From the IMG/VR virus record IMGVR_UViG_3300028654_000384, positions 62,001 through 126,000 of that record: a stretch of 64,000 nt of DNA; one strand, written 5' to 3'. Of the stretch, positions 1-64,000 are shown piece after piece. Under the pieces are notes generated by a model. It worked only from the letters and a program-made list of their open reading frames with translations, was not told the DNA's origin and ran no database searches. Position 1 is the stretch's first letter. Each line of letters opens with the position of its first letter. The translations under genes were made by a program, and so were the position numbers.

Positions 1-923
1 TTGCGGCGCGCATCATCCCGGAACGTTTCTTGCCCAAGATGGTGACCGACAAGGACGCCGCCGTCCGCGCCGCCGTCGCCATGCGGGTGCCCATGCCCGC
101 GGTTCGCGAGATGATGAAGCGCTTCAAGCACGACGACCAACTACGTGCCATCTATCGCCAACGCAAGCAGGCGCTGCACGAGGCGGGCATCAGCCCACCC
201 AAGGCAGAACCCCTGGGCCATGACCCTGTCGACGGTGCAGAGCGAATGGGCGACGTGGCCCGGACGGCCGAAGGCCCCGAATTGAGCGATGCATGGTACG
301 ACGAACAGGCCCGCCTCTTCATTCACGACTACGCTCGAGCCGAGGCCAATGATCAGCATGCCCGGTTGCTCGATCGGGGGTGGGCATCGCTCGTCGTCCG
401 CCGCTTCTGTGCCAGCACCAAGGCGACGGCGCACGTTGAGATCGATGCAGAGAAGTTGCTGAAGCACGTCAACGACCTGATGGAAGAGAAGGACGATCGG
501 ACGCTGGAACGCGACGCGATGAAGGAGACCCTGGCGTGGTTGGGTGCGCAGGACATCAATGAGTCGGCACTGCCTGAATTCCACGAGATCATCGATCCCG
601 TCCGTGCACTGCTGGAGGCCAACCTGTCGCAGGAACAGTACGTCGCCGAGGCGCTGAAGCTGTTCAACGTCAAGCGGTCGGAGCTGCCCAAGGGCATCCG
701 CAAGTACTGCCTGGGTGAGGCCAACCTGCGGGTGACGTTGGTGCCGTGCCTGGGTAGCCTGCCGCACCAGCACGGTTTCCGCGCCGTCGACGAGCGTGCC
801 CTCGACAAGTTCTGTGAGTCGTGGAACGACGGCCAAGCGCTGGTCGGCGAGCCCTTCGTCCTCAACTGGGGACCTCACCAGGGCGATGCATCGAAGGTCA
901 ACTTTACCGTCACCCTGAAGTAA
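1..923 (+). CDS. Hypothetical protein, probably 5'-truncated by the window edge
   Basis: ORF 30..923 stays open in frame back to the window start; codon usage matches neighbours. Confidence 0.7.
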   Translation, partial: AARIIPERFLPKMVTDKDAAVRAAVAMRVPMPAVREMMKRFKHDDQLRAIYRQRKQALHEAGISPPKAEPLGHDPVDGAERMGDVARTAEGPELSDAWYDEQARLFIHDYARAEANDQHARLLDRGWASLVVRRFCASTKATAHVEIDAEKLLKHVNDLMEEKDDRTLERDAMKETLAWLGAQDINESALPEFHEIIDPVRALLEANLSQEQYVAEALKLFNVKRSELPKGIRKYCLGEANLRVTLVPCLGSLPHQHGFRAVDERALDKFCESWNDGQALVGEPFVLNWGPHQGDASKVNFTVTLK

Positions 924-932
924 GATCTTGAG

Positions 933-1415
933 ATGCAGACGACGCTCGGCAAGCTGAAGTACGTGATCAGCGAGGTGCTTGAGGCCAACCAGGTGCTCAA
1001 TCGCCTGCGTGCCGTTGCTGCTGGCAAGAAGCCCTACATGGTGGGCCAGTGGGCGACGGTGCCCCGAGATTATTCACAGCCCAGCGTGGGCGTCGCTAGT
1101 TGTTGGGTTGCCGAAGACCCCGAGTTGGGCAAGGTGTACCTGACGTTTAGCTCACACATCACCTACAAGAAGGTCAAGAACAGTCGCCTGCGCGATCCCG
1201 GCGGCACCCGCTATGCCTACACCGCGATCCTGTCGTCGCACCCGTGGGAGACGTTTGAGAACCACGGCAATGTGCCTGTCTTCAAGCTGGCGGCGACGGG
1301 TGAAGGCCGCGAGGACGACAAAGCACTGCAGGCGCGCAAGCAGATGGTGAAGCTGTTCGGCGTCGACCCGATGGCCCACAGGGGCCCACTTGAACCGACG
1401 GAGACACGAAGATGA
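933..1415 (+). CDS. Hypothetical protein with N-terminal LKxxIxE tag (putative virion-targeted)
   Basis: Starts MQTTLGKLKYVISEVLE. Confidence 0.75.
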   Translation: MQTTLGKLKYVISEVLEANQVLNRLRAVAAGKKPYMVGQWATVPRDYSQPSVGVASCWVAEDPELGKVYLTFSSHITYKKVKNSRLRDPGGTRYAYTAILSSHPWETFENHGNVPVFKLAATGEGREDDKALQARKQMVKLFGVDPMAHRGPLEPTETRR

Positions 1416-1747
1416 AGACGACAATCAGCAAGCTGAAGCAGTTGATCAACGAGCACCTGTTGGTCGAGGTACCCGTTGGATCCGGCATGCGCAAGCCGCA
1501 GTTCGGCCTGTCGTCGGGAGGCGGTGGTCTCAGGCCCGCCAAGTTCGATCCTGCAGTGCACGATCTCAAGGACGTCATGTGGGCCGTCATGGACGAGTTT
1601 GCGGGCGTTGCCTCTGACCTCGGTGTCGACGACATCAAGGATCCCGCCTTCATCGGTTACATCGGCGATCAGTTGACTGATAAGGGTGTGCCCAACGACA
1701 TCATCCTGCAGGTCAAGGCCAAGCTGCAACGCGGGCAGTCGCGTTAG
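1412..1747 (+). CDS. Hypothetical protein with N-terminal LKxxIxE tag
   Basis: Starts MKTTISKLKQLINEHLL; ATGA overlap with upstream gene. Confidence 0.75.
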   Translation: MKTTISKLKQLINEHLLVEVPVGSGMRKPQFGLSSGGGGLRPAKFDPAVHDLKDVMWAVMDEFAGVASDLGVDDIKDPAFIGYIGDQLTDKGVPNDIILQVKAKLQRGQSR

Positions 1748-1749
1748 GG

Positions 1750-1778
1750 TTGAACATCACGTGCAGTGTGTGTAAGAT
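1750..1778 (+). promoter_or_regulatory. Sigma70-type promoter
   Basis: TTGAAC-17 nt-TAAGAT with TG extension, upstream of 1802 ORF. Confidence 0.75.
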
Positions 1779-1801
1779 CATGAACGTGGGGAGGGCAGCA
1801 C

Positions 1802-2137
1802 ATGATCAATGAATTGTCACAGGCGAGGTTGTCGCCCGAGAGTGATGCGTACAAGCGCGTCTATGACCTGCTCGAGGAACACACAGTCTCGTGGGTGACT
1901 GACGCGTGGAAGAAGAACCCCACGCTCGATGCCATTCAACAGCAACCGCTGTACAAAGTGACGCTTGAACAGGTGTTGAATGCGCCCAACGGGCGTAGTC
2001 TAAATCCACAAAAAGTACGTGCTCACCTGGCGCTTCGTGATCAATTCGTGGTGTTGGCAGTCAATGGTGTTGAGGTTTGCGTGTTCGGTGAAGTTGCTGA
2101 TCAGATCTTCAATGCGTTGGCCGAACATGCGACCTGA
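1802..2137 (+). CDS. Hypothetical protein
   Basis: ORF downstream of promoter and GGAGGG ribosome site. Confidence 0.7.
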   Translation: MINELSQARLSPESDAYKRVYDLLEEHTVSWVTDAWKKNPTLDAIQQQPLYKVTLEQVLNAPNGRSLNPQKVRAHLALRDQFVVLAVNGVEVCVFGEVADQIFNALAEHAT

Positions 2138-2330
2138 TCTTGGTGACATTATTCGGTACAAGTTGGGAATGACAAAGGTGAACGGAGAGTGGGTCGAAGA
2201 GCTTAGTGATGATTTTGGAACTGTTATTTCGGTTAGCGATAATGACATCGGAGTGTTTTGGAGCGTTACTCAACGCATTGAACATCACTCTCCGGGTGAT
2301 CTAGTTGTAGTCGTTCGACGATCCAAGTGA
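2127..2330 (+). CDS. Small SH3-like hypothetical protein
   Basis: MRPDLGDIIRY...GTVISV...WS pattern of small beta-barrel phage proteins; AT-richer. Confidence 0.5.
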   Translation: MRPDLGDIIRYKLGMTKVNGEWVEELSDDFGTVISVSDNDIGVFWSVTQRIEHHSPGDLVVVVRRSK

Positions 2331-2336
2331 AGTGCG

Positions 2337-2618
2337 TTAGTTGAAGCGATCGACGACGTTGCCGTCCCGGTCGACGACCAGCCCCGCCTTGTCGAGTGCC
2401 AGCCCGATGGCGTGCTCGCTCGCACCCAGCCAGCTGACCAGCTCATCGAACGACACCTTGCCCGGTGTCACCCCCTTGGGATCCGTCTTGCGCTTGTTGC
2501 GCAGCGAGCTGACGTAGAGGTCTTCCCACGTCGTCCGCACTTCGTCGGGCGACGGCACCCGCTCGATGTCAATGCTCTCATGGATCAATGAGCGCAGGTG
2601 TTTGACTGTCGTCCGCAT
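2337..2618 (-). CDS. Hypothetical protein with N-terminal LRxxIxE tag
   Basis: True start MRTTVKHLRSLIHESID overlaps the TGA of the upstream minus-strand gene. Confidence 0.75.
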   Translation of the reverse strand: MRTTVKHLRSLIHESIDIERVPSPDEVRTTWEDLYVSSLRNKRKTDPKGVTPGKVSFDELVSWLGASEHAIGLALDKAGLVVDRDGNVVDRFN

Positions 2619-3502
2619 CAGATCTCGCCGTGCTTCTTCATGTTCCACGCCACGGCATACGGGTTCTCGACGCCTTTCTGCTTCTTGAGGGCCTTGACGA
2701 CCTTCTTGCCTCCGGGCGGCGCCACTTCGTCGACCTTCGACCGCTTGTGTTTGGGGTGAGAAGTGCCTGCGGGCATGTTCGACGTGAAGTCCTCGGCACC
2801 GTAGACGATTGACGAACTCTCGTCCGTCAACTTGGCGTCCGCCTTCGGTCGCGCACAGTCTGGGCAGGTGCAGCCGGCGGCATGGCCCGGGTGGCGTGCG
2901 GGGCCGTCGCTTTCCTTGACGGCGCGCTTGGCGCGCTTGGGTTTTTCGCCTGAGCCACCGCACTTCGGGCACTTCTTGGTGTTTCCCGGCTTGTTTGATG
3001 GAGCGAACCCACCACCGTTACACGTCGGACACACGTCTTCGTCGGGTTCGTACGTGGCAACGCCGTATTTGCCTTCGGCCATGTCGGGCGGCGTCCCCAT
3101 CCGTCCGCACTGGGTGCACGTCGACTCGTCCATGCCCATCAGGCCCCCGCACGATTCGCAGGTGGGCTTGTTGATGGGTCCGGGCGTCAGGTCTTCGGCG
3201 ATCGCACCAGTCGCTCGCACATCTTCTTCGCGTACCTCGATGTCCCCCGCCGCGGTCGACACCTTGTACCAGAGCTGACTGCGTTGTTTCTTGCCCCCCG
3301 GCCGGCCGGGGCCGAACATGTGTGAGGTGACCTGACCAGCAACGCGTGCACCGTTGCGCTTGACCATGACGGGTGTTCCTGGTGCGAGGATCGCCCCTCC
3401 CCCGTGTGAGTCATAACTCTCCGTGATGGGTTCACCGAACCTCTCGAGCAGTGACTTCATGATCTTGGCAACGGCGTGTTCACTGAGGGGTTGGCGAGGC
3501 AT
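2618..3502 (-). CDS. Modular Cys-rich (zinc-finger) putative internal head protein
   Basis: CxxC pairs (CESC/CTQC, CPTC/CPKC, CTCPDC), C-terminal EVAPPG..VKALKK..NPYAVAW module, TACTTA upstream. Confidence 0.6.
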   Translation of the reverse strand: MPRQPLSEHAVAKIMKSLLERFGEPITESYDSHGGGAILAPGTPVMVKRNGARVAGQVTSHMFGPGRPGGKKQRSQLWYKVSTAAGDIEVREEDVRATGAIAEDLTPGPINKPTCESCGGLMGMDESTCTQCGRMGTPPDMAEGKYGVATYEPDEDVCPTCNGGGFAPSNKPGNTKKCPKCGGSGEKPKRAKRAVKESDGPARHPGHAAGCTCPDCARPKADAKLTDESSSIVYGAEDFTSNMPAGTSHPKHKRSKVDEVAPPGGKKVVKALKKQKGVENPYAVAWNMKKHGEI

Positions 3503-3543
3503 GTCGTTAAGTATTCACGTCGTGCCCATGTGGGCACGCATCT

Positions 3544-3572
3544 CTGAACACGGGCGCGGGTGATGATAGAAT
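3544..3572 (+). promoter_or_regulatory. Sigma70-type promoter, leaderless transcript
   Basis: CTGAAC-17 nt-TAGAAT, ATG 6 nt downstream. Confidence 0.7.
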
Positions 3573-3578
3573 TGACCC

Positions 3579-3959
3579 ATGGCAAAGCGTAAGGGTTATC
3601 GGCCCCGTCACCTGTTGGTCAAGGACTTCACCACGATCCTCTTTGCTCACGACCTGATGGGTTTGACGGGCTTGGGCTGTCCCACTGACGAGTACGAGAG
3701 CGAGGCGCTGAGCATCGTCGCCCGGATGACGGAGACACAGATGCTCGATGCGGCGTCAGGTGCGTCGGCTGAGGATGCGCTGGCAGTGACCCTCCACATC
3801 ATCAGGGACGTCTTCGAACTGTGGTTCGGCACCATCGTCGACGGGGCGAAGGCCCTTGACTTGGCCCGAGTGTTATTGGCTGAGCACGTGGCATCGTACC
3901 CCGCGTCTAAGAAGAAGACGGCACCCGTGGCTGATACGAGCCCTGAATCAGGTGTATGA
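3579..3959 (+). CDS. Hypothetical protein
   Basis: ORF directly after promoter; DEYESEA motif. Confidence 0.7.
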   Translation: MAKRKGYRPRHLLVKDFTTILFAHDLMGLTGLGCPTDEYESEALSIVARMTETQMLDAASGASAEDALAVTLHIIRDVFELWFGTIVDGAKALDLARVLLAEHVASYPASKKKTAPVADTSPESGV

Positions 3960-4969
3960 TCTGTGACATGAGCCGCAATGTCTTGATCACGGGTGCAGCG
4001 GGGTTTGTCGGCAGTCACCTGTGCAAACACTACCTCGATGCGGGTGACAGAGTCTGGGGCATCGACAACTTCTGCTCGTCAGACGAGCACTCTGAACACT
4101 TGGCGGCACTGAAGGCCCACTCGAACTTCACTTTCTCCATGGCTGATGTTACCGATGATCACCAAGACTGGTTTTCAATCTTTGAATTTAACATGGATAA
4201 TGTCAAGTTCGACCTCATCTTAAATTTCGCGTGTCCCGCCTCTCCTCCGTCATACCAAGACATGCCGGTTTTGACGATGATGACGTGCACACAGGGTACC
4301 GCAAACGTGCTCGACCTGGCAGATGAACACGGTGCCGTCGTCGTCCACGCATCGACCAGTGAGGTGTACGGTGAGCCGCTGGTGTCACCGCAACGCGAAG
4401 ACTATAGAGGAAATGTAAATCCGTATGGGCCTCGGGCTTGTTACGACGAGGGTAAACGTGCTGCCGAAGCGCTGTGCTACGACTACTTGCACATGTACGG
4501 CGTCGATGCGCGTGTGGTTCGGGTGTTCAACACTTATGGGCCGCACCTCGATCAGCACGACGGCCGTGTCATCAGCAACTTCATCAGGCAAGCGTTGCAG
4601 GGTGAACCACTGACGGTGTATGGGCACGGCCAGCAGGGGCGGTCGTTCTGCTACGTTGATGACTTGGTGCGTGGCATCGTCGCGGTGGGTGACCTGCCTG
4701 CGAACCCGCAGGGACCCATCAACCTCGGCAACCCTAATGAATACAGGGTGATTGAGCTGGCGACGAGGGTGCTTGAGAAGGTCGGTGCACTTGAACGGCA
4801 CCGCTTGCGCGGCGATCAAATCATCCACAAGCCCATGCCCATCGACGACCCGACGCAGAGGTGCCCCGACATCACGCGGGCCAAAGAGCTGCTCGGGTGG
4901 GAGCCACGGGTTGGGCTCGACGAGGGCCTAGATCGAACGATAGGCTACTTTCGGCGCGTCGTCAGGTGA
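3956..4969 (+). CDS. uxs: UDP-glucuronate decarboxylase (UDP-xylose synthase)-like extended SDR
   Basis: TGAAGFVGSHL, ACPASPP, STSEVYG, VNPYGPRACYDEGKR, DGRVISNFIRQALQGEPLTVYG closely follow UXS1-family motifs. Confidence 0.85.
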   Translation: MICDMSRNVLITGAAGFVGSHLCKHYLDAGDRVWGIDNFCSSDEHSEHLAALKAHSNFTFSMADVTDDHQDWFSIFEFNMDNVKFDLILNFACPASPPSYQDMPVLTMMTCTQGTANVLDLADEHGAVVVHASTSEVYGEPLVSPQREDYRGNVNPYGPRACYDEGKRAAEALCYDYLHMYGVDARVVRVFNTYGPHLDQHDGRVISNFIRQALQGEPLTVYGHGQQGRSFCYVDDLVRGIVAVGDLPANPQGPINLGNPNEYRVIELATRVLEKVGALERHRLRGDQIIHKPMPIDDPTQRCPDITRAKELLGWEPRVGLDEGLDRTIGYFRRVVR

Positions 4970-5015
4970 GTTCTCCGCACGTGGGTGATACTTAACCACG
5001 AAGGAATTCATCACC

Positions 5016-5456
5016 ATGACGATCGATCCGGTTCAAGTAGCCGCGTATGTTACCGCTGGCGCACTCGCTGCGACGAAGTTGTTTAGTGCGTTTCAACCAC
5101 TGTGGCAAAAACTGCCGCGGTGGCTCGCTGTCGCCTTCCCGATCCTCGTGTTGGATCTTCCGCAGGTTGCCGTCTACTTCGGCCATACTGCCACGACGGG
5201 ATCGCTATCGACAGCGTTGATCGCTTCACTCGCCTTGCTCGTCCCGGGCGTCGCTGAGGCTGAACTTACGCCGCAGCAGGTGACCGCCGCGAAAATCGCT
5301 GCGATTAAATCTGCCGCATCTGACACCGCCGACGCTGCCCAAGCGACGAAAGACGCCCACGCAATGCCCGTGGGTGAAGGCGCACCGATGCCGGCGACTG
5401 TTGCTACGGGTGTCACGGGCACCGCCACTGTCGTGGTGACGCCGCCGAAGGCATAA
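5016..5456 (+). CDS. Membrane protein (holin-like?)
   Basis: Several hydrophobic segments, Ala/Thr-rich tail, TACTTA at 4989. Confidence 0.55.
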   Translation: MTIDPVQVAAYVTAGALAATKLFSAFQPLWQKLPRWLAVAFPILVLDLPQVAVYFGHTATTGSLSTALIASLALLVPGVAEAELTPQQVTAAKIAAIKSAASDTADAAQATKDAHAMPVGEGAPMPATVATGVTGTATVVVTPPKA

Positions 5457-5484
5457 GTTCTTACGTAGAGAGTTTGTTGTTGTG

Positions 5485-5502
5485 TGGTCTCGAAAGAGAC
5501 CA
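5485..5502 (+). terminator. Perfect 7-bp hairpin with GAAA loop, possible terminator
   Basis: TGGTCTC-GAAA-GAGACCA after the 5016 gene; lacks a clear U-tract. Confidence 0.45.
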
Positions 5503-5539
5503 TTCGACGTTAAGGGCGTAGAGTGTTGTACTATGTACA

Positions 5540-6054
5540 ATGAGCCTAAGCATCGAACGTGGTCATGAGTTTGAAAGTAATATGTTTCCCGCCGGCATTG
5601 GTGCAGCTTATGGCATTGTGATGGAAATTGATTCTAGCTCTACTCCCGATCGAATCACTGGAAAGTGGTTGATTGGTGACAAACTGCGTAATTTCTGTGC
5701 TGTTGCGCACAATGAATTTCACCTTCATCATCCTCAATCTGAAATTGGACTGAGTAGGGCGAAGACTATTGGCCAGTGCGACTTTCTGGGTATTGACACA
5801 GTCGGCGTTGTCTCAATGTGGTATGAACAGGAAAAGTGAGGAGAAAATACATGACGAAAAGTTACATATCAGATGTTGATGCGCAACAAGGTGACTTCTA
5901 TGAAGACACTGAACATCGCGTGTATAAGTGTGTCGCAAGGTGCGGCATCACTGTGACGGAAGGAAAGACATCATACACAACTTCATGGGAGTGCGTGTCA
6001 AAGGATGTTGATCTTGCGCCCGTGGGGCATATGAAACAAACTTCACGGCGCTGA
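5540..6054 (+). CDS. Two small AT-rich hypothetical ORFs (5540-5839, 5851-6054)
   Basis: ORF track; GAGGAG ribosome site before 5851; lower GC than flanks. Confidence 0.55.
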
Positions 6055-6504
6055 CGAAAAATTAACGACCTACGGGGCGCACAATTTCTTGGGCACCCCA
6101 TAGATCTGGTTAGATGGTCGTGGCTAGCGCTTAAGCAGAGCGCGCAGCACGATGATCAAAACCAGTAGTGTCTGTAGGTTGTGAATCACGGTGTGTCTCC
6201 TTTCTCGAAGGTGGGAGAAATATCAGGTCAACGGATGGTGCCGTTGACCTGATGCGTTTGTGGGGAACTATTGCCTTCACAGATCGTAAATAGGTGATGG
6301 TTGTCGTATAATACATGTTGGGATGCCTCGTCATGTTCACGAATTTTCTGTGGGCGGTTTGTGGGCACAGATAACCATTCACATTGATACGTATTCACTC
6401 ATGCAACAATCCGCTTTCCGTGATACGGGTGCACACAGTGATGATCATTCAATGATGTTTGTGCGAAGTGATCTTCTCCACCTCTCCATTGTACGATCCC
6501 ACCC

Positions 6505-7352
6505 ATGCCCAGCGATTACTTGGTCGTGACTGACGCAGAACGTGAAAACGCACGCCGCAAGGCGGAGATCATGGCCGCCAACATCATCCGTCGGGGCTGT
6601 GCAGGGGACCGCTCGCGCGTGACGGTAGAAAGTGACTGCAACCGTGGCCTCATCGTCGAACAGCTCCGCAATCGAGGCGATGAGGCCTGGTGGAACGATC
6701 ACTGGGAGAAAGCACAAGTGGTCGGCGATGACGGAGGCATTGACACCCGCGATGGGACTGACCTCAAGGTTATCAGGCCAGGCAATCGCTTCGTGTTTGT
6801 GAAGCGTCGCAGTGCCCGCGCGGAGAACTATGAGGCCTGGGAACTCGACGATGAGTGCATTTTTGCGAGGCGCATGGGCACCTTCACTCGCGGCGACATT
6901 CGCGACAACATCTGGGGCGGTGTCAGCGGTGTCCTCGTCAGTGACCTGAAGTAGTGACCTTCTCCGCCTTTCCGTGGTACAGTCTACTCATGCCCAATGA
7001 CGACGGCTCCGACGCAGGCCTCCGCCGCACCCACCTCCTCTACGAACTGTTGATCACCGAGCTCATTGTCGGCAGGAATACGATCGCCGATGAATTGACG
7101 AAGTCTAAACTCGACCAAGATCCCTACTACCTGATGGGCCAAGCCTCCCTCAACGTCGCCCTGCACAGCGCTGCGTCGGCGTTGGAGGATAGCGGCCTGA
7201 TCGACGAGGATTCGATGCGGTGCCGTGACTGCGGCATGCGCTTCGTCGACCACGATGAGGATACGCACAACGAAGACTTGCCCGAGATTCCGGGTGCAGC
7301 GACTTCGCCCGAGGGTTCTGCTCCCACCAAGCCGCCGAGCAAGCTGAACTGA
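6505..7352 (+). CDS. Two hypothetical proteins (6505-6954, 6990-7352)
   Basis: ORF track; second has TGG-TACAGT -10 just upstream of ATG 6990. Confidence 0.6.
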
Positions 7353-7861
7353 TGTCTTGTGTTGTTTACGTCATTACCAATCGCGTCAATGGCAAACGAT
7401 ACGTTGGGAAAACGATCCACCAAACTACAAGGTGGGCAACCCATGTCAGGGCGGCATTTACAAGTGGGTCACAATATGCGATTCATCGCGCGATCCGTAA
7501 ACACGGAAAAGAGAATTTTGACTTTCAGGTCGTCAGTGAGCACGCCACTGAAGAGGAAGCGTTTATCGAAGAAACTCGGTTGATCCGAGAGTTGAATACG
7601 ACTAAACTGGGCTACAATATGAACGAGGGTGGGAAAGGTGGTATTTCACCGACCGAAGAGGTCAGACAAAAAATCGTTCTAAAAGCCACTGGTCGGAAGC
7701 AAAGCGCTGAACAACGACAACAGGAGAGTGAACGGACGACCGGATCAGGAAACCCGATGTACGGTCGTAAACAGAAGCCTGAAACGCTTGAGAAGATGCG
7801 TATCAAACGTCTTGAATATTGGGCGAAGCGACGAGCTGAACGTACGTCTAAGGTACAATAA
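7352..7861 (+). mobile_element. Free-standing GIY-YIG homing endonuclease with NUMOD3-like repeats
   Basis: VYVITNRVNGKRYVGKT, E..LI....T...GYN, GSGNPMYGRKQ; AT-rich; abuts dnaE. Confidence 0.85.
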
Positions 7862-7864
7862 AAC

Positions 7865-10800
7865 ATGTCACGCGTTCCGAAGAAGTTTGTTGGTCTACAC
7901 GCTCATACAGGGTTTAGTCCCTTCGATGGACTTGGGTATCCGGATGAACACTTCATCTGGTGCATGGAAAACGGTTTGGACGCGCATACTATCACGGACC
8001 ATGGTAACTGCTCTGCTTATGCGCATGCCATGCTCTGGGCAGAAAAGTGGAACACTGAGCACAAAGACAAGCCCTTCAAGTATATTCCCGGCGTCGAGGC
8101 GTACTTTCATCCCGATTTGGCGCAATGGTCTCGAGATAAGGCCGCCGCTGATCAAGCCACCATCGACAAGGCCGCCGCCAAGAAGCTACGCACCAAGCTC
8201 GAGATCCTGCAGACCAAGCTCGTCGTCAATACTGACGGCGATGACGAGTCGGAGTCAATTGAAGTCTCCAACGCCCTCACGCTTGAGGACGAGTCAGAAT
8301 CGAAGAGCACCAAGCACTTCAATCCTGTCAATCGTCGGCATCACCTCGTGCTACTACCCAAGAACCCTGCTGGTCTACTGAAGATCTTCGGTCTGGTGTC
8401 GCAGAGCTATTTGACCGGATTTTACCGTTTCCCGAGGCTTGATGCCAAGATGCTGCGGGAAGCCTGTAAGGAAGGCAACATCATTGCCTCGTCTGCCTGC
8501 ATTGCGGGTCAGCCTGCATACAGCGTCTTTCAAGAGGTGCAGAAGCTGAAGTTCGACGACCTAAACCAGGCGTTGCTCGACGATCCTACCACACTGGAGA
8601 AGTGCATCACTGGTGTCGGTAACACTTACGACCTGATGACGTCGGTGCTGGGCGAAGGCAATTACTACCTCGAATTGCAGTTCAATAAACTACCCGCACA
8701 GAACCTCGTCAATCGAGCCATCATCGAGTTCGCTCGCCGAGCAGGCGTCACCAAGCAACTTATCGTCACCGCCGACTCCCACTATCCACGGCCAGAGCTG
8801 TGGAAAGAGCGCGAGCTGTACAAGAAGCTCGGCTGGATGAATGCGAAGGGAATCGACGCCGATTCGCTGCCCAAGTCGAGGGACGAGCTGAAGTGTGAGC
8901 TGTACCCGAAGAACGCATCGCAGGTGTGGGATGAGTACCTGCGCTCGAAGGTGGGGACGTCGTTCTATGATGACGATCTCGTCGCTGATGCAATTGAACG
9001 CACTCACGACATCGCCCACCAAGTCATCGGCCCGGTGCCGCCCGATCGGTCACCCAAGTTTCCGAATGAGCGGCTGATCCCGAAGGGCACCAAGTCGTTC
9101 GATCACCTCGTCAAACTGTGCAAGGAGGGCCTGACCAAGAGGGGATTGCAGGACAAGCCTGCCTACGTTGAGCGGTTGAAGGAGGAGCTGGGCGTCATCA
9201 AGGCGATGAAGAATGCCGACTATTTCGTGTCATACCAGAAAATCATGGAGTTGGCGCGAAAAGTGGTACTATGTGGGCCTGGGAGAGGCAGTGGTGGTGG
9301 AAGTCTCGTCGCCTACGTGCTCTACATCACTGACCTCGACCCGTTGAGGTGGGAGCTCCCATTTTCTCGCTTTCTCTCGATCTACAGGAAAGGTGCGCCG
9401 GACATCGACAGCGATCTCGCCGATCGCGACAAGGTGCTCGAGCAACTACGCAACTTCTTCGGCTTTGAGAACGTCGTCCCGATCAGCAACTACAACACCT
9501 TCAAGCTGAAGACGCTGGTCAAGGACATCGGCAAGTTCTACAGCGTGCCCTTCGAGGAGACCAATGCAGCAACAAGGACAGTGGAAGACGAAGTTCGCAA
9601 GGCAACGATGAAGGAAAGCGACGACAAGAACCTTTTCACACTGACTTTTGATGATGCGATGTTGTATAGCCCGTCGTTCAAGGCCTTCATCGACAAGTAC
9701 CCGCAGGTCGCCGAGAGCATCAAGATCCTGTTCAAGCAAAATCGTAGTTTAGGACGTCATGCTGGAGGTGTTCTCATAACTGATGACCTGCCTAACAAGA
9801 TGCCGCTGGTCGCTAGTCACGGTGAACCTCAATCGCCCTGGGTAGAAGGCGTGGGATTTAAACATTTAGAATATATTGGTGCGTTTCTTAAGTACGATCT
9901 CTTGGGTCTTGAAACTTTGCGCTATATCGAGCGCGCAATTGAGTTGATCCTGATCAAGGAAGGCAATCCCAAGCCCACCTTTCCCGACATCAAGGCGTGG
10001 TACGACGCCCACATGGCACCCGATGTCATTGACTTCAACGACCAGAAGGTCTACGAGGTCTATGCCGAAGGCAAGTGGTCGGGCATCTTTCAATGTACGG
10101 GTCAAGGCGCCCAACGCCTGTTCAAGAAGGCTAAGCCCAAGTCGATCATCGACATCGCCGCCTTGACGTCGATCTATCGTCCCGGCCCATTGGCCGCCCA
10201 CGTCGACAAGCTGTGGTTGGAGCACGAGCACACACCCTACGATTGGGGTCACCCGCTGATCAATGAGACACTGAAAGAAACGCGAGGATTGTTGGTTTTT
10301 CAGGAATCTGTGATGGCTCTCGTCAACAAGGTCGCCGGCTTTCCCATGGCCGAGACCGACGAAGTGCGCCGTGCCATCATGAAGCGCAGCATCTCGGGAG
10401 GTGAGGCCGCCAAGAAGAAGGTGAAGGAGCTCGAGGACAGCATTGTCTCCGGCGCGGTCAAGAACGGCGTGCCTGAAGCGACAGCTCGCAAGATGTACGA
10501 GACGATATGTTTCATGAGCGGCTATGGGTTCAATCGCGCCCACGCGTGTGGGTATAGCATTGTCTCGTACTGGTGCGCGTGGATGCTGACCCACCACGAG
10601 GAACAGTGGCTGTGCGCCTACCTCGAGGCGATGTCGACGACCCCCGACAAGCGCGCCAAGGCCTTCGGCGAGGTCAAGGCCCTGGGCTACCAGATCGTGC
10701 CCATCGACATCAACCACGCGCAGTTGGGGTGGACGGTGCTGCCCGGCAAGAAGCTGATGCCGTCGATGACGTCGGTCAAGGGGGTGGGTGACTCCGCCGT

Positions 10801-11566
10801 CGAGGAGATCATGTCGCAGCGTCCCTATGAGTCGATCGAGCAGATGCTGTGGAACGACGACGGTTCGTGGCGCCCCAGCAAGTTCAACCGTCGCGCCCTC
10901 GAGGCGCTGATCAAGGTACAGGCGCTCGACAGCGTGGGCTGTATCGGCCCCGACAAGGTCTTCAAGTCGTACCACCACATGCACGAGACGCTGATGGGTG
11001 AGTACGTTGAGACGGTGACCCGCAAGCGCAAGGGTGTCGAGGAGACCGTCGAGATCACCCGCGAGCACGCCGCGCTGATCAAGCGGTCGAACAAGGGCGA
11101 TCCCCACGAGGGCCGCAAGAACTTCTTCGAGCTGGCGCGGCGCCTGGCCGACACCCACGGTGACGAGTGGACGCGGAAGCAGCTCGCCGAGTTCAAGGCC
11201 GACTACTTCGGCACCGTCGACGTGATGACGATGTTTGACCCCAAGTACTTTGAGGCCTTCACCCGTAACGGTGTCGGGCCCATCGAAGACCTCGAGGTGG
11301 GCTCGACGGCGCTGTGTTGGTTGGTCACCACGCTGTCGGCACCAAAAAAGGGTGGGTCACCTGTCGCCGGCGTGATGAAGAAGACGAAGAATGGCAAGGC
11401 CTACCTGCAGGCCTTCGTCACCGGGCAGGTCGGCAAGCCCCTGCGGCTCAACGTGTGGGGCAAGAAGGAGCTGCTCGAACCTTATGTCCTCTATGCGGGT
11501 GAGGTGGAACGCAATGAGTTCGGCTTTTCAACTGCGGCCTTCAAGTTGAGGCTCATCGCCGGGTGA
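7865..11566 (+). CDS. dnaE: DNA polymerase III alpha subunit (family C)
   Basis: PHP motif LHAHT..S..DG, GRGSGGGSLVAYVL.ITD.DP, PDIDSD, GRHAGG, KYDLLGL, FQE, YGFNRAHA. Confidence 0.95.
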   Translation: MSRVPKKFVGLHAHTGFSPFDGLGYPDEHFIWCMENGLDAHTITDHGNCSAYAHAMLWAEKWNTEHKDKPFKYIPGVEAYFHPDLAQWSRDKAAADQATIDKAAAKKLRTKLEILQTKLVVNTDGDDESESIEVSNALTLEDESESKSTKHFNPVNRRHHLVLLPKNPAGLLKIFGLVSQSYLTGFYRFPRLDAKMLREACKEGNIIASSACIAGQPAYSVFQEVQKLKFDDLNQALLDDPTTLEKCITGVGNTYDLMTSVLGEGNYYLELQFNKLPAQNLVNRAIIEFARRAGVTKQLIVTADSHYPRPELWKERELYKKLGWMNAKGIDADSLPKSRDELKCELYPKNASQVWDEYLRSKVGTSFYDDDLVADAIERTHDIAHQVIGPVPPDRSPKFPNERLIPKGTKSFDHLVKLCKEGLTKRGLQDKPAYVERLKEELGVIKAMKNADYFVSYQKIMELARKVVLCGPGRGSGGGSLVAYVLYITDLDPLRWELPFSRFLSIYRKGAPDIDSDLADRDKVLEQLRNFFGFENVVPISNYNTFKLKTLVKDIGKFYSVPFEETNAATRTVEDEVRKATMKESDDKNLFTLTFDDAMLYSPSFKAFIDKYPQVAESIKILFKQNRSLGRHAGGVLITDDLPNKMPLVASHGEPQSPWVEGVGFKHLEYIGAFLKYDLLGLETLRYIERAIELILIKEGNPKPTFPDIKAWYDAHMAPDVIDFNDQKVYEVYAEGKWSGIFQCTGQGAQRLFKKAKPKSIIDIAALTSIYRPGPLAAHVDKLWLEHEHTPYDWGHPLINETLKETRGLLVFQESVMALVNKVAGFPMAETDEVRRAIMKRSISGGEAAKKKVKELEDSIVSGAVKNGVPEATARKMYETICFMSGYGFNRAHACGYSIVSYWCAWMLTHHEEQWLCAYLEAMSTTPDKRAKAFGEVKALGYQIVPIDINHAQLGWTVLPGKKLMPSMTSVKGVGDSAVEEIMSQRPYESIEQMLWNDDGSWRPSKFNRRALEALIKVQALDSVGCIGPDKVFKSYHHMHETLMGEYVETVTRKRKGVEETVEITREHAALIKRSNKGDPHEGRKNFFELARRLADTHGDEWTRKQLAEFKADYFGTVDVMTMFDPKYFEAFTRNGVGPIEDLEVGSTALCWLVTTLSAPKKGGSPVAGVMKKTKNGKAYLQAFVTGQVGKPLRLNVWGKKELLEPYVLYAGEVERNEFGFSTAAFKLRLIAG

Positions 11567-11593
11567 TGCGGGTGAATAATTAGGGTCAATTCC

Positions 11594-12091
11594 ATGGACT
11601 TTCTCGACATGTTCCACGTACCCGACACCGAAGAAGGCAAGCGCGACATCAAGTGGATCGAGAAGGCCCACATTGTCATGTGGCTCCTCAAGGACATGTC
11701 GTGGGTCAACCATTGGCGTTGGGTGGGCATGGCGGCGATCCTGCCGACGTTGGGGTTGGCCATCAAGATCGCCTACGACAGTCGCCATTCGATGGCCGAC
11801 TTTGTCCACGATGTCGCGGTGTGTTGTTGGATCAGCGCCAACATCACCTGGATGCTGGGTGAGTTCTTTGTCAACGACGAAACCCGGCCCATCGCCAAGG
11901 TGTTCTTTTACCTCGGCGCCGTAGTAATATTGAGCTACTACGCCTACGCAGGCTCCAAGAGGTTGCTCCATGCTCATCGCCTTCGACACCAAGTTCCACA
12001 AGCCCAAGAGTCCCTCGGGGGACGAAGTGACGCTGGCGCTCGGCCCGGGGACAGCGATGCTGACGCTGCGCTCGGACAAGTTCAACGTTGA
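11594..12091 (+). CDS. Multi-pass membrane protein
   Basis: HIVMWLLKDMSW, WISANITWMLGEFF and four hydrophobic segments; 3' end overlaps next gene. Confidence 0.65.
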   Translation: MDFLDMFHVPDTEEGKRDIKWIEKAHIVMWLLKDMSWVNHWRWVGMAAILPTLGLAIKIAYDSRHSMADFVHDVAVCCWISANITWMLGEFFVNDETRPIAKVFFYLGAVVILSYYAYAGSKRLLHAHRLRHQVPQAQESLGGRSDAGARPGDSDADAALGQVQR

Positions 12092-12671
12092 GCATAGGCC
12101 CGGCGCGCCGACCGAAGTGGGACTGGCCCGCTACATGACGAAGGACGAGCTGCGAGAGCTGGCCTTGGCAGCGTCGAAGGCGGCCGATGAACTCGAGGCG
12201 CGTCAATCGCCCATCACCGTCGTGGGATCACAGGTGCCTGCCAACGTGACGTTGGCACAGCACAACATTGACTACGTCAACAATCCCGGCATACAGGCCG
12301 GAGCGGCGAGCACCCTGCCACCCGGCGTGACGTTCGTGGTGCGGGACCCGGGCAAAGGTGGGCTGATGGGTGGCTTCACCGAGCGCGAGCTGACGATGTT
12401 GTCGTACTTGATGGCGTGGCTCGTCAAGTCGCCGGCGTCCGCCGGGCGGTTGGTTTCCGTCGCTACTGGAACACAAGATGACTCTACGTTGCTTCCGCTC
12501 CTCAAGGAGCTACAGGAGCTGATCACTACCACGGCGATCGAGCGCAATTTTGCATCCGATCGTGTCACACTGCGCGCCGCGGCGCTGACGTGGTTGGGCA
12601 ACCCACACGCTCGCAAGCATGTCATTGGGAGGTTGCTATTGACGGCACTCGACGCAGGGGAGGTGGGCTGA
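11970..12671 (+). CDS. Hypothetical protein
   Basis: ORF with AAGAGG ribosome site. Confidence 0.6.
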   Translation: MLIAFDTKFHKPKSPSGDEVTLALGPGTAMLTLRSDKFNVEHRPGAPTEVGLARYMTKDELRELALAASKAADELEARQSPITVVGSQVPANVTLAQHNIDYVNNPGIQAGAASTLPPGVTFVVRDPGKGGLMGGFTERELTMLSYLMAWLVKSPASAGRLVSVATGTQDDSTLLPLLKELQELITTTAIERNFASDRVTLRAAALTWLGNPHARKHVIGRLLLTALDAGEVG

Positions 12672-12751
12672 TGTGGCTCGCCGTCCTGATCGTGGTCGCG
12701 GTGTTTAGCATCGGCTTCATCCTTGGTCAAGCTCTGGAGAGGCGGTGATTC

Positions 12752-13699
12752 ATGTCACTGTGCGGAGGTTGTGGATCTACGTTTGACCCATGGTCATTGA
12801 GTGGAAAAGGTAGATTTGTAAGTCGATGGTGTCGATGTTGTGTTGATGGCACTAAACGTCGTCAAGTGTTTGATTGTTTAGGTTGTCATCAACACATTGA
12901 TCGTTGGGTTGAAGGTCTTTATACCTCACCAACTTTTTGTAATAAGTCATGTAGAATGAAGTATGAATATGCTAACAATATTAGGCGTAATTTTCTTAAT
13001 GATAAAACAACGTGGGAATGGTGGGTCAGTAAATACGGCGAAGAAGAAGCACTTCGTAGAAAAGAGCATCATCGCGACGCAACATCACTAGCTACGTCGG
13101 GAGAAAATAATCCGATGTATGGGCGTCATGATCATGTACACGGTTTGAAACGTTTTGCCAAAGAAAAGACTGGTAAAACACTTGAAGAAGTGCATGGCGT
13201 TGATCTAGCAAGGAAAATGCGCGAGAACAAGTCATTACATGCGCGTGGGTCAAATAATCCTGCGTATGGCAAGGTGTATACGAAAGGTGGAAAGAGCATT
13301 AAGGGTTACTACAAAGACAAGTTTTTTCGTAGTCTACTCGAGTATTCATTCATGAAACATCTTGAGAGTGAGGGGTTATCGCTTAACATTGATGTTGATT
13401 ATGAGTGCTTCATTGTTCCATATGTGTTCAATGGTGCTGATCGGACATATCGCGTTGATTTTTACGTGCCAAGTCGTCATGCAGTGTATGAAGTCAAACC
13501 TGCTTATGCTATGAAAGGTGTGACGCCCATCAATGAAGCAAAATGGAGTGCAGCACGTGTATACTTCAACCAACGCGGCATACAATTTTATGTAATGTCT
13601 GAGTTAGATTTTCCAAAGATCATGTTTGATATCGCGAGACAAGACAGCGATGTGACATGGAAAGAAGAGACGTTCAAGTATTTCAAGAGGTCAAAATGA
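12752..13699 (+). mobile_element. Free-standing homing endonuclease, TnsA-like PD-(D/E)XK domain with NUMOD-like repeats
   Basis: GENNPMYG, GSNNPAYG repeats; FRSLLE...YRVDFYV....YEVKP; strongly AT-rich. Confidence 0.75.
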
Positions 13700-14418
13700 T
13701 GCAACGAGTTATCATGTTTGTTGGGCCAGATCGTTGTGGCAAAACGCAAATTGCTCAAGCTCTTGCAAAAAAGATGGGTGCGATGTACTTCAAAGCATCG
13801 TGGGAACATGCCGCATATCAACAAAGCATAGGTCTTCGTCAAGGTCGAGATTTAGATCGGGGTGCAGTCGGTGCTAATCTTGATTTAGTGCGCCATCAAG
13901 TGCGCGAAATTGCTCGACAAGATGATATTGGATTTTGGGTTGCTGAGACAAAAGATAGTGATGGTAAACTCACTCGACAGACTCTTGAACCCAAGGCATT
14001 TACGAAAAAAGATCGATTTTTGAATGAATTACGGTTTGCCGATCCGCGTACATTTGATTTTGTGAAACAATTAGGAGAACAACTTGGAACAAGCGTTGTG
14101 TTTGATCGTGCATACCCTTGTGAAAGTGCGTATTCAACCGTAATGTGCCGTGAAACCGATCAATCAGCGCTTGAACAAATTGATCGTTGGTGGTCATCTC
14201 TTAATACTTTGATTATTGTGTGTCGTCGATCTAACTACAGTGGCATTACAGACGATCTTGATTCTTCAATCAATGGTGACGTACTTCAAAAACTTGATGA
14301 CGCATACATGGAATTTACCACGTGGACGCGGTGCTTCTTCAAAGAACTCAACGTCGACGATGAAGACCTCGACCGCGAAGTCAATGAGATCCTGCAGTTC
14401 ATCGGATGGGAGAAGTGA
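13696..14418 (+). CDS. dNMP (thymidylate-type) kinase with internal insertion
   Basis: P-loop GPDRCGKT, VVFDRAYPCE. Confidence 0.75.
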   Translation: MMQRVIMFVGPDRCGKTQIAQALAKKMGAMYFKASWEHAAYQQSIGLRQGRDLDRGAVGANLDLVRHQVREIARQDDIGFWVAETKDSDGKLTRQTLEPKAFTKKDRFLNELRFADPRTFDFVKQLGEQLGTSVVFDRAYPCESAYSTVMCRETDQSALEQIDRWWSSLNTLIIVCRRSNYSGITDDLDSSINGDVLQKLDDAYMEFTTWTRCFFKELNVDDEDLDREVNEILQFIGWEK

Positions 14419-14604
14419 GGTGATCCATGTGGCTCTATGACAGCGTGGCGAACGTGTGGCACATGTGGGCAATTGCCAGCCCAACGATCGGCACCAAGGC
14501 ATGGTGCGGCTTCGCTCTAACGGCAGATTGCACCCCCACGGGCGGCACCACCGGCATCCGCTGCGTATCGTGCAGTTACCTCTTCACCAAGTCGAGGCCC
14601 CAAC

Positions 14605-15099
14605 GTGCCTAATACCTGTCACTTCTGCGCCAAGCCAACGAAGCCGGGTCACAACTACTGTGATTGGGACTGTCACGTCGCTGATGCCAAGCGCATTGGG
14701 GGCAAGGTCAAGTGTCCCAACGGTCTGCGCATCGCCTGCATCAAGCACAACGGCGACATGCTGGAACACGAGCACGGTGACCACCCGGACTACAAGTTTC
14801 CCGTCACCGTCGAGTACCACGGCACCGACTTCGAGCGCGCCGAGGTGCAGCTGGCGATCTATGGCAAGCTACTCACGCCTGCTGAATTGCTGCGCTCCCG
14901 TGATCAGGTGCACGCGCTGATCTACACCGACGGAACCATCGCGGTGACAATGTACGAATGTTGTTACGCGACGTGGTTCATCAATCAATCAAGCGTTTCC
15001 CGTGTGGTGGGTAACCTGTGGGAGCGCGGTGAGTGGGCGTTATCTGCGGCTTCACGCACGAAGATCAGTGACTTGTACAATGGCTCGCGTGGGCACTAG
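14605..15099 (+). CDS. Cys/His-rich hypothetical protein
   Basis: ORF track; CHFC..YCDWDC. Confidence 0.6.
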   Translation: MPNTCHFCAKPTKPGHNYCDWDCHVADAKRIGGKVKCPNGLRIACIKHNGDMLEHEHGDHPDYKFPVTVEYHGTDFERAEVQLAIYGKLLTPAELLRSRDQVHALIYTDGTIAVTMYECCYATWFINQSSVSRVVGNLWERGEWALSAASRTKISDLYNGSRGH

Positions 15100-15108
15100 A
15101 ATCAGCAC

Positions 15109-15660
15109 ATGAAACTCTACTGGCTTGATCTAGAAACCACGGGTCTCGATCCCTCAAGCACCGAGATTCTTGAAGTGGCGGTCGCCGAGGCTGACTTGCT
15201 CAACCCCTTCGACGTCAAGCACATCTATCACGCGGTGTTGCCGCTCCTCACGCACGTCGAGCAGCTTAACCCGTTCATTGTCAACATGCACACCCAGAAC
15301 GGGTTGTTGGCCGAGTGTCAGGGTCCGAATACCAAGTCGCTAGCGCAGGTTGACAAGGAACTGGCTGCGTTGATTGCGTGGGTCGACGACAAGGACGAGC
15401 GTGCCACACTGGCCGGGTCGAGCATTCACTTCGACCACTCGTACATCAAGGTGTACATGCCGCTGACCAACAAGAATCTGTCATACCGTCACTATGACGT
15501 GTCAGCACTGAAGTTGTTCTGCCAATCGATGGGCATGCCCAAGTTCAAGAAGGCCGAAGCGCACCGTGCCAAGGACGACATCATCGAGAGCGTTGACCAC
15601 GCCAAGGCCTGCAAGGAGTGGCTGACGGCGAACTTGAGCTATGCGCCGGTGATGAAGTGA
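15109..15660 (+). CDS. orn: Oligoribonuclease (DEDDh exonuclease)
   Basis: WLDLETTGLDP..EILEVA, MHTQNGLL, LAGSSIHFD, SYRHYDVS, HRAKDDI.ES. Confidence 0.9.
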   Translation: MKLYWLDLETTGLDPSSTEILEVAVAEADLLNPFDVKHIYHAVLPLLTHVEQLNPFIVNMHTQNGLLAECQGPNTKSLAQVDKELAALIAWVDDKDERATLAGSSIHFDHSYIKVYMPLTNKNLSYRHYDVSALKLFCQSMGMPKFKKAEAHRAKDDIIESVDHAKACKEWLTANLSYAPVMK

Positions 15661-15884
15661 AGCTCGGCCTCATCTTCGTTGGGTTGTTGGCGCTGTGCGG
15701 GTGTTCGCAGACCGCACAGGTCCTGTCGAAGGATGGAACTAAGGTCGCGGCGGTGTGTGAGGGTGGTAACTGGGTGCTGTGCATGACCACAACGTGCCCC
15801 AACGGTTACGACGTTGTCAGCATTGACATGCGAAACAGTGAACGCGCGCCACAGGACGCCAACGCGATCGTCAGGTGCAAGTGA
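15657..15884 (+). CDS. Small lipoprotein
   Basis: MKLGLIFVGLLALCGC lipobox-like. Confidence 0.6.
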   Translation: MKLGLIFVGLLALCGCSQTAQVLSKDGTKVAAVCEGGNWVLCMTTTCPNGYDVVSIDMRNSERAPQDANAIVRCK

Positions 15885-15891
15885 GTGTTGA

Positions 15892-16983
15892 TCAGTCAGC
15901 CAGTCTTGACAGGTGCTCGTACACCAGCTCATCGATGATCTGCCTGGCCTCGTCAATGGGATCCCACGTCTGCGTGTGATCAAAGCCCAGCTTCTTGACC
16001 TTCAACTTGCCGTCGGGGTCACGGGTGACCTTGGCATCCTGGCCTGGGTTGAACCGCGTGTTGGTGGTGGGCCCGGGACCGTAGGCCTTGCCCTTGTAGC
16101 GGGTGTGGACGGGACGGTTGTTCTTGCGGCCGTAGATGCGGTAGGTGTCCTTCGACGCGCCGGGGGTACGGACGCTGTTGGCCGGGTCAGCCTTGGGTTT
16201 CTTGGCCCAATCGGGCTGTTCTGCCTTGGGACGGTCATATGTACCAGCGCTGGGTGGCTTGGCCCAATAAGGTTGTTCTGCCTTGGGCGGGGGTGGGCGA
16301 CCGGGTCGAGGTTTTTCGACATAGCCCTTCTTGCGCTTGTCATTGATCTGTGCCTGCGCCACGTGGACCGCCATGCCGTTTGCACTGTAATCCTCGGTAG
16401 TGGTTTGACCCGCTGAACCGATGCGGCCCCATCGCTTGGTGAGTTTATTACCACTAACGCTGATCTCCCAGAACTTGCTCGATGAACCACCCACGAATTC
16501 GAAGTAGCGAGGCTCTCTGAACCCGCTCTTTCGTTGCTCCTCCTGCGCTTTCTTCGCCGAGGCCTGGTCATTGTATGTTCCACCGGCCGATGCTGGTGGG
16601 GGTGGCTGCTTTTTCCACCATGCATCGCGCTCGTCGCGTTTGCTGGAATTCCATCCGTCTTGTGGCGGGGGAGGTGCTGCCTTGGGTGGTGCCGCATGGG
16701 CCTTCGCCGCCTTGGGATCTTCATAACCCTTGAATTCGGCGCCGAACCTGAACTTGTTGGTGGGGTTGAGCAGCCGATCCTTGGCATTGTTGATGTCGAC
16801 CATCTTGCCGTGGGCGTTGGGATCGCCTGCGTTGCGGTCGGGGTGGTGCTGGAGGGCCAACTTCTTCCATGCCGCCTTGATCTGATCCTCCGACGCACCC
16901 TTGGGCACCCCGAGGATATCATAGGCGTTGAGCAGGGCCTCTTGGATCAGGCGCCTGACCTCGTGGATGTTGAGCCTCATCAC
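15892..16983 (-). CDS. J-domain plus WGR-domain protein with N-terminal tag
   Basis: AYDILGV...LALQHHPDRN; FWEISV......RWGRIGS.GQ...KRKKGY; TATTTA upstream. Confidence 0.85.
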   Translation of the reverse strand: MMRLNIHEVRRLIQEALLNAYDILGVPKGASEDQIKAAWKKLALQHHPDRNAGDPNAHGKMVDINNAKDRLLNPTNKFRFGAEFKGYEDPKAAKAHAAPPKAAPPPPQDGWNSSKRDERDAWWKKQPPPPASAGGTYNDQASAKKAQEEQRKSGFREPRYFEFVGGSSSKFWEISVSGNKLTKRWGRIGSAGQTTTEDYSANGMAVHVAQAQINDKRKKGYVEKPRPGRPPPPKAEQPYWAKPPSAGTYDRPKAEQPDWAKKPKADPANSVRTPGASKDTYRIYGRKNNRPVHTRYKGKAYGPGPTTNTRFNPGQDAKVTRDPDGKLKVKKLGFDHTQTWDPIDEARQIIDELVYEHLSRLAD

Positions 16984-17030
16984 CGTAAATAGGGGTGTAG
17001 ATGGGCGTGTGCGGGAGTAAAATGAAGAGC

Positions 17031-18344
17031 ATGAAGCGACTACTGGTGACGACGCAGTTGAGCAACTTTGTCGACGGTAAAGCAGATCTCGCTTGCGATA
17101 GCGGGTGGCAAATGTGCATCAACCGCATCCGCGAGATGCTACGATTGAACCCCAACCTCTACGTCGACATCATGGGACCCAATGAGGATCAGTTGGTGCA
17201 GCACCCCGCCGACGTCAATCCTGATCTGGTTGCGATGTACGGCGAGATCGACGTGCCACGATTGCGGTACATTGAGCACCCAATCGTCACCAGCGCGCTG
17301 ATCACCCGCTATGACTTCAAGTGGTCGGAGATCGCCGACTCAATGGGCCTCGAGGAACACAAGGCTGATGTCACCCAGCGCTATGACGCCGTCTATGTGA
17401 ATGATCCCATGCAGCTCCGCGCCTTCAAGGCCATGTTCCACGTCGTCGGGGGCTACCAACCCAAGTTCTTCGTGCACTCACACTTCGTCGACGTCCCCGA
17501 GGTCCCCAAGTTCCCAGCCGAAGCGTCGCTGTGGCTGGGCCAGTGCGAGGCCACGCTGAAGGCTGACTACAACTTCTGGCAGTGCGAGTCGGCGATGAAC
17601 CAGTTCTTCGACAGCATGGGCAAGTGGTTCGTGCAGGACGTGGTCGACGACGTGCGGGCTAAATCGCAAGCGTCTGATGACGGGTATTCGATTGCGGAGA
17701 TCACTTCGCCCATATGCCAAGCTAATCTACGGTTTACGGACGCTGAGTGGCGTGCCAAGACTAATGGTAAGGTGGTACTGTTCTTTCCCAATCGCATTAG
17801 CCAGAGTTCAAGTGATTACACGCGTGGTTGGTGGTTCACACATGAGTTCATGCCCAAACTTCGACAACGTCGCCAAGACTATGTCGTGGTGTGCGGTAAT
17901 CCTAACATGAAGCTGTCGAATGATGAACTCGTTCAATTATGTGGGCCTCATGGTTATGTTAAGCTGCACGATCACACGTTCAATCGTGATGAGTATAAGT
18001 ACGTTGCGTCACACAGTGACATTGTCGTAGCGCTGTATGATGCCAAGAGTGACGCGTACGGTGGGACGGCCTCTCGAGAATGCATTGAATTGGGGTGTGT
18101 ACCATGCTGGCCTTCTTGCAATGAATATTTGAGCCTTGCTCGAGAAGCAAGAGTTGAACACCTATTGGCCAAGTCTGACTTGTCTGATTTAGTAGACGTC
18201 GCAGACAATCTCATTGGTCTTGCGGGTTCATCATCTTTGCCATTGAAACAGTACAATGAACGATTGCGTGAAGTTGTACGTAGGCGCTGTTCGTTTGAAC
18301 AGACTGTTCCCACAATGATGAAAAAGATGGGTCTACTATGCTAA
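17031..18344 (+). CDS. GT-B glycosyltransferase-like protein (candidate DNA glycosyltransferase)
   Basis: Two Rossmann-like halves, FPNRIS, DIVV...GGTASRECIELGCVP; start placed 7 nt after TAAAAT; near epimerase and hydroxymethylase. Confidence 0.55.
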   Translation: MKRLLVTTQLSNFVDGKADLACDSGWQMCINRIREMLRLNPNLYVDIMGPNEDQLVQHPADVNPDLVAMYGEIDVPRLRYIEHPIVTSALITRYDFKWSEIADSMGLEEHKADVTQRYDAVYVNDPMQLRAFKAMFHVVGGYQPKFFVHSHFVDVPEVPKFPAEASLWLGQCEATLKADYNFWQCESAMNQFFDSMGKWFVQDVVDDVRAKSQASDDGYSIAEITSPICQANLRFTDAEWRAKTNGKVVLFFPNRISQSSSDYTRGWWFTHEFMPKLRQRRQDYVVVCGNPNMKLSNDELVQLCGPHGYVKLHDHTFNRDEYKYVASHSDIVVALYDAKSDAYGGTASRECIELGCVPCWPSCNEYLSLAREARVEHLLAKSDLSDLVDVADNLIGLAGSSSLPLKQYNERLREVVRRRCSFEQTVPTMMKKMGLLC

Positions 18345-19363
18345 TTGAAGTTCTCGAAACATGGATCAAGACGCCTCGATACAAGAATCGTGGTAAACGA
18401 CGATTGTTAGCGATTGTTGCGTGTGATGCGTGCGGCAAACGTGAACAGCTACCATACATCAACGGAATGTGGGAGACTCGAAAACGCGTCTGTTCACCTG
18501 AGTGTGATACAAAACTACGATCTCGTGGTGGTGCGCTTTATGCAAGTATCACGGCGACGAACGTAGAGCGATATGGCGCAAAGTACGCATCAGCGACTGA
18601 TTTAGGAAAGCACAAACAGGAAGAGACAAATCTTAGAAAGTATGGATATAAGGCATCCTCACAATCACCTGAAGTTGAAGCTAAACGACTTAACACGTGT
18701 CTTTCTATGTATGGCGGACCTGCAGCAACAAGTGACGCGAACGTCAGAGCGAAAGTCAAGTTGACGTGTGATACCAAGTTTGGTGGTGGTGTGTTGCTCG
18801 ATGATGATATTCGAGAGCAATTCAACGCAACTATGGTAGAACGACATGGTGCACCGTGGGCAGCACAATCAGCAATCATTCTCGCTAAACAACATCAGAC
18901 CAACATTGAACGTTATGGAGTTGCGTTTCCATTCCACACAGATGAAGCGAAGTCAAGAGCACACTCACCCCAAGCGCTACTCAAACGCCATGAGACCATG
19001 AAGCGTAATGGCACATACAGGACTTCAAAGCCTGAAGACCGTCTCTATCAAGTTCTGTGTGAGATGTTTGATATAGACGACGTCGACCGCCAGACGCTCG
19101 TATACAAGTGGCCAATTGACTTCTACGCCAAGAGCATTGACACCTACGTACAGTACGACAGTTATTGGCATGGCGTCGGACGCGCAATCATTGAGGTCGC
19201 TGAACACAAGGTGCCTCGAGACGTCTCGATTCACAAGAAGATGCTGACTGACATCGCTCAGGATGCGTACTTCGCCGAACGTGGCATGCGGCTCATTCGT
19301 GTGCAGAGCCTGACGCCTGAACAGATTACCCCCGCGGCCATGCGTCGCATGGGCCTGCTGTGA
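18338..19363 (+). mobile_element. Free-standing homing endonuclease, Vsr/DUF559-like C-terminal domain
   Basis: Repeated TN.E(R/K)YG units; TSKPEDRLY, IDFY, YDSYWHG, D.Y....G.RLIRV; AT-rich. Confidence 0.7.
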
Positions 19364-19364
19364 C

Positions 19365-19691
19365 ATGAAACCCGGTGACCTCATCGAGTGGGCGTACAAG
19401 TCGGACGGCAAAGTCGTTCACCCCCATGAAGAATTGTGGTCATCGATCGAGAAACGCTACGTGCCCATCGGCGGCCTACACCTGTTCGTCAGCAATGTTG
19501 ACGGCACCCTGACATGGCTGCCTCTGGGTGAGAATTGTAAGGGGTTGCTCCACGCGCGCGAGGCTGATACGATGGCCAGGTCGGGCCGGTCGTTCGCGAC
19601 GAGCGGTTGCTCCACGCGCGCGAGGCTGATACCGACCTGTACGGCGAGTGGTGCGACGACGAAGTCGGTTGCTCCACGCGCGCGAGGCTGA
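19365..19691 (+). CDS. MKPGDL-family small protein whose C-terminus is encoded by a CRISPR-like array
   Basis: Clear paralog of 24293 and 24550; stop codon lies in the third repeat. Confidence 0.7.
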   Translation: MKPGDLIEWAYKSDGKVVHPHEELWSSIEKRYVPIGGLHLFVSNVDGTLTWLPLGENCKGLLHAREADTMARSGRSFATSGCSTRARLIPTCTASGATTKSVAPRARG

Positions 19692-19694
19692 TAC
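19543..19694 (-). CRISPR. Cas-less mini-array: three identical 28-nt repeats, two 34-nt spacers, type I-E-like repeat
   Basis: GGTTGCTCCACGCGCGCGAGGCTGATAC at 19543, 19605, 19667; unrelated equal-length spacers; reverse complement plus next base is 19/29 identical, ungapped, to the E. coli I-E repeat. Confidence 0.8.
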
Positions 19695-19742
19695 GGTAGG
19701 CGTGCCGAGACGTCGCCGATTGTACCCACGCCTGTACCACAC

Positions 19743-19771
19743 CTGAACACTGATCTCTCATGTGGTACAGT
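19743..19771 (+). promoter_or_regulatory. Sigma70-type promoter, leaderless
   Basis: CTGAAC-17 nt-TACAGT, ATG 7 nt downstream. Confidence 0.7.
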
Positions 19772-19778
19772 CTAACCC

Positions 19779-20735
19779 ATGACCGAACGGGTATTGATCA
19801 CGGGCGCGGCGGGTTTCATCGGCTCAAACCTGGTCACCCGGTGCCTGGCCGAAGGGTGGGTCGTCCGCGGCGTCGACGACATGAGCAGTGGCCACCGAGA
19901 ACTGCTGCACCCCGCCTTTAATACTGGTAGCCTGTTGATCGGCGACTTTGCCGCTGATTTCGTCCTCAACTCGATCAGGGCACAGGCCTTCGACGTCGTC
20001 ATTCACCTGGCGGCGACGCCCCGCGTCAGCTATTCCGTCGAACACCCGCTGGAAACGCACGACAACAACGTCACCAAGACGCTGAAGTTGCTCGACGCCT
20101 GCACGGGCAACGTCAAACGCTTCGTCTTCGCCAGCTCCAGTGCCGTCTATGGTGGCGCGCTGGAGCTGCCCACTCCCGAGACGGCACCCAAGGAACCCAA
20201 GTCGCCCTATGCACTCCAGAAGTCGATCATTGAGGACTACCTGAAGTTGTACAGCAACCTCTACGGCCTCGACAGCGCTTGCCTGCGGTTCTTCAACGTC
20301 TTCGGCCCGGGCCAGTTGGGTAGCAATCCCTATGCGACGGCGATCGCGGCGTGGCTGACAGCGATCAAGCGCGGCGAGCCCATGCGCAGCGACGGTGACG
20401 GCTTTCAAAGCCGCGACATGTGCTACGTCGACAACGTCACTGATGCCTGTGCCAAGGCGGTGCAGAGCAAGGTACCCCTGATGGGAGCGTGTTACAACGT
20501 GGCCTGCGGCGACAATGTCTCCAACAACGACATCTTGGCGGTGTTGCGGGCCCATTACCCAGAGGCGACCGTCGTCAATGCGCCGGCTCGACGGGGCGAC
20601 GTGATGCACACCATGGCCGACGTGTCGAAGGCCCAGCAACAGTTGGGCTACGTGCCGCTGGTCAAGTTCTGGCCGGGCCTCATCAAGACGATGATGTGGT
20701 ACGAGCGTGAGTGGGAACAGATCAGGAGCCTGTGA
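19779..20735 (+). CDS. NAD-dependent UDP-sugar 4-epimerase (GalE/WbpP-like)
   Basis: TGAAGFIGSNL, HLAA, FASSSAVYG, SPYALQK, LRFFNVFGPGQ, GDGFQSRD. Confidence 0.85.
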   Translation: MTERVLITGAAGFIGSNLVTRCLAEGWVVRGVDDMSSGHRELLHPAFNTGSLLIGDFAADFVLNSIRAQAFDVVIHLAATPRVSYSVEHPLETHDNNVTKTLKLLDACTGNVKRFVFASSSAVYGGALELPTPETAPKEPKSPYALQKSIIEDYLKLYSNLYGLDSACLRFFNVFGPGQLGSNPYATAIAAWLTAIKRGEPMRSDGDGFQSRDMCYVDNVTDACAKAVQSKVPLMGACYNVACGDNVSNNDILAVLRAHYPEATVVNAPARRGDVMHTMADVSKAQQQLGYVPLVKFWPGLIKTMMWYEREWEQIRSL

Positions 20736-21162
20736 TGAAGATCACCTTGACGGCCGATGAAGTGCGCGAGGCCTGCGCGATGTACGTCCGCAGCAAGTAC
20801 GAAAATTTGCGGGGTGCAACTCTGGCGGTGCAACTGCACCGTCGTCAACTGACGCCGCAGGAGGAATTCGACGCCTCGCACGGCTACGTCAACGACATGA
20901 CGGACCGCGTTGAAGCCGTGGTGGACGCATGAGCAATGTCAGGTCAGTCGCAGATTACCATGCAAATCACGCAATTGAAGCACTCAAAGTGCTCATTGAG
21001 TCAACGCCTGAAGGCGAGTTCGTAGATATCCCACAAACACGTCAACAGCTCGAACAGATGCGTCAAAAATTGATCGGCATCGAACACATGAAGGATAGCG
21101 TCGCATACATCGATTATCAACTTGAACAGGGTGATTTGGGAAGGGTACGATTCGCAACATGA
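20711..21162 (+). CDS. Two small hypothetical ORFs (about 20711-20932, 20929-21162)
   Basis: ORF track with coupled stop/start overlaps. Confidence 0.55.
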
Positions 21163-21914
21163 TTACTAACACCGTCTCTGACATGCGACTGGAGCTGGCA
21201 CGTCACCTCGCTGACCAGCGCTTCACCAGCGTCAACCGTGAGGCGTCAATGACGTCGCTGGTCGGCGCCAAGACGATCGAACTGTGTGGTGTCAACTTCA
21301 TCGCCGACCAAGAAGTGCTGTTCGGCAAGCTGAACCACGATTACCTCAAGCGTGAGGAACAGTGGTACCAGTCAATGTCGTGCAGCGTTGATGACTTTCC
21401 GGGTGGCGCCCCCGCGGTGTGGGAGGCAATCGCCTCGAGGGATGGACTGGTCAACTCAAACTACGGCTACCTCATCCGTCACTCCGACAATGGTTATCAG
21501 TTCGACCACGTCGTTAACGAGTTACGAAGGAACCCGGAGTCCCGCCGAGCGGTGATGATCTACACCCGGCCGTCGATGTGGGTCGACTACAATAAGGGTG
21601 GGCGCTCTGACTTCGTCTGCACCAACACGGTGCAGTACCTGATCCGCGACGGTTCGGTGAGTGCTGTGGTGAATATGCGCTCACAAGATTCACACATCGG
21701 ATATAAGAACGATCGCGAATGGCAGCGATTGACGCTCAACGCCGTCGCTGATGCGGTGGGAGTACCAGCGGGCGTGCTGATGTGGCAGGTGGGGTCGCTC
21801 CATGTCTACCAACGTGACTTCTACCTCGTCGATCACTTCATCAAGACGCGTGAAGTCAACATCACCAAGGCGCAGTACCGTGAACTGTATCCCACGTCGC
21901 CGTATAATGAGTGA
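21159..21914 (+). CDS. dCMP hydroxymethylase (T4 gp42-like, thymidylate synthase fold)
   Basis: SDFVCTNTVQYLIRD..VNMRSQDSHIGYKNDREWQ parallels T4 gp42 SDFMCTNTVQYLIRD..VNMRSNDVVFGFRNDYAWQ, including the cytosine-specifying Asp. Confidence 0.85.
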   Translation: MITNTVSDMRLELARHLADQRFTSVNREASMTSLVGAKTIELCGVNFIADQEVLFGKLNHDYLKREEQWYQSMSCSVDDFPGGAPAVWEAIASRDGLVNSNYGYLIRHSDNGYQFDHVVNELRRNPESRRAVMIYTRPSMWVDYNKGGRSDFVCTNTVQYLIRDGSVSAVVNMRSQDSHIGYKNDREWQRLTLNAVADAVGVPAGVLMWQVGSLHVYQRDFYLVDHFIKTREVNITKAQYRELYPTSPYNE

Positions 21915-21930
21915 AGGAGCAACACCGAAA

Positions 21931-22497
21931 ATGACATGCATCGTTGGCGTCGCGAAGGGCAACACGGTCTGGTTGGGCGGCGATAGTGCCGCGACGGGCG
22001 GGAACATGAATCGCACCATCATCAAGGATCCCAAGGTCTTCGTCCGCGGCGAGCTAGCCTTCGGCGTCTGCGGCCTACCTAAGGTGATGGACGCCGTGGC
22101 CCATGGCATCGAAATGCCCCAGCAACAAGGTGATACAAGCGATCGGACCTTTCTGGTCAATGAGCTGGTGCCGGCCCTCCGCGCGGGGCTCAAGCGCCTT
22201 GATTGTACCGCCAAAGACCCGCAATTCGGCACCGTCTTCATGGGAGGCATGTTGATCGGCTACCGAGGTGTCATCTATGAGTTGCAGGGCAATTTTCAAC
22301 TGTGTACCTGCGCTGAAGGCTTTGCCTCGGTCGGCTCGGGCTCGCCCTTCGCCAAGGGCGCCCTCCATGCGTCGAATGGCAAGGGCAGTCCCCGCAAGCG
22401 GATCCTCAACGCCCTCGAGTGCGCGACAAAGGGCAATGCGGGCGTCGCCCCACCCTTTGTCATCGTCAGTGTCAAGCAGAAAAGGAAGTGGCTGTAA
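21931..22497 (+). CDS. Ntn-hydrolase (HslV/proteasome-beta-like) protein 1
   Basis: MTCIVG...GGDSA, K, SVGSGSPFAKGAL; GAAGGAG site before ATG. Confidence 0.75.
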   Translation: MTCIVGVAKGNTVWLGGDSAATGGNMNRTIIKDPKVFVRGELAFGVCGLPKVMDAVAHGIEMPQQQGDTSDRTFLVNELVPALRAGLKRLDCTAKDPQFGTVFMGGMLIGYRGVIYELQGNFQLCTCAEGFASVGSGSPFAKGALHASNGKGSPRKRILNALECATKGNAGVAPPFVIVSVKQKRKWL

Positions 22498-22499
22498 GC

Positions 22500-23081
22500 A
22501 TGACCTGCGTCGTTGGGTTGGAAGATCACGGCATCATCTACGTCGGTGCGGACAGTGCGGGCATCGACTCTCACTCGTTGAGCATCGTCGGCCGCGCCGA
22601 CGAGAAGGTCTTCGTCACCGATGACGGCGACTTCATCATGGGCTTTGCGGGCTCTTTCCGCATCGGTCAGCTGCTGCGCTATGCCCTCGTCACCCCTGAT
22701 CAACCGGGCCGCATGGATGACATGGCCTACATGGTCACCGACTTCATCGACGCCGTGCGCGCAATGCAGCACGACAAAGGCGCGCGAGAGAAGAAGGACG
22801 AACTTGAACAGCACGAGGCCTCGTTCATCGTCGGGTATCGAGGTCACCTCTATGTCATCGAGAGCGACTACCAGGTGGGTCGACCCATCGACAACTATGC
22901 CGCGATCGGTTGTGGAGCTGACATGGCCTTGGGTGCCATGTACGCGACCAAGAAGCTGAAGATGAAGCCTGAAGAGCGATTGATGTTGGCGCTGCAGGCG
23001 GCCGCAGAGTTTAGCGCCGGCGTCAGGCCACCCTTTCACATCCTGAAGCTCGAACCTCCTGTTGTTGACGAGGCAAAGTAG
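22500..23081 (+). CDS. Ntn-hydrolase (HslV/proteasome-beta-like) protein 2
   Basis: MTCVVG...GADSA, K, AIGCGADMALGAM. Confidence 0.75.
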   Translation: MTCVVGLEDHGIIYVGADSAGIDSHSLSIVGRADEKVFVTDDGDFIMGFAGSFRIGQLLRYALVTPDQPGRMDDMAYMVTDFIDAVRAMQHDKGAREKKDELEQHEASFIVGYRGHLYVIESDYQVGRPIDNYAAIGCGADMALGAMYATKKLKMKPEERLMLALQAAAEFSAGVRPPFHILKLEPPVVDEAK

Positions 23082-23090
23082 GAGAACACC

Positions 23091-23710
23091 ATGGGCGCAC
23101 ACCTGATCAATGGTGAGTTTCAAAGCGACAAATATCCGACGTGTCCCCGGGGAAAGGTGCCATTGAGCGTCAAGGATCCGACGGCACAAGACCTGCTGTG
23201 GGAGTACGCGCAGCGTCGCCGCGCAGTTGATGCCGAGTTTGCTGACGATCTGGAGACGGCGCTGCGCGCGTGTGGTTATGAGCCCAGGGGCATCACTAGG
23301 ATTTCAAAGTCCGATGCCGAATACTTGCGAGGCGAGCCTTCACCACTGAAAATTCTGATCCCAAATTCTATTGAAGAAGACGACCCGCCTGAAAGTGAGG
23401 AGTGAACATGACATCGAGAGACTTCTGCTACTGGCTCCAGGGCTTCTTGGAGCTCCGCGATGCAGGTTACTCGGGTACGAACATCTCGCTGACCCACGAA
23501 CAGCTCGACTGCATCAAGCGTCACCTGGCGATGGTGTTCAAGCACGAGATTGACCCGAGCATGGGTGATGAGGCTCACCGTGACGAGCTGCAGGACATCC
23601 ACGACGACGATGCGACTGCCAAGCAACCCATTAGACCCAAACGCGTGAACGTCTCCGTCCTCGACCAGCGCGGTCCCACGTTCGATCCCAACGTCAGGTT
23701 GATGTGCTGA
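23091..23710 (+). CDS. Two hypothetical proteins (23091-23405, about 23402-23710)
   Basis: ORF track; second begins MTSRDFCYWLQGFLE. Confidence 0.65.
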
Positions 23711-23711
23711 G

Positions 23712-24296
23712 ATGGCCGACACCAACGCCTCTCTGATCGTCTTCTGTGGGCCCATGATGTCGGGCAAGACGTCGAAGCTGTTGATGGCCCTCGAGCGCCT
23801 CAAGTACCAGCACAAGCGCGTTGCCGTCTTCAAGCCCTCGCTCGACGTCAGGTACAGCGCCAGCGAAATCGTCAGCCACTTGGGTTGGCGGCACCCGGCG
23901 ACGACGGTGCAAGGCGGCGCCGACATCCTCGAGGCACTGGCTGAGGCCGACGTGGCACCTGATGCGATTGCCGTCGACGAGGCCTTCATGATCCCGGGTG
24001 TCGCAGGGGTGTTGACGTGGTTGTACCGCACCGGCGTCGACGTCGTCGTCTCCACGCTCGACATTTCGGCGACGGGCAAGCCCTTTCCCGAGGTCGAGAA
24101 GTTGTTGCCGTGGGCCACGCACATCGAGAAGTGCTCGGCCGTCTGCACCCAGTGTGGCCGTGACGCCTTCTACACCCACAAGAAGCAGGTGTCGACCGAC
24201 GATGAGATTGAAGTCGGTGGTGCCGAGATGTACGAGCCGCGTTGTAGCCGCCATCACGTCGCGATCGATCTGCGGCCCAAGCTCAATGAGCCATGA
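23712..24296 (+). CDS. tdk: Thymidine kinase
   Basis: GPMMSGKT, KPSLDVRY, VDEAF, CxxC, IEVGG.EMYEPRC. Confidence 0.9.
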   Translation: MADTNASLIVFCGPMMSGKTSKLLMALERLKYQHKRVAVFKPSLDVRYSASEIVSHLGWRHPATTVQGGADILEALAEADVAPDAIAVDEAFMIPGVAGVLTWLYRTGVDVVVSTLDISATGKPFPEVEKLLPWATHIEKCSAVCTQCGRDAFYTHKKQVSTDDEIEVGGAEMYEPRCSRHHVAIDLRPKLNEP

Positions 24297-24553
24297 AACC
24301 CGGCGATCTCATCGCGCGGGTGTACGAATCTGACGGCGTTACAGCACTTCGTAGAGAAGAATTGTTATCATCGGTGACGGGCGATTACGTGCCCATTGGG
24401 GGCATTCACCTGTTGATCAGCTATGTCGATGGAATATTGACATGGTTGCCTTTGGGTGCAAACTGCAACGAGTTGTTTAGTGCGGACGAGAACGACACCG
24501 AAGCCGGCATTGCAGGCGACGACGTCATCTACGTACACGTGAGCCTGACATGA
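24293..24553 (+). CDS. MKPGDL-family small protein, paralog 2
   Basis: MKPGDLI..YVPIGGIHLL..DGILTWLPLG. Confidence 0.75.
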   Translation: MKPGDLIARVYESDGVTALRREELLSSVTGDYVPIGGIHLLISYVDGILTWLPLGANCNELFSADENDTEAGIAGDDVIYVHVSLT

Positions 24554-24840
24554 AGCCAGGCGACCTCATCGAGTGGGCGTATAGGGTTGATAATTGTGTC
24601 GTTGTTCACAGTGAATATTTGTGGTCATCGGTGTTCAATCGTTTTGTGCCCATTGGGGGCATCCACCTGCTGATCGGACGCGCCGATGGGATATTGACGT
24701 GGCTGTCTCTACGTGCAGCTCACAAGGGCTTGTTGCGAGCCGCCGAGCGCGATGTGCTGTGCCTAAGGGCGGAACGTCCTGCCGGCAAGGGTTGTTACGC
24801 ACGTGTCTTCGGGCGCGGTGCGGTGAGGCCGACGGTGTAA
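24550..24840 (+). CDS. MKPGDL-family small protein, paralog 3
   Basis: MKPGDLIEWAY..LWSS..VPIGGIHLL..DGILTWL..KGLL. Confidence 0.75.
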   Translation: MKPGDLIEWAYRVDNCVVVHSEYLWSSVFNRFVPIGGIHLLIGRADGILTWLSLRAAHKGLLRAAERDVLCLRAERPAGKGCYARVFGRGAVRPTV

Positions 24841-24869
24841 TCGATGATCCACCGTGGTATGATCAGTAG

Positions 24870-26009
24870 GTGATACCCATTCGCCGCCCATTCACAATGA
24901 AACTGCCCGCTGAAGTGTTGACCCTATCGAGCCTCTTCAATCAGGTGGGTCATGAGCTCTACGTGGTCGGCGGTGCCGTTCGCGATGCGGTGTTGGGGCA
25001 ATCACCCAAGGACTTTGACGTGGCGACGGGGGCGACACCAGACCAAGTGGTGAAGCTGCTGAAGACACTGCCTGGCGGGTGCAAGATCAATGCCGTCGGC
25101 AAGTCATTCGGCGTCGTCAAGGTGCAGTTCTACGCCGCGCGCAATGAACTCGAGATCGCCACGTTCCGCCAGGACGTGGGTGCAGGGCGAAGGCCTGAAA
25201 GCGTCGTCTTTACCACGATCGACGAGGACGTCAAGCGCCGTGATTTAACGATCAACGCGCTGTTCTTCGACATCGAACGCAGCGAACTCGTCGATCTGGT
25301 GGGCGGGTTGGCTGACCTCGACGCCAAGCTCGTCAGGACGGTGGGCGACCCATTCGCACGCTTTGCCGAAGATCGCCTCCGCATCCTGCGCGCCGTCAGG
25401 TTCGCCTGCAAGTTGGGCTTTGACATCGAAGGGATGACTGCGCAGGCGATCAAGCACGACCCCAACCTTCACGGCGTGTCGCCTGAGCGCATTCACGACG
25501 AGTTCACTCGTGCCGTGGCGACGGCGAAACACGTGCCGGCACTGATGCAGCACCTGAACTACTTTGACCTGTGGCCTCACGTGCTGCCGGGCCTCAACGT
25601 GTCGTACCAGTTGGCCGAAGGCATCACCTCACGCGTGCCTGAGGTCGCACTAGCAGTGCTGCTCGATCACCAGCGACCGTGTGGCATCGACGAGCGTTTG
25701 GCCGCGCTGAAGTACAGCGCTCACGAGATCTCGCGGACGACGTTCCTGTTGAGGTACCGCGACCTCGAGGTGTCGAGTGCCTTCAAGCTGCGCAAGGCCT
25801 TCTTGGCGTGCTCGATGAGCGCTGAGGTGCTGCAGGACTACTATCGCCTGCGGGGCCTGCCCGTCACTGCGTTGGTCAGGGCCTTCAACGACTACCTGCG
25901 CGCGGCGCCCGTCAAGGGCGGCGACGTGATGAAGGATGGTTTTGCTAAGCAGGCGCTTGGCGCTGAGATTGAACGACGTGAGACCGAGATTTTCAAGGGG
26001 TTGCTATGA
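24870..26009 (+). CDS. cca: CCA-adding tRNA nucleotidyltransferase / poly(A) polymerase family
   Basis: VGGAVRD...PKDFDVAT, RRDLTINAL, EDRLRILRAVRF. Confidence 0.9.
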   Translation: MIPIRRPFTMKLPAEVLTLSSLFNQVGHELYVVGGAVRDAVLGQSPKDFDVATGATPDQVVKLLKTLPGGCKINAVGKSFGVVKVQFYAARNELEIATFRQDVGAGRRPESVVFTTIDEDVKRRDLTINALFFDIERSELVDLVGGLADLDAKLVRTVGDPFARFAEDRLRILRAVRFACKLGFDIEGMTAQAIKHDPNLHGVSPERIHDEFTRAVATAKHVPALMQHLNYFDLWPHVLPGLNVSYQLAEGITSRVPEVALAVLLDHQRPCGIDERLAALKYSAHEISRTTFLLRYRDLEVSSAFKLRKAFLACSMSAEVLQDYYRLRGLPVTALVRAFNDYLRAAPVKGGDVMKDGFAKQALGAEIERRETEIFKGLL

Positions 26010-26566
26010 AGAAGACATTCGAGGAAGCATGGGCCGAGAAGGAGAAACAGGGCTACCAGTACGGCGCCGACGCCCTGGAGCAGGTTCGCATGGGATGGGA
26101 GCTGCACGAAGGTGCTGATGAGCCCAAGGTCGGTCGATCACCTTGGCCTACGCGGTGGATGAATGTCGCTCGCTTGCTAGCCAGTGAGTGTTCTTATGAC
26201 CCAAGACTGAAGGTCTGTGCAATCATGGTGCCCGAGGACAATACGGGAATCATGGCTTTTGGGTACAATGGGAATGCGAAGGGCATGCCCAATGAAGTCG
26301 AGTCACTTGTTCCCGGCCAATCAGGTGCGATTCACGCTGAACAAAATTGCCTCATTAAGGCACCATTCCACTTTCCACTCAAGAAACACATGTACATCAC
26401 CCACAGTTCATGCAGGGCCTGTGCCAAGCTCCTGATCAACGCCAACGTGTCGCGCGTGGTCTATGGAGAGCTGTACCGCGACGCGTCGGGCCTCGACCTG
26501 CTGCGAGCAGCGGGAATAGAGGTTTACTCCGAGGCAGAAGCCGTGGCCCTTACGGCACGGGCGTGA
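26006..26566 (+). CDS. dCMP deaminase
   Basis: GYNG, HAEQN, C..CAKL. Confidence 0.85.
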   Translation: MKKTFEEAWAEKEKQGYQYGADALEQVRMGWELHEGADEPKVGRSPWPTRWMNVARLLASECSYDPRLKVCAIMVPEDNTGIMAFGYNGNAKGMPNEVESLVPGQSGAIHAEQNCLIKAPFHFPLKKHMYITHSSCRACAKLLINANVSRVVYGELYRDASGLDLLRAAGIEVYSEAEAVALTARA

Positions 26567-26579
26567 TACTTATGCCAAA

Positions 26580-26891
26580 GTGATGAAGAAGCTACAGGAA
26601 GTCGACGTCATTCGCATCATGCGCGAGGAATGGTCAGCGAAGGTCAAGACCCTTGCCGAGGAGGTTGACGTCGTCATGAACTCCAAGGTGAAGGATGGTA
26701 GCACGGTGGGGGTGCTCTCGCCGGGATTAAAGATAAAACATAAACAAAGTGGGATTTTGTACACCGTCATGTCCGTCGGCCCACGTGATGTGCTGATCAG
26801 GCCGCCCGATGGAGACCCAAATGGATCAATTAGTGACACTGCGATGCTCGTCGATGCTGCTGAGCTAGAGCAGTCCTACAAGCTTGACTGA
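26580..26891 (+). CDS. Hypothetical protein with tag-like N-terminus
   Basis: VIRIMREEW; TACTTA at 26567. Confidence 0.7.
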   Translation: MMKKLQEVDVIRIMREEWSAKVKTLAEEVDVVMNSKVKDGSTVGVLSPGLKIKHKQSGILYTVMSVGPRDVLIRPPDGDPNGSISDTAMLVDAAELEQSYKLD

Positions 26892-26910
26892 AATTGGGAG
26901 ATCAATACGA

Positions 26911-27639
26911 ATGGCACAGCACGATAAAGAAGACCAGTTGACCGATCTCCTCAAGGGCGTCGACATCAAGGGCATCGTCAATGGCGCGTTGCAGAAGGGT
27001 GGTGCTGTCGCTGCCCCCATCGACGAGGCCTACGTGGCGCAGCCCAAGCCCTACTCGCAGGTGACGGAGTTCGTGTCCCAGAAGACGAAGGACGCCCACA
27101 CGTCGCTGTACCAGAAGTACGTCGAGACGTTGAACCGGGTGTCTGCTGAACTCGACACTGCTTCGAAGTCGGAAGCCAACAGCAACCACTCCGACTTCAG
27201 GAGCCTGAAGCTTGATGAGACGCGGTTGCTGAACGCGGTTTGGCTACATGAACTTTACTTCGCCAACTGCTTTGACGTTCATAGTGAGTGCTACATGAAT
27301 TCCATGGCGTACATCCGCCTGGAACGTGACTTCGGCACCTTTGAGGACGCACAGCAGGACATGATGGCATGTGCGCTGGCCTGCGGTGAGGGCTGGATGA
27401 TCACCGCCTACAACATGTTCCTCAAACGCTACGTCAACGTCATGGTCACCGACAACAGCCACGACGTGATGTTGGGGCTGTACCCGATCATCGTCATCGA
27501 CATGCATGCTCACGCGTACTTCAAGGACTACCTGACTGACAAGAAGAGCTACCTCGTAGCGATGATGCGCCAGCTCAACTGGAACGTCATCGAAGAGCGG
27601 TTCACCAAGGCTGAATCGATTGCCGAGGTGGTCAAGTGA
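26911..27639 (+). CDS. Fe/Mn superoxide dismutase-like protein with N-terminal extension
   Basis: AH..LY..Y, LHELYF, FGTFE, GEGW, IDMHAHAYF.DY, NW..IE.RF. Confidence 0.8.
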   Translation: MAQHDKEDQLTDLLKGVDIKGIVNGALQKGGAVAAPIDEAYVAQPKPYSQVTEFVSQKTKDAHTSLYQKYVETLNRVSAELDTASKSEANSNHSDFRSLKLDETRLLNAVWLHELYFANCFDVHSECYMNSMAYIRLERDFGTFEDAQQDMMACALACGEGWMITAYNMFLKRYVNVMVTDNSHDVMLGLYPIIVIDMHAHAYFKDYLTDKKSYLVAMMRQLNWNVIEERFTKAESIAEVVK

Positions 27640-28289
27640 AACTCCGCGTCGGCGACCTCAAGCGCATCCTTGTCGAGGCCCAGCGTGGCCAACTGACGAC
27701 CTATCACCGCATCCTGTTGACCGAGGAGGGCGATTCGGCTGCCCACACCGAAGGTGGTAGCGGTGAGTCGCTCGACAATCAGGTCGACAAGTACCTGATG
27801 CAGTACGAGAACGACTCCAAGAAGACCGACGGTGAAGTCCCCGGGGGTACGGTGGGCCAGATGGAGTCGGCTGACTGGCGCGACATCTGCCGTGGCATTC
27901 TGAATGAGGCAGGCGATGATGACGCCGCCGACAAGCCCGCCAAGCCTGACCCCGATGCCGATGGCACCGAGGACGCCGGCGCGCCCGCCAAGCTCGGTGT
28001 TGACAGCCTCGACGTCGAGAAGTTCGCCAGCAACGTCGTCCGCCTGATCGAGAACTACGACAGCCTGCTCGAGGTGCGCAATACCCTGATGCGCCGCGCC
28101 AAGGCATTCTTGGCCAAGACCTACGATGATGAGGTCTGCAAGACCTACGACGACGTGCTGCGCGATGACCACGGCATGGAGCCCGGTGCCAACAAGGGCG
28201 AGCTCAACGCCGACAAGTACCCAGCGCCCGCCGCCGACCGTGCCAGTGGCAGCGCCGAAGCGGGCCCCGGAGGGGGAGGCGCTCCGTGA
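27636..28289 (+). CDS. Tagged hypothetical (putative virion) protein
   Basis: MKLRVGDLKRILVEA. Confidence 0.7.
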   Translation: MKLRVGDLKRILVEAQRGQLTTYHRILLTEEGDSAAHTEGGSGESLDNQVDKYLMQYENDSKKTDGEVPGGTVGQMESADWRDICRGILNEAGDDDAADKPAKPDPDADGTEDAGAPAKLGVDSLDVEKFASNVVRLIENYDSLLEVRNTLMRRAKAFLAKTYDDEVCKTYDDVLRDDHGMEPGANKGELNADKYPAPAADRASGSAEAGPGGGGAP

Positions 28290-28672
28290 AGAGAAACGGC
28301 GTCCTCAGGAGAAAGAACATACACGTCAAGCTGACCCGGGAGACGCACACTGCCTTCAAGATGCGCCTGTTGGAGCACGACGTGCCGATGCAGCGTGCCT
28401 TTGAGGCCTTCGCCGAGGCCGTCGCCGACGGTTGGCAACCTGCAATCAACATCGTCATCCGCGAAGTCCGCCGGAAGTTGAAAGACGAGTTGTTGTCGGT
28501 GGGCATCAAGCCGATCGACCTGAAGCGCAAGTTGAAGGCGCCTGGTCCTGTCAGTGAACTCGACGCAGACACGTTGTATGATTTGATCAGCGACGACGAG
28601 GATGATTCGGAATCGCCCAATGACGATGAAGAACCACCCATGACGCAAGGACATCACCATGAAGCTGCTTGA
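28286..28672 (+). CDS. Ribbon-helix-helix-like protein
   Basis: KNIHVKLTRETHTAFKMRL...MQRAFE. Confidence 0.5.
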   Translation: MKRNGVLRRKNIHVKLTRETHTAFKMRLLEHDVPMQRAFEAFAEAVADGWQPAINIVIREVRRKLKDELLSVGIKPIDLKRKLKAPGPVSELDADTLYDLISDDEDDSESPNDDEEPPMTQGHHHEAA

Positions 28673-28934
28673 TAAGGCCTTCAACAAGGCGCTGATGTTG
28701 GCTCCACCCATCGTGGAGTTAGTCAATGCCCTCAAGTCATGCGTGGACACGCTGCATGAACTAGCGCAGCACACGGCATCGCTGATTCGTACCCAGACTT
28801 ATCACCAGCGCGTTCTCGAACACCTGCACGCTCAACAGCAGCAGATCATCGGTCGCATGATGGAACACAAGCTCGACACCACGCTGCCCGCACTCGGCGA
28901 CGGCGTCATTGACGACAAGAACAAGCCCAATTGA
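28659..28934 (+). CDS. Hypothetical protein
   Basis: ORF track. Confidence 0.6.
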   Translation: MKLLDKAFNKALMLAPPIVELVNALKSCVDTLHELAQHTASLIRTQTYHQRVLEHLHAQQQQIIGRMMEHKLDTTLPALGDGVIDDKNKPN

Positions 28935-29026
28935 ATTCACGAGGAGAACACCATGGTCGACAAGAAGAAGTCATCGCCTGACAAGGGCACCCAGGGTCAC
29001 GTCATCCCGGGGACGGATCCGATTCT

Positions 29027-29431
29027 ATGAGCCTCTCTGTCTTCGGCGTCGTCCTCAACTTTCTCAAGGCACACTGGGGCGCGATCGCGCTGGTCGGCCT
29101 CGTGGCGGTGGGTTATGGCTGGTTCCACCACCAGAATGCGCTCAACGTCGCTGCACTTGCACAGCTCAACACCGCCCACCAAGTCGAGATCACCGCAATC
29201 AACAAGGCCCGTGCCGACGAGGAAGCACAGCACGCGCAGGAGCAGCAGGCCCTGCAGGCGTCGCTGGCTCAGGCCCAACAACAGTTTGAGCAGGCCACCG
29301 CTGCACTGGCAGTGAAGCAGGCCGCCGAACAAACGAAGATCGCCAAGCAGTACGCCAATGATCCCGTTGGGCTAGCGACGCTGTTGAGCGCCAAGTTCGG
29401 TTTCGCCGTGCAACCCCCGGCGGGCCAGTGA
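29027..29431 (+). CDS. Inner-membrane spanin-like protein
   Basis: N-terminal TM followed by Ala/Gln-rich coiled coil. Confidence 0.5.
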   Translation: MSLSVFGVVLNFLKAHWGAIALVGLVAVGYGWFHHQNALNVAALAQLNTAHQVEITAINKARADEEAQHAQEQQALQASLAQAQQQFEQATAALAVKQAAEQTKIAKQYANDPVGLATLLSAKFGFAVQPPAGQ

Positions 29432-29439
29432 GGTCGCTC

Positions 29440-30000
29440 ATGAATTCACCTCGCATCATCGCCACGGTGACAGTCGTCGCCCTGATCGCTGCAACGTCGG
29501 TGCCCGCTTGGGCCGACGACGCCGTGCTCGCAGCGAACCATGCAGCATCGGATGCAGCCTCCAACGCAGCTAGCGCTCGGGTCACCGTAGCGCTCACTGC
29601 CCCTGCACCGGTGGTCACCACGCCGCCCCCAGTAATTACGCCGCTCAAGCTTGGGCAGGTAGCTCCGTACCCGGGTGTGCTATTTTCTCCCAGCGCTGTA
29701 GGCCAGATCATTGCCCAGCAGGACACGGCGATGGCCACGTTGCAGTTGTCGGTGCAGCACCAGGCGACGATCGACGCAGATCAACAGAAGTTTGCCCTTG
29801 ATGCCGCGGCGACGACGTGCACCACTGACAAGAGCATCTTTAGCGCGCAATTGACCGACGCACAGAAGCAGAACTTGATCCTGCAGGACGAGCTGAAACG
29901 TGAGTCATCGGGCCCAGGCGCGGGCACGTGGATCGGTCTCGGCGTCGTCGGTGGCATCGTCTTGACGGTAGTGACCGCGTTTGCCGTGGGTAAGCTCTGA
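29440..30000 (+). CDS. Secreted coiled-coil protein with C-terminal TM
   Basis: Signal peptide ending AWA, LKLGQVAPYPGVLF, C-terminal hydrophobic helix. Confidence 0.6.
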   Translation: MNSPRIIATVTVVALIAATSVPAWADDAVLAANHAASDAASNAASARVTVALTAPAPVVTTPPPVITPLKLGQVAPYPGVLFSPSAVGQIIAQQDTAMATLQLSVQHQATIDADQQKFALDAAATTCTTDKSIFSAQLTDAQKQNLILQDELKRESSGPGAGTWIGLGVVGGIVLTVVTAFAVGKL

Positions 30001-30034
30001 CCAGCGACCTATTTACGTTGGTGAGGTCGTGCTC

Positions 30035-30406
30035 ATGGCAAACTTGTGGATCAAGGATCAGAACGGCGATCCCAGCGTCATTGTGACACTGGTCGCGGTG
30101 TCGTTTGTGGCGGTGACAGTGGGCTACGTGATGTCGCTGTTCGATCGCATCGGCACCGTGTCAATCAGGCCCTTCGACGTCGCGGCGTGTGGTGCTTATT
30201 TCGGGAGCGTGATGGCCGCCTTCGTGGGCCACCATTGGGTGACGACCAAGTACGTCAATGGTCAAGTCGTCACCGATGATTCGTCGGCGACCGTCACCAC
30301 GACCCAATCAGGCAGCGGTAACACCGTCACCGCGACGACTGATGCAACGTCGACGACCACGACGATGCCAGTGGTGCCAGGAACGAACCCCGGGGTCACG
30401 ACATGA
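30035..30406 (+). CDS. Two-TM membrane protein (holin-like?)
   Basis: Hydrophobic segments, Thr-rich tail, TATTTA at 30010. Confidence 0.5.
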   Translation: MANLWIKDQNGDPSVIVTLVAVSFVAVTVGYVMSLFDRIGTVSIRPFDVAACGAYFGSVMAAFVGHHWVTTKYVNGQVVTDDSSATVTTTQSGSGNTVTATTDATSTTTTMPVVPGTNPGVTT

Positions 30407-31623
30407 CGACCATTGTCACCGACGATGCCCTCCGCGAGATGGTGCGCGAGGCGCTCTCCAACACGGGCTGGAGCAATGAGGACGCGGGCACTGCCAACGT
30501 CAACCCCGTCGTCGATCCGTCGAAGGCCGTCACCGACCCCGTCAACCCCAACTTCACGCCCCAGACCAAGACCGAGTTCGGCGTGGCGATCAATCAGCTA
30601 GTCAGGAACCTACCCGACACCGAGATGCCCGACCTGTATGGCGTCGTCAAGAAGACGCTAGACCAGCGGACTGAAAAAGAAGAGGAACAAGCGATGGACA
30701 AGAAGGCAGTGCAAGGCGGTTCTCAAGAAGCGATCGATGACGCGAAGAAGAAGCAAGCTGAGGCGGTGATCCGCAAGGCCGTCCGCAAGGCGCTGGCTGA
30801 GGCACCCCTGCCCCCGGTCAAGAAGATCCCGATCGGTGTCCACGGCAAGGAATTCAACGATCGGGTCGAGAAGACGAAGGCCGGCCTCAAGAAGTCGTTG
30901 GGCACCGCGGCGGCTGAACTCGATAAGCCTGATCAAGAAGAACTTGATGCTGTTGCCGATGGCGGTAATGCACCTAAAGGGCGCAACAAGGCATACAAGC
31001 CCGGCGCGTTGGGGGGCATGCAGGACGTCGGCGGTCAGTCGTTTGAGGCCATTGCCAAGGAAGTGGGCATGTCGGTCGCCGGTGCCAAGCAGCTCGTCGA
31101 CAAGTCACTGGAGAAGTTGAAGTGGCTGCACCGCCTGCCCGAAGACGACCGTGACATCCTGATCCTCACCACCGCCAACGACTACATCAAGACGCTGGCG
31201 CAATCGGGCGAGCTGACGGCGCCCGACATTCAACTGATGAAGGATCACCCGACGATCGTCACCGAGCTCGACGGTTTCCGCGAGTACCTGCACGACGTCA
31301 TCACCAAGGCACGCAAGCCCGGCAAGAAAATCAACGCCTTCGGCGAGGGGACGGAGGCCGACGAGGTCAACCAGCTCAACGAGTCCGCCAAACGCTTGGT
31401 CACCACGTTGACCGAGGTCATCGGCAACCACGCCGTGGTGCAGGCCGACATGCGAGGCCCCTACATCGTCATCGAGGGCCGCGAAGCCCGCCCGCGTGAT
31501 CCCAACAAGACGCAGTACGCCGCGGGCACCAAGGTGCGAGTGCACCAGCGGGCCAGCAAGGGCGTGTCATTGGTGGAGATGCCCAACGGGGAACAGTGGA
31601 CATTGAAGGGCATGAAGGGCTAA
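30403..31623 (+). CDS. Tagged protein with sigma-region-4-like HTH
   Basis: LREMVREAL; SFEAIAKEVGMSVAGAKQLVDKSLEKL. Confidence 0.6.
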   Translation: MTTIVTDDALREMVREALSNTGWSNEDAGTANVNPVVDPSKAVTDPVNPNFTPQTKTEFGVAINQLVRNLPDTEMPDLYGVVKKTLDQRTEKEEEQAMDKKAVQGGSQEAIDDAKKKQAEAVIRKAVRKALAEAPLPPVKKIPIGVHGKEFNDRVEKTKAGLKKSLGTAAAELDKPDQEELDAVADGGNAPKGRNKAYKPGALGGMQDVGGQSFEAIAKEVGMSVAGAKQLVDKSLEKLKWLHRLPEDDRDILILTTANDYIKTLAQSGELTAPDIQLMKDHPTIVTELDGFREYLHDVITKARKPGKKINAFGEGTEADEVNQLNESAKRLVTTLTEVIGNHAVVQADMRGPYIVIEGREARPRDPNKTQYAAGTKVRVHQRASKGVSLVEMPNGEQWTLKGMKG

Positions 31624-31629
31624 ACGTCG

Positions 31630-32409
31630 ATGGACGGCATCACCACATACGTGCCCAAGACGCAGGTCGTCGCCGCGGTACAATACGAGGTGCGCCTGAT
31701 GCAGCCTCGCGCCAACATCGAGGTCGCCAAGCAACTGTGCTATGAAGCGGCAGCGAAAGGCGCCAAGCTCATCGTGCTGCCCGAGCTGTGCATCGGTGGG
31801 GCGGTGCTGAGGTCGACCGACGAGGCTTTCAAGGTATGCCAAGAGGCCGACGGGTGGCAGACGCAGGCCTTCGTGCCCATTGCCCAACGATTCAACGCCC
31901 ACATTGTCTTCGGCTACACCCAGTGGTGTGAGGGCAAGTTCTACAACTCGGCGGCGATGGTAGGACCGACAGGGTTGGTGGGTAACTGGCAGAAGCACAA
32001 TCTTTTCGGCGGGGATAATTTGTGGGCGCAGCCAAGCGAACAAACACCACCCATCGTGCTGACCCCCGCGGGGCGCGTCGGTGTGCTGATCTGCCGTGAC
32101 ATCAGCAATCGCATGCGCGAGAGCTACGTCTTTCACCAACCCGGCCAGCGTTTCTACAAGCCCGGTCAGGTCGACGTCATTGCGTGCCCGGTCAATTGGG
32201 GCAGCGCCTTCTCATATCCCGCCAGTGAGTGGGTCGAGTTGGTCGAGCAGACGCGTGCCAACGTCATCGTCAGCAATCGGGTGGGCGAGGAACGCGACAT
32301 GAGTTACAAGGGAGGCTCGGCGATCATTGACCGTGACCGCCGCATCTGGACCAATGGCTCCAGTTTCACAGAAGCTGCCGTCGTGGGCGGCGTGGTGGTG
32401 TTGGGATAA
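31630..32409 (+). CDS. Carbon-nitrogen hydrolase (nitrilase superfamily)
   Basis: E-K-C triad: VLPEL, QKHNL, LICRD. Confidence 0.9.
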   Translation: MDGITTYVPKTQVVAAVQYEVRLMQPRANIEVAKQLCYEAAAKGAKLIVLPELCIGGAVLRSTDEAFKVCQEADGWQTQAFVPIAQRFNAHIVFGYTQWCEGKFYNSAAMVGPTGLVGNWQKHNLFGGDNLWAQPSEQTPPIVLTPAGRVGVLICRDISNRMRESYVFHQPGQRFYKPGQVDVIACPVNWGSAFSYPASEWVELVEQTRANVIVSNRVGEERDMSYKGGSAIIDRDRRIWTNGSSFTEAAVVGGVVVLG

Positions 32410-32465
32410 TGTCTGGCGCCTGAGCGGGTTGATTAAGCCCAGTCAGGCCGTCAATTGATCACCGC

Positions 32466-32924
32466 TTACCGAATGTGGACTTCTAGCCCCTGAGGGCCTT
32501 GGTGTTCTTGTGAGTGCTGACGATCCTGCTCTTGGCGCTCTTTGTCCTGTCGCTCTTTGTTCTGTTGCTCTTGCCTCTGTTGCTCCTGAAAATTACGGTC
32601 TTGTTGGTCACGTTCTTCGTGCTTGCGCGCCTCTTCTTGTTTCTGCTTGTCTTCTTGCACACGCTGCTGGCGAAGGCGCTCTGCCTGATTCGCTTGTTCC
32701 TGACGTTGCAGCGCTTGCTGAGCGCTGTTCTGTCGCTGTTGTTCCTGCTGAATCTGAAACTGACGATCGCGCTCGGTGTTGTCAACAACAACGGGCGGGG
32801 CTGCGGGCACGAACACCTGTTGTGGCGCCGGCACGGGTTCTGGCGTGGACTGAACGGGTGCTTGGCAACCGATTGCCACCGTCGACGCGGCGAGTAGTGA
32901 GAATAGAATTGACTTGAATTGCAT
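32466..32924 (-). CDS. Gln/Glu/Arg-rich lipoprotein
   Basis: LAASTVAIGC lipobox, low-complexity charged coil. Confidence 0.6.
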   Translation of the reverse strand: MQFKSILFSLLAASTVAIGCQAPVQSTPEPVPAPQQVFVPAAPPVVVDNTERDRQFQIQQEQQRQNSAQQALQRQEQANQAERLRQQRVQEDKQKQEEARKHEERDQQDRNFQEQQRQEQQNKERQDKERQEQDRQHSQEHQGPQGLEVHIR

Positions 32925-33055
32925 GGTATTTCTCCATCGAATACTTAACTAAGTCAGTGCAATTGTTGTCCACTAATTCGCGATGAATTCTCAATCCGAG
33001 CATGTTGAAAGTTCGCGGAATCCTGACAGCGTACCACCCACGACCTACTTAGATC

Positions 33056-33466
33056 ATGAGCCAGCTGTCTCGCCTTCACGAGAACTTCATTGCCCAGTCC
33101 GAGCGACCCATGGACTTCGGTCGGTTACCCATCACTGCGCAGCAGGCCCAGTCCCCCGTGGTGCCCATGGATCGGTGGCAGGCGATCGACGGTGCCCTGC
33201 ACAAGACGTACCGCTTTCGGGAATCCGAGCACCGCAACGAGTTCATCGTCTCGTGGTTGGCCTACGAGCACCAGACGCAGCACCACGCCCGTTTGACCCT
33301 CGACGAGGGTGAGGTCAGCCTCCGCCTCCAGACCCGCGACACCCAGCGCATCACTGAACTCGATAAGGAAGCGGCTCGCTATGCCGACGTGTTGTACAAG
33401 GACCTCGTCTCGCGCCCAACTACGGTGACGTCGTCGGGTGATGACCAAGACGCTGACACGTTGTAG
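33056..33466 (+). CDS. Pterin-4a-carbinolamine dehydratase-like protein
   Basis: W...GALHKTYRF...F......HH..L....V.L.L.T.D...ITELD...A; TACTTA upstream. Confidence 0.7.
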   Translation: MSQLSRLHENFIAQSERPMDFGRLPITAQQAQSPVVPMDRWQAIDGALHKTYRFRESEHRNEFIVSWLAYEHQTQHHARLTLDEGEVSLRLQTRDTQRITELDKEAARYADVLYKDLVSRPTTVTSSGDDQDADTL

Positions 33467-33475
33467 GATCGTGCT

Positions 33476-33895
33476 ATGGAGCTCAAGGCACAGTCACCCA
33501 CGCTGATGATGAGCGAGGCCCTGAAGGGTCGCCTGACCGACGATGACGGGGTCGTGGGTGAGGATACACCACCCGTCCTTGCGGTGACCGTCGTTGCCGT
33601 CATCAAGGTGGGTGACAAGCAGACGGCGATCGTGGGCCTGCTGAGGAGCGCGCTGTTCGACACGGACACGCCAGAGCTGGAGTTCAAGGTGCAGCTCTCC
33701 GATGCCCTCGACTTCGTCGCCGCCAAGTCGTTGTTGTTTCAAGGCTTTGAGCTGCACCACGGCGCCACCTGCGCCGTCGCTGTTGAAGGCCCCTTCATCG
33801 TCAAGGGTGCCCGGATCGATGACATCAACGTTGTTGAACAATTGTGCGTGCTGTGTTTGGGCCTCGAACGCACGATTCGCACCGTGACCGCCTAG
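33476..33895 (+). CDS. Hypothetical protein
   Basis: ORF with TAGGAT 6 nt upstream. Confidence 0.6.
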   Translation: MELKAQSPTLMMSEALKGRLTDDDGVVGEDTPPVLAVTVVAVIKVGDKQTAIVGLLRSALFDTDTPELEFKVQLSDALDFVAAKSLLFQGFELHHGATCAVAVEGPFIVKGARIDDINVVEQLCVLCLGLERTIRTVTA

Positions 33896-33904
33896 TTATT
33901 TGCC

Positions 33905-34975
33905 ATGAGTGGCATGGTACCTCGCACGGGTGAAGAGACGCTGATCGACATGTCGACGACGGAAGATGACTGCATGGACAGCATGGACCTACAATCAATT
34001 GTCGATCGAAACATGGACATTGCCGTCCGGGACAATGGTTACACCGAGCTTGCCAGCATGTCTCCCGAAAACGCTGCCATTGACTTGTGTACCTATTCAC
34101 AAGAACTTGAAAACTTTGACATCGACGACGTTGCAGCTTGTGTTAGTGTCTGGCGAGCGAGTCACAAGCAACTTGAGGATGCCAACCCGCCCATCGACAT
34201 GTCGATGACGGAAGAGGATGATATAGACACCGAACGCTACGAAGCGACCGTCACCGTCGCTAAACCCGACGAGGCAGTGAAGAGCGCCAAGCAGTGGAAC
34301 CTGCGGGCGACGCAAGCGACGGTGGGTCATTCACACGACGTCACCTTTGAAGGCAACTACGGCGACCTGATGAACTTTATGACGGCATATCTATCGATGT
34401 CGAGTGCCGACGCCGATACCTACGTGGATCGGGTACCGGATCGACAACAGGAGAGCAGACAGATGACGAAACCGATGAACGAGACGATGGATGATGACAT
34501 GGACGAAGGCTCTGCCGACGATGAGAAGTCGCCACGTGGTGATGAGCACGAGTGGCTTGACTTGCCTGACGGCAAGGTCTCACGTGAAGACGACGACGAT
34601 TTTGCCTCAGGTGGCGGTGCTCTCGCGCCTCACATGAGCGAGACGATGGATGACGACGACATGGACGAGGCCGGGCCGCCCCCGCCTCCGTCAACTGCGC
34701 CCCCGACGTCAACGCCGCCTCCGACGACCACGCCGCCGACCAAACCCTCGTCGACTCCACCACCGTCGAGCACGCCGTCGTCGACCCCACCTACGCCGAC
34801 CCCTCCCATAAAGACTGAGTCGACAGAGTTCGATCTGTTCATGGATCGCATTGTCATCGACGAGGCACGCGTCCGTAAGGTCGATCTCCCGGAGAACAAC
34901 CCGATGCGGCGCCTGGCCAAGAACTACCAAGAACGACCCATGGGCCGCACCCGGTTCGTCAAGCGGGGCACGTGA
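33905..34975 (+). CDS. Acidic modular protein with Pro/Thr linker (putative head protein)
   Basis: Repeated M(N/S)ETMDDD(D)MDE, P/T/S tract, TAGTTA upstream. Confidence 0.65.
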   Translation: MSGMVPRTGEETLIDMSTTEDDCMDSMDLQSIVDRNMDIAVRDNGYTELASMSPENAAIDLCTYSQELENFDIDDVAACVSVWRASHKQLEDANPPIDMSMTEEDDIDTERYEATVTVAKPDEAVKSAKQWNLRATQATVGHSHDVTFEGNYGDLMNFMTAYLSMSSADADTYVDRVPDRQQESRQMTKPMNETMDDDMDEGSADDEKSPRGDEHEWLDLPDGKVSREDDDDFASGGGALAPHMSETMDDDDMDEAGPPPPPSTAPPTSTPPPTTTPPTKPSSTPPPSSTPSSTPPTPTPPIKTESTEFDLFMDRIVIDEARVRKVDLPENNPMRRLAKNYQERPMGRTRFVKRGT

Positions 34976-35664
34976 TGACAAAGCACGTCAAGTTGACCGA
35001 CGCCAAGTCGCTGTTCGCCTACATTGACAACGTCTTCGCCGAGGGCATCAAGAGCACCCTGCACCAGAAGGCGTTGGCCGAGAAGGACAAGCAGGGCACG
35101 GGCGGGGGTTCAACCAACGCCAACGATGACCTGTTCGGTGCGGGCAGTGGTGGCGATGATCAGGGCGGCAGCGATCAAGGCACCGACGACCACACCGACA
35201 AACCCAGTTCATCGAAGACGATGGACGACGAGAACAGCAAGCTGAAGGACGCCGACGTCGAGCCCAAGGACATCGTCGACAAGCTGAACTCGATCAGGAG
35301 CGGCAAGTCGTTCAAGGACAGCGCCGTCAAAGGGGCGATGGACGAGTGGATCAACAGCCTGTCGAAGACTGAGCGCGTTGCGCTGTTCGCCTTCGTCCGC
35401 GGCATCGCCCAGATCGTCACCGGTGAAGTGCCCGCCAAGCAGGCTGAGGAGCCCGGCAAGCACCCGGCCGACATCAAGATGGACAAGACCAACGAACCAC
35501 ACACTAAGGAAGTGCGTCCCAATGTTATTAAGGGTGCTGGGGGCGACAAGCCCGCAGGCAGCAAGCACTCGGGCGCCACGAGCCCACAGAAAAAATCGCA
35601 CGGCACCGATGAGGAGAACACCGACGCGCCGATCAGCGCACCAATTCAGGCGAAGCGGCGTTGA
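34972..35664 (+). CDS. Hypothetical (putative virion) protein
   Basis: ORF track; coupled overlap. Confidence 0.7.
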   Translation: MMTKHVKLTDAKSLFAYIDNVFAEGIKSTLHQKALAEKDKQGTGGGSTNANDDLFGAGSGGDDQGGSDQGTDDHTDKPSSSKTMDDENSKLKDADVEPKDIVDKLNSIRSGKSFKDSAVKGAMDEWINSLSKTERVALFAFVRGIAQIVTGEVPAKQAEEPGKHPADIKMDKTNEPHTKEVRPNVIKGAGGDKPAGSKHSGATSPQKKSHGTDEENTDAPISAPIQAKRR

Positions 35665-35689
35665 CCACACAACGTGGATGGTATAAGAT
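35661..35689 (+). promoter_or_regulatory. Sigma70-type promoter, leaderless
   Basis: TTGACC-17 nt-TAAGAT, ATG 6 nt downstream. Confidence 0.75.
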
Positions 35690-35695
35690 TAGCGC

Positions 35696-36209
35696 ATGAC
35701 TGACCCGCAATTCGTCGACATCCGCTACATCCCGCTGCCCATGGGCGGCACCCTCGAAGTCAAGGTGACGCAGCCGTTTCTCGATCGCCTGCGCGCCCAC
35801 TTTGGGCTACTGGCACAACAACCCGTGGATGATGATCAGATCAGGATGTACTTATACGGTGCAATGGACACGGCCGTCACCAAGGCCGAAGCTGAGGTCA
35901 ACAAGGATGTCGTCGAACCCAAGCGAAGCAAGAAGAAGGCAAAGCGAGTCAAGGCGCCTGCTAAGGACGCTGGTAAACCTCGTGGTCGAAAGACGCGTAA
36001 GGGAAGCTGACGTGTCAGACGGCTCGCGGGTGCCCCACGGCTCCAGCAAGCACGTCAAAGATCTGGAGACGCGGATCAGGTCGCTGACCACGTGGCGAGA
36101 CCGACAGAAGCGTGGGTCGGAAGCGCGTGCCAACTATAGTCGCCTCATTCAACGCCTGAAGGGTGAACTTGCCAGCGCTAAACGCGCGTCGGCGAAGAAG
36201 GACGACTGA
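35696..36209 (+). CDS. Two hypothetical proteins (35696-36010, 36012-36209)
   Basis: ORF track. Confidence 0.65.
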
Positions 36210-36211
36210 AC

Positions 36212-37480
36212 GTGGGAGGTGCGAGCGGGCATCTTCGACATTTGCACGACAACCTCGACCTGACGTTCGGGGAGTTGAAGGATGTGTTGTCGTCGGCGGC
36301 CGATGGCAAGCTCGAGCGCACCAGTGAAAAACTCGACGGGATCAACCTAGTCTTCACGTGGGCGGGTGATCAACTGAAAGTAGCCCGCTCGGGCGGTGAC
36401 ATCAAGAGCGGCGGCATGGACGCTGTAGGTCTGGCGACCAAGTTTCAGGGGCGCGGCAACCTGGCCGACGCCTTCAACGGTGCCTTCAAGGTGCTCCGCG
36501 ACGCGGTGGGCTCGCTGAGCGACGCCGTCCGAGCCAAGGTCTTCAACGACGGCCGCACCTGGTACTCGATTGAGGTCATCTACTCCAAGAATCCCAACGT
36601 CATCAACTATGACGCCAACTACGTTGTCTTCCACGCCAGTCCCGTCTTCCACGTCTCACGCGCCGGCGAGGTCAAGAAGCTCGACTCTGCTCCCGGCGTG
36701 GCCTTGTTGGAGAAGCACGTCGACAACATGCAGCGTGCCCTGACGCAGCGTAGTTGGCAGGTCAGGGGCCCGGCTCTGGTTCGCCTCAAGAAGCTGAGCG
36801 ACGGCAACGCCGTCAAACGTGCCTTCACCATGATCGGTCAGGCACAGTCGATCGCCGGAGTGGGTGACGATGATACCCTCGGCGATTACCTCGCGGCGCG
36901 GATGACTGATGAAGTCGCGGGGCTCGACCTGCCACCCAAGGTCGCCAAAGCGGTGACGGCTCGGGCGGTGGGCAACCCGGGCGCACCGTCGTTGCTCAAC
37001 CTGAAGAAGCTCGTCTCGCCCGACCAATATGCCGCCGTCAATCACTTTGTCAAGGCATCGCCGGGCCTGCTGAAGAAGTTCATTGAGCCCATCGAGCGTG
37101 CCGTCCATGAGTTTGCGATTGAGGCCCTGCGTGGCATGCACTCCACGCTCATCGGCAACAACGACGCCGAGGTGCAGCGCCTGCGGGGTGAGGTCGCCCG
37201 GGCCGTCAAGGCGATTGAAGCCAGCGGCGACGCCACGGCGATGGACGTGTTGCAGAAGCAGATGACGAAGTTGGGTAGCATCGAGAATGTCAGCAGCGCG
37301 ATGGAGGGCGTTGTCTTCACGTGGAAGGGCAACTCATATAAGTTCACGGGTGGGTTTGCGCCTGCCAACCAGATCCTCGGCCTGTTCAAGTACGGGCGCA
37401 AGGGCGTAAAGATCCCCGTTCAAGAGGCCTATTTAAGGCACGCGGTCGCTCGGTTGGTCGCCAATGGGAGACACAGATGA
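36212..37480 (+). CDS. Ligase-superfamily covalent nucleotidyltransferase-like protein (DUF6267-like)
   Basis: GGASGHLRHLHD start; motif I EKLDG, motif IV EGVV, motif V-like YKFTG. Confidence 0.65.
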   Translation: MGGASGHLRHLHDNLDLTFGELKDVLSSAADGKLERTSEKLDGINLVFTWAGDQLKVARSGGDIKSGGMDAVGLATKFQGRGNLADAFNGAFKVLRDAVGSLSDAVRAKVFNDGRTWYSIEVIYSKNPNVINYDANYVVFHASPVFHVSRAGEVKKLDSAPGVALLEKHVDNMQRALTQRSWQVRGPALVRLKKLSDGNAVKRAFTMIGQAQSIAGVGDDDTLGDYLAARMTDEVAGLDLPPKVAKAVTARAVGNPGAPSLLNLKKLVSPDQYAAVNHFVKASPGLLKKFIEPIERAVHEFAIEALRGMHSTLIGNNDAEVQRLRGEVARAVKAIEASGDATAMDVLQKQMTKLGSIENVSSAMEGVVFTWKGNSYKFTGGFAPANQILGLFKYGRKGVKIPVQEAYLRHAVARLVANGRHR

Positions 37481-38286
37481 GGGTTAGGTTGGGCTTGTTG
37501 AGAGAGCAGATACGCGCCATTCTGACGGAGTCGCCCGCCTCAAACGCATTTGAGAAGCACGTTGCATCAGCCGTAAAGGCCGCCCTTTCTGGGACAGGTG
37601 CCAAGATTGAACACGCTGGCTCTTCTGAGTACTCTGACATCCGCATTGACATCCCGGGCATTGGGTCATCATTCCTCGAAGTGAAGCTGACGTCAGGTGA
37701 CAACCTTGGCAACCCACGCCTGCAATACGATGGTAATCAGTGGATCGTTGCCGGCGACAGTGGTTCGCCGCTGGCAGCCTATGCAGTAGAGTTCATGAAT
37801 GAGTCACCCGAAGCGCAGGCCTTCATCAATGACCTCAAGGCGTTCCTGAAGACTGACACCGTCAGGTTACAAGGCAAGAAGCCCGGGTCGGTAACGTTGC
37901 CGCAGATCAAGGCGTTCTTAGCCAAACGACCCAACAAGAACATCGCTGAGCTTGACAGCGTCGATGCCGCCGCGTTGGCCACACAGCACTATGCCGTCGC
38001 CAAGAAGGAACCTGCTCACTACGTACAGGCAGGCGACGACTTCTACCTCATGGGTAGTGCAGATCCATTGGACTTGAACCTGGTCAACGATGGGCAGATC
38101 CCCGTCCTCAGGGGCATGGGTCGGCTGGCGGTTCGCATTGCCGATCGCAGCGCGCGCTATGAGGTACAAGTGTCAGTGAAGATGTGGAAGCACGATCCGA
38201 GCCCATTCTCGGCCATGCTGCCGACCTCTAAGGTCAATCCCTTCACTGCACTGGCTAAGTCACTGAAGGCCCGCAAGCGCGGCTAA
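37477..38286 (+). CDS. Tagged PD-(D/E)XK nuclease-like protein
   Basis: LLREQIRAILTES; SDIRI......FLEVK. Confidence 0.6.
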   Translation: MRVRLGLLREQIRAILTESPASNAFEKHVASAVKAALSGTGAKIEHAGSSEYSDIRIDIPGIGSSFLEVKLTSGDNLGNPRLQYDGNQWIVAGDSGSPLAAYAVEFMNESPEAQAFINDLKAFLKTDTVRLQGKKPGSVTLPQIKAFLAKRPNKNIAELDSVDAAALATQHYAVAKKEPAHYVQAGDDFYLMGSADPLDLNLVNDGQIPVLRGMGRLAVRIADRSARYEVQVSVKMWKHDPSPFSAMLPTSKVNPFTALAKSLKARKRG

Positions 38287-38289
38287 GAT

Positions 38290-38318
38290 CTGTACTTCAC
38301 CGCACTATGTGGTAGACT
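38290..38318 (+). promoter_or_regulatory. Sigma70-type promoter
   Basis: CTGTAC-17 nt-TAGACT with TGTGG extension; GGAGGT follows. Confidence 0.65.
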
Positions 38319-38336
38319 GCTCTCGGAGGTGCAATC

Positions 38337-39152
38337 ATGCACTATCGAGACACCGTTTGGTACACCAGCGCGGTCATGGACTTGAATGCTGAGATTGAGG
38401 ACCTTGAGGCCCAAAAGTCGCAGCTAGCCGGCATCAAGTCCAACCTGCGCACGAAGACACAAAAAAACGTCCTGTTGAGCGTCAAGAATCGCCTGAAGAA
38501 GAGGCATAAGTGGGCTCACAAGCTGGAGATGGGTGACCTATCGTACTTCAAGGCATACGAGCTAATCAGGATACTGGCGGAGCTTGAAGGTCGGTTGTGG
38601 TCACCTGCCGAATGCGCCACGTTGGGAGAACCGCGCGCATTGCACGAGGGCCCGGGCGAGAAGGCGATCAAGATGCGGTTGGGTCTAACGCTATCATCGT
38701 CTACTGGCAGAGACCTGCCCAATGGCGAGATCAAGTGGCTCGACAATGGTAAAGGCTCATTACAGGCGATGCAGGTGTCGCTGTGCGGTCAGAAAGCATG
38801 GGGCGCCTTCATCTTTGAACAGGCGGAAGCGGGCCTGTTCAGGGGTCTTGACCCCACTGTCAGGCAGGCGCTCAAGGACGGTGAAGTGCCCAAAAGGATG
38901 ATCGACGTGCTACCTCTCAACGTTCACCGTGAGCTATGCATGGCAGTCTTGCCGGCAAAGGTGCTGGCGGGTTACGGTGACATCTACTGTGCCTTCAATT
39001 TCGGTTACATCGTAGTGCCTGCCGATGACCTCAATGCCTGGCGTTTAACAGGCATCTCCAAGGGCCGACCACGCTATGCACTGAACATTGACTATGTCGT
39101 CATTAAGTTGCTGATCTCATCGTCCGAGCAGCAACTTGACGTAGTGGCGTAG
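38337..39152 (+). CDS. Hypothetical protein
   Basis: ORF after promoter and ribosome site. Confidence 0.65.
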   Translation: MHYRDTVWYTSAVMDLNAEIEDLEAQKSQLAGIKSNLRTKTQKNVLLSVKNRLKKRHKWAHKLEMGDLSYFKAYELIRILAELEGRLWSPAECATLGEPRALHEGPGEKAIKMRLGLTLSSSTGRDLPNGEIKWLDNGKGSLQAMQVSLCGQKAWGAFIFEQAEAGLFRGLDPTVRQALKDGEVPKRMIDVLPLNVHRELCMAVLPAKVLAGYGDIYCAFNFGYIVVPADDLNAWRLTGISKGRPRYALNIDYVVIKLLISSSEQQLDVVA

Positions 39153-39749
39153 CAGCGCCTCGGCGCGGGGCTTGCGAGCCCTGTCGGTCGTCTTGATGTC
39201 CTTGGGCGGGTCTTTCGCTCGGGCCGACAATACGTTCCACACTAGGTCGCGGTCGATGGCTTTGGGCAGGTGCTTGGTGAAGTTGGCCTTGTCACCCGCT
39301 CCGAGCCATTGCCGCATCTGGGTGCCCGACACGTTGACGGTCTGTGACCGCTCGATGGGCCGGAGTTTAATCTGCCCGTGGGCGAGAAGGTTGCCTGCAT
39401 ACTTGCTCAAGGTGGCGTAGTTGGCCTTCAGGTCGTCGGGGTCGGAGTAGATGTTGAAGGTGTCAGTGGAACCTGCTGTGTCGGCATCGCCCAATTCTTT
39501 GTAGACGTGGCCGATGGGTGAGCCACCGTAGGTGACGGTGACGTTGGCGGGTAGACTGGGCTCGATCGTCTCGTCCCACAGCTTCTTCATGTCGGCGCCG
39601 ACGATGGGCACCTCACCCGGCCGCGCCCGATCGCTCAACGACACGTAGAGGTGCACTTCATCGTTGTTGCGCGCGGCGATGTTGACAAGGGCACTATGGC
39701 CAGCCTGCCAGGGCTTGAATGATCCCGCGATGATGCCGATCTTTGCCAA
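39117..39749 (-). CDS. HxGH-class (cytidylyl/adenylyl) nucleotidyltransferase-like protein
   Basis: IIAGSFKPWQAGH, VSGTQMR; TACTTA upstream. Confidence 0.8.
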   Translation of the reverse strand: MAKIGIIAGSFKPWQAGHSALVNIAARNNDEVHLYVSLSDRARPGEVPIVGADMKKLWDETIEPSLPANVTVTYGGSPIGHVYKELGDADTAGSTDTFNIYSDPDDLKANYATLSKYAGNLLAHGQIKLRPIERSQTVNVSGTQMRQWLGAGDKANFTKHLPKAIDRDLVWNVLSARAKDPPKDIKTTDRARKPRAEALLRHYVKLLLGR

Positions 39750-39786
39750 GTGATAGTGTGCTCCTGTCCGTTATAAGGTAAGTACC

Positions 39787-40242
39787 ATGGACGACAAGAA
39801 CAAGGTTCGCCGGAAGGCGACTTCATGTGGCGGTCTACCGTGGCGAGTTCACCTGGGTCGAGTGCAGGTGCTGTTAGTCAAGCAATTTTCACACAGTGAC
39901 AACTGGGGCGTGCCTAAGGGTCACCTCAAACCCGGTGAATCGCTGGAGGACTGCGCACGGCGAGAAATTCGTGAGGAGACTGGCATCGACGTTGGGCTGA
40001 CCGAGCGCCTGCCTGACATCACGACGGTGCACCGTGGTGAGGAAAAGACGGTGGTGCTGTGGCTAGCGCTGCCCACTGCCGACGTTGAACCCTATCACGA
40101 CAACCCCGACAGTGAAGTCGCCGATGCGCGTTGGTTCAACATCGATGCACTGCCCATGATTCACAACTACCAGCGCACCATTGTCAAACACGGCATCGAG
40201 GCGATCAAAGTTGATCTCAACAGCTACGTGCCATCGCCGTGA
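39787..40242 (+). CDS. NUDIX hydrolase
   Basis: PKGHLKPGESLEDCARREIREETG. Confidence 0.9.
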   Translation: MDDKNKVRRKATSCGGLPWRVHLGRVQVLLVKQFSHSDNWGVPKGHLKPGESLEDCARREIREETGIDVGLTERLPDITTVHRGEEKTVVLWLALPTADVEPYHDNPDSEVADARWFNIDALPMIHNYQRTIVKHGIEAIKVDLNSYVPSP

Positions 40243-40481
40243 ACCTCGTTGACCTAAAACCCGGCAGCGTGTTTTACTGCCCACACGGTGCCACGATGTG
40301 GAGTAAATCTGCGGGGACCGGCGCATCAAAGGCGTTGGGTAGACTAAACACCCGCGAGCTGTGTTTAGTGGTGGCCTTGACCAAGGAGTCTGTGCTGATC
40401 GTGACGTCAGCACCGCGCGCGGTGTGGATCGACAAGATCAGTCAACACGGTGACAACGATCGCATCCGCAAGCTGTGGTGA
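40239..40481 (+). CDS. Small SH3-like hypothetical protein
   Basis: LKPGSVFY start; ORF track. Confidence 0.5.
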   Translation: MNLVDLKPGSVFYCPHGATMWSKSAGTGASKALGRLNTRELCLVVALTKESVLIVTSAPRAVWIDKISQHGDNDRIRKLW

Positions 40482-40521
40482 TGTGCCTGTAACTTTGGTG
40501 TGCGTGGCATACTTATCAGCG

Positions 40522-41562
40522 ATGGCGTCCGACAAACTGCTACGTGAGTTCATCAGTGAGGTGGTGCTGCTCACTGAGGAGGGCGAAGGTGGGGGTGAAT
40601 ACGCTGACTTATCAATGGCAGATGCTACGGGCAGTCCCTACGGCATGTCGTTCGGCTCCAACGACGACCTCTACAACACCTTCGTCAAACCCTTCACCGA
40701 CGTGGTGGGCGTGGCCGCGGGCAAGACCAAGGCCCTGTCACAGAAGGGTCAAACCCTGGTACGCGTTGCCTTCGAGGCCGTGGCCACGACGCTGGTGCCC
40801 ATCCTCCGCGACTCCTACGGCGAGATCTTCGAGAAGGAGAAAGAGGAACTCGACAAGATTCGTCGTGACTACCACGACGTCTTTCAGGCCACTTGGGATG
40901 CCTTCGAAGACCACGATGCGTTGCTGGCCGCATTCCTCCATGCGCCGGCGTCGTTCATCACGTCGCGATTGGCCAAGCAATCACCCAAGGTCGTCATCAA
41001 GATGATCAGCGTGCTGACGGGCGGCACCCTCGACACGTGGCTCGATAAGGTGAAGAACGCCTTCGGTGTCGAGGGTGGCCCATCAGGTGCCAACAAGCCG
41101 GTGCACGGTGGTGACAGTGGGCCCATGGAGAGCACCCTGCATGAGGATGGGGGTAACCACCCACCCATTGAGCAGGTGCTGACCAGCGACAAGGTGAGGG
41201 CCCGTGTCGCCGATGCGCCGGTGACCAAGAAGTTGCAGCAACGTGGGACGGAGATCACGCGCGGCACCCTGGAGAAGGTCTACAAGCAGGCCAAGGGGGT
41301 GTTGGGTGCCAAGTCGCTGGAGCAATTGCAACAGTTGGTGCATAGACCGCTCAAGGGCCTCGACAAGATGAAGGGCGTCCCACAACAGGAGCGTCAGGCG
41401 GCGGAACAGCAGATCTTGGCGGCGGCGAAAAAGTCGATGCGTGAATTCTACACGAAAAACCTCGAGGGTCAGGTGAAGCAGGCGCTCGACCAGGGAGTGC
41501 CCGACGACTCGCCTTATATCAGTGACTACCGGCGCGTCATCAGCAAAATCAAAGCACTGTGA
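40522..41562 (+). CDS. Tagged hypothetical (putative virion) protein
   Basis: MASDKLLREFISEV; TACTTA at 40510. Confidence 0.75.
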   Translation: MASDKLLREFISEVVLLTEEGEGGGEYADLSMADATGSPYGMSFGSNDDLYNTFVKPFTDVVGVAAGKTKALSQKGQTLVRVAFEAVATTLVPILRDSYGEIFEKEKEELDKIRRDYHDVFQATWDAFEDHDALLAAFLHAPASFITSRLAKQSPKVVIKMISVLTGGTLDTWLDKVKNAFGVEGGPSGANKPVHGGDSGPMESTLHEDGGNHPPIEQVLTSDKVRARVADAPVTKKLQQRGTEITRGTLEKVYKQAKGVLGAKSLEQLQQLVHRPLKGLDKMKGVPQQERQAAEQQILAAAKKSMREFYTKNLEGQVKQALDQGVPDDSPYISDYRRVISKIKAL

Positions 41563-41592
41563 TCGGTGTAGGATTACCTGAGGAGCACTCAC

Positions 41593-41913
41593 ATGGGCAA
41601 TTGGACGATCGTGATCAAGGGCGTGGGCTGTCATCACAACATGGACTACCTGGGCGACGCCGACCGCATGGCCGCCGAGTTCGTCAAGGCGCTGCGCAAT
41701 GCGGGTCACAGCGTCTCGCACGCGGCAATCACCCACGGTGGTGAGACCGACCTGTCACAGCCCACTGTCTACATCGACAATCAATCGACCAACAAGGGAC
41801 CGCGGTGTGACAAGGAACTGCACCACACTGATGGTACAAAGCCCGAGCACTGTCGGTTGGTCGTGGCCCATGAGGGCGTCTGTCTCCCGCCGGTGAAGTG
41901 GGAGACGCTCTGA
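41593..41913 (+). CDS. Hypothetical protein
   Basis: GAGGAG ribosome site; ORF track. Confidence 0.65.
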   Translation: MGNWTIVIKGVGCHHNMDYLGDADRMAAEFVKALRNAGHSVSHAAITHGGETDLSQPTVYIDNQSTNKGPRCDKELHHTDGTKPEHCRLVVAHEGVCLPPVKWETL

Positions 41914-41953
41914 TAGAGTGACCAAGTGTGCGGTGACGGTATAGAGTGACCGC

Positions 41954-42235
41954 ATGGCAAAGACAGCACCCGCAAAAGCAGTCGCAGAGATGATGCCCGA
42001 CGAGATCACCGCCTTGCGCGCCGTGGTCAACGACTTCATGGGCCAAGTGAGTTCGATCGACAACGAGATTGAGACCCTGAAGGGGGATCGCAAAGAAGTC
42101 ATCGAGTCCTTCAAAGACAAGCTCGATATGAAGACGTTGCAGACTGCGCTGAAGGTCATCAAGCTCCAGAACAGCATTGCGCACAAGGATGCCTATGACT
42201 TGTTCATGGAAGTCCTCGGCGATCCGGCCCAATGA
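41954..42235 (+). CDS. GapR/DUF2312 (T4 DsbA-like) DNA-binding protein
   Basis: LR..V..F......ID.EIE.LK.DRKEV..S.K...D.KTL. Confidence 0.65.
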   Translation: MAKTAPAKAVAEMMPDEITALRAVVNDFMGQVSSIDNEIETLKGDRKEVIESFKDKLDMKTLQTALKVIKLQNSIAHKDAYDLFMEVLGDPAQ

Positions 42236-42444
42236 ACCGCGGCACCGCCTGCAATGACTGCATCAGGTGTGCAGAGATCAAGGTCGCCGCACGTGGGGTG
42301 CGCGCCACTCTTCTTGAACCTGAGTTGAATCGCATGTTCCTGTGTCCGACGTGTGGCAACAAGCGGTGTCCCAAGGCAACCTACCACGACAACAAGTGCA
42401 CCGGCTCCAATGCGCCCGGACAGGAAGGCAGCGACTACAAATGA
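42232..42444 (+). CDS. Small Cys-rich protein
   Basis: CNDCIRC, CPTCGNKRCPKATYH. Confidence 0.6.
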   Translation: MNRGTACNDCIRCAEIKVAARGVRATLLEPELNRMFLCPTCGNKRCPKATYHDNKCTGSNAPGQEGSDYK

Positions 42445-43976
42445 GTGCCGATATTGAGTGGGATAAATCGGTGATCTTGAACGCTGACAATGAACATCTC
42501 CTTGCTTTGCCAGTCATGTCGTTCATCAAGGGATTGGTCGAGCGGTACGGCGCTAGCGTTGACACGTGTCTCGATGCCCGCAAGCACCGCAGCATCGTTG
42601 ACTGCGACTTCGCTCGTTCACCCGAGGAGCTCGACTCATCATGGCGTGCGGCACCCCCACCTGCCGACCTCATCGATCGCCGCGTCGAGATCACCGGGCC
42701 GCCCACCCGCAAGGGCGTCATCAATGCTCTCAATTCGGGCGCTGACGTCTTCATGGCCGACTTTGAGGACTCATGCTCACCGACGTGGGACAACCTGATC
42801 AGTGGTCAGGTCAATCTCTTCAATGCCGTTCGTCGCACCATTACCTACGACGATCCTACGACGGGCAAACACTACTCGCTCAATGACAAGCCAGCGGTGT
42901 TGATGGTCAGGCCCCGGGGCTGGCACCTCAAGGAGAAGCACGTCAGGCTCGATGGCAAGCCCGTGCCTGCGGCCCTGGTCGACTTCGGTCTCTATGTCTT
43001 CAACAATGCACACGAACTGTTGTCACGTGGGTCAGGCCCGTATCTGTACCTGCCCAAGATGGAGAGTCACCACGAGGCGAAGCTGTGGGACGATGTCTGT
43101 TCCTACGCAGAGCAGGTACTCAACCTGCCCATGGGCGCCATTCGCACGACGTGCCTGATCGAGACGCTGCCTGCCGCCTTCTGTATGGACCGCATCATCT
43201 ACGCCCTCCGCGACCGCATCGTGGGCCTCAACTGCGGGCGCTGGGACTACATCTTCTCCTTCATCAAGAAGCGCCACGATGACCCGAGCGCGGTGTTACC
43301 CGATCGCTCGCTGTTGACGATGGACAAGGCATTCCTCAACGCCTACGATGAGCTGTTGGTGCAGACGTGCCACAAGCGCGGCATCCACGCGATGGGCGGC
43401 ATGGCGGCGCAGATCCCGATCAAGGGCAATGCCGAGGCCAATGACGTCGCCATGGAGAAGGTACACACCGACAAGTTGCGTGAAGCAGCGATGGGCCACG
43501 ACGGCACTTGGGTCGCCCACCCGGGTCTGATCCAGATCGCTCGTGAGGCCTTCAAGGACTGCGGGCCCAATCAGATCGATCGGCCACGCACCAATCGACC
43601 CATCACTCGCGACGAGCTGTTGTTGGTGCCGTCAGGTCCCTGCACCGAGGAAGGCCTGCGCCACAACATCAGGGTTGGCATCCAATACCTCGAGGCGTGG
43701 TTGAGCGGCAATGGCTGCGTGCCCCTGTACAACCTGATGGAGGACGCGGCGACGGCCGAGATCTCACGTGCCCAAATATGGCAGCAACTACACCACGGTG
43801 CGATCGTCGGCGGGCGCCCACTGACCTACGTCAGGTTGGCGGACATCATCAGCCAAGAAACAATGCCACTGGTGGGCGCGCGGATCGACGATGCGATCAG
43901 GTTGTTCATGAAGGTTGCATGCGACCCGCACGAGTTCACCGACTTTCTGACGCTGCCCGCCTACGACATGCTGTAA
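42441..43976 (+). CDS. aceB: Malate synthase A
   Basis: RRVEITGP, NALNSGADVFMADFEDS, VRPRGWHL, YLPKMES, LIETLPA, GLNCGRWDY, MGGMAA, GHDGTWVAHP, LMEDAATAEISRAQ. Confidence 0.95.
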   Translation: MSADIEWDKSVILNADNEHLLALPVMSFIKGLVERYGASVDTCLDARKHRSIVDCDFARSPEELDSSWRAAPPPADLIDRRVEITGPPTRKGVINALNSGADVFMADFEDSCSPTWDNLISGQVNLFNAVRRTITYDDPTTGKHYSLNDKPAVLMVRPRGWHLKEKHVRLDGKPVPAALVDFGLYVFNNAHELLSRGSGPYLYLPKMESHHEAKLWDDVCSYAEQVLNLPMGAIRTTCLIETLPAAFCMDRIIYALRDRIVGLNCGRWDYIFSFIKKRHDDPSAVLPDRSLLTMDKAFLNAYDELLVQTCHKRGIHAMGGMAAQIPIKGNAEANDVAMEKVHTDKLREAAMGHDGTWVAHPGLIQIAREAFKDCGPNQIDRPRTNRPITRDELLLVPSGPCTEEGLRHNIRVGIQYLEAWLSGNGCVPLYNLMEDAATAEISRAQIWQQLHHGAIVGGRPLTYVRLADIISQETMPLVGARIDDAIRLFMKVACDPHEFTDFLTLPAYDML

Positions 43977-43991
43977 ACAGAGAGGTGCGAC

Positions 43992-45374
43992 ATGGATGAC
44001 ATCAAACGACCCTACACTCCCGCTGACGTCAAGCGCCTGCAGGGCCGCACCCGAATCGTACACTCGCTGGCCGAGAATGGTGCCGGTCGATTACGTGCTA
44101 TGATGGTGAACCAATCCGTGCGGGCGTTGGGAGCGCAGACTGGCAACCAAGCGGTGCAGATGGTCAAGGCAGGATTGAAAGCCATATATGCGTCAGGTTG
44201 GCAAGTTGCCGCCGACGCCAACACGTCAGGCCAGACCTACCCAGATCAGTCACTGTACCCCGTCGACAGCGTGCCCACCCTGGTCAGGCGCATCAACAAT
44301 GCACTGCTCCGTGCCGAGCAGATCGATGCGATGGAAGAGGCAGATGGCCAACGCAGCGAGAATCATCGTCACTGGTTAGCGCCCATCGTTGCAGATGCTG
44401 AGGCAGGCTTTGGCGGTCACCTCAACACCTATGAACTTGTCAAGGCGTTGATCGAGGCCGGTGCGGCAGGCATTCACCTCGAGGATCAGCTGTCGAGCGC
44501 GAAAAAATGCGGGCATTTAAATGGGAAAGTGCTCATCCCGACGTCTCAAGCGATCAACAACCTCGTCGCCGCCCGCCTCGCTGCCGACGTGCTCGAGGTG
44601 CCGACGGTCATCATTGCTCGCACCGATGCACTGAGTGCGCAATTGATAACCAGTGATATTGACGAACGAGATCGCCAGTTCGTTGCACCAACTAGTCGCA
44701 CTTCGGAAGGTTTCTACCACCTGACGGGCGATCCCATGCAGCGGACGATCGCTCGTGGCCTCGCCTATGCGCCCTACGCCGACCTGCTGTGGTTCGAGAC
44801 GTCAACGCCCGATTTGGCGCAAGCCAAGCAATTCGCTGAGGCGATCCACGCACAGTTCCCGGGCAAGCAGTTGGCCTTCAATTGTTCGCCGTCGTTCAAG
44901 TGGCGCAAGCACCTGACGGACGATCAGATCGCCTCGTTTCAGGATGACCTACACGCGATGGGTTATGTCTTCCTCTTTGTAACCCTCGCGGGTTGGCACG
45001 CCAATGCCAGCAGCGTCTTCGAACTGGCGCTCGATTATCACCAGCGTGGCATGGGTGCCTACGTCAAGTTGCAGGATCGGGAATTCACGCTCGAACAAGC
45101 GGGCTACACCGCCGTCAAGCACCAGCGCGAAGCCGGCACCTCATACTTCGACGCGATCGTTAGTGTCATCACCGGCGGTACTTCGTCGACGTTAGCGATG
45201 AAGGGCTCGACTGAGGCCGAGCAGTTCTCTGAACATGCAACCCCGTACGGGGTAGGATTACCCTATGGCGAAGAAGTCGAAGAAGAAGCGGGAAAAGACG
45301 GTGGTGTGCACGGATGTCGGGCAAGCGAAGTTCGCGCCCCAGCAGACGTACGCCCTGACGCTGACCCGGTTTGA
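43992..45374 (+). CDS. aceA: Isocitrate lyase
   Basis: [72 protein letters not shown]. Confidence 0.95.
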
Positions 45375-46298
45375 GGTCCTCCACCTACGCGACCTGTTTA
45401 GCATCACGTTGCCCACCGACGTCAAGCAGACGGTGAGCCAGGGATTGGCCGCCGTCGAGGATCGAGAGATCGTCGAAGCCAAGCTGTGGCGCAAGGTCGC
45501 CACCTTGTGTCAAGCGGCGGCAGTGCCGACTGACGATGCGGCCCCTGACTTCGTCTGCGCGGCGTCGCAGGCACCCCCGGTCGGCGTCTTCAGGCTGGCG
45601 CACGATCCGCAGGAGGGTCAGGAGAATCAGTCACCAACCGGGAGCGTGTTGGATAACATCGTGACCGGTGATGAGAACGTTGATGATCCGGGTGACGACG
45701 ACCCGTTCATGGGCGCCACGCCGTCATGGCCCACCGGTGAACCGATCGGACAACGTACACCAAAGAAGGCGAAGCAGCCGTGACCGCCTACAAGATCGGC
45801 CAGCTGATCTATGTGGTTCTTCGTGGCCAGAACACGGTGTACCCGATGATGATCACCGAGGTCATCAGCAAGCAGACGATGGAAGGTGACAGCATCACCT
45901 ACATGGTCGCCGGGGGTTCAGGTACGGGCGCGCAGGTACTGCCGATCGACAAGGTAGACGGTGAGATCTTCACGTCGGCGGCCGAAGTCAAGCGGATGTT
46001 ACTCGAGCGGGCGACCAACGGCATCAACCAGCTGGTCAACAACGCCGTCACTAAGGCGAAGGAGTGGTACCCGACTGCAACAGAAGCGACGACTGAGGGG
46101 TGGAAGTCCAATACTGAACCTCCTCACAAGAGCATCCATGCGCCTGGGCCGCAGATCAAGGCGCGAGGTGCCAAGTCGACCAAGGCGCGCGAAGAAGTGC
46201 CGCCCGTGACTGAAGAATTACCCGTCGATGGTGATGGCGTCACAGTGCAGATGCCCGACGGCACTGTCGCCCGCGTCAAGCTACCCGCCTCGATGTGA
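45265..46298 (+). CDS. Two hypothetical proteins (45265-45783, 45780-46298)
   Basis: ORF track; TAGGAT 6 nt before ATG 45265. Confidence 0.7.
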
Positions 46299-46308
46299 TG
46301 GGAGCCGA

Positions 46309-46314
46309 TAGTTA
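46309..46314 (+). promoter_or_regulatory. TANTTA motif (putative late promoter), representative of about 15 copies
   Basis: TAGTTA 5 nt before ATG; equivalent copies are listed in the findings. Confidence 0.6.
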
Positions 46315-46319
46315 GCTAC

Positions 46320-46640
46320 ATGAAGACGACAGTGGGCAAGTTGAAGCAGTTCATCACAGAAGCGATGGACATTCCGCAGTTCAAGTCGATCAAGGGGTTG
46401 TCACGCTTTGTACACAACAAACATGCACACGGTACCGTGGTGACTCGGGAAGCGATCGCCTTCACCAATCCTCCTCCCGAAGCAGTCAGGTTCACCGTCG
46501 GCGCTGGTTATTTGGTCGGTTGGAACACTGATGACCCACGACAACGTAACATTGATTGGGAGCTCCACATCAATGAGCCGGGTGGGTTTACCGATGGACC
46601 ACCTTGGGAATACAAGTGGGTGAAAGTGGGGACGGGATGA
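46320..46640 (+). CDS. Tagged hypothetical protein
   Basis: MKTTVGKLKQFITEA; TAGTTA at 46309. Confidence 0.75.
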   Translation: MKTTVGKLKQFITEAMDIPQFKSIKGLSRFVHNKHAHGTVVTREAIAFTNPPPEAVRFTVGAGYLVGWNTDDPRQRNIDWELHINEPGGFTDGPPWEYKWVKVGTG

Positions 46641-46900
46641 AGACGACAGTCGGCAAGCTTCGTAACCTCTGTGCTGAGGCGGTCTCGGCGCACCCCGACT
46701 ACTTGAAAAAGGAAGCGCTGCGTGAGGCCCTCCAACAAATCATCACCACGTCGGTAGCATCAGGTGATGTAGCGACCCAAGAAAGGCTCGATGGCCTCTT
46801 CGGCGACCTATCGATGGCACTGAACGCCTTGAAAGGCGTTCCCTTTGACGTGTGGGTGAAGATGGCGACGAAAGCGACGAAGGTGAGGAAGTCCCGTTGA
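46637..46900 (+). CDS. Tagged hypothetical protein
   Basis: MKTTVGKLRNLCAEA. Confidence 0.75.
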   Translation: MKTTVGKLRNLCAEAVSAHPDYLKKEALREALQQIITTSVASGDVATQERLDGLFGDLSMALNALKGVPFDVWVKMATKATKVRKSR

Positions 46901-47283
46901 GTGATAACACGACGCCGGCGACGACGCTCTTCTACGTGTGGTTGACGACCTTCGACACCAGCTATGTCGATCAACTGTGCCTCAAGCTGATCAAACGTGG
47001 CTTTGTGGTGGGGGCGATGGGCCGCAAGTTGTTCACTGAACACGAAGATAATGCCGTCAGCGTCGTTGCGTTGTCGATCCACCGTCATCCGGTGAGTGAA
47101 GAAGAGAAACGAGACTACACCGCGACGGGTATCCACGCCGAGATCACCGACGTGTTGCGGACACTGAAGGCCAAGTGGGCCAGCATGGTGGTGTCAGTCA
47201 CCGCAGGCTGCACGTGGAACATCGGTAATGTTCGGGTGACTGCCGCCGAACGCGCCGTCGAATTGACCAAGAAGTTGAACTGA
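46897..47283 (+). CDS. Hypothetical protein
   Basis: Probable TTG start overlapping upstream stop. Confidence 0.55.
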   Translation: MSDNTTPATTLFYVWLTTFDTSYVDQLCLKLIKRGFVVGAMGRKLFTEHEDNAVSVVALSIHRHPVSEEEKRDYTATGIHAEITDVLRTLKAKWASMVVSVTAGCTWNIGNVRVTAAERAVELTKKLN

Positions 47284-47285
47284 AC

Positions 47286-47702
47286 ATGCGTGACGCGGGT
47301 TGGCTGGTGCTGGCGATCGTGGGTTGGGGTTGTTGGCCCGTCACCCAGGCGCTGGCGACTCGCTACATGCACCCGTTGTCAGTGCAGTTGACCAACGTTT
47401 GCATCTGTGGCGCGCTGGCGCCCATCCTCTACGTGTGGATGCGATCGAACGCTCAAGTGGGCAGCTTCAACGTGCCCGGGGTGTTGTGGACGCTGGCGTC
47501 GACAGTGCTAGCGGGCATGGCGGGCCTCGGCTTTCTGTTCGCCACCAAGCAACGACCCGCCAGTGAAGTGCTGTCGTACACTCAAGTCTACCCGGCCCTA
47601 TCATTCATCATGTGTTGGGTGACACTGGGCGAGACGTTCACACTGGTGAAGGTCATCGGCGCGGTGCTGTTGGTCGCCGGTTGCGTCGTCATGAACCAGT
47701 GA
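47286..47702 (+). CDS. EamA/DMT-like small membrane protein
   Basis: Five hydrophobic segments, YP.L..I.....LGETFT..K.IG. Confidence 0.7.
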   Translation: MRDAGWLVLAIVGWGCWPVTQALATRYMHPLSVQLTNVCICGALAPILYVWMRSNAQVGSFNVPGVLWTLASTVLAGMAGLGFLFATKQRPASEVLSYTQVYPALSFIMCWVTLGETFTLVKVIGAVLLVAGCVVMNQ

Positions 47703-47789
47703 GGGTGCAAAAGTGCGGTGGTGTGAGGTAGGATGGTCACATGGCATTATTGTTCACCAGCTGCCGACGGTGTGATAGAGTAGTACTCG

Positions 47790-49332
47790 ATGGCCACCAA
47801 GCTGCTCTTCACCCAGGTATATCACGGATTCGAGGCCTTTGCCGACTACTTTCGTGACGTGCACGAAGCAGTCGATGCCGACTTCAACCCGGCGATGAAG
47901 GACATCCCGGGCGAGTTTCAAGGCAAGGTCACCGTCACAATCACCTACGAACCTGAGGACGACAACACATGAGCGCGAAGCTGTCAACGGAGAAACTGAA
48001 GGAATTGATCGGCACCTGGCTGGCGACCGATGCGGCCCGACATGACCTGAAGCACCACTCCGACCTCGACAATCCCGACGAGATGACGGTGGATTGGGCC
48101 AATGGCGACGTTGAAGTGACGCGGCTACAATACGTGTGCCGACTGTACGGTGCACCACTCGACTCAACGTTGGTGCAGCTCGAGGAGTTCATCTGGCACA
48201 TGTGGTGCGATGGTTCGCAGTGGAAGCGCTGTGAGAAGCGCCAGTTGAAGGACGAGGCCGAGGACACCTTCACACAGGTGGAGTACATCGGCGAGTGGAA
48301 AAAGGGTCTGCCTGGCAACCAGCAGGCACGTCGCACTGTCGAATCGTTCCCGTGCGACCTGATGGGCGAGCACAACCCGGAGCTGGTCACCAAGTTCTTC
48401 AATGACCTGAAAGCGGCACAGAAGTGCATCTATCGCACGTTCGTGCCCAACAACCAGCTCGCCGACAACTACCGTCTCGAAGTGATCACCACACCCGATG
48501 ACACTGAAGTCGTGGGCTGGTGGGTGACGGTGGACTGACATGAGTAAGCAACGCTTTGAAGAACAGGTCGGCATTGAGCTGACGCGCTGTGGCAAGGTGA
48601 TGCCGCTCGGTGGCAACCTGTCACTGCGTGGTGCTGCAGGCGCGACCGAGACGCGGTTGGGTTATGAGTGCAGCAAGTGCTTCCGTCGAGTTGCCGTCGT
48701 CAATTGCTGGCCTCCACCGGGCAACACTATCTACTTGAACGATGAGGAGCCGTGATGACCGATCGCTTCACCTGGGACTCCGACGGCGTCCTCAACTATG
48801 CCTTCACCGGCGCGGCACTTGACGAACAATGGTCACGTGAATTGTCACAGATGCATCACTTGTCGTACGATGAGGGCGGTGCCGTCAAGTTCCTGAAGGC
48901 GCGCCTGGGCAGGCAGAAGTTCTGTTGGCAGGGGTCATCTGTTCGCAATTGGGTCTGGGAGGGCGACGATTGGCGTGCCTTCGCCTCGACCCGCGGCGTC
49001 TCGTTCGAGGTACGCACGGGCTCGACGGTTGAACAGGCCTTCGCTGCGTGGCAGGACTTCAAGCGAAAGGTGGGACTAACATGATTCACTATAGGTCAGG
49101 TGACGTACCCATGGTCGGCGATCGGGTGATGATTTCGCCCGAGTCGCCACGCGTTCGAACAGGACGAAGGGCAGCAAAGAGCGAAGGCACCGTAACACAA
49201 TTGGGTTGTGACTTGTGTGATCCGATGCCAGACTTAGTCTTCGTCGATTGGGACGATGAGATTGGGTCGACAATGCCGACAAGCGACACCATGTTGAGTG
49301 ATCTGATTCTAGTGAAGAGAGGTTCAACATGA
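47790..49332 (+). CDS. Cluster of five small hypothetical ORFs (47790, 47969, 48540, 48752, 49081)
   Basis: ORF track with coupled overlaps. Confidence 0.6.
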
Positions 49333-50165
49333 GCATCCTCGTTCTCGACGGCGCAAATTTGCTACACCGCGCCCGCAGTGGCTTTCAATTGGGTGACTTC
49401 GCAACCGTCTACAACTTCTTCCGCCAGCTACGCCCGTTGGTCGACCAATTCAAACCTACGAGGGTCTATATGACACTCGAGGGGGCACCCAAGCGGCAAC
49501 TGGCGCTGCTCCCGGAGTACAAGGCCCACCGCATCATCGACGTCACCACTGACGAGGGTGCCAAGAAGCAGGCGTCACTCGTCGACTTTCGCCGGCAGTC
49601 TGCGCTGATCGTTGAGCTGGTGTCCGCACACTTTCCCATCAGCGTCATCCGTCATCCCGATTTTGAGGGGGACGACGTGATCATGTCTATCGTGAACCGT
49701 TCGTCGTCAAGTGCTGAGTTCATCATTGTGTCGACCGACAGCGACTTCACACAGATGTTGCAGAATGGCGTCGGCAACGTGCGCCTCTACAACCCGGTGA
49801 CCAAGAAGTTCGTCGAGGCACCCGTCGATTATTCTTACGTGCTGTGGAAAGCACTACGAGGCGATGGCTGTGACAACATCCCGGCACTGGTCACTGAAGC
49901 GAAGGCACTGGAGCTGGTTCATGATCCTGAGTCGCTTGAGGGAATGCGCCTGATGCCGGCCTTCGCCGAACAGTTCGAGCGCAACTATAAGCTCATCGCC
50001 TTGTGCACGTTGACGGATGCCGAGGCGATGCAGACGCAGTCGTCTGCGCCCACCCGCGACTGGGACGCGGTGAAGGCCAAGTTTGATGAGTGGGCCTTCA
50101 AGTCGCTGACCAAGGACGGCACCTGGGACAAATTTGTGGCGACGTTTGAACCCCTGTGGGGGTGA
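49329..50165 (+). CDS. 5'-3' exonuclease / T4 RNase H-like flap nuclease
   Basis: LDGANL, YKAHR, EGDDVI, STDSDF, LRGDGCDNIP. Confidence 0.9.
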   Translation: MSILVLDGANLLHRARSGFQLGDFATVYNFFRQLRPLVDQFKPTRVYMTLEGAPKRQLALLPEYKAHRIIDVTTDEGAKKQASLVDFRRQSALIVELVSAHFPISVIRHPDFEGDDVIMSIVNRSSSSAEFIIVSTDSDFTQMLQNGVGNVRLYNPVTKKFVEAPVDYSYVLWKALRGDGCDNIPALVTEAKALELVHDPESLEGMRLMPAFAEQFERNYKLIALCTLTDAEAMQTQSSAPTRDWDAVKAKFDEWAFKSLTKDGTWDKFVATFEPLWG

Positions 50166-50198
50166 CGTCGAGCCCACCTACCCTCAACGGAGTGGACG

Positions 50199-50338
50199 AT
50201 GCGACAGTGGCAGCGTGCGATCGGCTGGTTATGGGCAGCGCCGTTGACGGCGTGTGGCCTGCTCTACGTCAACCTCTTCACCCTGTTGGGTTGGTACCGG
50301 CGCCAACAGAAGGTCATCGTCGACACCCTCTGGGTTGA
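50199..50338 (+). pseudogene. Truncated duplicate of the 5' part of the 50769 gene
   Basis: WAAPLT..GL.YVNLFTLLGWYR shared; 59/70 nt identity. Confidence 0.7.
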
Positions 50339-50343
50339 TACTT

Positions 50344-50703
50344 ATGAGGATGCGATTAAAACTCGGTACGTTGAAACGACTCATCAGGGAGGCTTCGATG
50401 GCATCTGCTGTTGATCTGTTGTCACAATGGGCAAAGAGATACGATTTCGAACCTTCTTCGGGAAAAGAGTGTGAACGCTATCTCGAAGACATGGCAGAAA
50501 CAGAAATTCCCAAAGTTTGTTTTTATGACAACAATAGCACAGTTCATGAACCACCGATTGCTTGGGTTGCAGCTGATGATCGGATCATGATCGTCAGCGA
50601 CGGAAGTGGTCCCACGGGCGTATTCTGTCGCGAAGTTTCGAAAGACGAACTTGAAGCGGCACTTCAACCTGACGCGGCGCCAACTGACATCACTCCGGAG
50701 TGA
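50344..50703 (+). CDS. Tagged AT-rich inserted gene (moron-like)
   Basis: MRLKLGTLKRLIREA; TACTTA at 50339. Confidence 0.7.
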   Translation: MRMRLKLGTLKRLIREASMASAVDLLSQWAKRYDFEPSSGKECERYLEDMAETEIPKVCFYDNNSTVHEPPIAWVAADDRIMIVSDGSGPTGVFCREVSKDELEAALQPDAAPTDITPE

Positions 50704-50768
50704 TGGACACGTTTACTTCTGACCTCTGACGCGCTCGGCGGGCCTACATATCGCAGGAGGTGTGTCCC

Positions 50769-51254
50769 ATGTCCAAGGTCACGCAAGTAGCGGGCTACGT
50801 TTGGGCAGCACCGTTGACGCTGCTCGGTCTCATCTACGTCAACCTCTTCACCTTGTTGGGCTGGTACCGGCACCTGGGCACCTTCGGCGATGCACTGGCT
50901 TGGGAACCCAAACCGCACTGTTTGCCGCCGTGGTTGGCACGCCACTGGCACCTACGAGCGGGCCAATCACTGGGTAACGTCGCTGTCCTCAATGTCAACC
51001 TCGCCACCCACACGGGTCAATTGGCACTGCACCACGAGCAGGACTGCATCAGGCAGGCGATGACGTTGGGCCCGCTGTACCCGGTCGCCTATGCCGTAGT
51101 GTGGGCAGCGATGAAGGCGGCGTGCCCGCGGTCGAACCCCCACTTCTCGCACCCGTTCGCCGTCGAGGCACGTCGAGCCGCGGGTCAGCTCATTGACGTT
51201 GAGGGTGCCTACGAGAAGCTACGGGCACACCATCACCCCGCGAAAGGCGACTGA
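50769..51254 (+). CDS. Hypothetical membrane-associated protein
   Basis: WAAPLTLLGL, LHHEQD, PF.VEARRAAG. Confidence 0.65.
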   Translation: MSKVTQVAGYVWAAPLTLLGLIYVNLFTLLGWYRHLGTFGDALAWEPKPHCLPPWLARHWHLRAGQSLGNVAVLNVNLATHTGQLALHHEQDCIRQAMTLGPLYPVAYAVVWAAMKAACPRSNPHFSHPFAVEARRAAGQLIDVEGAYEKLRAHHHPAKGD

Positions 51255-51301
51255 TCGGCCTATTTCGGCCTGAGGTCTTCAGACTGAGGGTATTTAGCGG
51301 C

Positions 51302-51553
51302 ATGGCCCGCATTGCCCTGACACCTGACCGCCTCAAGCACATCATCAAGGAAGAGCTCGCACAGGCCCCCGTCGCAGGCGCGGGCATCGGCAAGCTACTG
51401 AGCGATCTCGTCGGCACCTTCGAGGCCAAGCTGAGCCAACAGTACCCGGGTGACGTCGTCAAGCGCGAGGCCGCTGATCTCAAGACGCAGATCGAGGCGT
51501 TGCTCCGTGCCGCGGTGACCAAGGTCAAAACCGCACAGGGGAAGGCGTCGTGA
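51302..51553 (+). CDS. Tagged small protein
   Basis: DRLKHIIKEEL; TATTTA at 51291. Confidence 0.7.
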   Translation: MARIALTPDRLKHIIKEELAQAPVAGAGIGKLLSDLVGTFEAKLSQQYPGDVVKREAADLKTQIEALLRAAVTKVKTAQGKAS

Positions 51554-52140
51554 GGACGTCAGCTGCAGGCATACAATTTATAACGCATGAAGAAGGCGTC
51601 GTGCTCCACACTTACAATGATGTCGGTGGGAAAGCAACGATCGGAATTGGCCACCTGCTCGGCCCGGGTGAGTCGTATCCCAACGGCATCACCCTTGCAC
51701 AGGCACAGGCCATGCTCGCGAACGACCTTGCCCGGTTCGAGGCCGCCATCAGCGGCGGCGTCAAGGTGACGATCACCCAACACATGTTCGACGCGCTCGC
51801 CAGCTTTACGTACAACCTGGGCACCGGCGCACTCGCCTCCTCTACACTCCTCAAGCTCCTCAACAAGGGTGACTTCGCCGGTGCGGCCGCCCAATTTCCG
51901 GCCTGGGACAAGGTCGACGGCGTGCCCAATGCCGAGATCCTCGGCCGGCGCAAGCGTGAAGCTGCACTGTTCTTGACCCCCGATGCGGCCCACGTCGCTC
52001 CCCCGCCCGCGCCGCCTGTTCCCACCCCTCCCGTGCCGCCGAGTATTCCTGCGGTCCCCGTGGCGCCTCCACCCGCGCCCACCAATGCATTCGCCGACTT
52101 CTTTGCGATGATCTTGAGACTGTTCACCGGAGGCAAGTGA
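51550..52140 (+). CDS. GH24 phage lysozyme (endolysin) with Pro-rich tail
   Basis: HEEG....YND.GGK.TIGIGH, FDALASF.YNLG, RRKREAALF. Confidence 0.9.
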   Translation: MRTSAAGIQFITHEEGVVLHTYNDVGGKATIGIGHLLGPGESYPNGITLAQAQAMLANDLARFEAAISGGVKVTITQHMFDALASFTYNLGTGALASSTLLKLLNKGDFAGAAAQFPAWDKVDGVPNAEILGRRKREAALFLTPDAAHVAPPPAPPVPTPPVPPSIPAVPVAPPPAPTNAFADFFAMILRLFTGGK

Positions 52141-53000
52141 TGACGCAGACATACCGCAAGACGTGGCGACCTGATAGCACCCAACCACTGCCCGCAGGCC
52201 AAGCCGCATTCCACGACCTGCCACTCGGGGCGGCTAACCTCGCCTCGGTGCTGGCGGCGGGCGCTGCTGTGCCCAATCAGATCGTGGAACAGGGTGGCAT
52301 CCTCGACCTCAGGCCCCTGTGCCCACCAATTGACAACCAGTACCAAGTGTCCGACTGCGTTGCCGATGCCACGTGTTCGGCGTTGGAGTTCTGTCAGATC
52401 CGCAATGGCCTGCCCTTCGTCAAGCTGTCACGCCTGTTCATGTACTACAACGCTCGATTGCAGACGCAGGACACCGCCAACGATGCAGGCACCTACATCA
52501 GGTTGGCCTTTAGCACTCTCGCGTCGCTGGGCACCTGTCCTGAGTCCACGTGGGCCTATGACACCTCAATGATCTTCACCCGCCCGTCGTGGGAGAGCTA
52601 CCGCGAGGCGTATCCCAACAAGGTCACCAACTTCTACTCGATCAGCCAGCTGTTGATCGCGGCGAACAACATCATCAATCCCAATTCGTTGACGGCCTCC
52701 ATCAAGCAAGCACTGCAGGCGATCCACCCGGTCGTCTTCGGCATGACCGTTGATGAAGGTTACGACAACACGGGTCGCGACGGCATGGTGGCGATGCCGG
52801 CATCGAAGCGCATCAGTCCCGGTGGCCACGCACAGATGATCTGTGGCTACAACGACAACCTACAGCGATGGATCGTCAAGAACAGCTGGGGCACTGGTTG
52901 GGGCGACGGGGGATACTGCTACGTGCCCTATGCCTACTTGGGTGCGTCCGGCGTCGACGACATCTGGGTGCCGACGCTGGCACCGGGCCAGCGGGCGTGA
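52137..53000 (+). CDS. Papain-family (C1) cysteine peptidase
   Basis: DLR...PIDNQ..VSDCVA, GGHA...GY, IVKNSWG..WGDGGY. Confidence 0.9.
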   Translation: MMTQTYRKTWRPDSTQPLPAGQAAFHDLPLGAANLASVLAAGAAVPNQIVEQGGILDLRPLCPPIDNQYQVSDCVADATCSALEFCQIRNGLPFVKLSRLFMYYNARLQTQDTANDAGTYIRLAFSTLASLGTCPESTWAYDTSMIFTRPSWESYREAYPNKVTNFYSISQLLIAANNIINPNSLTASIKQALQAIHPVVFGMTVDEGYDNTGRDGMVAMPASKRISPGGHAQMICGYNDNLQRWIVKNSWGTGWGDGGYCYVPYAYLGASGVDDIWVPTLAPGQRA

Positions 53001-53332
53001 CACACCTGCTGCGCACCTTCATCCACGAGGCATTGCTCCACGAGCTGCGCCGTGACCACAAGTTCATCACCCACCTGCGGACTTCTGGGTTGGGCGAGCC
53101 CGGGTCGAAGGAAGGCTTTGAAGCGCGACGACTGGCGGATGATTGGCTGCGCGACGTGGAATTAGAGCTGGGTCGGCCCCTGCGACCCGCTATCAAGGCA
53201 GGCGTCCGCAAGTTCGTCGAGCGGCGGTGGGCAGGCCTCCGCGCACGTTTCAAGGGCGATGAACAGGCGGCGCAACAAACGCTTTCCAACTTGCTCAATA
53301 CCAAGTACGTTGACCTGAGGACGGGAGACTAA
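52997..53332 (+). CDS. Tagged hypothetical protein
   Basis: MTHLLRTFIHEALLHE. Confidence 0.7.
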   Translation: MTHLLRTFIHEALLHELRRDHKFITHLRTSGLGEPGSKEGFEARRLADDWLRDVELELGRPLRPAIKAGVRKFVERRWAGLRARFKGDEQAAQQTLSNLLNTKYVDLRTGD

Positions 53333-53333
53333 G

Positions 53334-53834
53334 ATGGGCATCAAGATCTTGCGACACTACACTAGCAGTGCACGGCCTCTCATACAGATCGCGGCGTGGG
53401 CAGCCGTCGCCGGCACGGTGACGCTGGCACTGGCCACGTGCACGTCGTGTCACAGCACCGGGGTGCTCATCGTGCCCACCAACCCGCCGACCATCACCGA
53501 TCAATCGGCATGTGCACAGGCGTGTGGCAACCTCGTGGCACTGGGTTGCGTGGAAGGCACGCCCATCGACACTCACCAGACGTGTAAGGTCGACGCCGAC
53601 TGCTTGGGAGTGACAGGCGTCCACGATGAATATCAGACGTGCTCCGTCGCCTTCACCTGCATGGTCACCTGCGTCAACTTCTGCACCGCGACGGAGAACA
53701 CCGGCGTGTGGCTCGACCCCACGTGTGCGGCCAAGATCACTTCGTGTGACCAACTGAGCACCTGTCCGGGCCCACAGACGGCGGGCACCAGCTGCACCGG
53801 CCCGGGCTGCAAGGTGGCGCCGAGTGGCAAGTGA
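53334..53834 (+). CDS. Cys-rich secreted protein / lipoprotein
   Basis: Hydrophobic leader ending ATCTSC; many Cys in mature part. Confidence 0.65.
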   Translation: MGIKILRHYTSSARPLIQIAAWAAVAGTVTLALATCTSCHSTGVLIVPTNPPTITDQSACAQACGNLVALGCVEGTPIDTHQTCKVDADCLGVTGVHDEYQTCSVAFTCMVTCVNFCTATENTGVWLDPTCAAKITSCDQLSTCPGPQTAGTSCTGPGCKVAPSGK

Positions 53835-54396
53835 CCGTGACCTGTTGCGGCAATTGATCCGCGAAGTTCTCACCGACTTCAACACCAAGACGCTCGGCAA
53901 GGACGGCGTTGCGGGCAACGTCTTCAACACGGGCCTGACGACGGGCGGTGCGGGTGTGTTGAAGCAGAACGGCAACATCCTCGATGATGAGGATGCCGAC
54001 GAACAGCACGACGAACAGAGCACACAGCGGGCGGCGTGCTGTTTAATCGTGGGCCACGATGGGACAGTGCTGTGCGTGTCACGGAAGGATGATCCCACCG
54101 CTTGGGGCATGCCGGGAGGGAAGGTTGATCCCGGCGAAGACGACGAGACTGCTGCGGGTCGAGAGTTGACGGAAGAAGTGGGCCTGACAGCGACGGCGCT
54201 GCACCCGGTCTTCACTATGCGCGACAGGCAGGGGTTCACAACGACAACATTTGCCTGTGAAGTTGACGGCCAGATCAACACCAGCGAATCGGGCGTCATC
54301 AGGTGGGTGCACCCGAGCCTGTTGTGCAATGATGCCCACTCGCCGTTCGCTGCGTATAATCGGGCCCTGTTTGCCGAGCTGGGAGTGAAAACTTGA
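53824..54396 (+). CDS. Tagged NUDIX hydrolase
   Basis: DLLRQLIREV; PGGKVDPGEDDETAAGRELTEEVG. Confidence 0.9.
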   Translation: MASDRDLLRQLIREVLTDFNTKTLGKDGVAGNVFNTGLTTGGAGVLKQNGNILDDEDADEQHDEQSTQRAACCLIVGHDGTVLCVSRKDDPTAWGMPGGKVDPGEDDETAAGRELTEEVGLTATALHPVFTMRDRQGFTTTTFACEVDGQINTSESGVIRWVHPSLLCNDAHSPFAAYNRALFAELGVKT

Positions 54397-54438
54397 ACTG
54401 ACTTGGGGTAGGATCAGATCTAAGAGGGTCGTCGCTCC

Positions 54439-55197
54439 ATGAAGTCGATTGTACTGGCAACGTCACTGGCGCTGATCACGGTGGGTTGTGGTGGCACTGC
54501 TTCTCCGGGTGGGAGCGCAGCGCTGTGCGTTCACGACGTCAACCGAGCAACTCCCAACGGTTGGTTGTTGAAGTCGCCTGTCGTGCGCTTCGACTTCTGG
54601 GGTTCGTACTGGCAACAATTGCAACCCGCCGACGTGGGCAGCGACGAGGCACCCACCGTCGACGGTGCACAGGATGAGCTGAACACTTGGGATAGGCTGC
54701 TCAACCAGGGACCCATCAACGTGTTGCAGAGGCTGACCGAGTACGGCATCGGTGCACCCATTATGTCTGACGTCATGGTCATCGACAACGTCAACGTCGT
54801 CAACTCCTTCGTCGATGCCACCGTCGGCGATGAACTCAATGCCGAGATCCAACGTGGCGACATCGCTGCACCCTCCGTTGACGGCGAGACGCTGTACGTC
54901 GTGGTGTTGCCGCCCAACGTGCTGTCGGCATACATGATCGCACAAGGCGCCGGCGGTTACCATTCCTGGGCCACCTACGGCACCACCAAGTATGCCTTCG
55001 CCATCGTCAAATTCCGTGATGACATAGCCCTTTCACACGAGATCTATGAGGCGGTGACTGATCCGGGCGACGGCTCGGGTTACATTGAACGCAACAGCGG
55101 GAAAGAAATCGGTGACTTCTGCGAGCAATCGAGCGAGATCATCAATGGCTACAACGTCCAGAAGGTGTGGTCACAGGCCGCGTGTCAGTGTGAATGA
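54439..55197 (+). CDS. Lipoprotein with HExxE motif (metallopeptidase-like?)
   Basis: LITVGC lipobox; GGYHS, SHEIYEAVTDP, EIGDFC. Confidence 0.55.
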   Translation: MKSIVLATSLALITVGCGGTASPGGSAALCVHDVNRATPNGWLLKSPVVRFDFWGSYWQQLQPADVGSDEAPTVDGAQDELNTWDRLLNQGPINVLQRLTEYGIGAPIMSDVMVIDNVNVVNSFVDATVGDELNAEIQRGDIAAPSVDGETLYVVVLPPNVLSAYMIAQGAGGYHSWATYGTTKYAFAIVKFRDDIALSHEIYEAVTDPGDGSGYIERNSGKEIGDFCEQSSEIINGYNVQKVWSQAACQCE

Positions 55198-55413
55198 GGA
55201 GAAATGTGATGAGCGTCAAAGAAGACTACAGTACTGAACACATGTTGCAACAGGCGGAAGATGACGGCATCGCGGTGACGAGTGTCACTGACCGTCACAT
55301 GTTCATCTTCACCAAGCGCCACGTTGAAGGCCTATTGAAGACGATGGCCGACTCGGGCAACGATAAGTGTATGGTCTTCGTCAAGCGCCCCGTCGCTGGC
55401 AACGGCAACTGAC

Positions 55414-55884
55414 GTGAACATCTTCGTCGTCGATGAAGATCCAATTCTGGCCGCGCGCGACCTGTGCAACAAACACGTGGTCAAAATGTTGCTGGAGAGC
55501 GCTCAACTGCTAGTCACCGCTTTCCCACCCGGGACTACGCGCTACAAGCACACGCACGTCAATCACCCGTGTGCCAAGTGGGTGCGCGCATCATTGTCGA
55601 ACTATGAGTGGCTGTTGAAGCACGCTTGTGAGCTCTGCAATGAATACACGCGGCGTTACGGCAAAGTTCACAAGACCGAGGAAGTGATCGCTTCGCTCGA
55701 AGAAGCTCCCACGCTCGATGATGTCGGGTTGACGTCCTTCGTGCAGGCAATGCCCGACAAGTACAAGGGACCCAATGCAGTCGCGGCATACCGCGCCTAT
55801 TACGTCGGTGACAAGGCACGCTTTGCCAAGTGGGCACCTCGTGCTGTGCCTCCTACGTGGTGGCCTCATGAGGAGACACCGTGA
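55414..55884 (+). CDS. Pyrimidine-dimer DNA glycosylase (DenV-like family)
   Basis: MNIF.VD.DP..AA..L..KHVVKM.LESAQLL, THVNHPC.KW.R....NY.WL. Confidence 0.75.
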   Translation: MNIFVVDEDPILAARDLCNKHVVKMLLESAQLLVTAFPPGTTRYKHTHVNHPCAKWVRASLSNYEWLLKHACELCNEYTRRYGKVHKTEEVIASLEEAPTLDDVGLTSFVQAMPDKYKGPNAVAAYRAYYVGDKARFAKWAPRAVPPTWWPHEETP

Positions 55885-56050
55885 AAAATACGGGCTTCTT
55901 TCTCCGCTTTCTTCGTGGGTTCACGTGCAAACACGAGTGGGGCAACGTCGTCGAAATCGTTCACGACGAAGGTGACCTCATTCGCGACTGGCTCGGTTCG
56001 AGCTACACCAGACACACGTACATCTGCAATCAGTGTGGCAAGGAAAAGAC

Positions 56051-57115
56051 ATGGACACGTTGACGAAAGAGCCTGGTTTCACCCGTTCACTGCGGGAAGA
56101 GTTGGTGCAGGTGTCGCCCGACTTTCAGGTTCGGGTGCACCGGCCGGGGGCGTTGTCCGACGCTGAGTTGATGGCACTGACGATGCGGCACGATGCTGAC
56201 CCGGCGATGTATCACCCGGAGCCCGTTAATGCCAGTGGAGTATCGATCCTGGGCGACGTCACCCCTGCCGACGAGGCGATGGGCATGAGCGCGATCAAAC
56301 GCGGTGAAGTTGCCATGGTGGTACTGGCGGGCCGGGCCCCCAAGTTGCTTGCCAAGATCCCGGGCGTTGACACCAGCATGCTGGCGTGGAAGCTGATGCA
56401 GGGCGGCGACATGCCCGTGTGGATCATGGTGGCGCCTGACCAATTGGCGCCGGCGGAGCACCACATCAAGCAATTGGTGCTGTCACCCAACCTCAGGGGC
56501 ACCCTCTTCACGCAGTTCGAGGGGTACCGCCTGACACCCGACAATAGGATGGCATGGGTGGCACCGGGGGTGCCCGACTTGGGCCCGTTGGGCAACGGTG
56601 ACCTGGGCCCGGCACTGCACGAGGCAGGCATCCTCGCCGAACACCCCAACGTCAAGTGGGTCTTCATCTGCAACGTCGACAACGTCATGGCGTCGCCGCA
56701 CGAGGGCCTCATCGGCCTTCACATCAGGCACCGGGCACCCATCACCTGTGAGGTCGTCGACCTGCACCCGGACGATCGGGGCGGCGTGCTGGCTCGCGTC
56801 GAGGGTTATCGTCAGCTCGCCGAGGATTGGCGGTTACCGTCAGGTTTTGCGAAGCCGGGCATGTTCTATAGCACTAACACCATGCTCGTCAACGTCGAGG
56901 TGTTGCAGACCCACTTTGCATGGCGCTGGCACCGCATCCGGCGGGAAGTGGGCAATCGACTGGTGGTGCAGCACGAGCGCTTGCTCCAGCAGTACACCGA
57001 GGAATTCGGTGCCGTCTACGTGCGGGTACCGAGGGACATGCGGTACGTGTCGGCCAAGACGACGGCGGGTCTCGAAGAAGCGGGTAAGGCAATCCTACGA
57101 ACGAGGCACCCATGA
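56051..57115 (+). CDS. UDP-sugar pyrophosphorylase (UGP/UAP, UDPGP family)-like
   Basis: VAMVVLAG, TQFEG, PLGNGDL...L..AG, FICNVDN, GGVL, STNT. Confidence 0.7.
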   Translation: MDTLTKEPGFTRSLREELVQVSPDFQVRVHRPGALSDAELMALTMRHDADPAMYHPEPVNASGVSILGDVTPADEAMGMSAIKRGEVAMVVLAGRAPKLLAKIPGVDTSMLAWKLMQGGDMPVWIMVAPDQLAPAEHHIKQLVLSPNLRGTLFTQFEGYRLTPDNRMAWVAPGVPDLGPLGNGDLGPALHEAGILAEHPNVKWVFICNVDNVMASPHEGLIGLHIRHRAPITCEVVDLHPDDRGGVLARVEGYRQLAEDWRLPSGFAKPGMFYSTNTMLVNVEVLQTHFAWRWHRIRREVGNRLVVQHERLLQQYTEEFGAVYVRVPRDMRYVSAKTTAGLEEAGKAILRTRHP

Positions 57116-57468
57116 TCCTCTCACTCGTCGCTGTCGTGGCGGCATCGGCATTCGGTTCTGTCGTCATCATCACCAAGTCGGCGCTGGCATTCGCCAACGT
57201 CTTCGACAAGCGCGAGCGTGAAGACGACAGTGGCGTGAAGCTGTACCCATTCGAGCACGTGGTCAATGGAAAAACTCGCTGTGTAGTGTGTGGTTACTAC
57301 GCTAGTAATGCCACTAGTGGCAATCCTGCATTGGGACCAGGGGCACCGCGTGCGTGCGAGGATGATACTTGCAGTGCTCGGTGGGATGACATCGCTCACC
57401 TTCACATGACGTGTCGTTCGTGCCGCAGCGCGTGGTTGATGAGGACGGCACCGGCTGACCTCACGTGA
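57112..57468 (+). CDS. Membrane-anchored zinc-ribbon protein
   Basis: N-terminal TM; CVVC, C..C, CRSC. Confidence 0.6.
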   Translation: MILSLVAVVAASAFGSVVIITKSALAFANVFDKREREDDSGVKLYPFEHVVNGKTRCVVCGYYASNATSGNPALGPGAPRACEDDTCSARWDDIAHLHMTCRSCRSAWLMRTAPADLT

Positions 57469-57884
57469 GGATACCACCCGTTTCACCCTACGGCCTCATT
57501 CAGGAGACGCTGTGGCCCGACGAATGGTTGATCCTCGTCACCGGCACCATGCTCAATTGCACCACGCGCAAGCAGGTTGAACGGGTGCTGCCCGACTTTC
57601 GTTGTCGGTGGCCCACCCCTCAGGTCTTTGTCACCGCCTCATACGACGACGTCTTTGAGTTGATCAAGCCACTGGGTTTCGGCAACAGGCGCACGGGCAA
57701 CCTGTTGAAGATGACGCGTGCCTACCTGATGACCGACTGGCACCACGCCCGTGAACTGCCCGGCGTCGGCGAGTACGGTGCACGCAGTTGGGAGATCTTC
57801 TGCTTGGGCGTGTTGGGCACGACGCCACCGAAGGATCATGCCTTGCTACAGTATTGGGACTGGGCGGTGACCTTACCGAGCTGA
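57465..57884 (+). CDS. MBD4-like HhH DNA glycosylase
   Basis: PYGLIQE.LW...W..L...MLN.T, LIKPLG, LPGVGEYG..SW.IFC, catalytic-position PKDHAL..YW.W. Confidence 0.8.
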   Translation: MRIPPVSPYGLIQETLWPDEWLILVTGTMLNCTTRKQVERVLPDFRCRWPTPQVFVTASYDDVFELIKPLGFGNRRTGNLLKMTRAYLMTDWHHARELPGVGEYGARSWEIFCLGVLGTTPPKDHALLQYWDWAVTLPS

Positions 57885-58748
57885 CAACGGGCCGATGATC
57901 TTGTTGTGCTCGAGGAAGCCACGAATGGTGTCGTGGCAGGTGAACAGCGAGATGTCAGGCACGTTCCTCTTGAAGCTGTCGGCGGTGCCGATGAGGTCGC
58001 CTGCAGCATTGAAGGCCGGGCCACCCGAGTTGCCGAAGAAGACGGCCGCTGACACCTGCACGTAGTCGTGAGGTTTACCTTCATTGTTGGTGTACTCTGA
58101 CAGGTGCCCCGACACGTAACCGTGGGTGTATGTCCACCACATGCCCGCCGGCATGCCGATGATGTGAACCTCGTCGCCAGGTGAAGGTGTGGTCGACATC
58201 AGGTGAGCAATGGGATGATCACCAGGATCCTTGACGCGGATCAACGCTAGGTCATTGTACATGTCGACGGCGATGCACGCGCTGTCATGGTACGTTTGTT
58301 GTGAGTCGGCGATGTCGCCGCGCGTTGAGTATATCACGGGTTGACCCACCGGCGTCCACTCCGTCAACTGAGGAGGCGGTGCCGTCGTCACTCCGTTGAT
58401 CTGGTCGATCATTTGTTTCAGGATCGCCGTCGCGTCGAGCGGTGGCTTAGCGTCGGCGGGCTTGCCGATGTCATCAATGCAGTGTTCGGCCGTCAGGATG
58501 ACGTTGGCACTGACCCACACGCCGGTGCAGTAGGAGTGCAGCTTGGCACCGCGCCCTGCGTTGATCGGCTCGATGACGTTGCCCTCACTGTCGGCGTAGT
58601 GTACCAGGGCGACGGTCTCATACTCCAGTTGGGCGATCATCTCGGCATGTGTCAATGGAGGTGGTGTAGCAATGGTGATGTAGTGGTAGGCATGTGTACA
58701 GCAAGCGGGTAGAAAGGCAATGCCCAACCAGGCCAACAACTTCTTCAT
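57873..58748 (-). CDS. Trypsin-like serine protease with lipoprotein-type leader
   Basis: LTAEHC, DLALI, GNSGGP; leader ..LPACC. Confidence 0.9.
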   Translation of the reverse strand: MKKLLAWLGIAFLPACCTHAYHYITIATPPPLTHAEMIAQLEYETVALVHYADSEGNVIEPINAGRGAKLHSYCTGVWVSANVILTAEHCIDDIGKPADAKPPLDATAILKQMIDQINGVTTAPPPQLTEWTPVGQPVIYSTRGDIADSQQTYHDSACIAVDMYNDLALIRVKDPGDHPIAHLMSTTPSPGDEVHIIGMPAGMWWTYTHGYVSGHLSEYTNNEGKPHDYVQVSAAVFFGNSGGPAFNAAGDLIGTADSFKRNVPDISLFTCHDTIRGFLEHNKIIGPLSAR

Positions 58749-58881
58749 TCACTGCACCTCTGATCTATACTATGGCGTCTCGTGCGCACCTACACCACAT
58801 TGTCACCGGGATGTAACACAATGAACGGGGAGCGTGTACGGGTGTGATGTCATACAGTAGAGTGTTGAATGGAGCACTACA

Positions 58882-59736
58882 ATGCCAGAGGGACCTGAAC
58901 TTCGAAAAAGTCGCGATGACCTACAATTCTTGGTCGGTCGCTACATCACCCGCGTTGAGGCGGTGGGCGGACGCTATGCGAAGGTGCCGCCCGTTGGTCT
59001 CAACGACTTCACTGGCTCAAGCAAATGTGCCGAGTGCCTCTACCTGAAGGAGTACGGTCGCATCGAGGAAGTCGAGGTCAAGGGCAAGTTCATGTGGTGG
59101 AGCATTCGAGCGGCGTGGTCGCTGTGGTGCACCTACGGCATGACGGGCAGGTGGAGCACCACCCGAGACGATAAGCACTGTGCTGTGGTGCTGACCCACC
59201 GTGGTGCTGCAGGCGACGAGGCCTGCGTCTACTTCAATGATCCACGGCACTTCGGCACCCTGAAGTTCGTCTATGACCGTGACGGCGACAAGACGCAGGC
59301 CAAGCTCGACGCGCTGGGTCCCGACATGTTGGGCTCACCGCCGGCCCCTGAACAATTCATCGCCCGGCTGGGCAAGAAACCCAATCGCACCCTGGCCGAG
59401 GCGCTGATGGACCAATCTGTCGTCTCGGGAGTGGGCAATTACGTCAAGGCCGAGGGCCTCTACATGGCCGCACTATCGCCACACCGCACCGTCGCCGAGT
59501 GTTCGGTCGCCGAACTGATGCACTTGGGCACGCGGTTGACCCAGGTCATGATGGAATCGTACACGTCTGGTGGCGCGACGATCAGCACCTACCGCACCGT
59601 CGACGGCACCAAAGGTGGGGCGCAGCGACGCTTTGCGGTGTATGGTAATATGACGGACCCGATGGGTCACCCGGTGATCAAAGAGGCGACCAAGGACGGG
59701 CGCACTACCCACTGGTGCCCGGCGATCCAAAAGTGA
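58882..59736 (+). CDS. Fpg/Nei DNA glycosylase
   Basis: MPEGPE, KGKF, GMTG, NDPRHFG, LGPD, DQSVVSGVGN, GRTTHWCP. Confidence 0.9.
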   Translation: MPEGPELRKSRDDLQFLVGRYITRVEAVGGRYAKVPPVGLNDFTGSSKCAECLYLKEYGRIEEVEVKGKFMWWSIRAAWSLWCTYGMTGRWSTTRDDKHCAVVLTHRGAAGDEACVYFNDPRHFGTLKFVYDRDGDKTQAKLDALGPDMLGSPPAPEQFIARLGKKPNRTLAEALMDQSVVSGVGNYVKAEGLYMAALSPHRTVAECSVAELMHLGTRLTQVMMESYTSGGATISTYRTVDGTKGGAQRRFAVYGNMTDPMGHPVIKEATKDGRTTHWCPAIQK

Positions 59737-59998
59737 ACCCCAACCATGCATGACAACATCATCTCCTTCATCAGATCACTGTCACAGGGTCGTTGCTCGT
59801 GCTACCAGATCGGTGGCAGCCTGAGCATCGGCACCTATGACCCATTGACGGGTGCTGAGACGCCGTTCAAGTCAACGCCCGGGACGACGATCAAGTGCCA
59901 GCGTTGCAAGGCGAGGGCGATGCTCGAGGCCGATGGCATTGAGTACGAAAAGGTCGATCACTTGCCGGTGTACACGACGTGAGAGAAAGAACTACACC

Positions 59999-60790
59999 AT
60001 GACCAAGCCCAACAAGACCGAGATCATCTTCGTCGTCGACCGCAGTGGATCGATGAGCAACATTGCCGTGGCCATGAGCGCCGGCTTTGACGAGTTCATC
60101 AACAAACAGAAGTCAGTGCCGGGGGAGTGCCTGGTGACGGCCACACAGTTCGACGACAAGTATGAAGTGTTGTACACCGCGAAGCCGCTGGTCGAAGTGC
60201 CGGCCTACGTGCTGGTGCCTGGCGGCATGACGGCGCTGTACGACGCCATTGCACAGACGATCACCGCGACGGGCACGCGCCTCAATCTGATGCCCGAGAC
60301 CGAACGTCCGAGCCAAGTCCTCTTCGTCATCATCACTGACGGCGGCGAGAACTCATCACGAGAATTTGCAGGCGAAGCGGGTCGACAACGCGTGCACAGC
60401 ATGATCACTCACCAGCGCGCCAAGTACAGCTGGGAATTCGTGTTCTTGGGCACCAACCAGGACGCCATTGCCACGGGCACCTCGCTCGGCGTCAGTGCGA
60501 CCAACTCTGTCACCTACGTCTGTTCGTTGACGGGCAGTCAGAACTTGATGCGTGGGTTGTCGGCAAACGTGGGTGCATACCGCCAGTCGAATCAGGCGAC
60601 GATGGACAACCTCTACAATCAAGCGTCGTACGATTCGCTGATGACTGACGATGCGGTTGAACCGCAACCCACCTTGTGGACGGGCCCGATGATAATTCCC
60701 GGCGGTGCGGTGCCCAACATCACCTGTGCGCCGACGATCCTACCGGGCACCACAATTGGCACTGTCACCGTCAATCCGCCTAAGCGTTGA
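59999..60790 (+). CDS. von Willebrand factor A domain protein
   Basis: MIDAS DRSGSM, T.LYDAI, IITDGGENSS, WEFVFLG. Confidence 0.9.
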   Translation: MTKPNKTEIIFVVDRSGSMSNIAVAMSAGFDEFINKQKSVPGECLVTATQFDDKYEVLYTAKPLVEVPAYVLVPGGMTALYDAIAQTITATGTRLNLMPETERPSQVLFVIITDGGENSSREFAGEAGRQRVHSMITHQRAKYSWEFVFLGTNQDAIATGTSLGVSATNSVTYVCSLTGSQNLMRGLSANVGAYRQSNQATMDNLYNQASYDSLMTDDAVEPQPTLWTGPMIIPGGAVPNITCAPTILPGTTIGTVTVNPPKR

Positions 60791-61279
60791 GTGGCGGTGT
60801 AAAACGCCCGGTTGTGGGCTTACAATGGAGTTCATGACCAAGGAAGAGTTTCTCGAGCACGTGAGAGACGCCATCGACAATGTCAACTCGCCCGGTGGTG
60901 AGTATGCTGCCTTCATTGTTGAAGGGGAGCAAAATGCTCGCAACATGGCACAGCACGATCCCGTGCTCGGCCAGAAGGTCACCCGCGTCGTCGAGGCCAT
61001 GAAAGACCTCGGCACCTACCTCAAACACCGCGGCGAATCTCAATAACACGTCTCGTCATGGAGGATGCACTCACAGTACGAGCGTGCCTCAACTTGCTGC
61101 GTGCAGGTCACAAGCGCCTCGTCAGGAACACCCTCCGAAATAAGGGTACCGTCGTGCTTGAAGCCTGTGGTACCCGTTTGATCACCCCCGAAGAAGCGAC
61201 GACGTTATTCATGTTACAGCGCACTCCCTGGTACGTGAGAGTGTGGTGGGTCAAGTAACCATTCAAGAGAGGATTGTCC

Positions 61280-62236
61280 ATGTTGAACCGTAGTTTTACG
61301 ATCGTGGCACTGTTGGGCACGTTGGCCTTCAATGCAGGCTGTTCGAGCCAAGACGTGCCGCCTGCACACAAGGGGCGCATGTTCGAGAAGACGGGCATGT
61401 TGAAGTTCTACACCGGAGGCAAGGGGTTTGATGGGCCAGTGTTGGGCCCGGGCACCTATTTCACCGGCGTGTATCCCGAAGTCAGGATCGTCGATTGCTC
61501 GACGCGGACGTTCAAGGAACCCATGACGTCGATGACGAAGGACGGCGTCCAATTCGCGCTCGATGTCTACATCACCGTCAGTGCCAACTGCGACAATGAT
61601 CAGGCCACCGAGATCCTGCTCAATAAGCTGGCCCCCACGGGCAAAGTCGACGCACCGAACCCGGGTGCCGGTGCAGGTAACGGCGTTCCCGACGAGAAAG
61701 ATCCCGTTGAGACTGATGCTGACCGTGCCATCACTTCGAGGCAGGTGTACAGCACCTTCGTGCGCCCCGCGTTGGGCGAAGCGGTGCGGCAGGCGATCGC
61801 CAGCTACGACGCCAACGACATCAACTCCCACCGGGAAGAACTGTTCGGCCGCATCAAGACGAAGCTCGACTCTGACCTGAAGGGTTCACCATCGCTGGTC
61901 ACCGTCGTCAACTTCAACCTGTCCAACTTCAAGCTGCCCGATGAGATGGCCAACGCCGCCGCCGACCGAGCGACACAACAGGTGCTCCGCGACAAGTCGG
62001 TCGCTGAACAGGAACGCATCAAGGTTGAGACGGCGACGGCACTGTTGCAGGTCGACAAGACCGCCGCCGAGGCACAAGCTGAAGCACGTAAGATCGATGT
62101 GGTCGGTGCTGCGCTGCACCGCAATCCCGAGTACTACGTCCGCGACGTCTATTACTACGCCGCGGAGCACGGAGGCAGCGTGATGCTACCGACGAATCCC
62201 AACGTCATCCTGTCGATGACGCCCGGACACAAGTAG
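61280..62236 (+). CDS. SPFH/band 7 family lipoprotein
   Basis: AFNAGC lipobox, VPP.H.G, TKDG, C-terminal coiled coil. Confidence 0.75.
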   Translation: MLNRSFTIVALLGTLAFNAGCSSQDVPPAHKGRMFEKTGMLKFYTGGKGFDGPVLGPGTYFTGVYPEVRIVDCSTRTFKEPMTSMTKDGVQFALDVYITVSANCDNDQATEILLNKLAPTGKVDAPNPGAGAGNGVPDEKDPVETDADRAITSRQVYSTFVRPALGEAVRQAIASYDANDINSHREELFGRIKTKLDSDLKGSPSLVTVVNFNLSNFKLPDEMANAAADRATQQVLRDKSVAEQERIKVETATALLQVDKTAAEAQAEARKIDVVGAALHRNPEYYVRDVYYYAAEHGGSVMLPTNPNVILSMTPGHK

Positions 62237-62244
62237 AGAACGCC

Positions 62245-63531
62245 ATGGTCGTCGCCGATGTCATTGCGCTGTTCGTCGTCCTGGGCCTGTTCGGCCTGGG
62301 CGGCAAGACGATCTTCTCGGCGTGGAATTCGTTGCGCGAGCGCCATAAGGAGAAGGTCGTTGACCACGACCGCATGCGGAATGAACTACGTGCTGCTCTC
62401 AATTCGCGTGACTACAAGCAGCTCGAGGACTTTCTCATCGTCTGGGACGCCGACATCAATAGCGTCACCCGAGACGTCATCAGACAACGCATCAACGAAC
62501 TGATCAGCGAGCACGGGCTATGAGCACCAAGCTCCCCGACGTGGCGTCCGTCTTCCTGCAGCTCGACGCCGCGCTGTGCCTACTGTCGCGCGCCAAGGGT
62601 GAGAAGCCGCCGGCACAGTACTTCGACCAACGCTCAAAGCACGTCTGTCGACTGACGCTCGACGGTCACACTTATCAGTTAGTCATTACCGAAGTCTAGG
62701 AGAGAACATGATTGATTCGCTAGGAACACGATGGGTAAAGTGCGTGCGTGCAAGCAACACGCAGGGGCAGCTCCACGTCGGGAACATCTACCATGTGCGC
62801 GGTGAGATCGGTGCCTACACCTACTTCGATGGAATGCAGGACGGATTTCTCACGCGGCGGTTCGTCGACTGCGATCCACCACCGGCACGAGGTTCGACCT
62901 TAAAGTCGAGGAGGGCTCGTGCCCGACGCTAGGGAAGTGCGCGCACCCGATTGCGAAGGTTGGTGGCTACGGGGCAAGGGTGGCTTCAATGTCAAGCTGT
63001 TCTTCGTCCAGGGCTTCGACGACGGCACGCCTCTCAGCATTTGGGATGAAGACATTGAAGATTTCATCCCGGTGACCAAGTACGTCAAACCCCTAGTACG
63101 TTGGTGGGGGCCCATCGTCCACACGTTGAGCGATGAAAAGTTGAGCTCTACATAGGGGTGCAAATGAAGTGTTTGATCTACATCGTCGGAACAATGAACA
63201 TTCTGATCTGGGGGTGGTGAAGTGCGAAGATCAGCGTTGGTTTTGCACCATCAATGGGGTCAACATTGGGTCGACGTCATCGCTGCGATGCTAGGATTGC
63301 CCGTAGAGCTGATGTTCATCGCAATGAGCGTCTACATCATGTTGCCAGTGGCGAGAGAATGATATGAGGAGCAAACTTACGGCGCCACAGTGTACTGACC
63401 CCAACTGCAAGTACAACATACGTGGCATTCGCCACACGTGTGGACAGTGCAGCTTTTTGTCCGAAGTGAAGTGTGCTTGCTATGAGAAGAACGTGAAACG
63501 GGGTCTCAAGGCACATGTTGACAATGAGTGA
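62245..63531 (+). CDS. Cluster of small hypothetical ORFs (62245, 62520, 62708, 62919, 63364)
   Basis: ORF track plus manual reading. Confidence 0.5.
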
Positions 63532-63551
63532 CGTGAATGATAGGTTAAGAC

Positions 63552-64000
63552 ATGTGCACCCTCATCGTCCTCAGTGAAGCGATCGATGGTTACCCACTCG
63601 TCGTCGCCGCCAATCGCGATGAGCACTATGATCGGCCTTCGCTGCCGCCTGCAATCACCGGTGATGTCATCTGCCCGCGTGATCTCCACAAGGGTGGCAC
63701 GTGGCTGGGCGTGGCTCGTGGTGGCTGGTTCGCCGGGTTGACCAACCAAGTCGACGCCCACCAACCGCACCTGCTGGCGTCACGAGGCCACGTCGTTGAT
63801 GCTTGCCTCAAGGCCGGCAATCACCTGGCCGTGGCCCAATACCTGCAGGGGCTTGATCGTGGCGTCTACAACAACTTCAACCTGGTCTTTGGCAGGCCCG
63901 GCGCCATTTTTTTGTGCCGTGTCTGGGGGCTGCACGCGCTGGAGATGCTCGTGGTGCCTGCAGGAACCAGCGTCTTCACCAATGATTGTTGGGACGGGCA
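63552..64000 (+). CDS. NRDE/TANGO2-family Ntn hydrolase, 3'-truncated
   Basis: MCTL...LVVAANRDE.Y.R, RDL..GGTWLG, SRG. Confidence 0.85.
   Translation, partial: MCTLIVLSEAIDGYPLVVAANRDEHYDRPSLPPAITGDVICPRDLHKGGTWLGVARGGWFAGLTNQVDAHQPHLLASRGHVVDACLKAGNHLAVAQYLQGLDRGVYNNFNLVFGRPGAIFLCRVWGLHALEMLVVPAGTSVFTNDCWDG

What the first reader, a model, noticed from the sequence alone, without database searches (positions are those of the whole stretch)
42441..45374. Complete glyoxylate shunt (aceB-aceA) in a phage genome
Seen: full-length malate synthase A and isocitrate lyase with intact catalytic motifs (GLNCGRWDY, KKCGH), 15 nt apart. They have phage-like codon usage and phage-type genes on both sides; no aceK. 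Established: the pair bypasses the decarboxylating TCA steps and allows net carbon gain from acetyl-CoA. Inference: an auxiliary metabolic module that routes lipid or acetate carbon into nucleotide precursors during infection. A two-gene central-carbon bypass is unusual cargo for a phage.
Basis: partly seen in the sequence, partly recalled or inferred. Interest (0 to 1): 0.75.

Follow-up and report, generated by a model that had tools for sequence, protein, structure and literature searches.

The report
Glyoxylate-shunt gene pair in huge phage
A roughly 359-kb soil-type phage really does carry intact malate synthase and isocitrate lyase genes side by side, but phages with this pair have been reported before, and in this phage's own family the pair is an optional cargo that is often reduced to isocitrate lyase alone or lost.

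Summary
aceB (42441-43976, 511 aa) and aceA (43992-45374, 460 aa) lie 15 nt apart. Both score above NCBIfam's equivalog cut-offs and keep every catalytic motif checked.

They are not an assembly artefact. The locus is 100% identical in at least 23 contigs from many JGI and ENA samples, three of them about 359-361 kb. Codon use matches the neighbouring genes. The nearest cellular homologues are only about 60% (AceB) and 66-67% (AceA) identical.

The neighbouring genes are phage-type, but I saw no capsid or terminase gene in the 79 kb examined.

Using a conserved neighbouring gene as a marker, I found a family of huge phages with one fixed cargo site. That site holds aceB-aceA in 5 lineages, aceA alone in about 13, nothing in about 26, and a deletion remnant in one. 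Phage AceB and the main phage AceA group each form one clade, which points to old capture followed by repeated loss.

Most phage isocitrate lyases in this clade also carry a disordered C-terminal tail with a short conserved motif. Its function is unknown.

Phage-borne aceBA was already reported in 2017 and in a 2025 survey of huge phages. This is therefore a new member of a known kind. The proposed metabolic role is plausible but untested.

The parts
40522..41562 (+). Conserved backbone gene (346 aa, no known family). I used it as the marker to find family members whether or not they carry aceBA.
   Evidence: 46-60% identical in six relatives that share the gene order. It recovered 19 IMG/VR and 50 metagenome loci.
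41954..42235 (+). Conserved 93-aa gene that forms the left border of the cargo site.
   Evidence: Present at 57-65% identity immediately upstream of aceB, of aceA, or of the empty site in all nine loci compared. Its homologue in L120 has a weak GapR_DNA-bd hit.
42232..42444 (+). 70-aa Cys-rich small ORF with CxxC-type pairs. Its stop overlaps the aceB start (ATGA).
   Evidence: Translation and sequence. Among the nine loci compared, a homologue was found only in L160 (72%), which has no aceBA.
42441..43976 (+). aceB, malate synthase A (511 aa).
   Evidence: TIGR01344 at 670.9 bits against a 594.5 cut-off. Pfam MS_TIM-barrel plus MS_C. Aligns over residues 15-511 to PDB 3cux and 56-511 to 3cuz. 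R157/R159, E241, D269 and D435 are invariant in 5 phage-clade sequences.
43977..43991 (+). 15-nt spacer with a GAGAGG Shine-Dalgarno-like site for aceA.
   Evidence: Sequence read.
43992..45227 (+). aceA, catalytic core of isocitrate lyase (residues 1-412).
   Evidence: NF011645 at 647.6 bits against a 562 cut-off; the PrpB model scores only 96 bits against a 354 cut-off. Aligns over residues 4-412 to PDB 6lrp at E 1.9e-163. SGW68, D135/E137, H162/E164, K171/C173/G174/H175 of the KKCGH loop (K172 is R in one), R210, N297/S299/S301 and T331 are invariant in 25 phage-clade sequences. The AlphaFold2 model is confident over most of the core.
45228..45374 (+). C-terminal tail of AceA (residues 413-460 plus the stop codon), predicted disordered.
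   Evidence: pLDDT is below 50 for residues 414-459. Most phage-clade enzymes have tails of 10-91 residues, whereas bacterial relatives have 6-7. The tails share a motif of the form [TS]EH, 3-5 residues, [VI]G[SL]x[HY]G.
45409..45783 (+). Conserved 124-aa gene that forms the right border of the cargo site.
   Evidence: Called in the JGI contigs. Homologues follow aceA, or the empty site, in 7 of 9 loci compared.

Best explanation
The window is a slice of a huge phage of about 359 kb. At a fixed site in a conserved backbone, this phage carries a two-gene cassette: malate synthase A followed by isocitrate lyase.

Shown:
- Both proteins are full-length members of their enzyme families, with every catalytic and metal-binding motif I checked intact.
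- They are co-oriented and tightly packed with the flanking phage genes.
- They have taken on phage base composition.
- They belong to phage-only clades, so the capture from bacteria was old rather than recent. AceB affiliates weakly with Myxococcota.
- In the phage family the cassette is optional: complete in 5 lineages, isocitrate lyase alone in about 13, absent in about 26, and a deletion remnant in one.

Inferred:
- The genes are transcribed with the surrounding replication and nucleotide-metabolism genes.
- Their products give the infected cell extra glyoxylate-bypass capacity that host regulators do not control.
- Isocitrate is then split to succinate and glyoxylate instead of losing two CO2, and glyoxylate plus acetyl-CoA gives malate.
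- This saves carbon and feeds C4 acids, and so aspartate and gluconeogenesis, towards the nucleotides and sugars that a very large phage genome needs when the host lives on C2 or lipid carbon.
- Isocitrate lyase is the branch-point step and is the part most often kept. Malate synthase is dispensable where the host supplies its own.
For: - Enzyme identity.
- Real linkage to the phage: DNA 100% identical across both junctions in IMG/VR, JGI and ENA contigs from many samples, including contigs of 359,321, 359,340 and 361,059 bp with the locus at different positions. aceB's ATG overlaps the upstream ORF's stop.
- Composition: GC and codon use lie within the window's range, while Myxococcota homologues have GC3 of 0.93-0.97.
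- Phage context: DnaE-like polymerase, homing endonucleases, ThyA, thymidine kinase, dCMP deaminase, 5'-3' exonuclease, Phage_lysozyme (PHROG endolysin at 4e-50), T4 endonuclease V-type Pyr_excise, and a DUF6267 protein whose look-alike clusters are 97-100% Uroviricota. 86 of 112 ORFs are on one strand, and there are no tRNA or Rfam hits.
- Old capture: the nearest cellular AceB is at most 60% identical and AceA about 66-67%. The phage AceB clade has SH-aLRT support of 99 and the main phage AceA clade 98-99.
- Cassette at a fixed site and repeatedly lost.
- Precedent: PMC5332604 and 10.1101/2025.02.27.640493.
Against: - There is no expression, activity or host information.
- The promoter and terminator scans found nothing above chance near the genes, so the transcription unit is only inferred from gene packing.
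- No capsid, portal or terminase gene was seen in the 79 kb examined, so 'phage' rests on IMG/VR's classification and on non-structural phage-type genes.
- Frequent loss in relatives shows the cassette is not essential.
- The 48-residue tail follows directly on the C-terminus, which in solved isocitrate lyases closes over the neighbouring subunit's active site (my knowledge of the Mycobacterium and E. coli structures). An effect on activity therefore cannot be excluded.
- The link to nucleotide supply is circumstantial.
Confidence: 0.6

Rival explanations
1. The pair is host DNA joined to phage DNA by mis-assembly or contamination.
For: The genes are of bacterial type and in the usual bacterial aceB-aceA order: 48 of 53 cellular loci with both genes have this order. 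Several 'phage' database records with these genes are obviously bacterial contigs.
Against: - At least 23 contigs from different samples and assemblers are 100% identical across both junctions.
- Relatives only 45-70% identical in protein sequence keep the same gene order.
- Composition matches the neighbours.
- No cellular homologue is more than about 60% (AceB) or 67% (AceA) identical.
Confidence: 0.02
2. The replicon is not a phage but a plasmid or another large mobile element, so this is ordinary accessory metabolism.
For: No structural or packaging gene was found in the 79 kb examined. Chaperonin, superoxide dismutase and sugar-nucleotide genes also occur on plasmids.
Against: - Two contigs are IMG/VR viral genomes, and related contigs are in IMG/VR as well.
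- The region has Phage_lysozyme, Pyr_excise, HNH and GIY-YIG homing endonucleases, and a DUF6267 family seen almost only in Uroviricota.
- Genes are dense, on one strand and mostly without known relatives.
- No plasmid replication or conjugation genes were seen.
Confidence: 0.07
3. The enzymes are active, but the benefit is redox or stress relief, or better survival of a slowly growing or pseudolysogenic host, rather than carbon supply for nucleotides. The bypass makes less NADH and so less oxidative stress.
For: An Fe/Mn superoxide dismutase, a chaperonin and several DNA-repair glycosylases are encoded nearby. The 2017 paper proposed a host-fitness role during a provirus phase. The link between the glyoxylate shunt and oxidative-stress tolerance is my own knowledge of the bacterial literature.
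Against: No integrase or repressor was seen in the window. The genes sit among replication and nucleotide genes, not in a moron-like position with its own promoter. The two roles do not exclude each other.
Confidence: 0.22
4. Isocitrate lyase is the real cargo and serves another purpose, such as methylisocitrate lyase activity in propionate detoxification or production of glyoxylate or succinate as such. Malate synthase is only a leftover passenger.
For: Isocitrate lyase alone is about three times more common than the pair in this family and about 4.5 times more common in the huge-phage survey. Some bacterial isocitrate lyases also cleave methylisocitrate (my knowledge, Mycobacterium ICL1).
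Against: AceB's catalytic residues are invariant across five phage lineages that are only 59-66% identical overall. That indicates selection on malate synthase function wherever it is kept. The PrpB model scores far below its cut-off.
Confidence: 0.09

Closest known systems
aceBA operon of the marine environmental viral genome TARA_ERS478052_N000008 (179 kb; Nishimura et al. 2017, PMC5332604)
   Same: Adjacent aceB-aceA in a large tailed-phage-like genome, interpreted as an auxiliary metabolic module. IMG/VR holds a group of such contigs, including L012 at 178 kb. I did not check whether L012 is that genome.
   Different: A different lineage. Those AceB and AceA sequences are 49-52% and 60-63% identical to the window's and fall in other clades. 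The published example is marine; the habitat of the window's family was not checked.
Isocitrate lyase and malate synthase genes of the Huge Phage Genome Collection (bioRxiv 10.1101/2025.02.27.640493)
   Same: Huge phages of 200 kb or more carry isocitrate lyase (98 genes) and, less often, malate synthase (22 genes), adjacent in 20 genomes. Phages encoding malate synthase came from marine, soil and plant-related habitats. The window fits this description and may be one of those genomes.
   Different: I could not confirm that this genome is in that set; its sample ids were not found in the supplementary text that is held. As far as I read it (passages matching my search terms), the preprint reports counts and does not mention the fixed cargo site, the repeated loss or the C-terminal tail.
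Bacterial aceBAK / aceBA glyoxylate-bypass operon (E. coli type; Myxococcota aceB-aceA loci)
   Same: Same two enzymes, same gene order and close spacing. 48 of 53 cellular loci that have both genes adjacent show this order. Same catalytic residues.
   Different: - No aceK and no regulator gene nearby.
- Embedded in phage genes.
- AceB's N-terminal domain is too diverged for Pfam MS_N to detect.
- AceA lacks about 20 N-terminal residues and gains a 48-residue disordered tail.
Glyoxylate-cycle genes of giant viruses (Mimiviridae; reviewed in PMC9270025)
   Same: Virus-encoded malate synthase and isocitrate lyase, reported as expressed in marine metatranscriptomes. Giant-virus genome bins with malate synthase also appear in IMG/VR.
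   Different: These are viruses of eukaryotes. Their malate synthases are 40-48% identical to the window's and have no adjacent aceA in the fetched loci. The acquisitions are unrelated.

Membership tests
Malate synthase A (TIGR01344, EC 2.3.3.9) | Whole-protein score above the curated equivalog cut-off | tested here: met
   670.9 bits against a 594.5 cut-off. The malate synthase G models score only 22-37 bits.
Malate synthase A (TIGR01344, EC 2.3.3.9) | TIM-barrel domain plus C-terminal plug domain, full length | tested here: met
   PF01274 over residues 153-394 and PF20659 over 402-510. Aligns over residues 15-511 to 3cux. The N-terminal Pfam domain is not detected, but the TIGRFAM alignment starts at residue 25.
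Malate synthase A (TIGR01344, EC 2.3.3.9) | Catalytic Arg and Asp and the Mg2+ ligands Glu and Asp (residue roles from my knowledge of the E. coli MSA structure papers) | tested here: met
   R157/R159 in RPRGWHL, E241 in LIETL, D269 in GRWDY and D435 in MEDAAT align to identical residues in 3cuz and 3cux. They are invariant in 5 phage sequences.
Malate synthase A (TIGR01344, EC 2.3.3.9) | Condenses glyoxylate and acetyl-CoA to malate | not testable with these tools
   Needs an enzyme assay or complementation.
Isocitrate lyase (NF011645 / TIGR01346, EC 4.1.3.1) | Whole-protein score above the curated equivalog cut-off, and not a methylisocitrate lyase | tested here: met
   647.6 bits against 562, and 529.6 against 275.9. 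PrpB scores 96.3 against 354.4.
Isocitrate lyase (NF011645 / TIGR01346, EC 4.1.3.1) | KKCGH catalytic loop plus metal and substrate ligands | tested here: met
   KKCGH at 171-175, SGW at 68-70, D135/E137, H162/E164, R210, N297/S299/S301 and T331. These residues are invariant in 25 clade members, except K172, which is R in one, and identical in the alignment to 6lrp and 7cmx.
Isocitrate lyase (NF011645 / TIGR01346, EC 4.1.3.1) | Canonical C-terminus ending at, or a few residues after, ...EQF | tested here: not met
   48 extra residues, against 6-7 in bacterial relatives. The extension is predicted disordered. I treat it as a variation on the family, not as grounds for exclusion.
Isocitrate lyase (NF011645 / TIGR01346, EC 4.1.3.1) | Cleaves isocitrate to succinate and glyoxylate | not testable with these tools
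   Needs an enzyme assay or complementation.
Phage auxiliary metabolic gene | Lies inside a viral genome with viral genes on both sides, not at a contig edge | tested here: met
   The locus is tens of kb from the contig ends in the ~359-kb contigs. Upstream are a DUF6267 protein, NUDIX and DnaE; downstream are a 5'-3' exonuclease, Phage_lysozyme and Pyr_excise. Caveat: no structural gene was seen.
Phage auxiliary metabolic gene | Linkage is reproducible and not an assembly chimera | tested here: met
   At least 23 contigs have identical DNA. Diverged relatives share the gene order.
Phage auxiliary metabolic gene | Cellular origin of a metabolic gene | tested here: met
   In the trees the phage clades sit among, or beside, bacterial AceB and AceA sequences.
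Phage auxiliary metabolic gene | Expressed during infection and alters host metabolism | not testable with these tools
   No transcript data and no known host.
Enterobacterial aceBAK operon | aceK (isocitrate dehydrogenase kinase/phosphatase) downstream of aceA | tested here: not met
   No AceK family appears among the Pfam hits on record for the called genes over 79 kb. The gene after aceA is a 124-aa protein with no known relatives.

The most novel reading that the evidence does not exclude
The conserved, disordered C-terminal tail of the phage-clade isocitrate lyases (motif [TS]EH, 3-5 residues, [VI]G[SL]x[HY]G, then an acidic variable stretch) could be a phage-specific control or docking element. 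It might tether the enzyme to a phage or host partner, or free it from host control. On this reading isocitrate lyase, not the full shunt, is the selected function of this cargo site, and malate synthase is an add-on kept only for hosts that lack their own.
Probability: 0.15. Interest if true: 0.6.

Novelty: new member of a known kind. Interest (0 to 1): 0.4.

Why it matters
Virus-encoded central-carbon enzymes change how infected cells process carbon. No phage-encoded isocitrate lyase or malate synthase turned up as biochemically tested in the literature I could search.

This locus is a clean candidate for such a test. Both genes are intact, the linkage is reproducible, and close relatives provide natural controls: pair, lyase only, none, and a remnant. 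These let one ask what each gene contributes.

The presence/absence pattern also shows that the benefit is conditional. That matters for anyone who counts such genes in viromes as evidence of a fixed viral metabolic strategy.

Tried and rejected
- Megablast of the locus against deposited phage genomes found nothing.
- tblastn there gave mostly bacterial contigs filed as phage, plus one 156-kb phage (C48C1) with an unannotated isocitrate lyase.
- The DnaE-like polymerase has only 25-30% identical phage relatives, so no cultured relative was identified.
- Promoter and terminator scans were at chance level. There were no tRNAs and no Rfam families.
- I looked for hallmark structural genes by PHROG scans of about 40 ORFs and by reading 10 kb beyond each window end. 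None was found.
- An Atlas search of the 406-aa ORF at 30403-31623 was uninformative, with scores of 0.58 or less.
- The huge-phage preprint's supplementary text did not contain this genome's sample ids.
- I considered independent gains of aceB to explain its patchy distribution and rejected the idea, because the phage AceB sequences form a single clade.
- Exchange of the cassette between related phages cannot be separated from loss with single-gene trees. The AceA and marker trees disagree on the placement of L134, with modest support.
- I did not attempt dN/dS because synonymous sites are saturated at 60-70% protein identity.
- The 'careful' AceA tree did not finish in time, so the quick tree was used.
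Full report
**What is in the sequence**

The finding spans two adjacent + strand ORFs. The first runs from an ATG at 42441 to a TAA at 43974-43976 and encodes 511 aa. Its ATG overlaps the stop of a 70-aa upstream ORF as ATGA. The second is 43992-45374 and encodes 460 aa. It lies 15 nt downstream, and the spacer contains GAGAGG 7 nt before the ATG.

The first protein matches Pfam MS_TIM-barrel and MS_C. It scores 670.9 bits on NCBIfam TIGR01344 (malate synthase A), above the 594.5 cut-off. The second matches Pfam ICL and scores 647.6 bits on NF011645 (isocitrate lyase), above the 562 cut-off. Its score on the methylisocitrate lyase model is only 96 bits against a 354 cut-off.

Both align almost end to end with solved structures. 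AceA residues 4-412 align to 6lrp at E 1.9e-163. AceB residues 15-511 align to 3cux at E 1.3e-160.

The motifs that carry catalysis and metal binding are all present:
- AceA: [36 protein letters not shown].
- AceB: RPRGWHL, LIETL, GLNCGRWDY, MEDAATAEISR.

The assignment of roles to these residues comes from my knowledge of the structure papers.

**Is it an assembly artefact?**

It is not, as far as sequence data can show.
- Window 32441-55371 is 100% identical to two IMG/VR viral contigs of 102.8 and 215.9 kb.
- The exact AceB protein occurs on at least 23 contigs from several JGI samples and several ENA assemblies. All fetched copies are 99.99-100% identical to the window across both junctions.
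- Three contigs are 359,321, 359,340 and 361,059 bp long with the locus at different positions. This suggests a complete circular or circularly permuted genome of about 359 kb.
- GC content does not change at the locus.
- GC3 and codon use of both genes lie within the range of the window's other genes. Myxococcota homologues have GC3 of 0.93-0.97.
- The nearest cellular proteins are only about 60% (AceB) and 66-67% (AceA) identical.

**Is it a phage?**

The 79 kb I could annotate (the window plus parts of both flanks) contains the following:
- Replication and mobile endonucleases: a DnaE-like polymerase, and GIY-YIG, HNH and TnsA-like endonucleases.
- Nucleotide metabolism: ThyA, thymidine kinase, dCMP deaminase, a CCA-adding enzyme, two NUDIX hydrolases and a 5'-3' exonuclease.
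- Lysis: Phage_lysozyme (PHROG endolysin at 4e-50) and a C1 peptidase.
- DNA modification and repair: a T4 endonuclease V-type glycosylase and DNA methyltransferases.
- A chaperonin.

The 422-aa protein 5 kb upstream of aceB belongs to DUF6267. Its look-alike clusters are 97-100% Uroviricota, with a feature score of 0.97 and TM-scores of 0.79-0.82. 86 of 112 ORFs are on one strand and most have no known family. There are no tRNA or Rfam hits.

I did not see a capsid, portal or terminase gene, so a small doubt remains.

**A phage family with a fixed cargo site**

The closest AceB and AceA proteins in the large protein database sit on contigs with the same gene order as the window. That order is CN-hydrolase, Pterin_4a, NUDIX, a 346-aa gene, a 93-aa gene, [aceB], aceA, EamA, 5'-3' exonuclease, lysozyme.

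I used the 346-aa neighbour (40522-41562) as a marker that does not depend on the cargo. It recovered 19 IMG/VR and 50 metagenome loci.

After removing duplicates, and counting only loci with enough downstream sequence, the site between the 93-aa gene and the 124-aa or 172-aa genes holds:
- aceB-aceA in 5 lineages (window, L120, L124, L125, L200);
- aceA alone in about 13;
- nothing in about 26, with clean junctions, for example in L131 and L135;
- a remnant in one, L137. There an aceB fragment (residues 19-102) abuts an aceA fragment (residues 203-415) in another frame, so both have lost their catalytic parts.

**How the cassette evolved**

The cargo states are scattered over the marker tree. 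The window (pair), L126 (lyase only) and L131 (none) form one clade with support 100/97.

Phage AceB sequences nevertheless form a single clade (SH-aLRT 99). That clade is nested, with weak support (85), among Myxococcota sequences. All AceA sequences from loci whose marker is at least 43% identical form a single clade (98-99).

The simplest reading is one old capture, followed by repeated deletion of aceB or of both genes. Exchange between related phages at the homologous site is a possible contributor that I cannot exclude.

A more distant sub-family (L145, L182, L187 and the 278-kb contig L029) carries an AceA of a separate clade. In L145, L182 and L187 it lies about 1.2 kb downstream of the marker; the position in L029 was not checked.

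All catalytic motifs are essentially invariant across 25 phage-clade AceA sequences (one K172R) and invariant in 5 AceB sequences. These sequences are otherwise only 59-77% identical to the window's proteins. This indicates selection for enzyme function wherever the genes are kept.

**The tail**

Bacterial relatives end 6-7 residues after ...EQF. Most phage-clade enzymes continue for 10-91 residues; the window's continues for 48.

The extension starts with a recognisable motif of the form [TS]EH, 3-5 residues, [VI]G[SL]x[HY]G. It continues as an acidic, Pro/Ala-rich stretch, and some members have a second EGPVQH-like motif. AlphaFold2 models most of the core confidently and gives residues 414-459 a pLDDT below 50.

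The function of the tail is unknown. Because the normal C-terminus helps close the neighbouring active site (my knowledge of the structures), an effect on activity is conceivable.

**Mechanism**

What is shown is two intact enzymes, in operon-like arrangement, inside a block of replication and nucleotide-metabolism genes.

What is inferred is as follows. The genes are co-transcribed with that block. They add glyoxylate-bypass capacity that host regulators do not control. The bypass conserves carbon and supplies C4 acids for aspartate, gluconeogenesis and so nucleotide and sugar synthesis, for a very large genome in hosts that use C2 or lipid carbon.

The family pattern suggests that isocitrate lyase, the branch-point enzyme, is the main selected part. 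It also suggests that malate synthase is dispensable where the host provides one.

A redox or stress role is a serious alternative and is compatible with the first. The nearby superoxide dismutase, chaperonin and repair genes fit it.

**Comparison with what is known**

- aceA and aceB were detected in ocean viromes in 2013 (PMC4053976).
- An aceBA operon in a complete 179-kb marine viral genome was described in 2017 (PMC5332604).
- Giant viruses of eukaryotes carry and express both genes (PMC9270025).
- IMG/VR holds further lineages with the pair.

The window is therefore a new, or possibly already counted, member of a known kind. The fixed cargo site, the repeated erosion with a caught-in-the-act remnant, and the clade-typical tail do not appear in the passages I read (matches to 'isocitrate lyase', 'malate synthase' and 'glyoxylate'). 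They are modest additions.

**Verdict**

Novelty is 'new member of a known kind' and interest is about 0.4.

Noticed in passing
window 12752-13699 and 18338-19363: Two low-GC genes (GC 0.41 and 0.49, against 0.59 for the window) encode HNH/TnsA-like and homing endonucleases. They account for the GC dips at 12-15 kb and 17-19 kb, and look like recently arrived mobile endonuclease genes near the DnaE-like polymerase.
   Followed up: partly
window 7352-7861 and 7865-11566: A GIY-YIG homing endonuclease gene sits directly upstream of the 1233-aa DnaE-like DNA polymerase III alpha gene. The gene caller starts the polymerase later, giving 1178 aa.
   Followed up: no
window 21159-27639: A nucleotide and stress block: ThyA (21159-21914), thymidine kinase (23712-24296), CCA-adding enzyme (24870-26009), dCMP deaminase (26006-26566) and an Fe/Mn superoxide dismutase (about 26911-27639).
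   Followed up: partly
window 55414-59736: A DNA-repair and sugar-nucleotide cluster: T4 endonuclease V-type Pyr_excise (55414-55884), UDP-glucose pyrophosphorylase (56051-57115), an HhH-GPD glycosylase (57465-57884), a trypsin-like protease on the minus strand, and a Fapy-DNA glycosylase (58882-59736).
   Followed up: no
window 36212-37480: A 422-aa protein of the DUF6267 family. Its look-alike clusters are almost all Uroviricota, and its structural neighbours are fused to cytidylyltransferase domains or resemble RNA ligases.
   Followed up: partly
L137 9350-10247 (IMGVR_UViG_3300037501_000232): A deletion remnant of the cassette. A 98-aa ORF matches AceB residues 19-102 and is followed, in another frame, by a 209-aa ORF matching AceA residues 203-415. 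Its closest relatives, L160 and L162, have an empty site.
   Followed up: yes
L104 (GTDB MAG contig, 253,203 bp) and L003/L004 (IMG/VR, 80 and 252 kb): A contig binned into a bacterial genome groups tightly with two IMG/VR contigs in the AceB tree. L003 and L004 carry the pair in the reverse order, aceA then aceB. L104 may be a huge phage binned as a bacterium.
   Followed up: no
L145, L182, L187, L029: Distant members of the same phage family (marker 31-35% identical in L145, L182 and L187) carry an isocitrate lyase of a separate, tight clade, which also holds the lyase of the 278-kb contig L029. In those three it lies about 1.2 kb downstream of the marker. This may be a second acquisition at or near the same site.
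   Followed up: partly
GenBank OQ984149.1 (Phage C48C1, 156 kb) 44181-45452: A deposited phage genome encodes a protein 54.5% identical to the window's isocitrate lyase but annotates it only as hypothetical.
   Followed up: no
window 39117-39749 (minus strand): The only conserved minus-strand gene in this block. Its homologues in related phages have weak or faint hits to Citrate_ly_lig, a nucleotidyltransferase-type domain.
   Followed up: no
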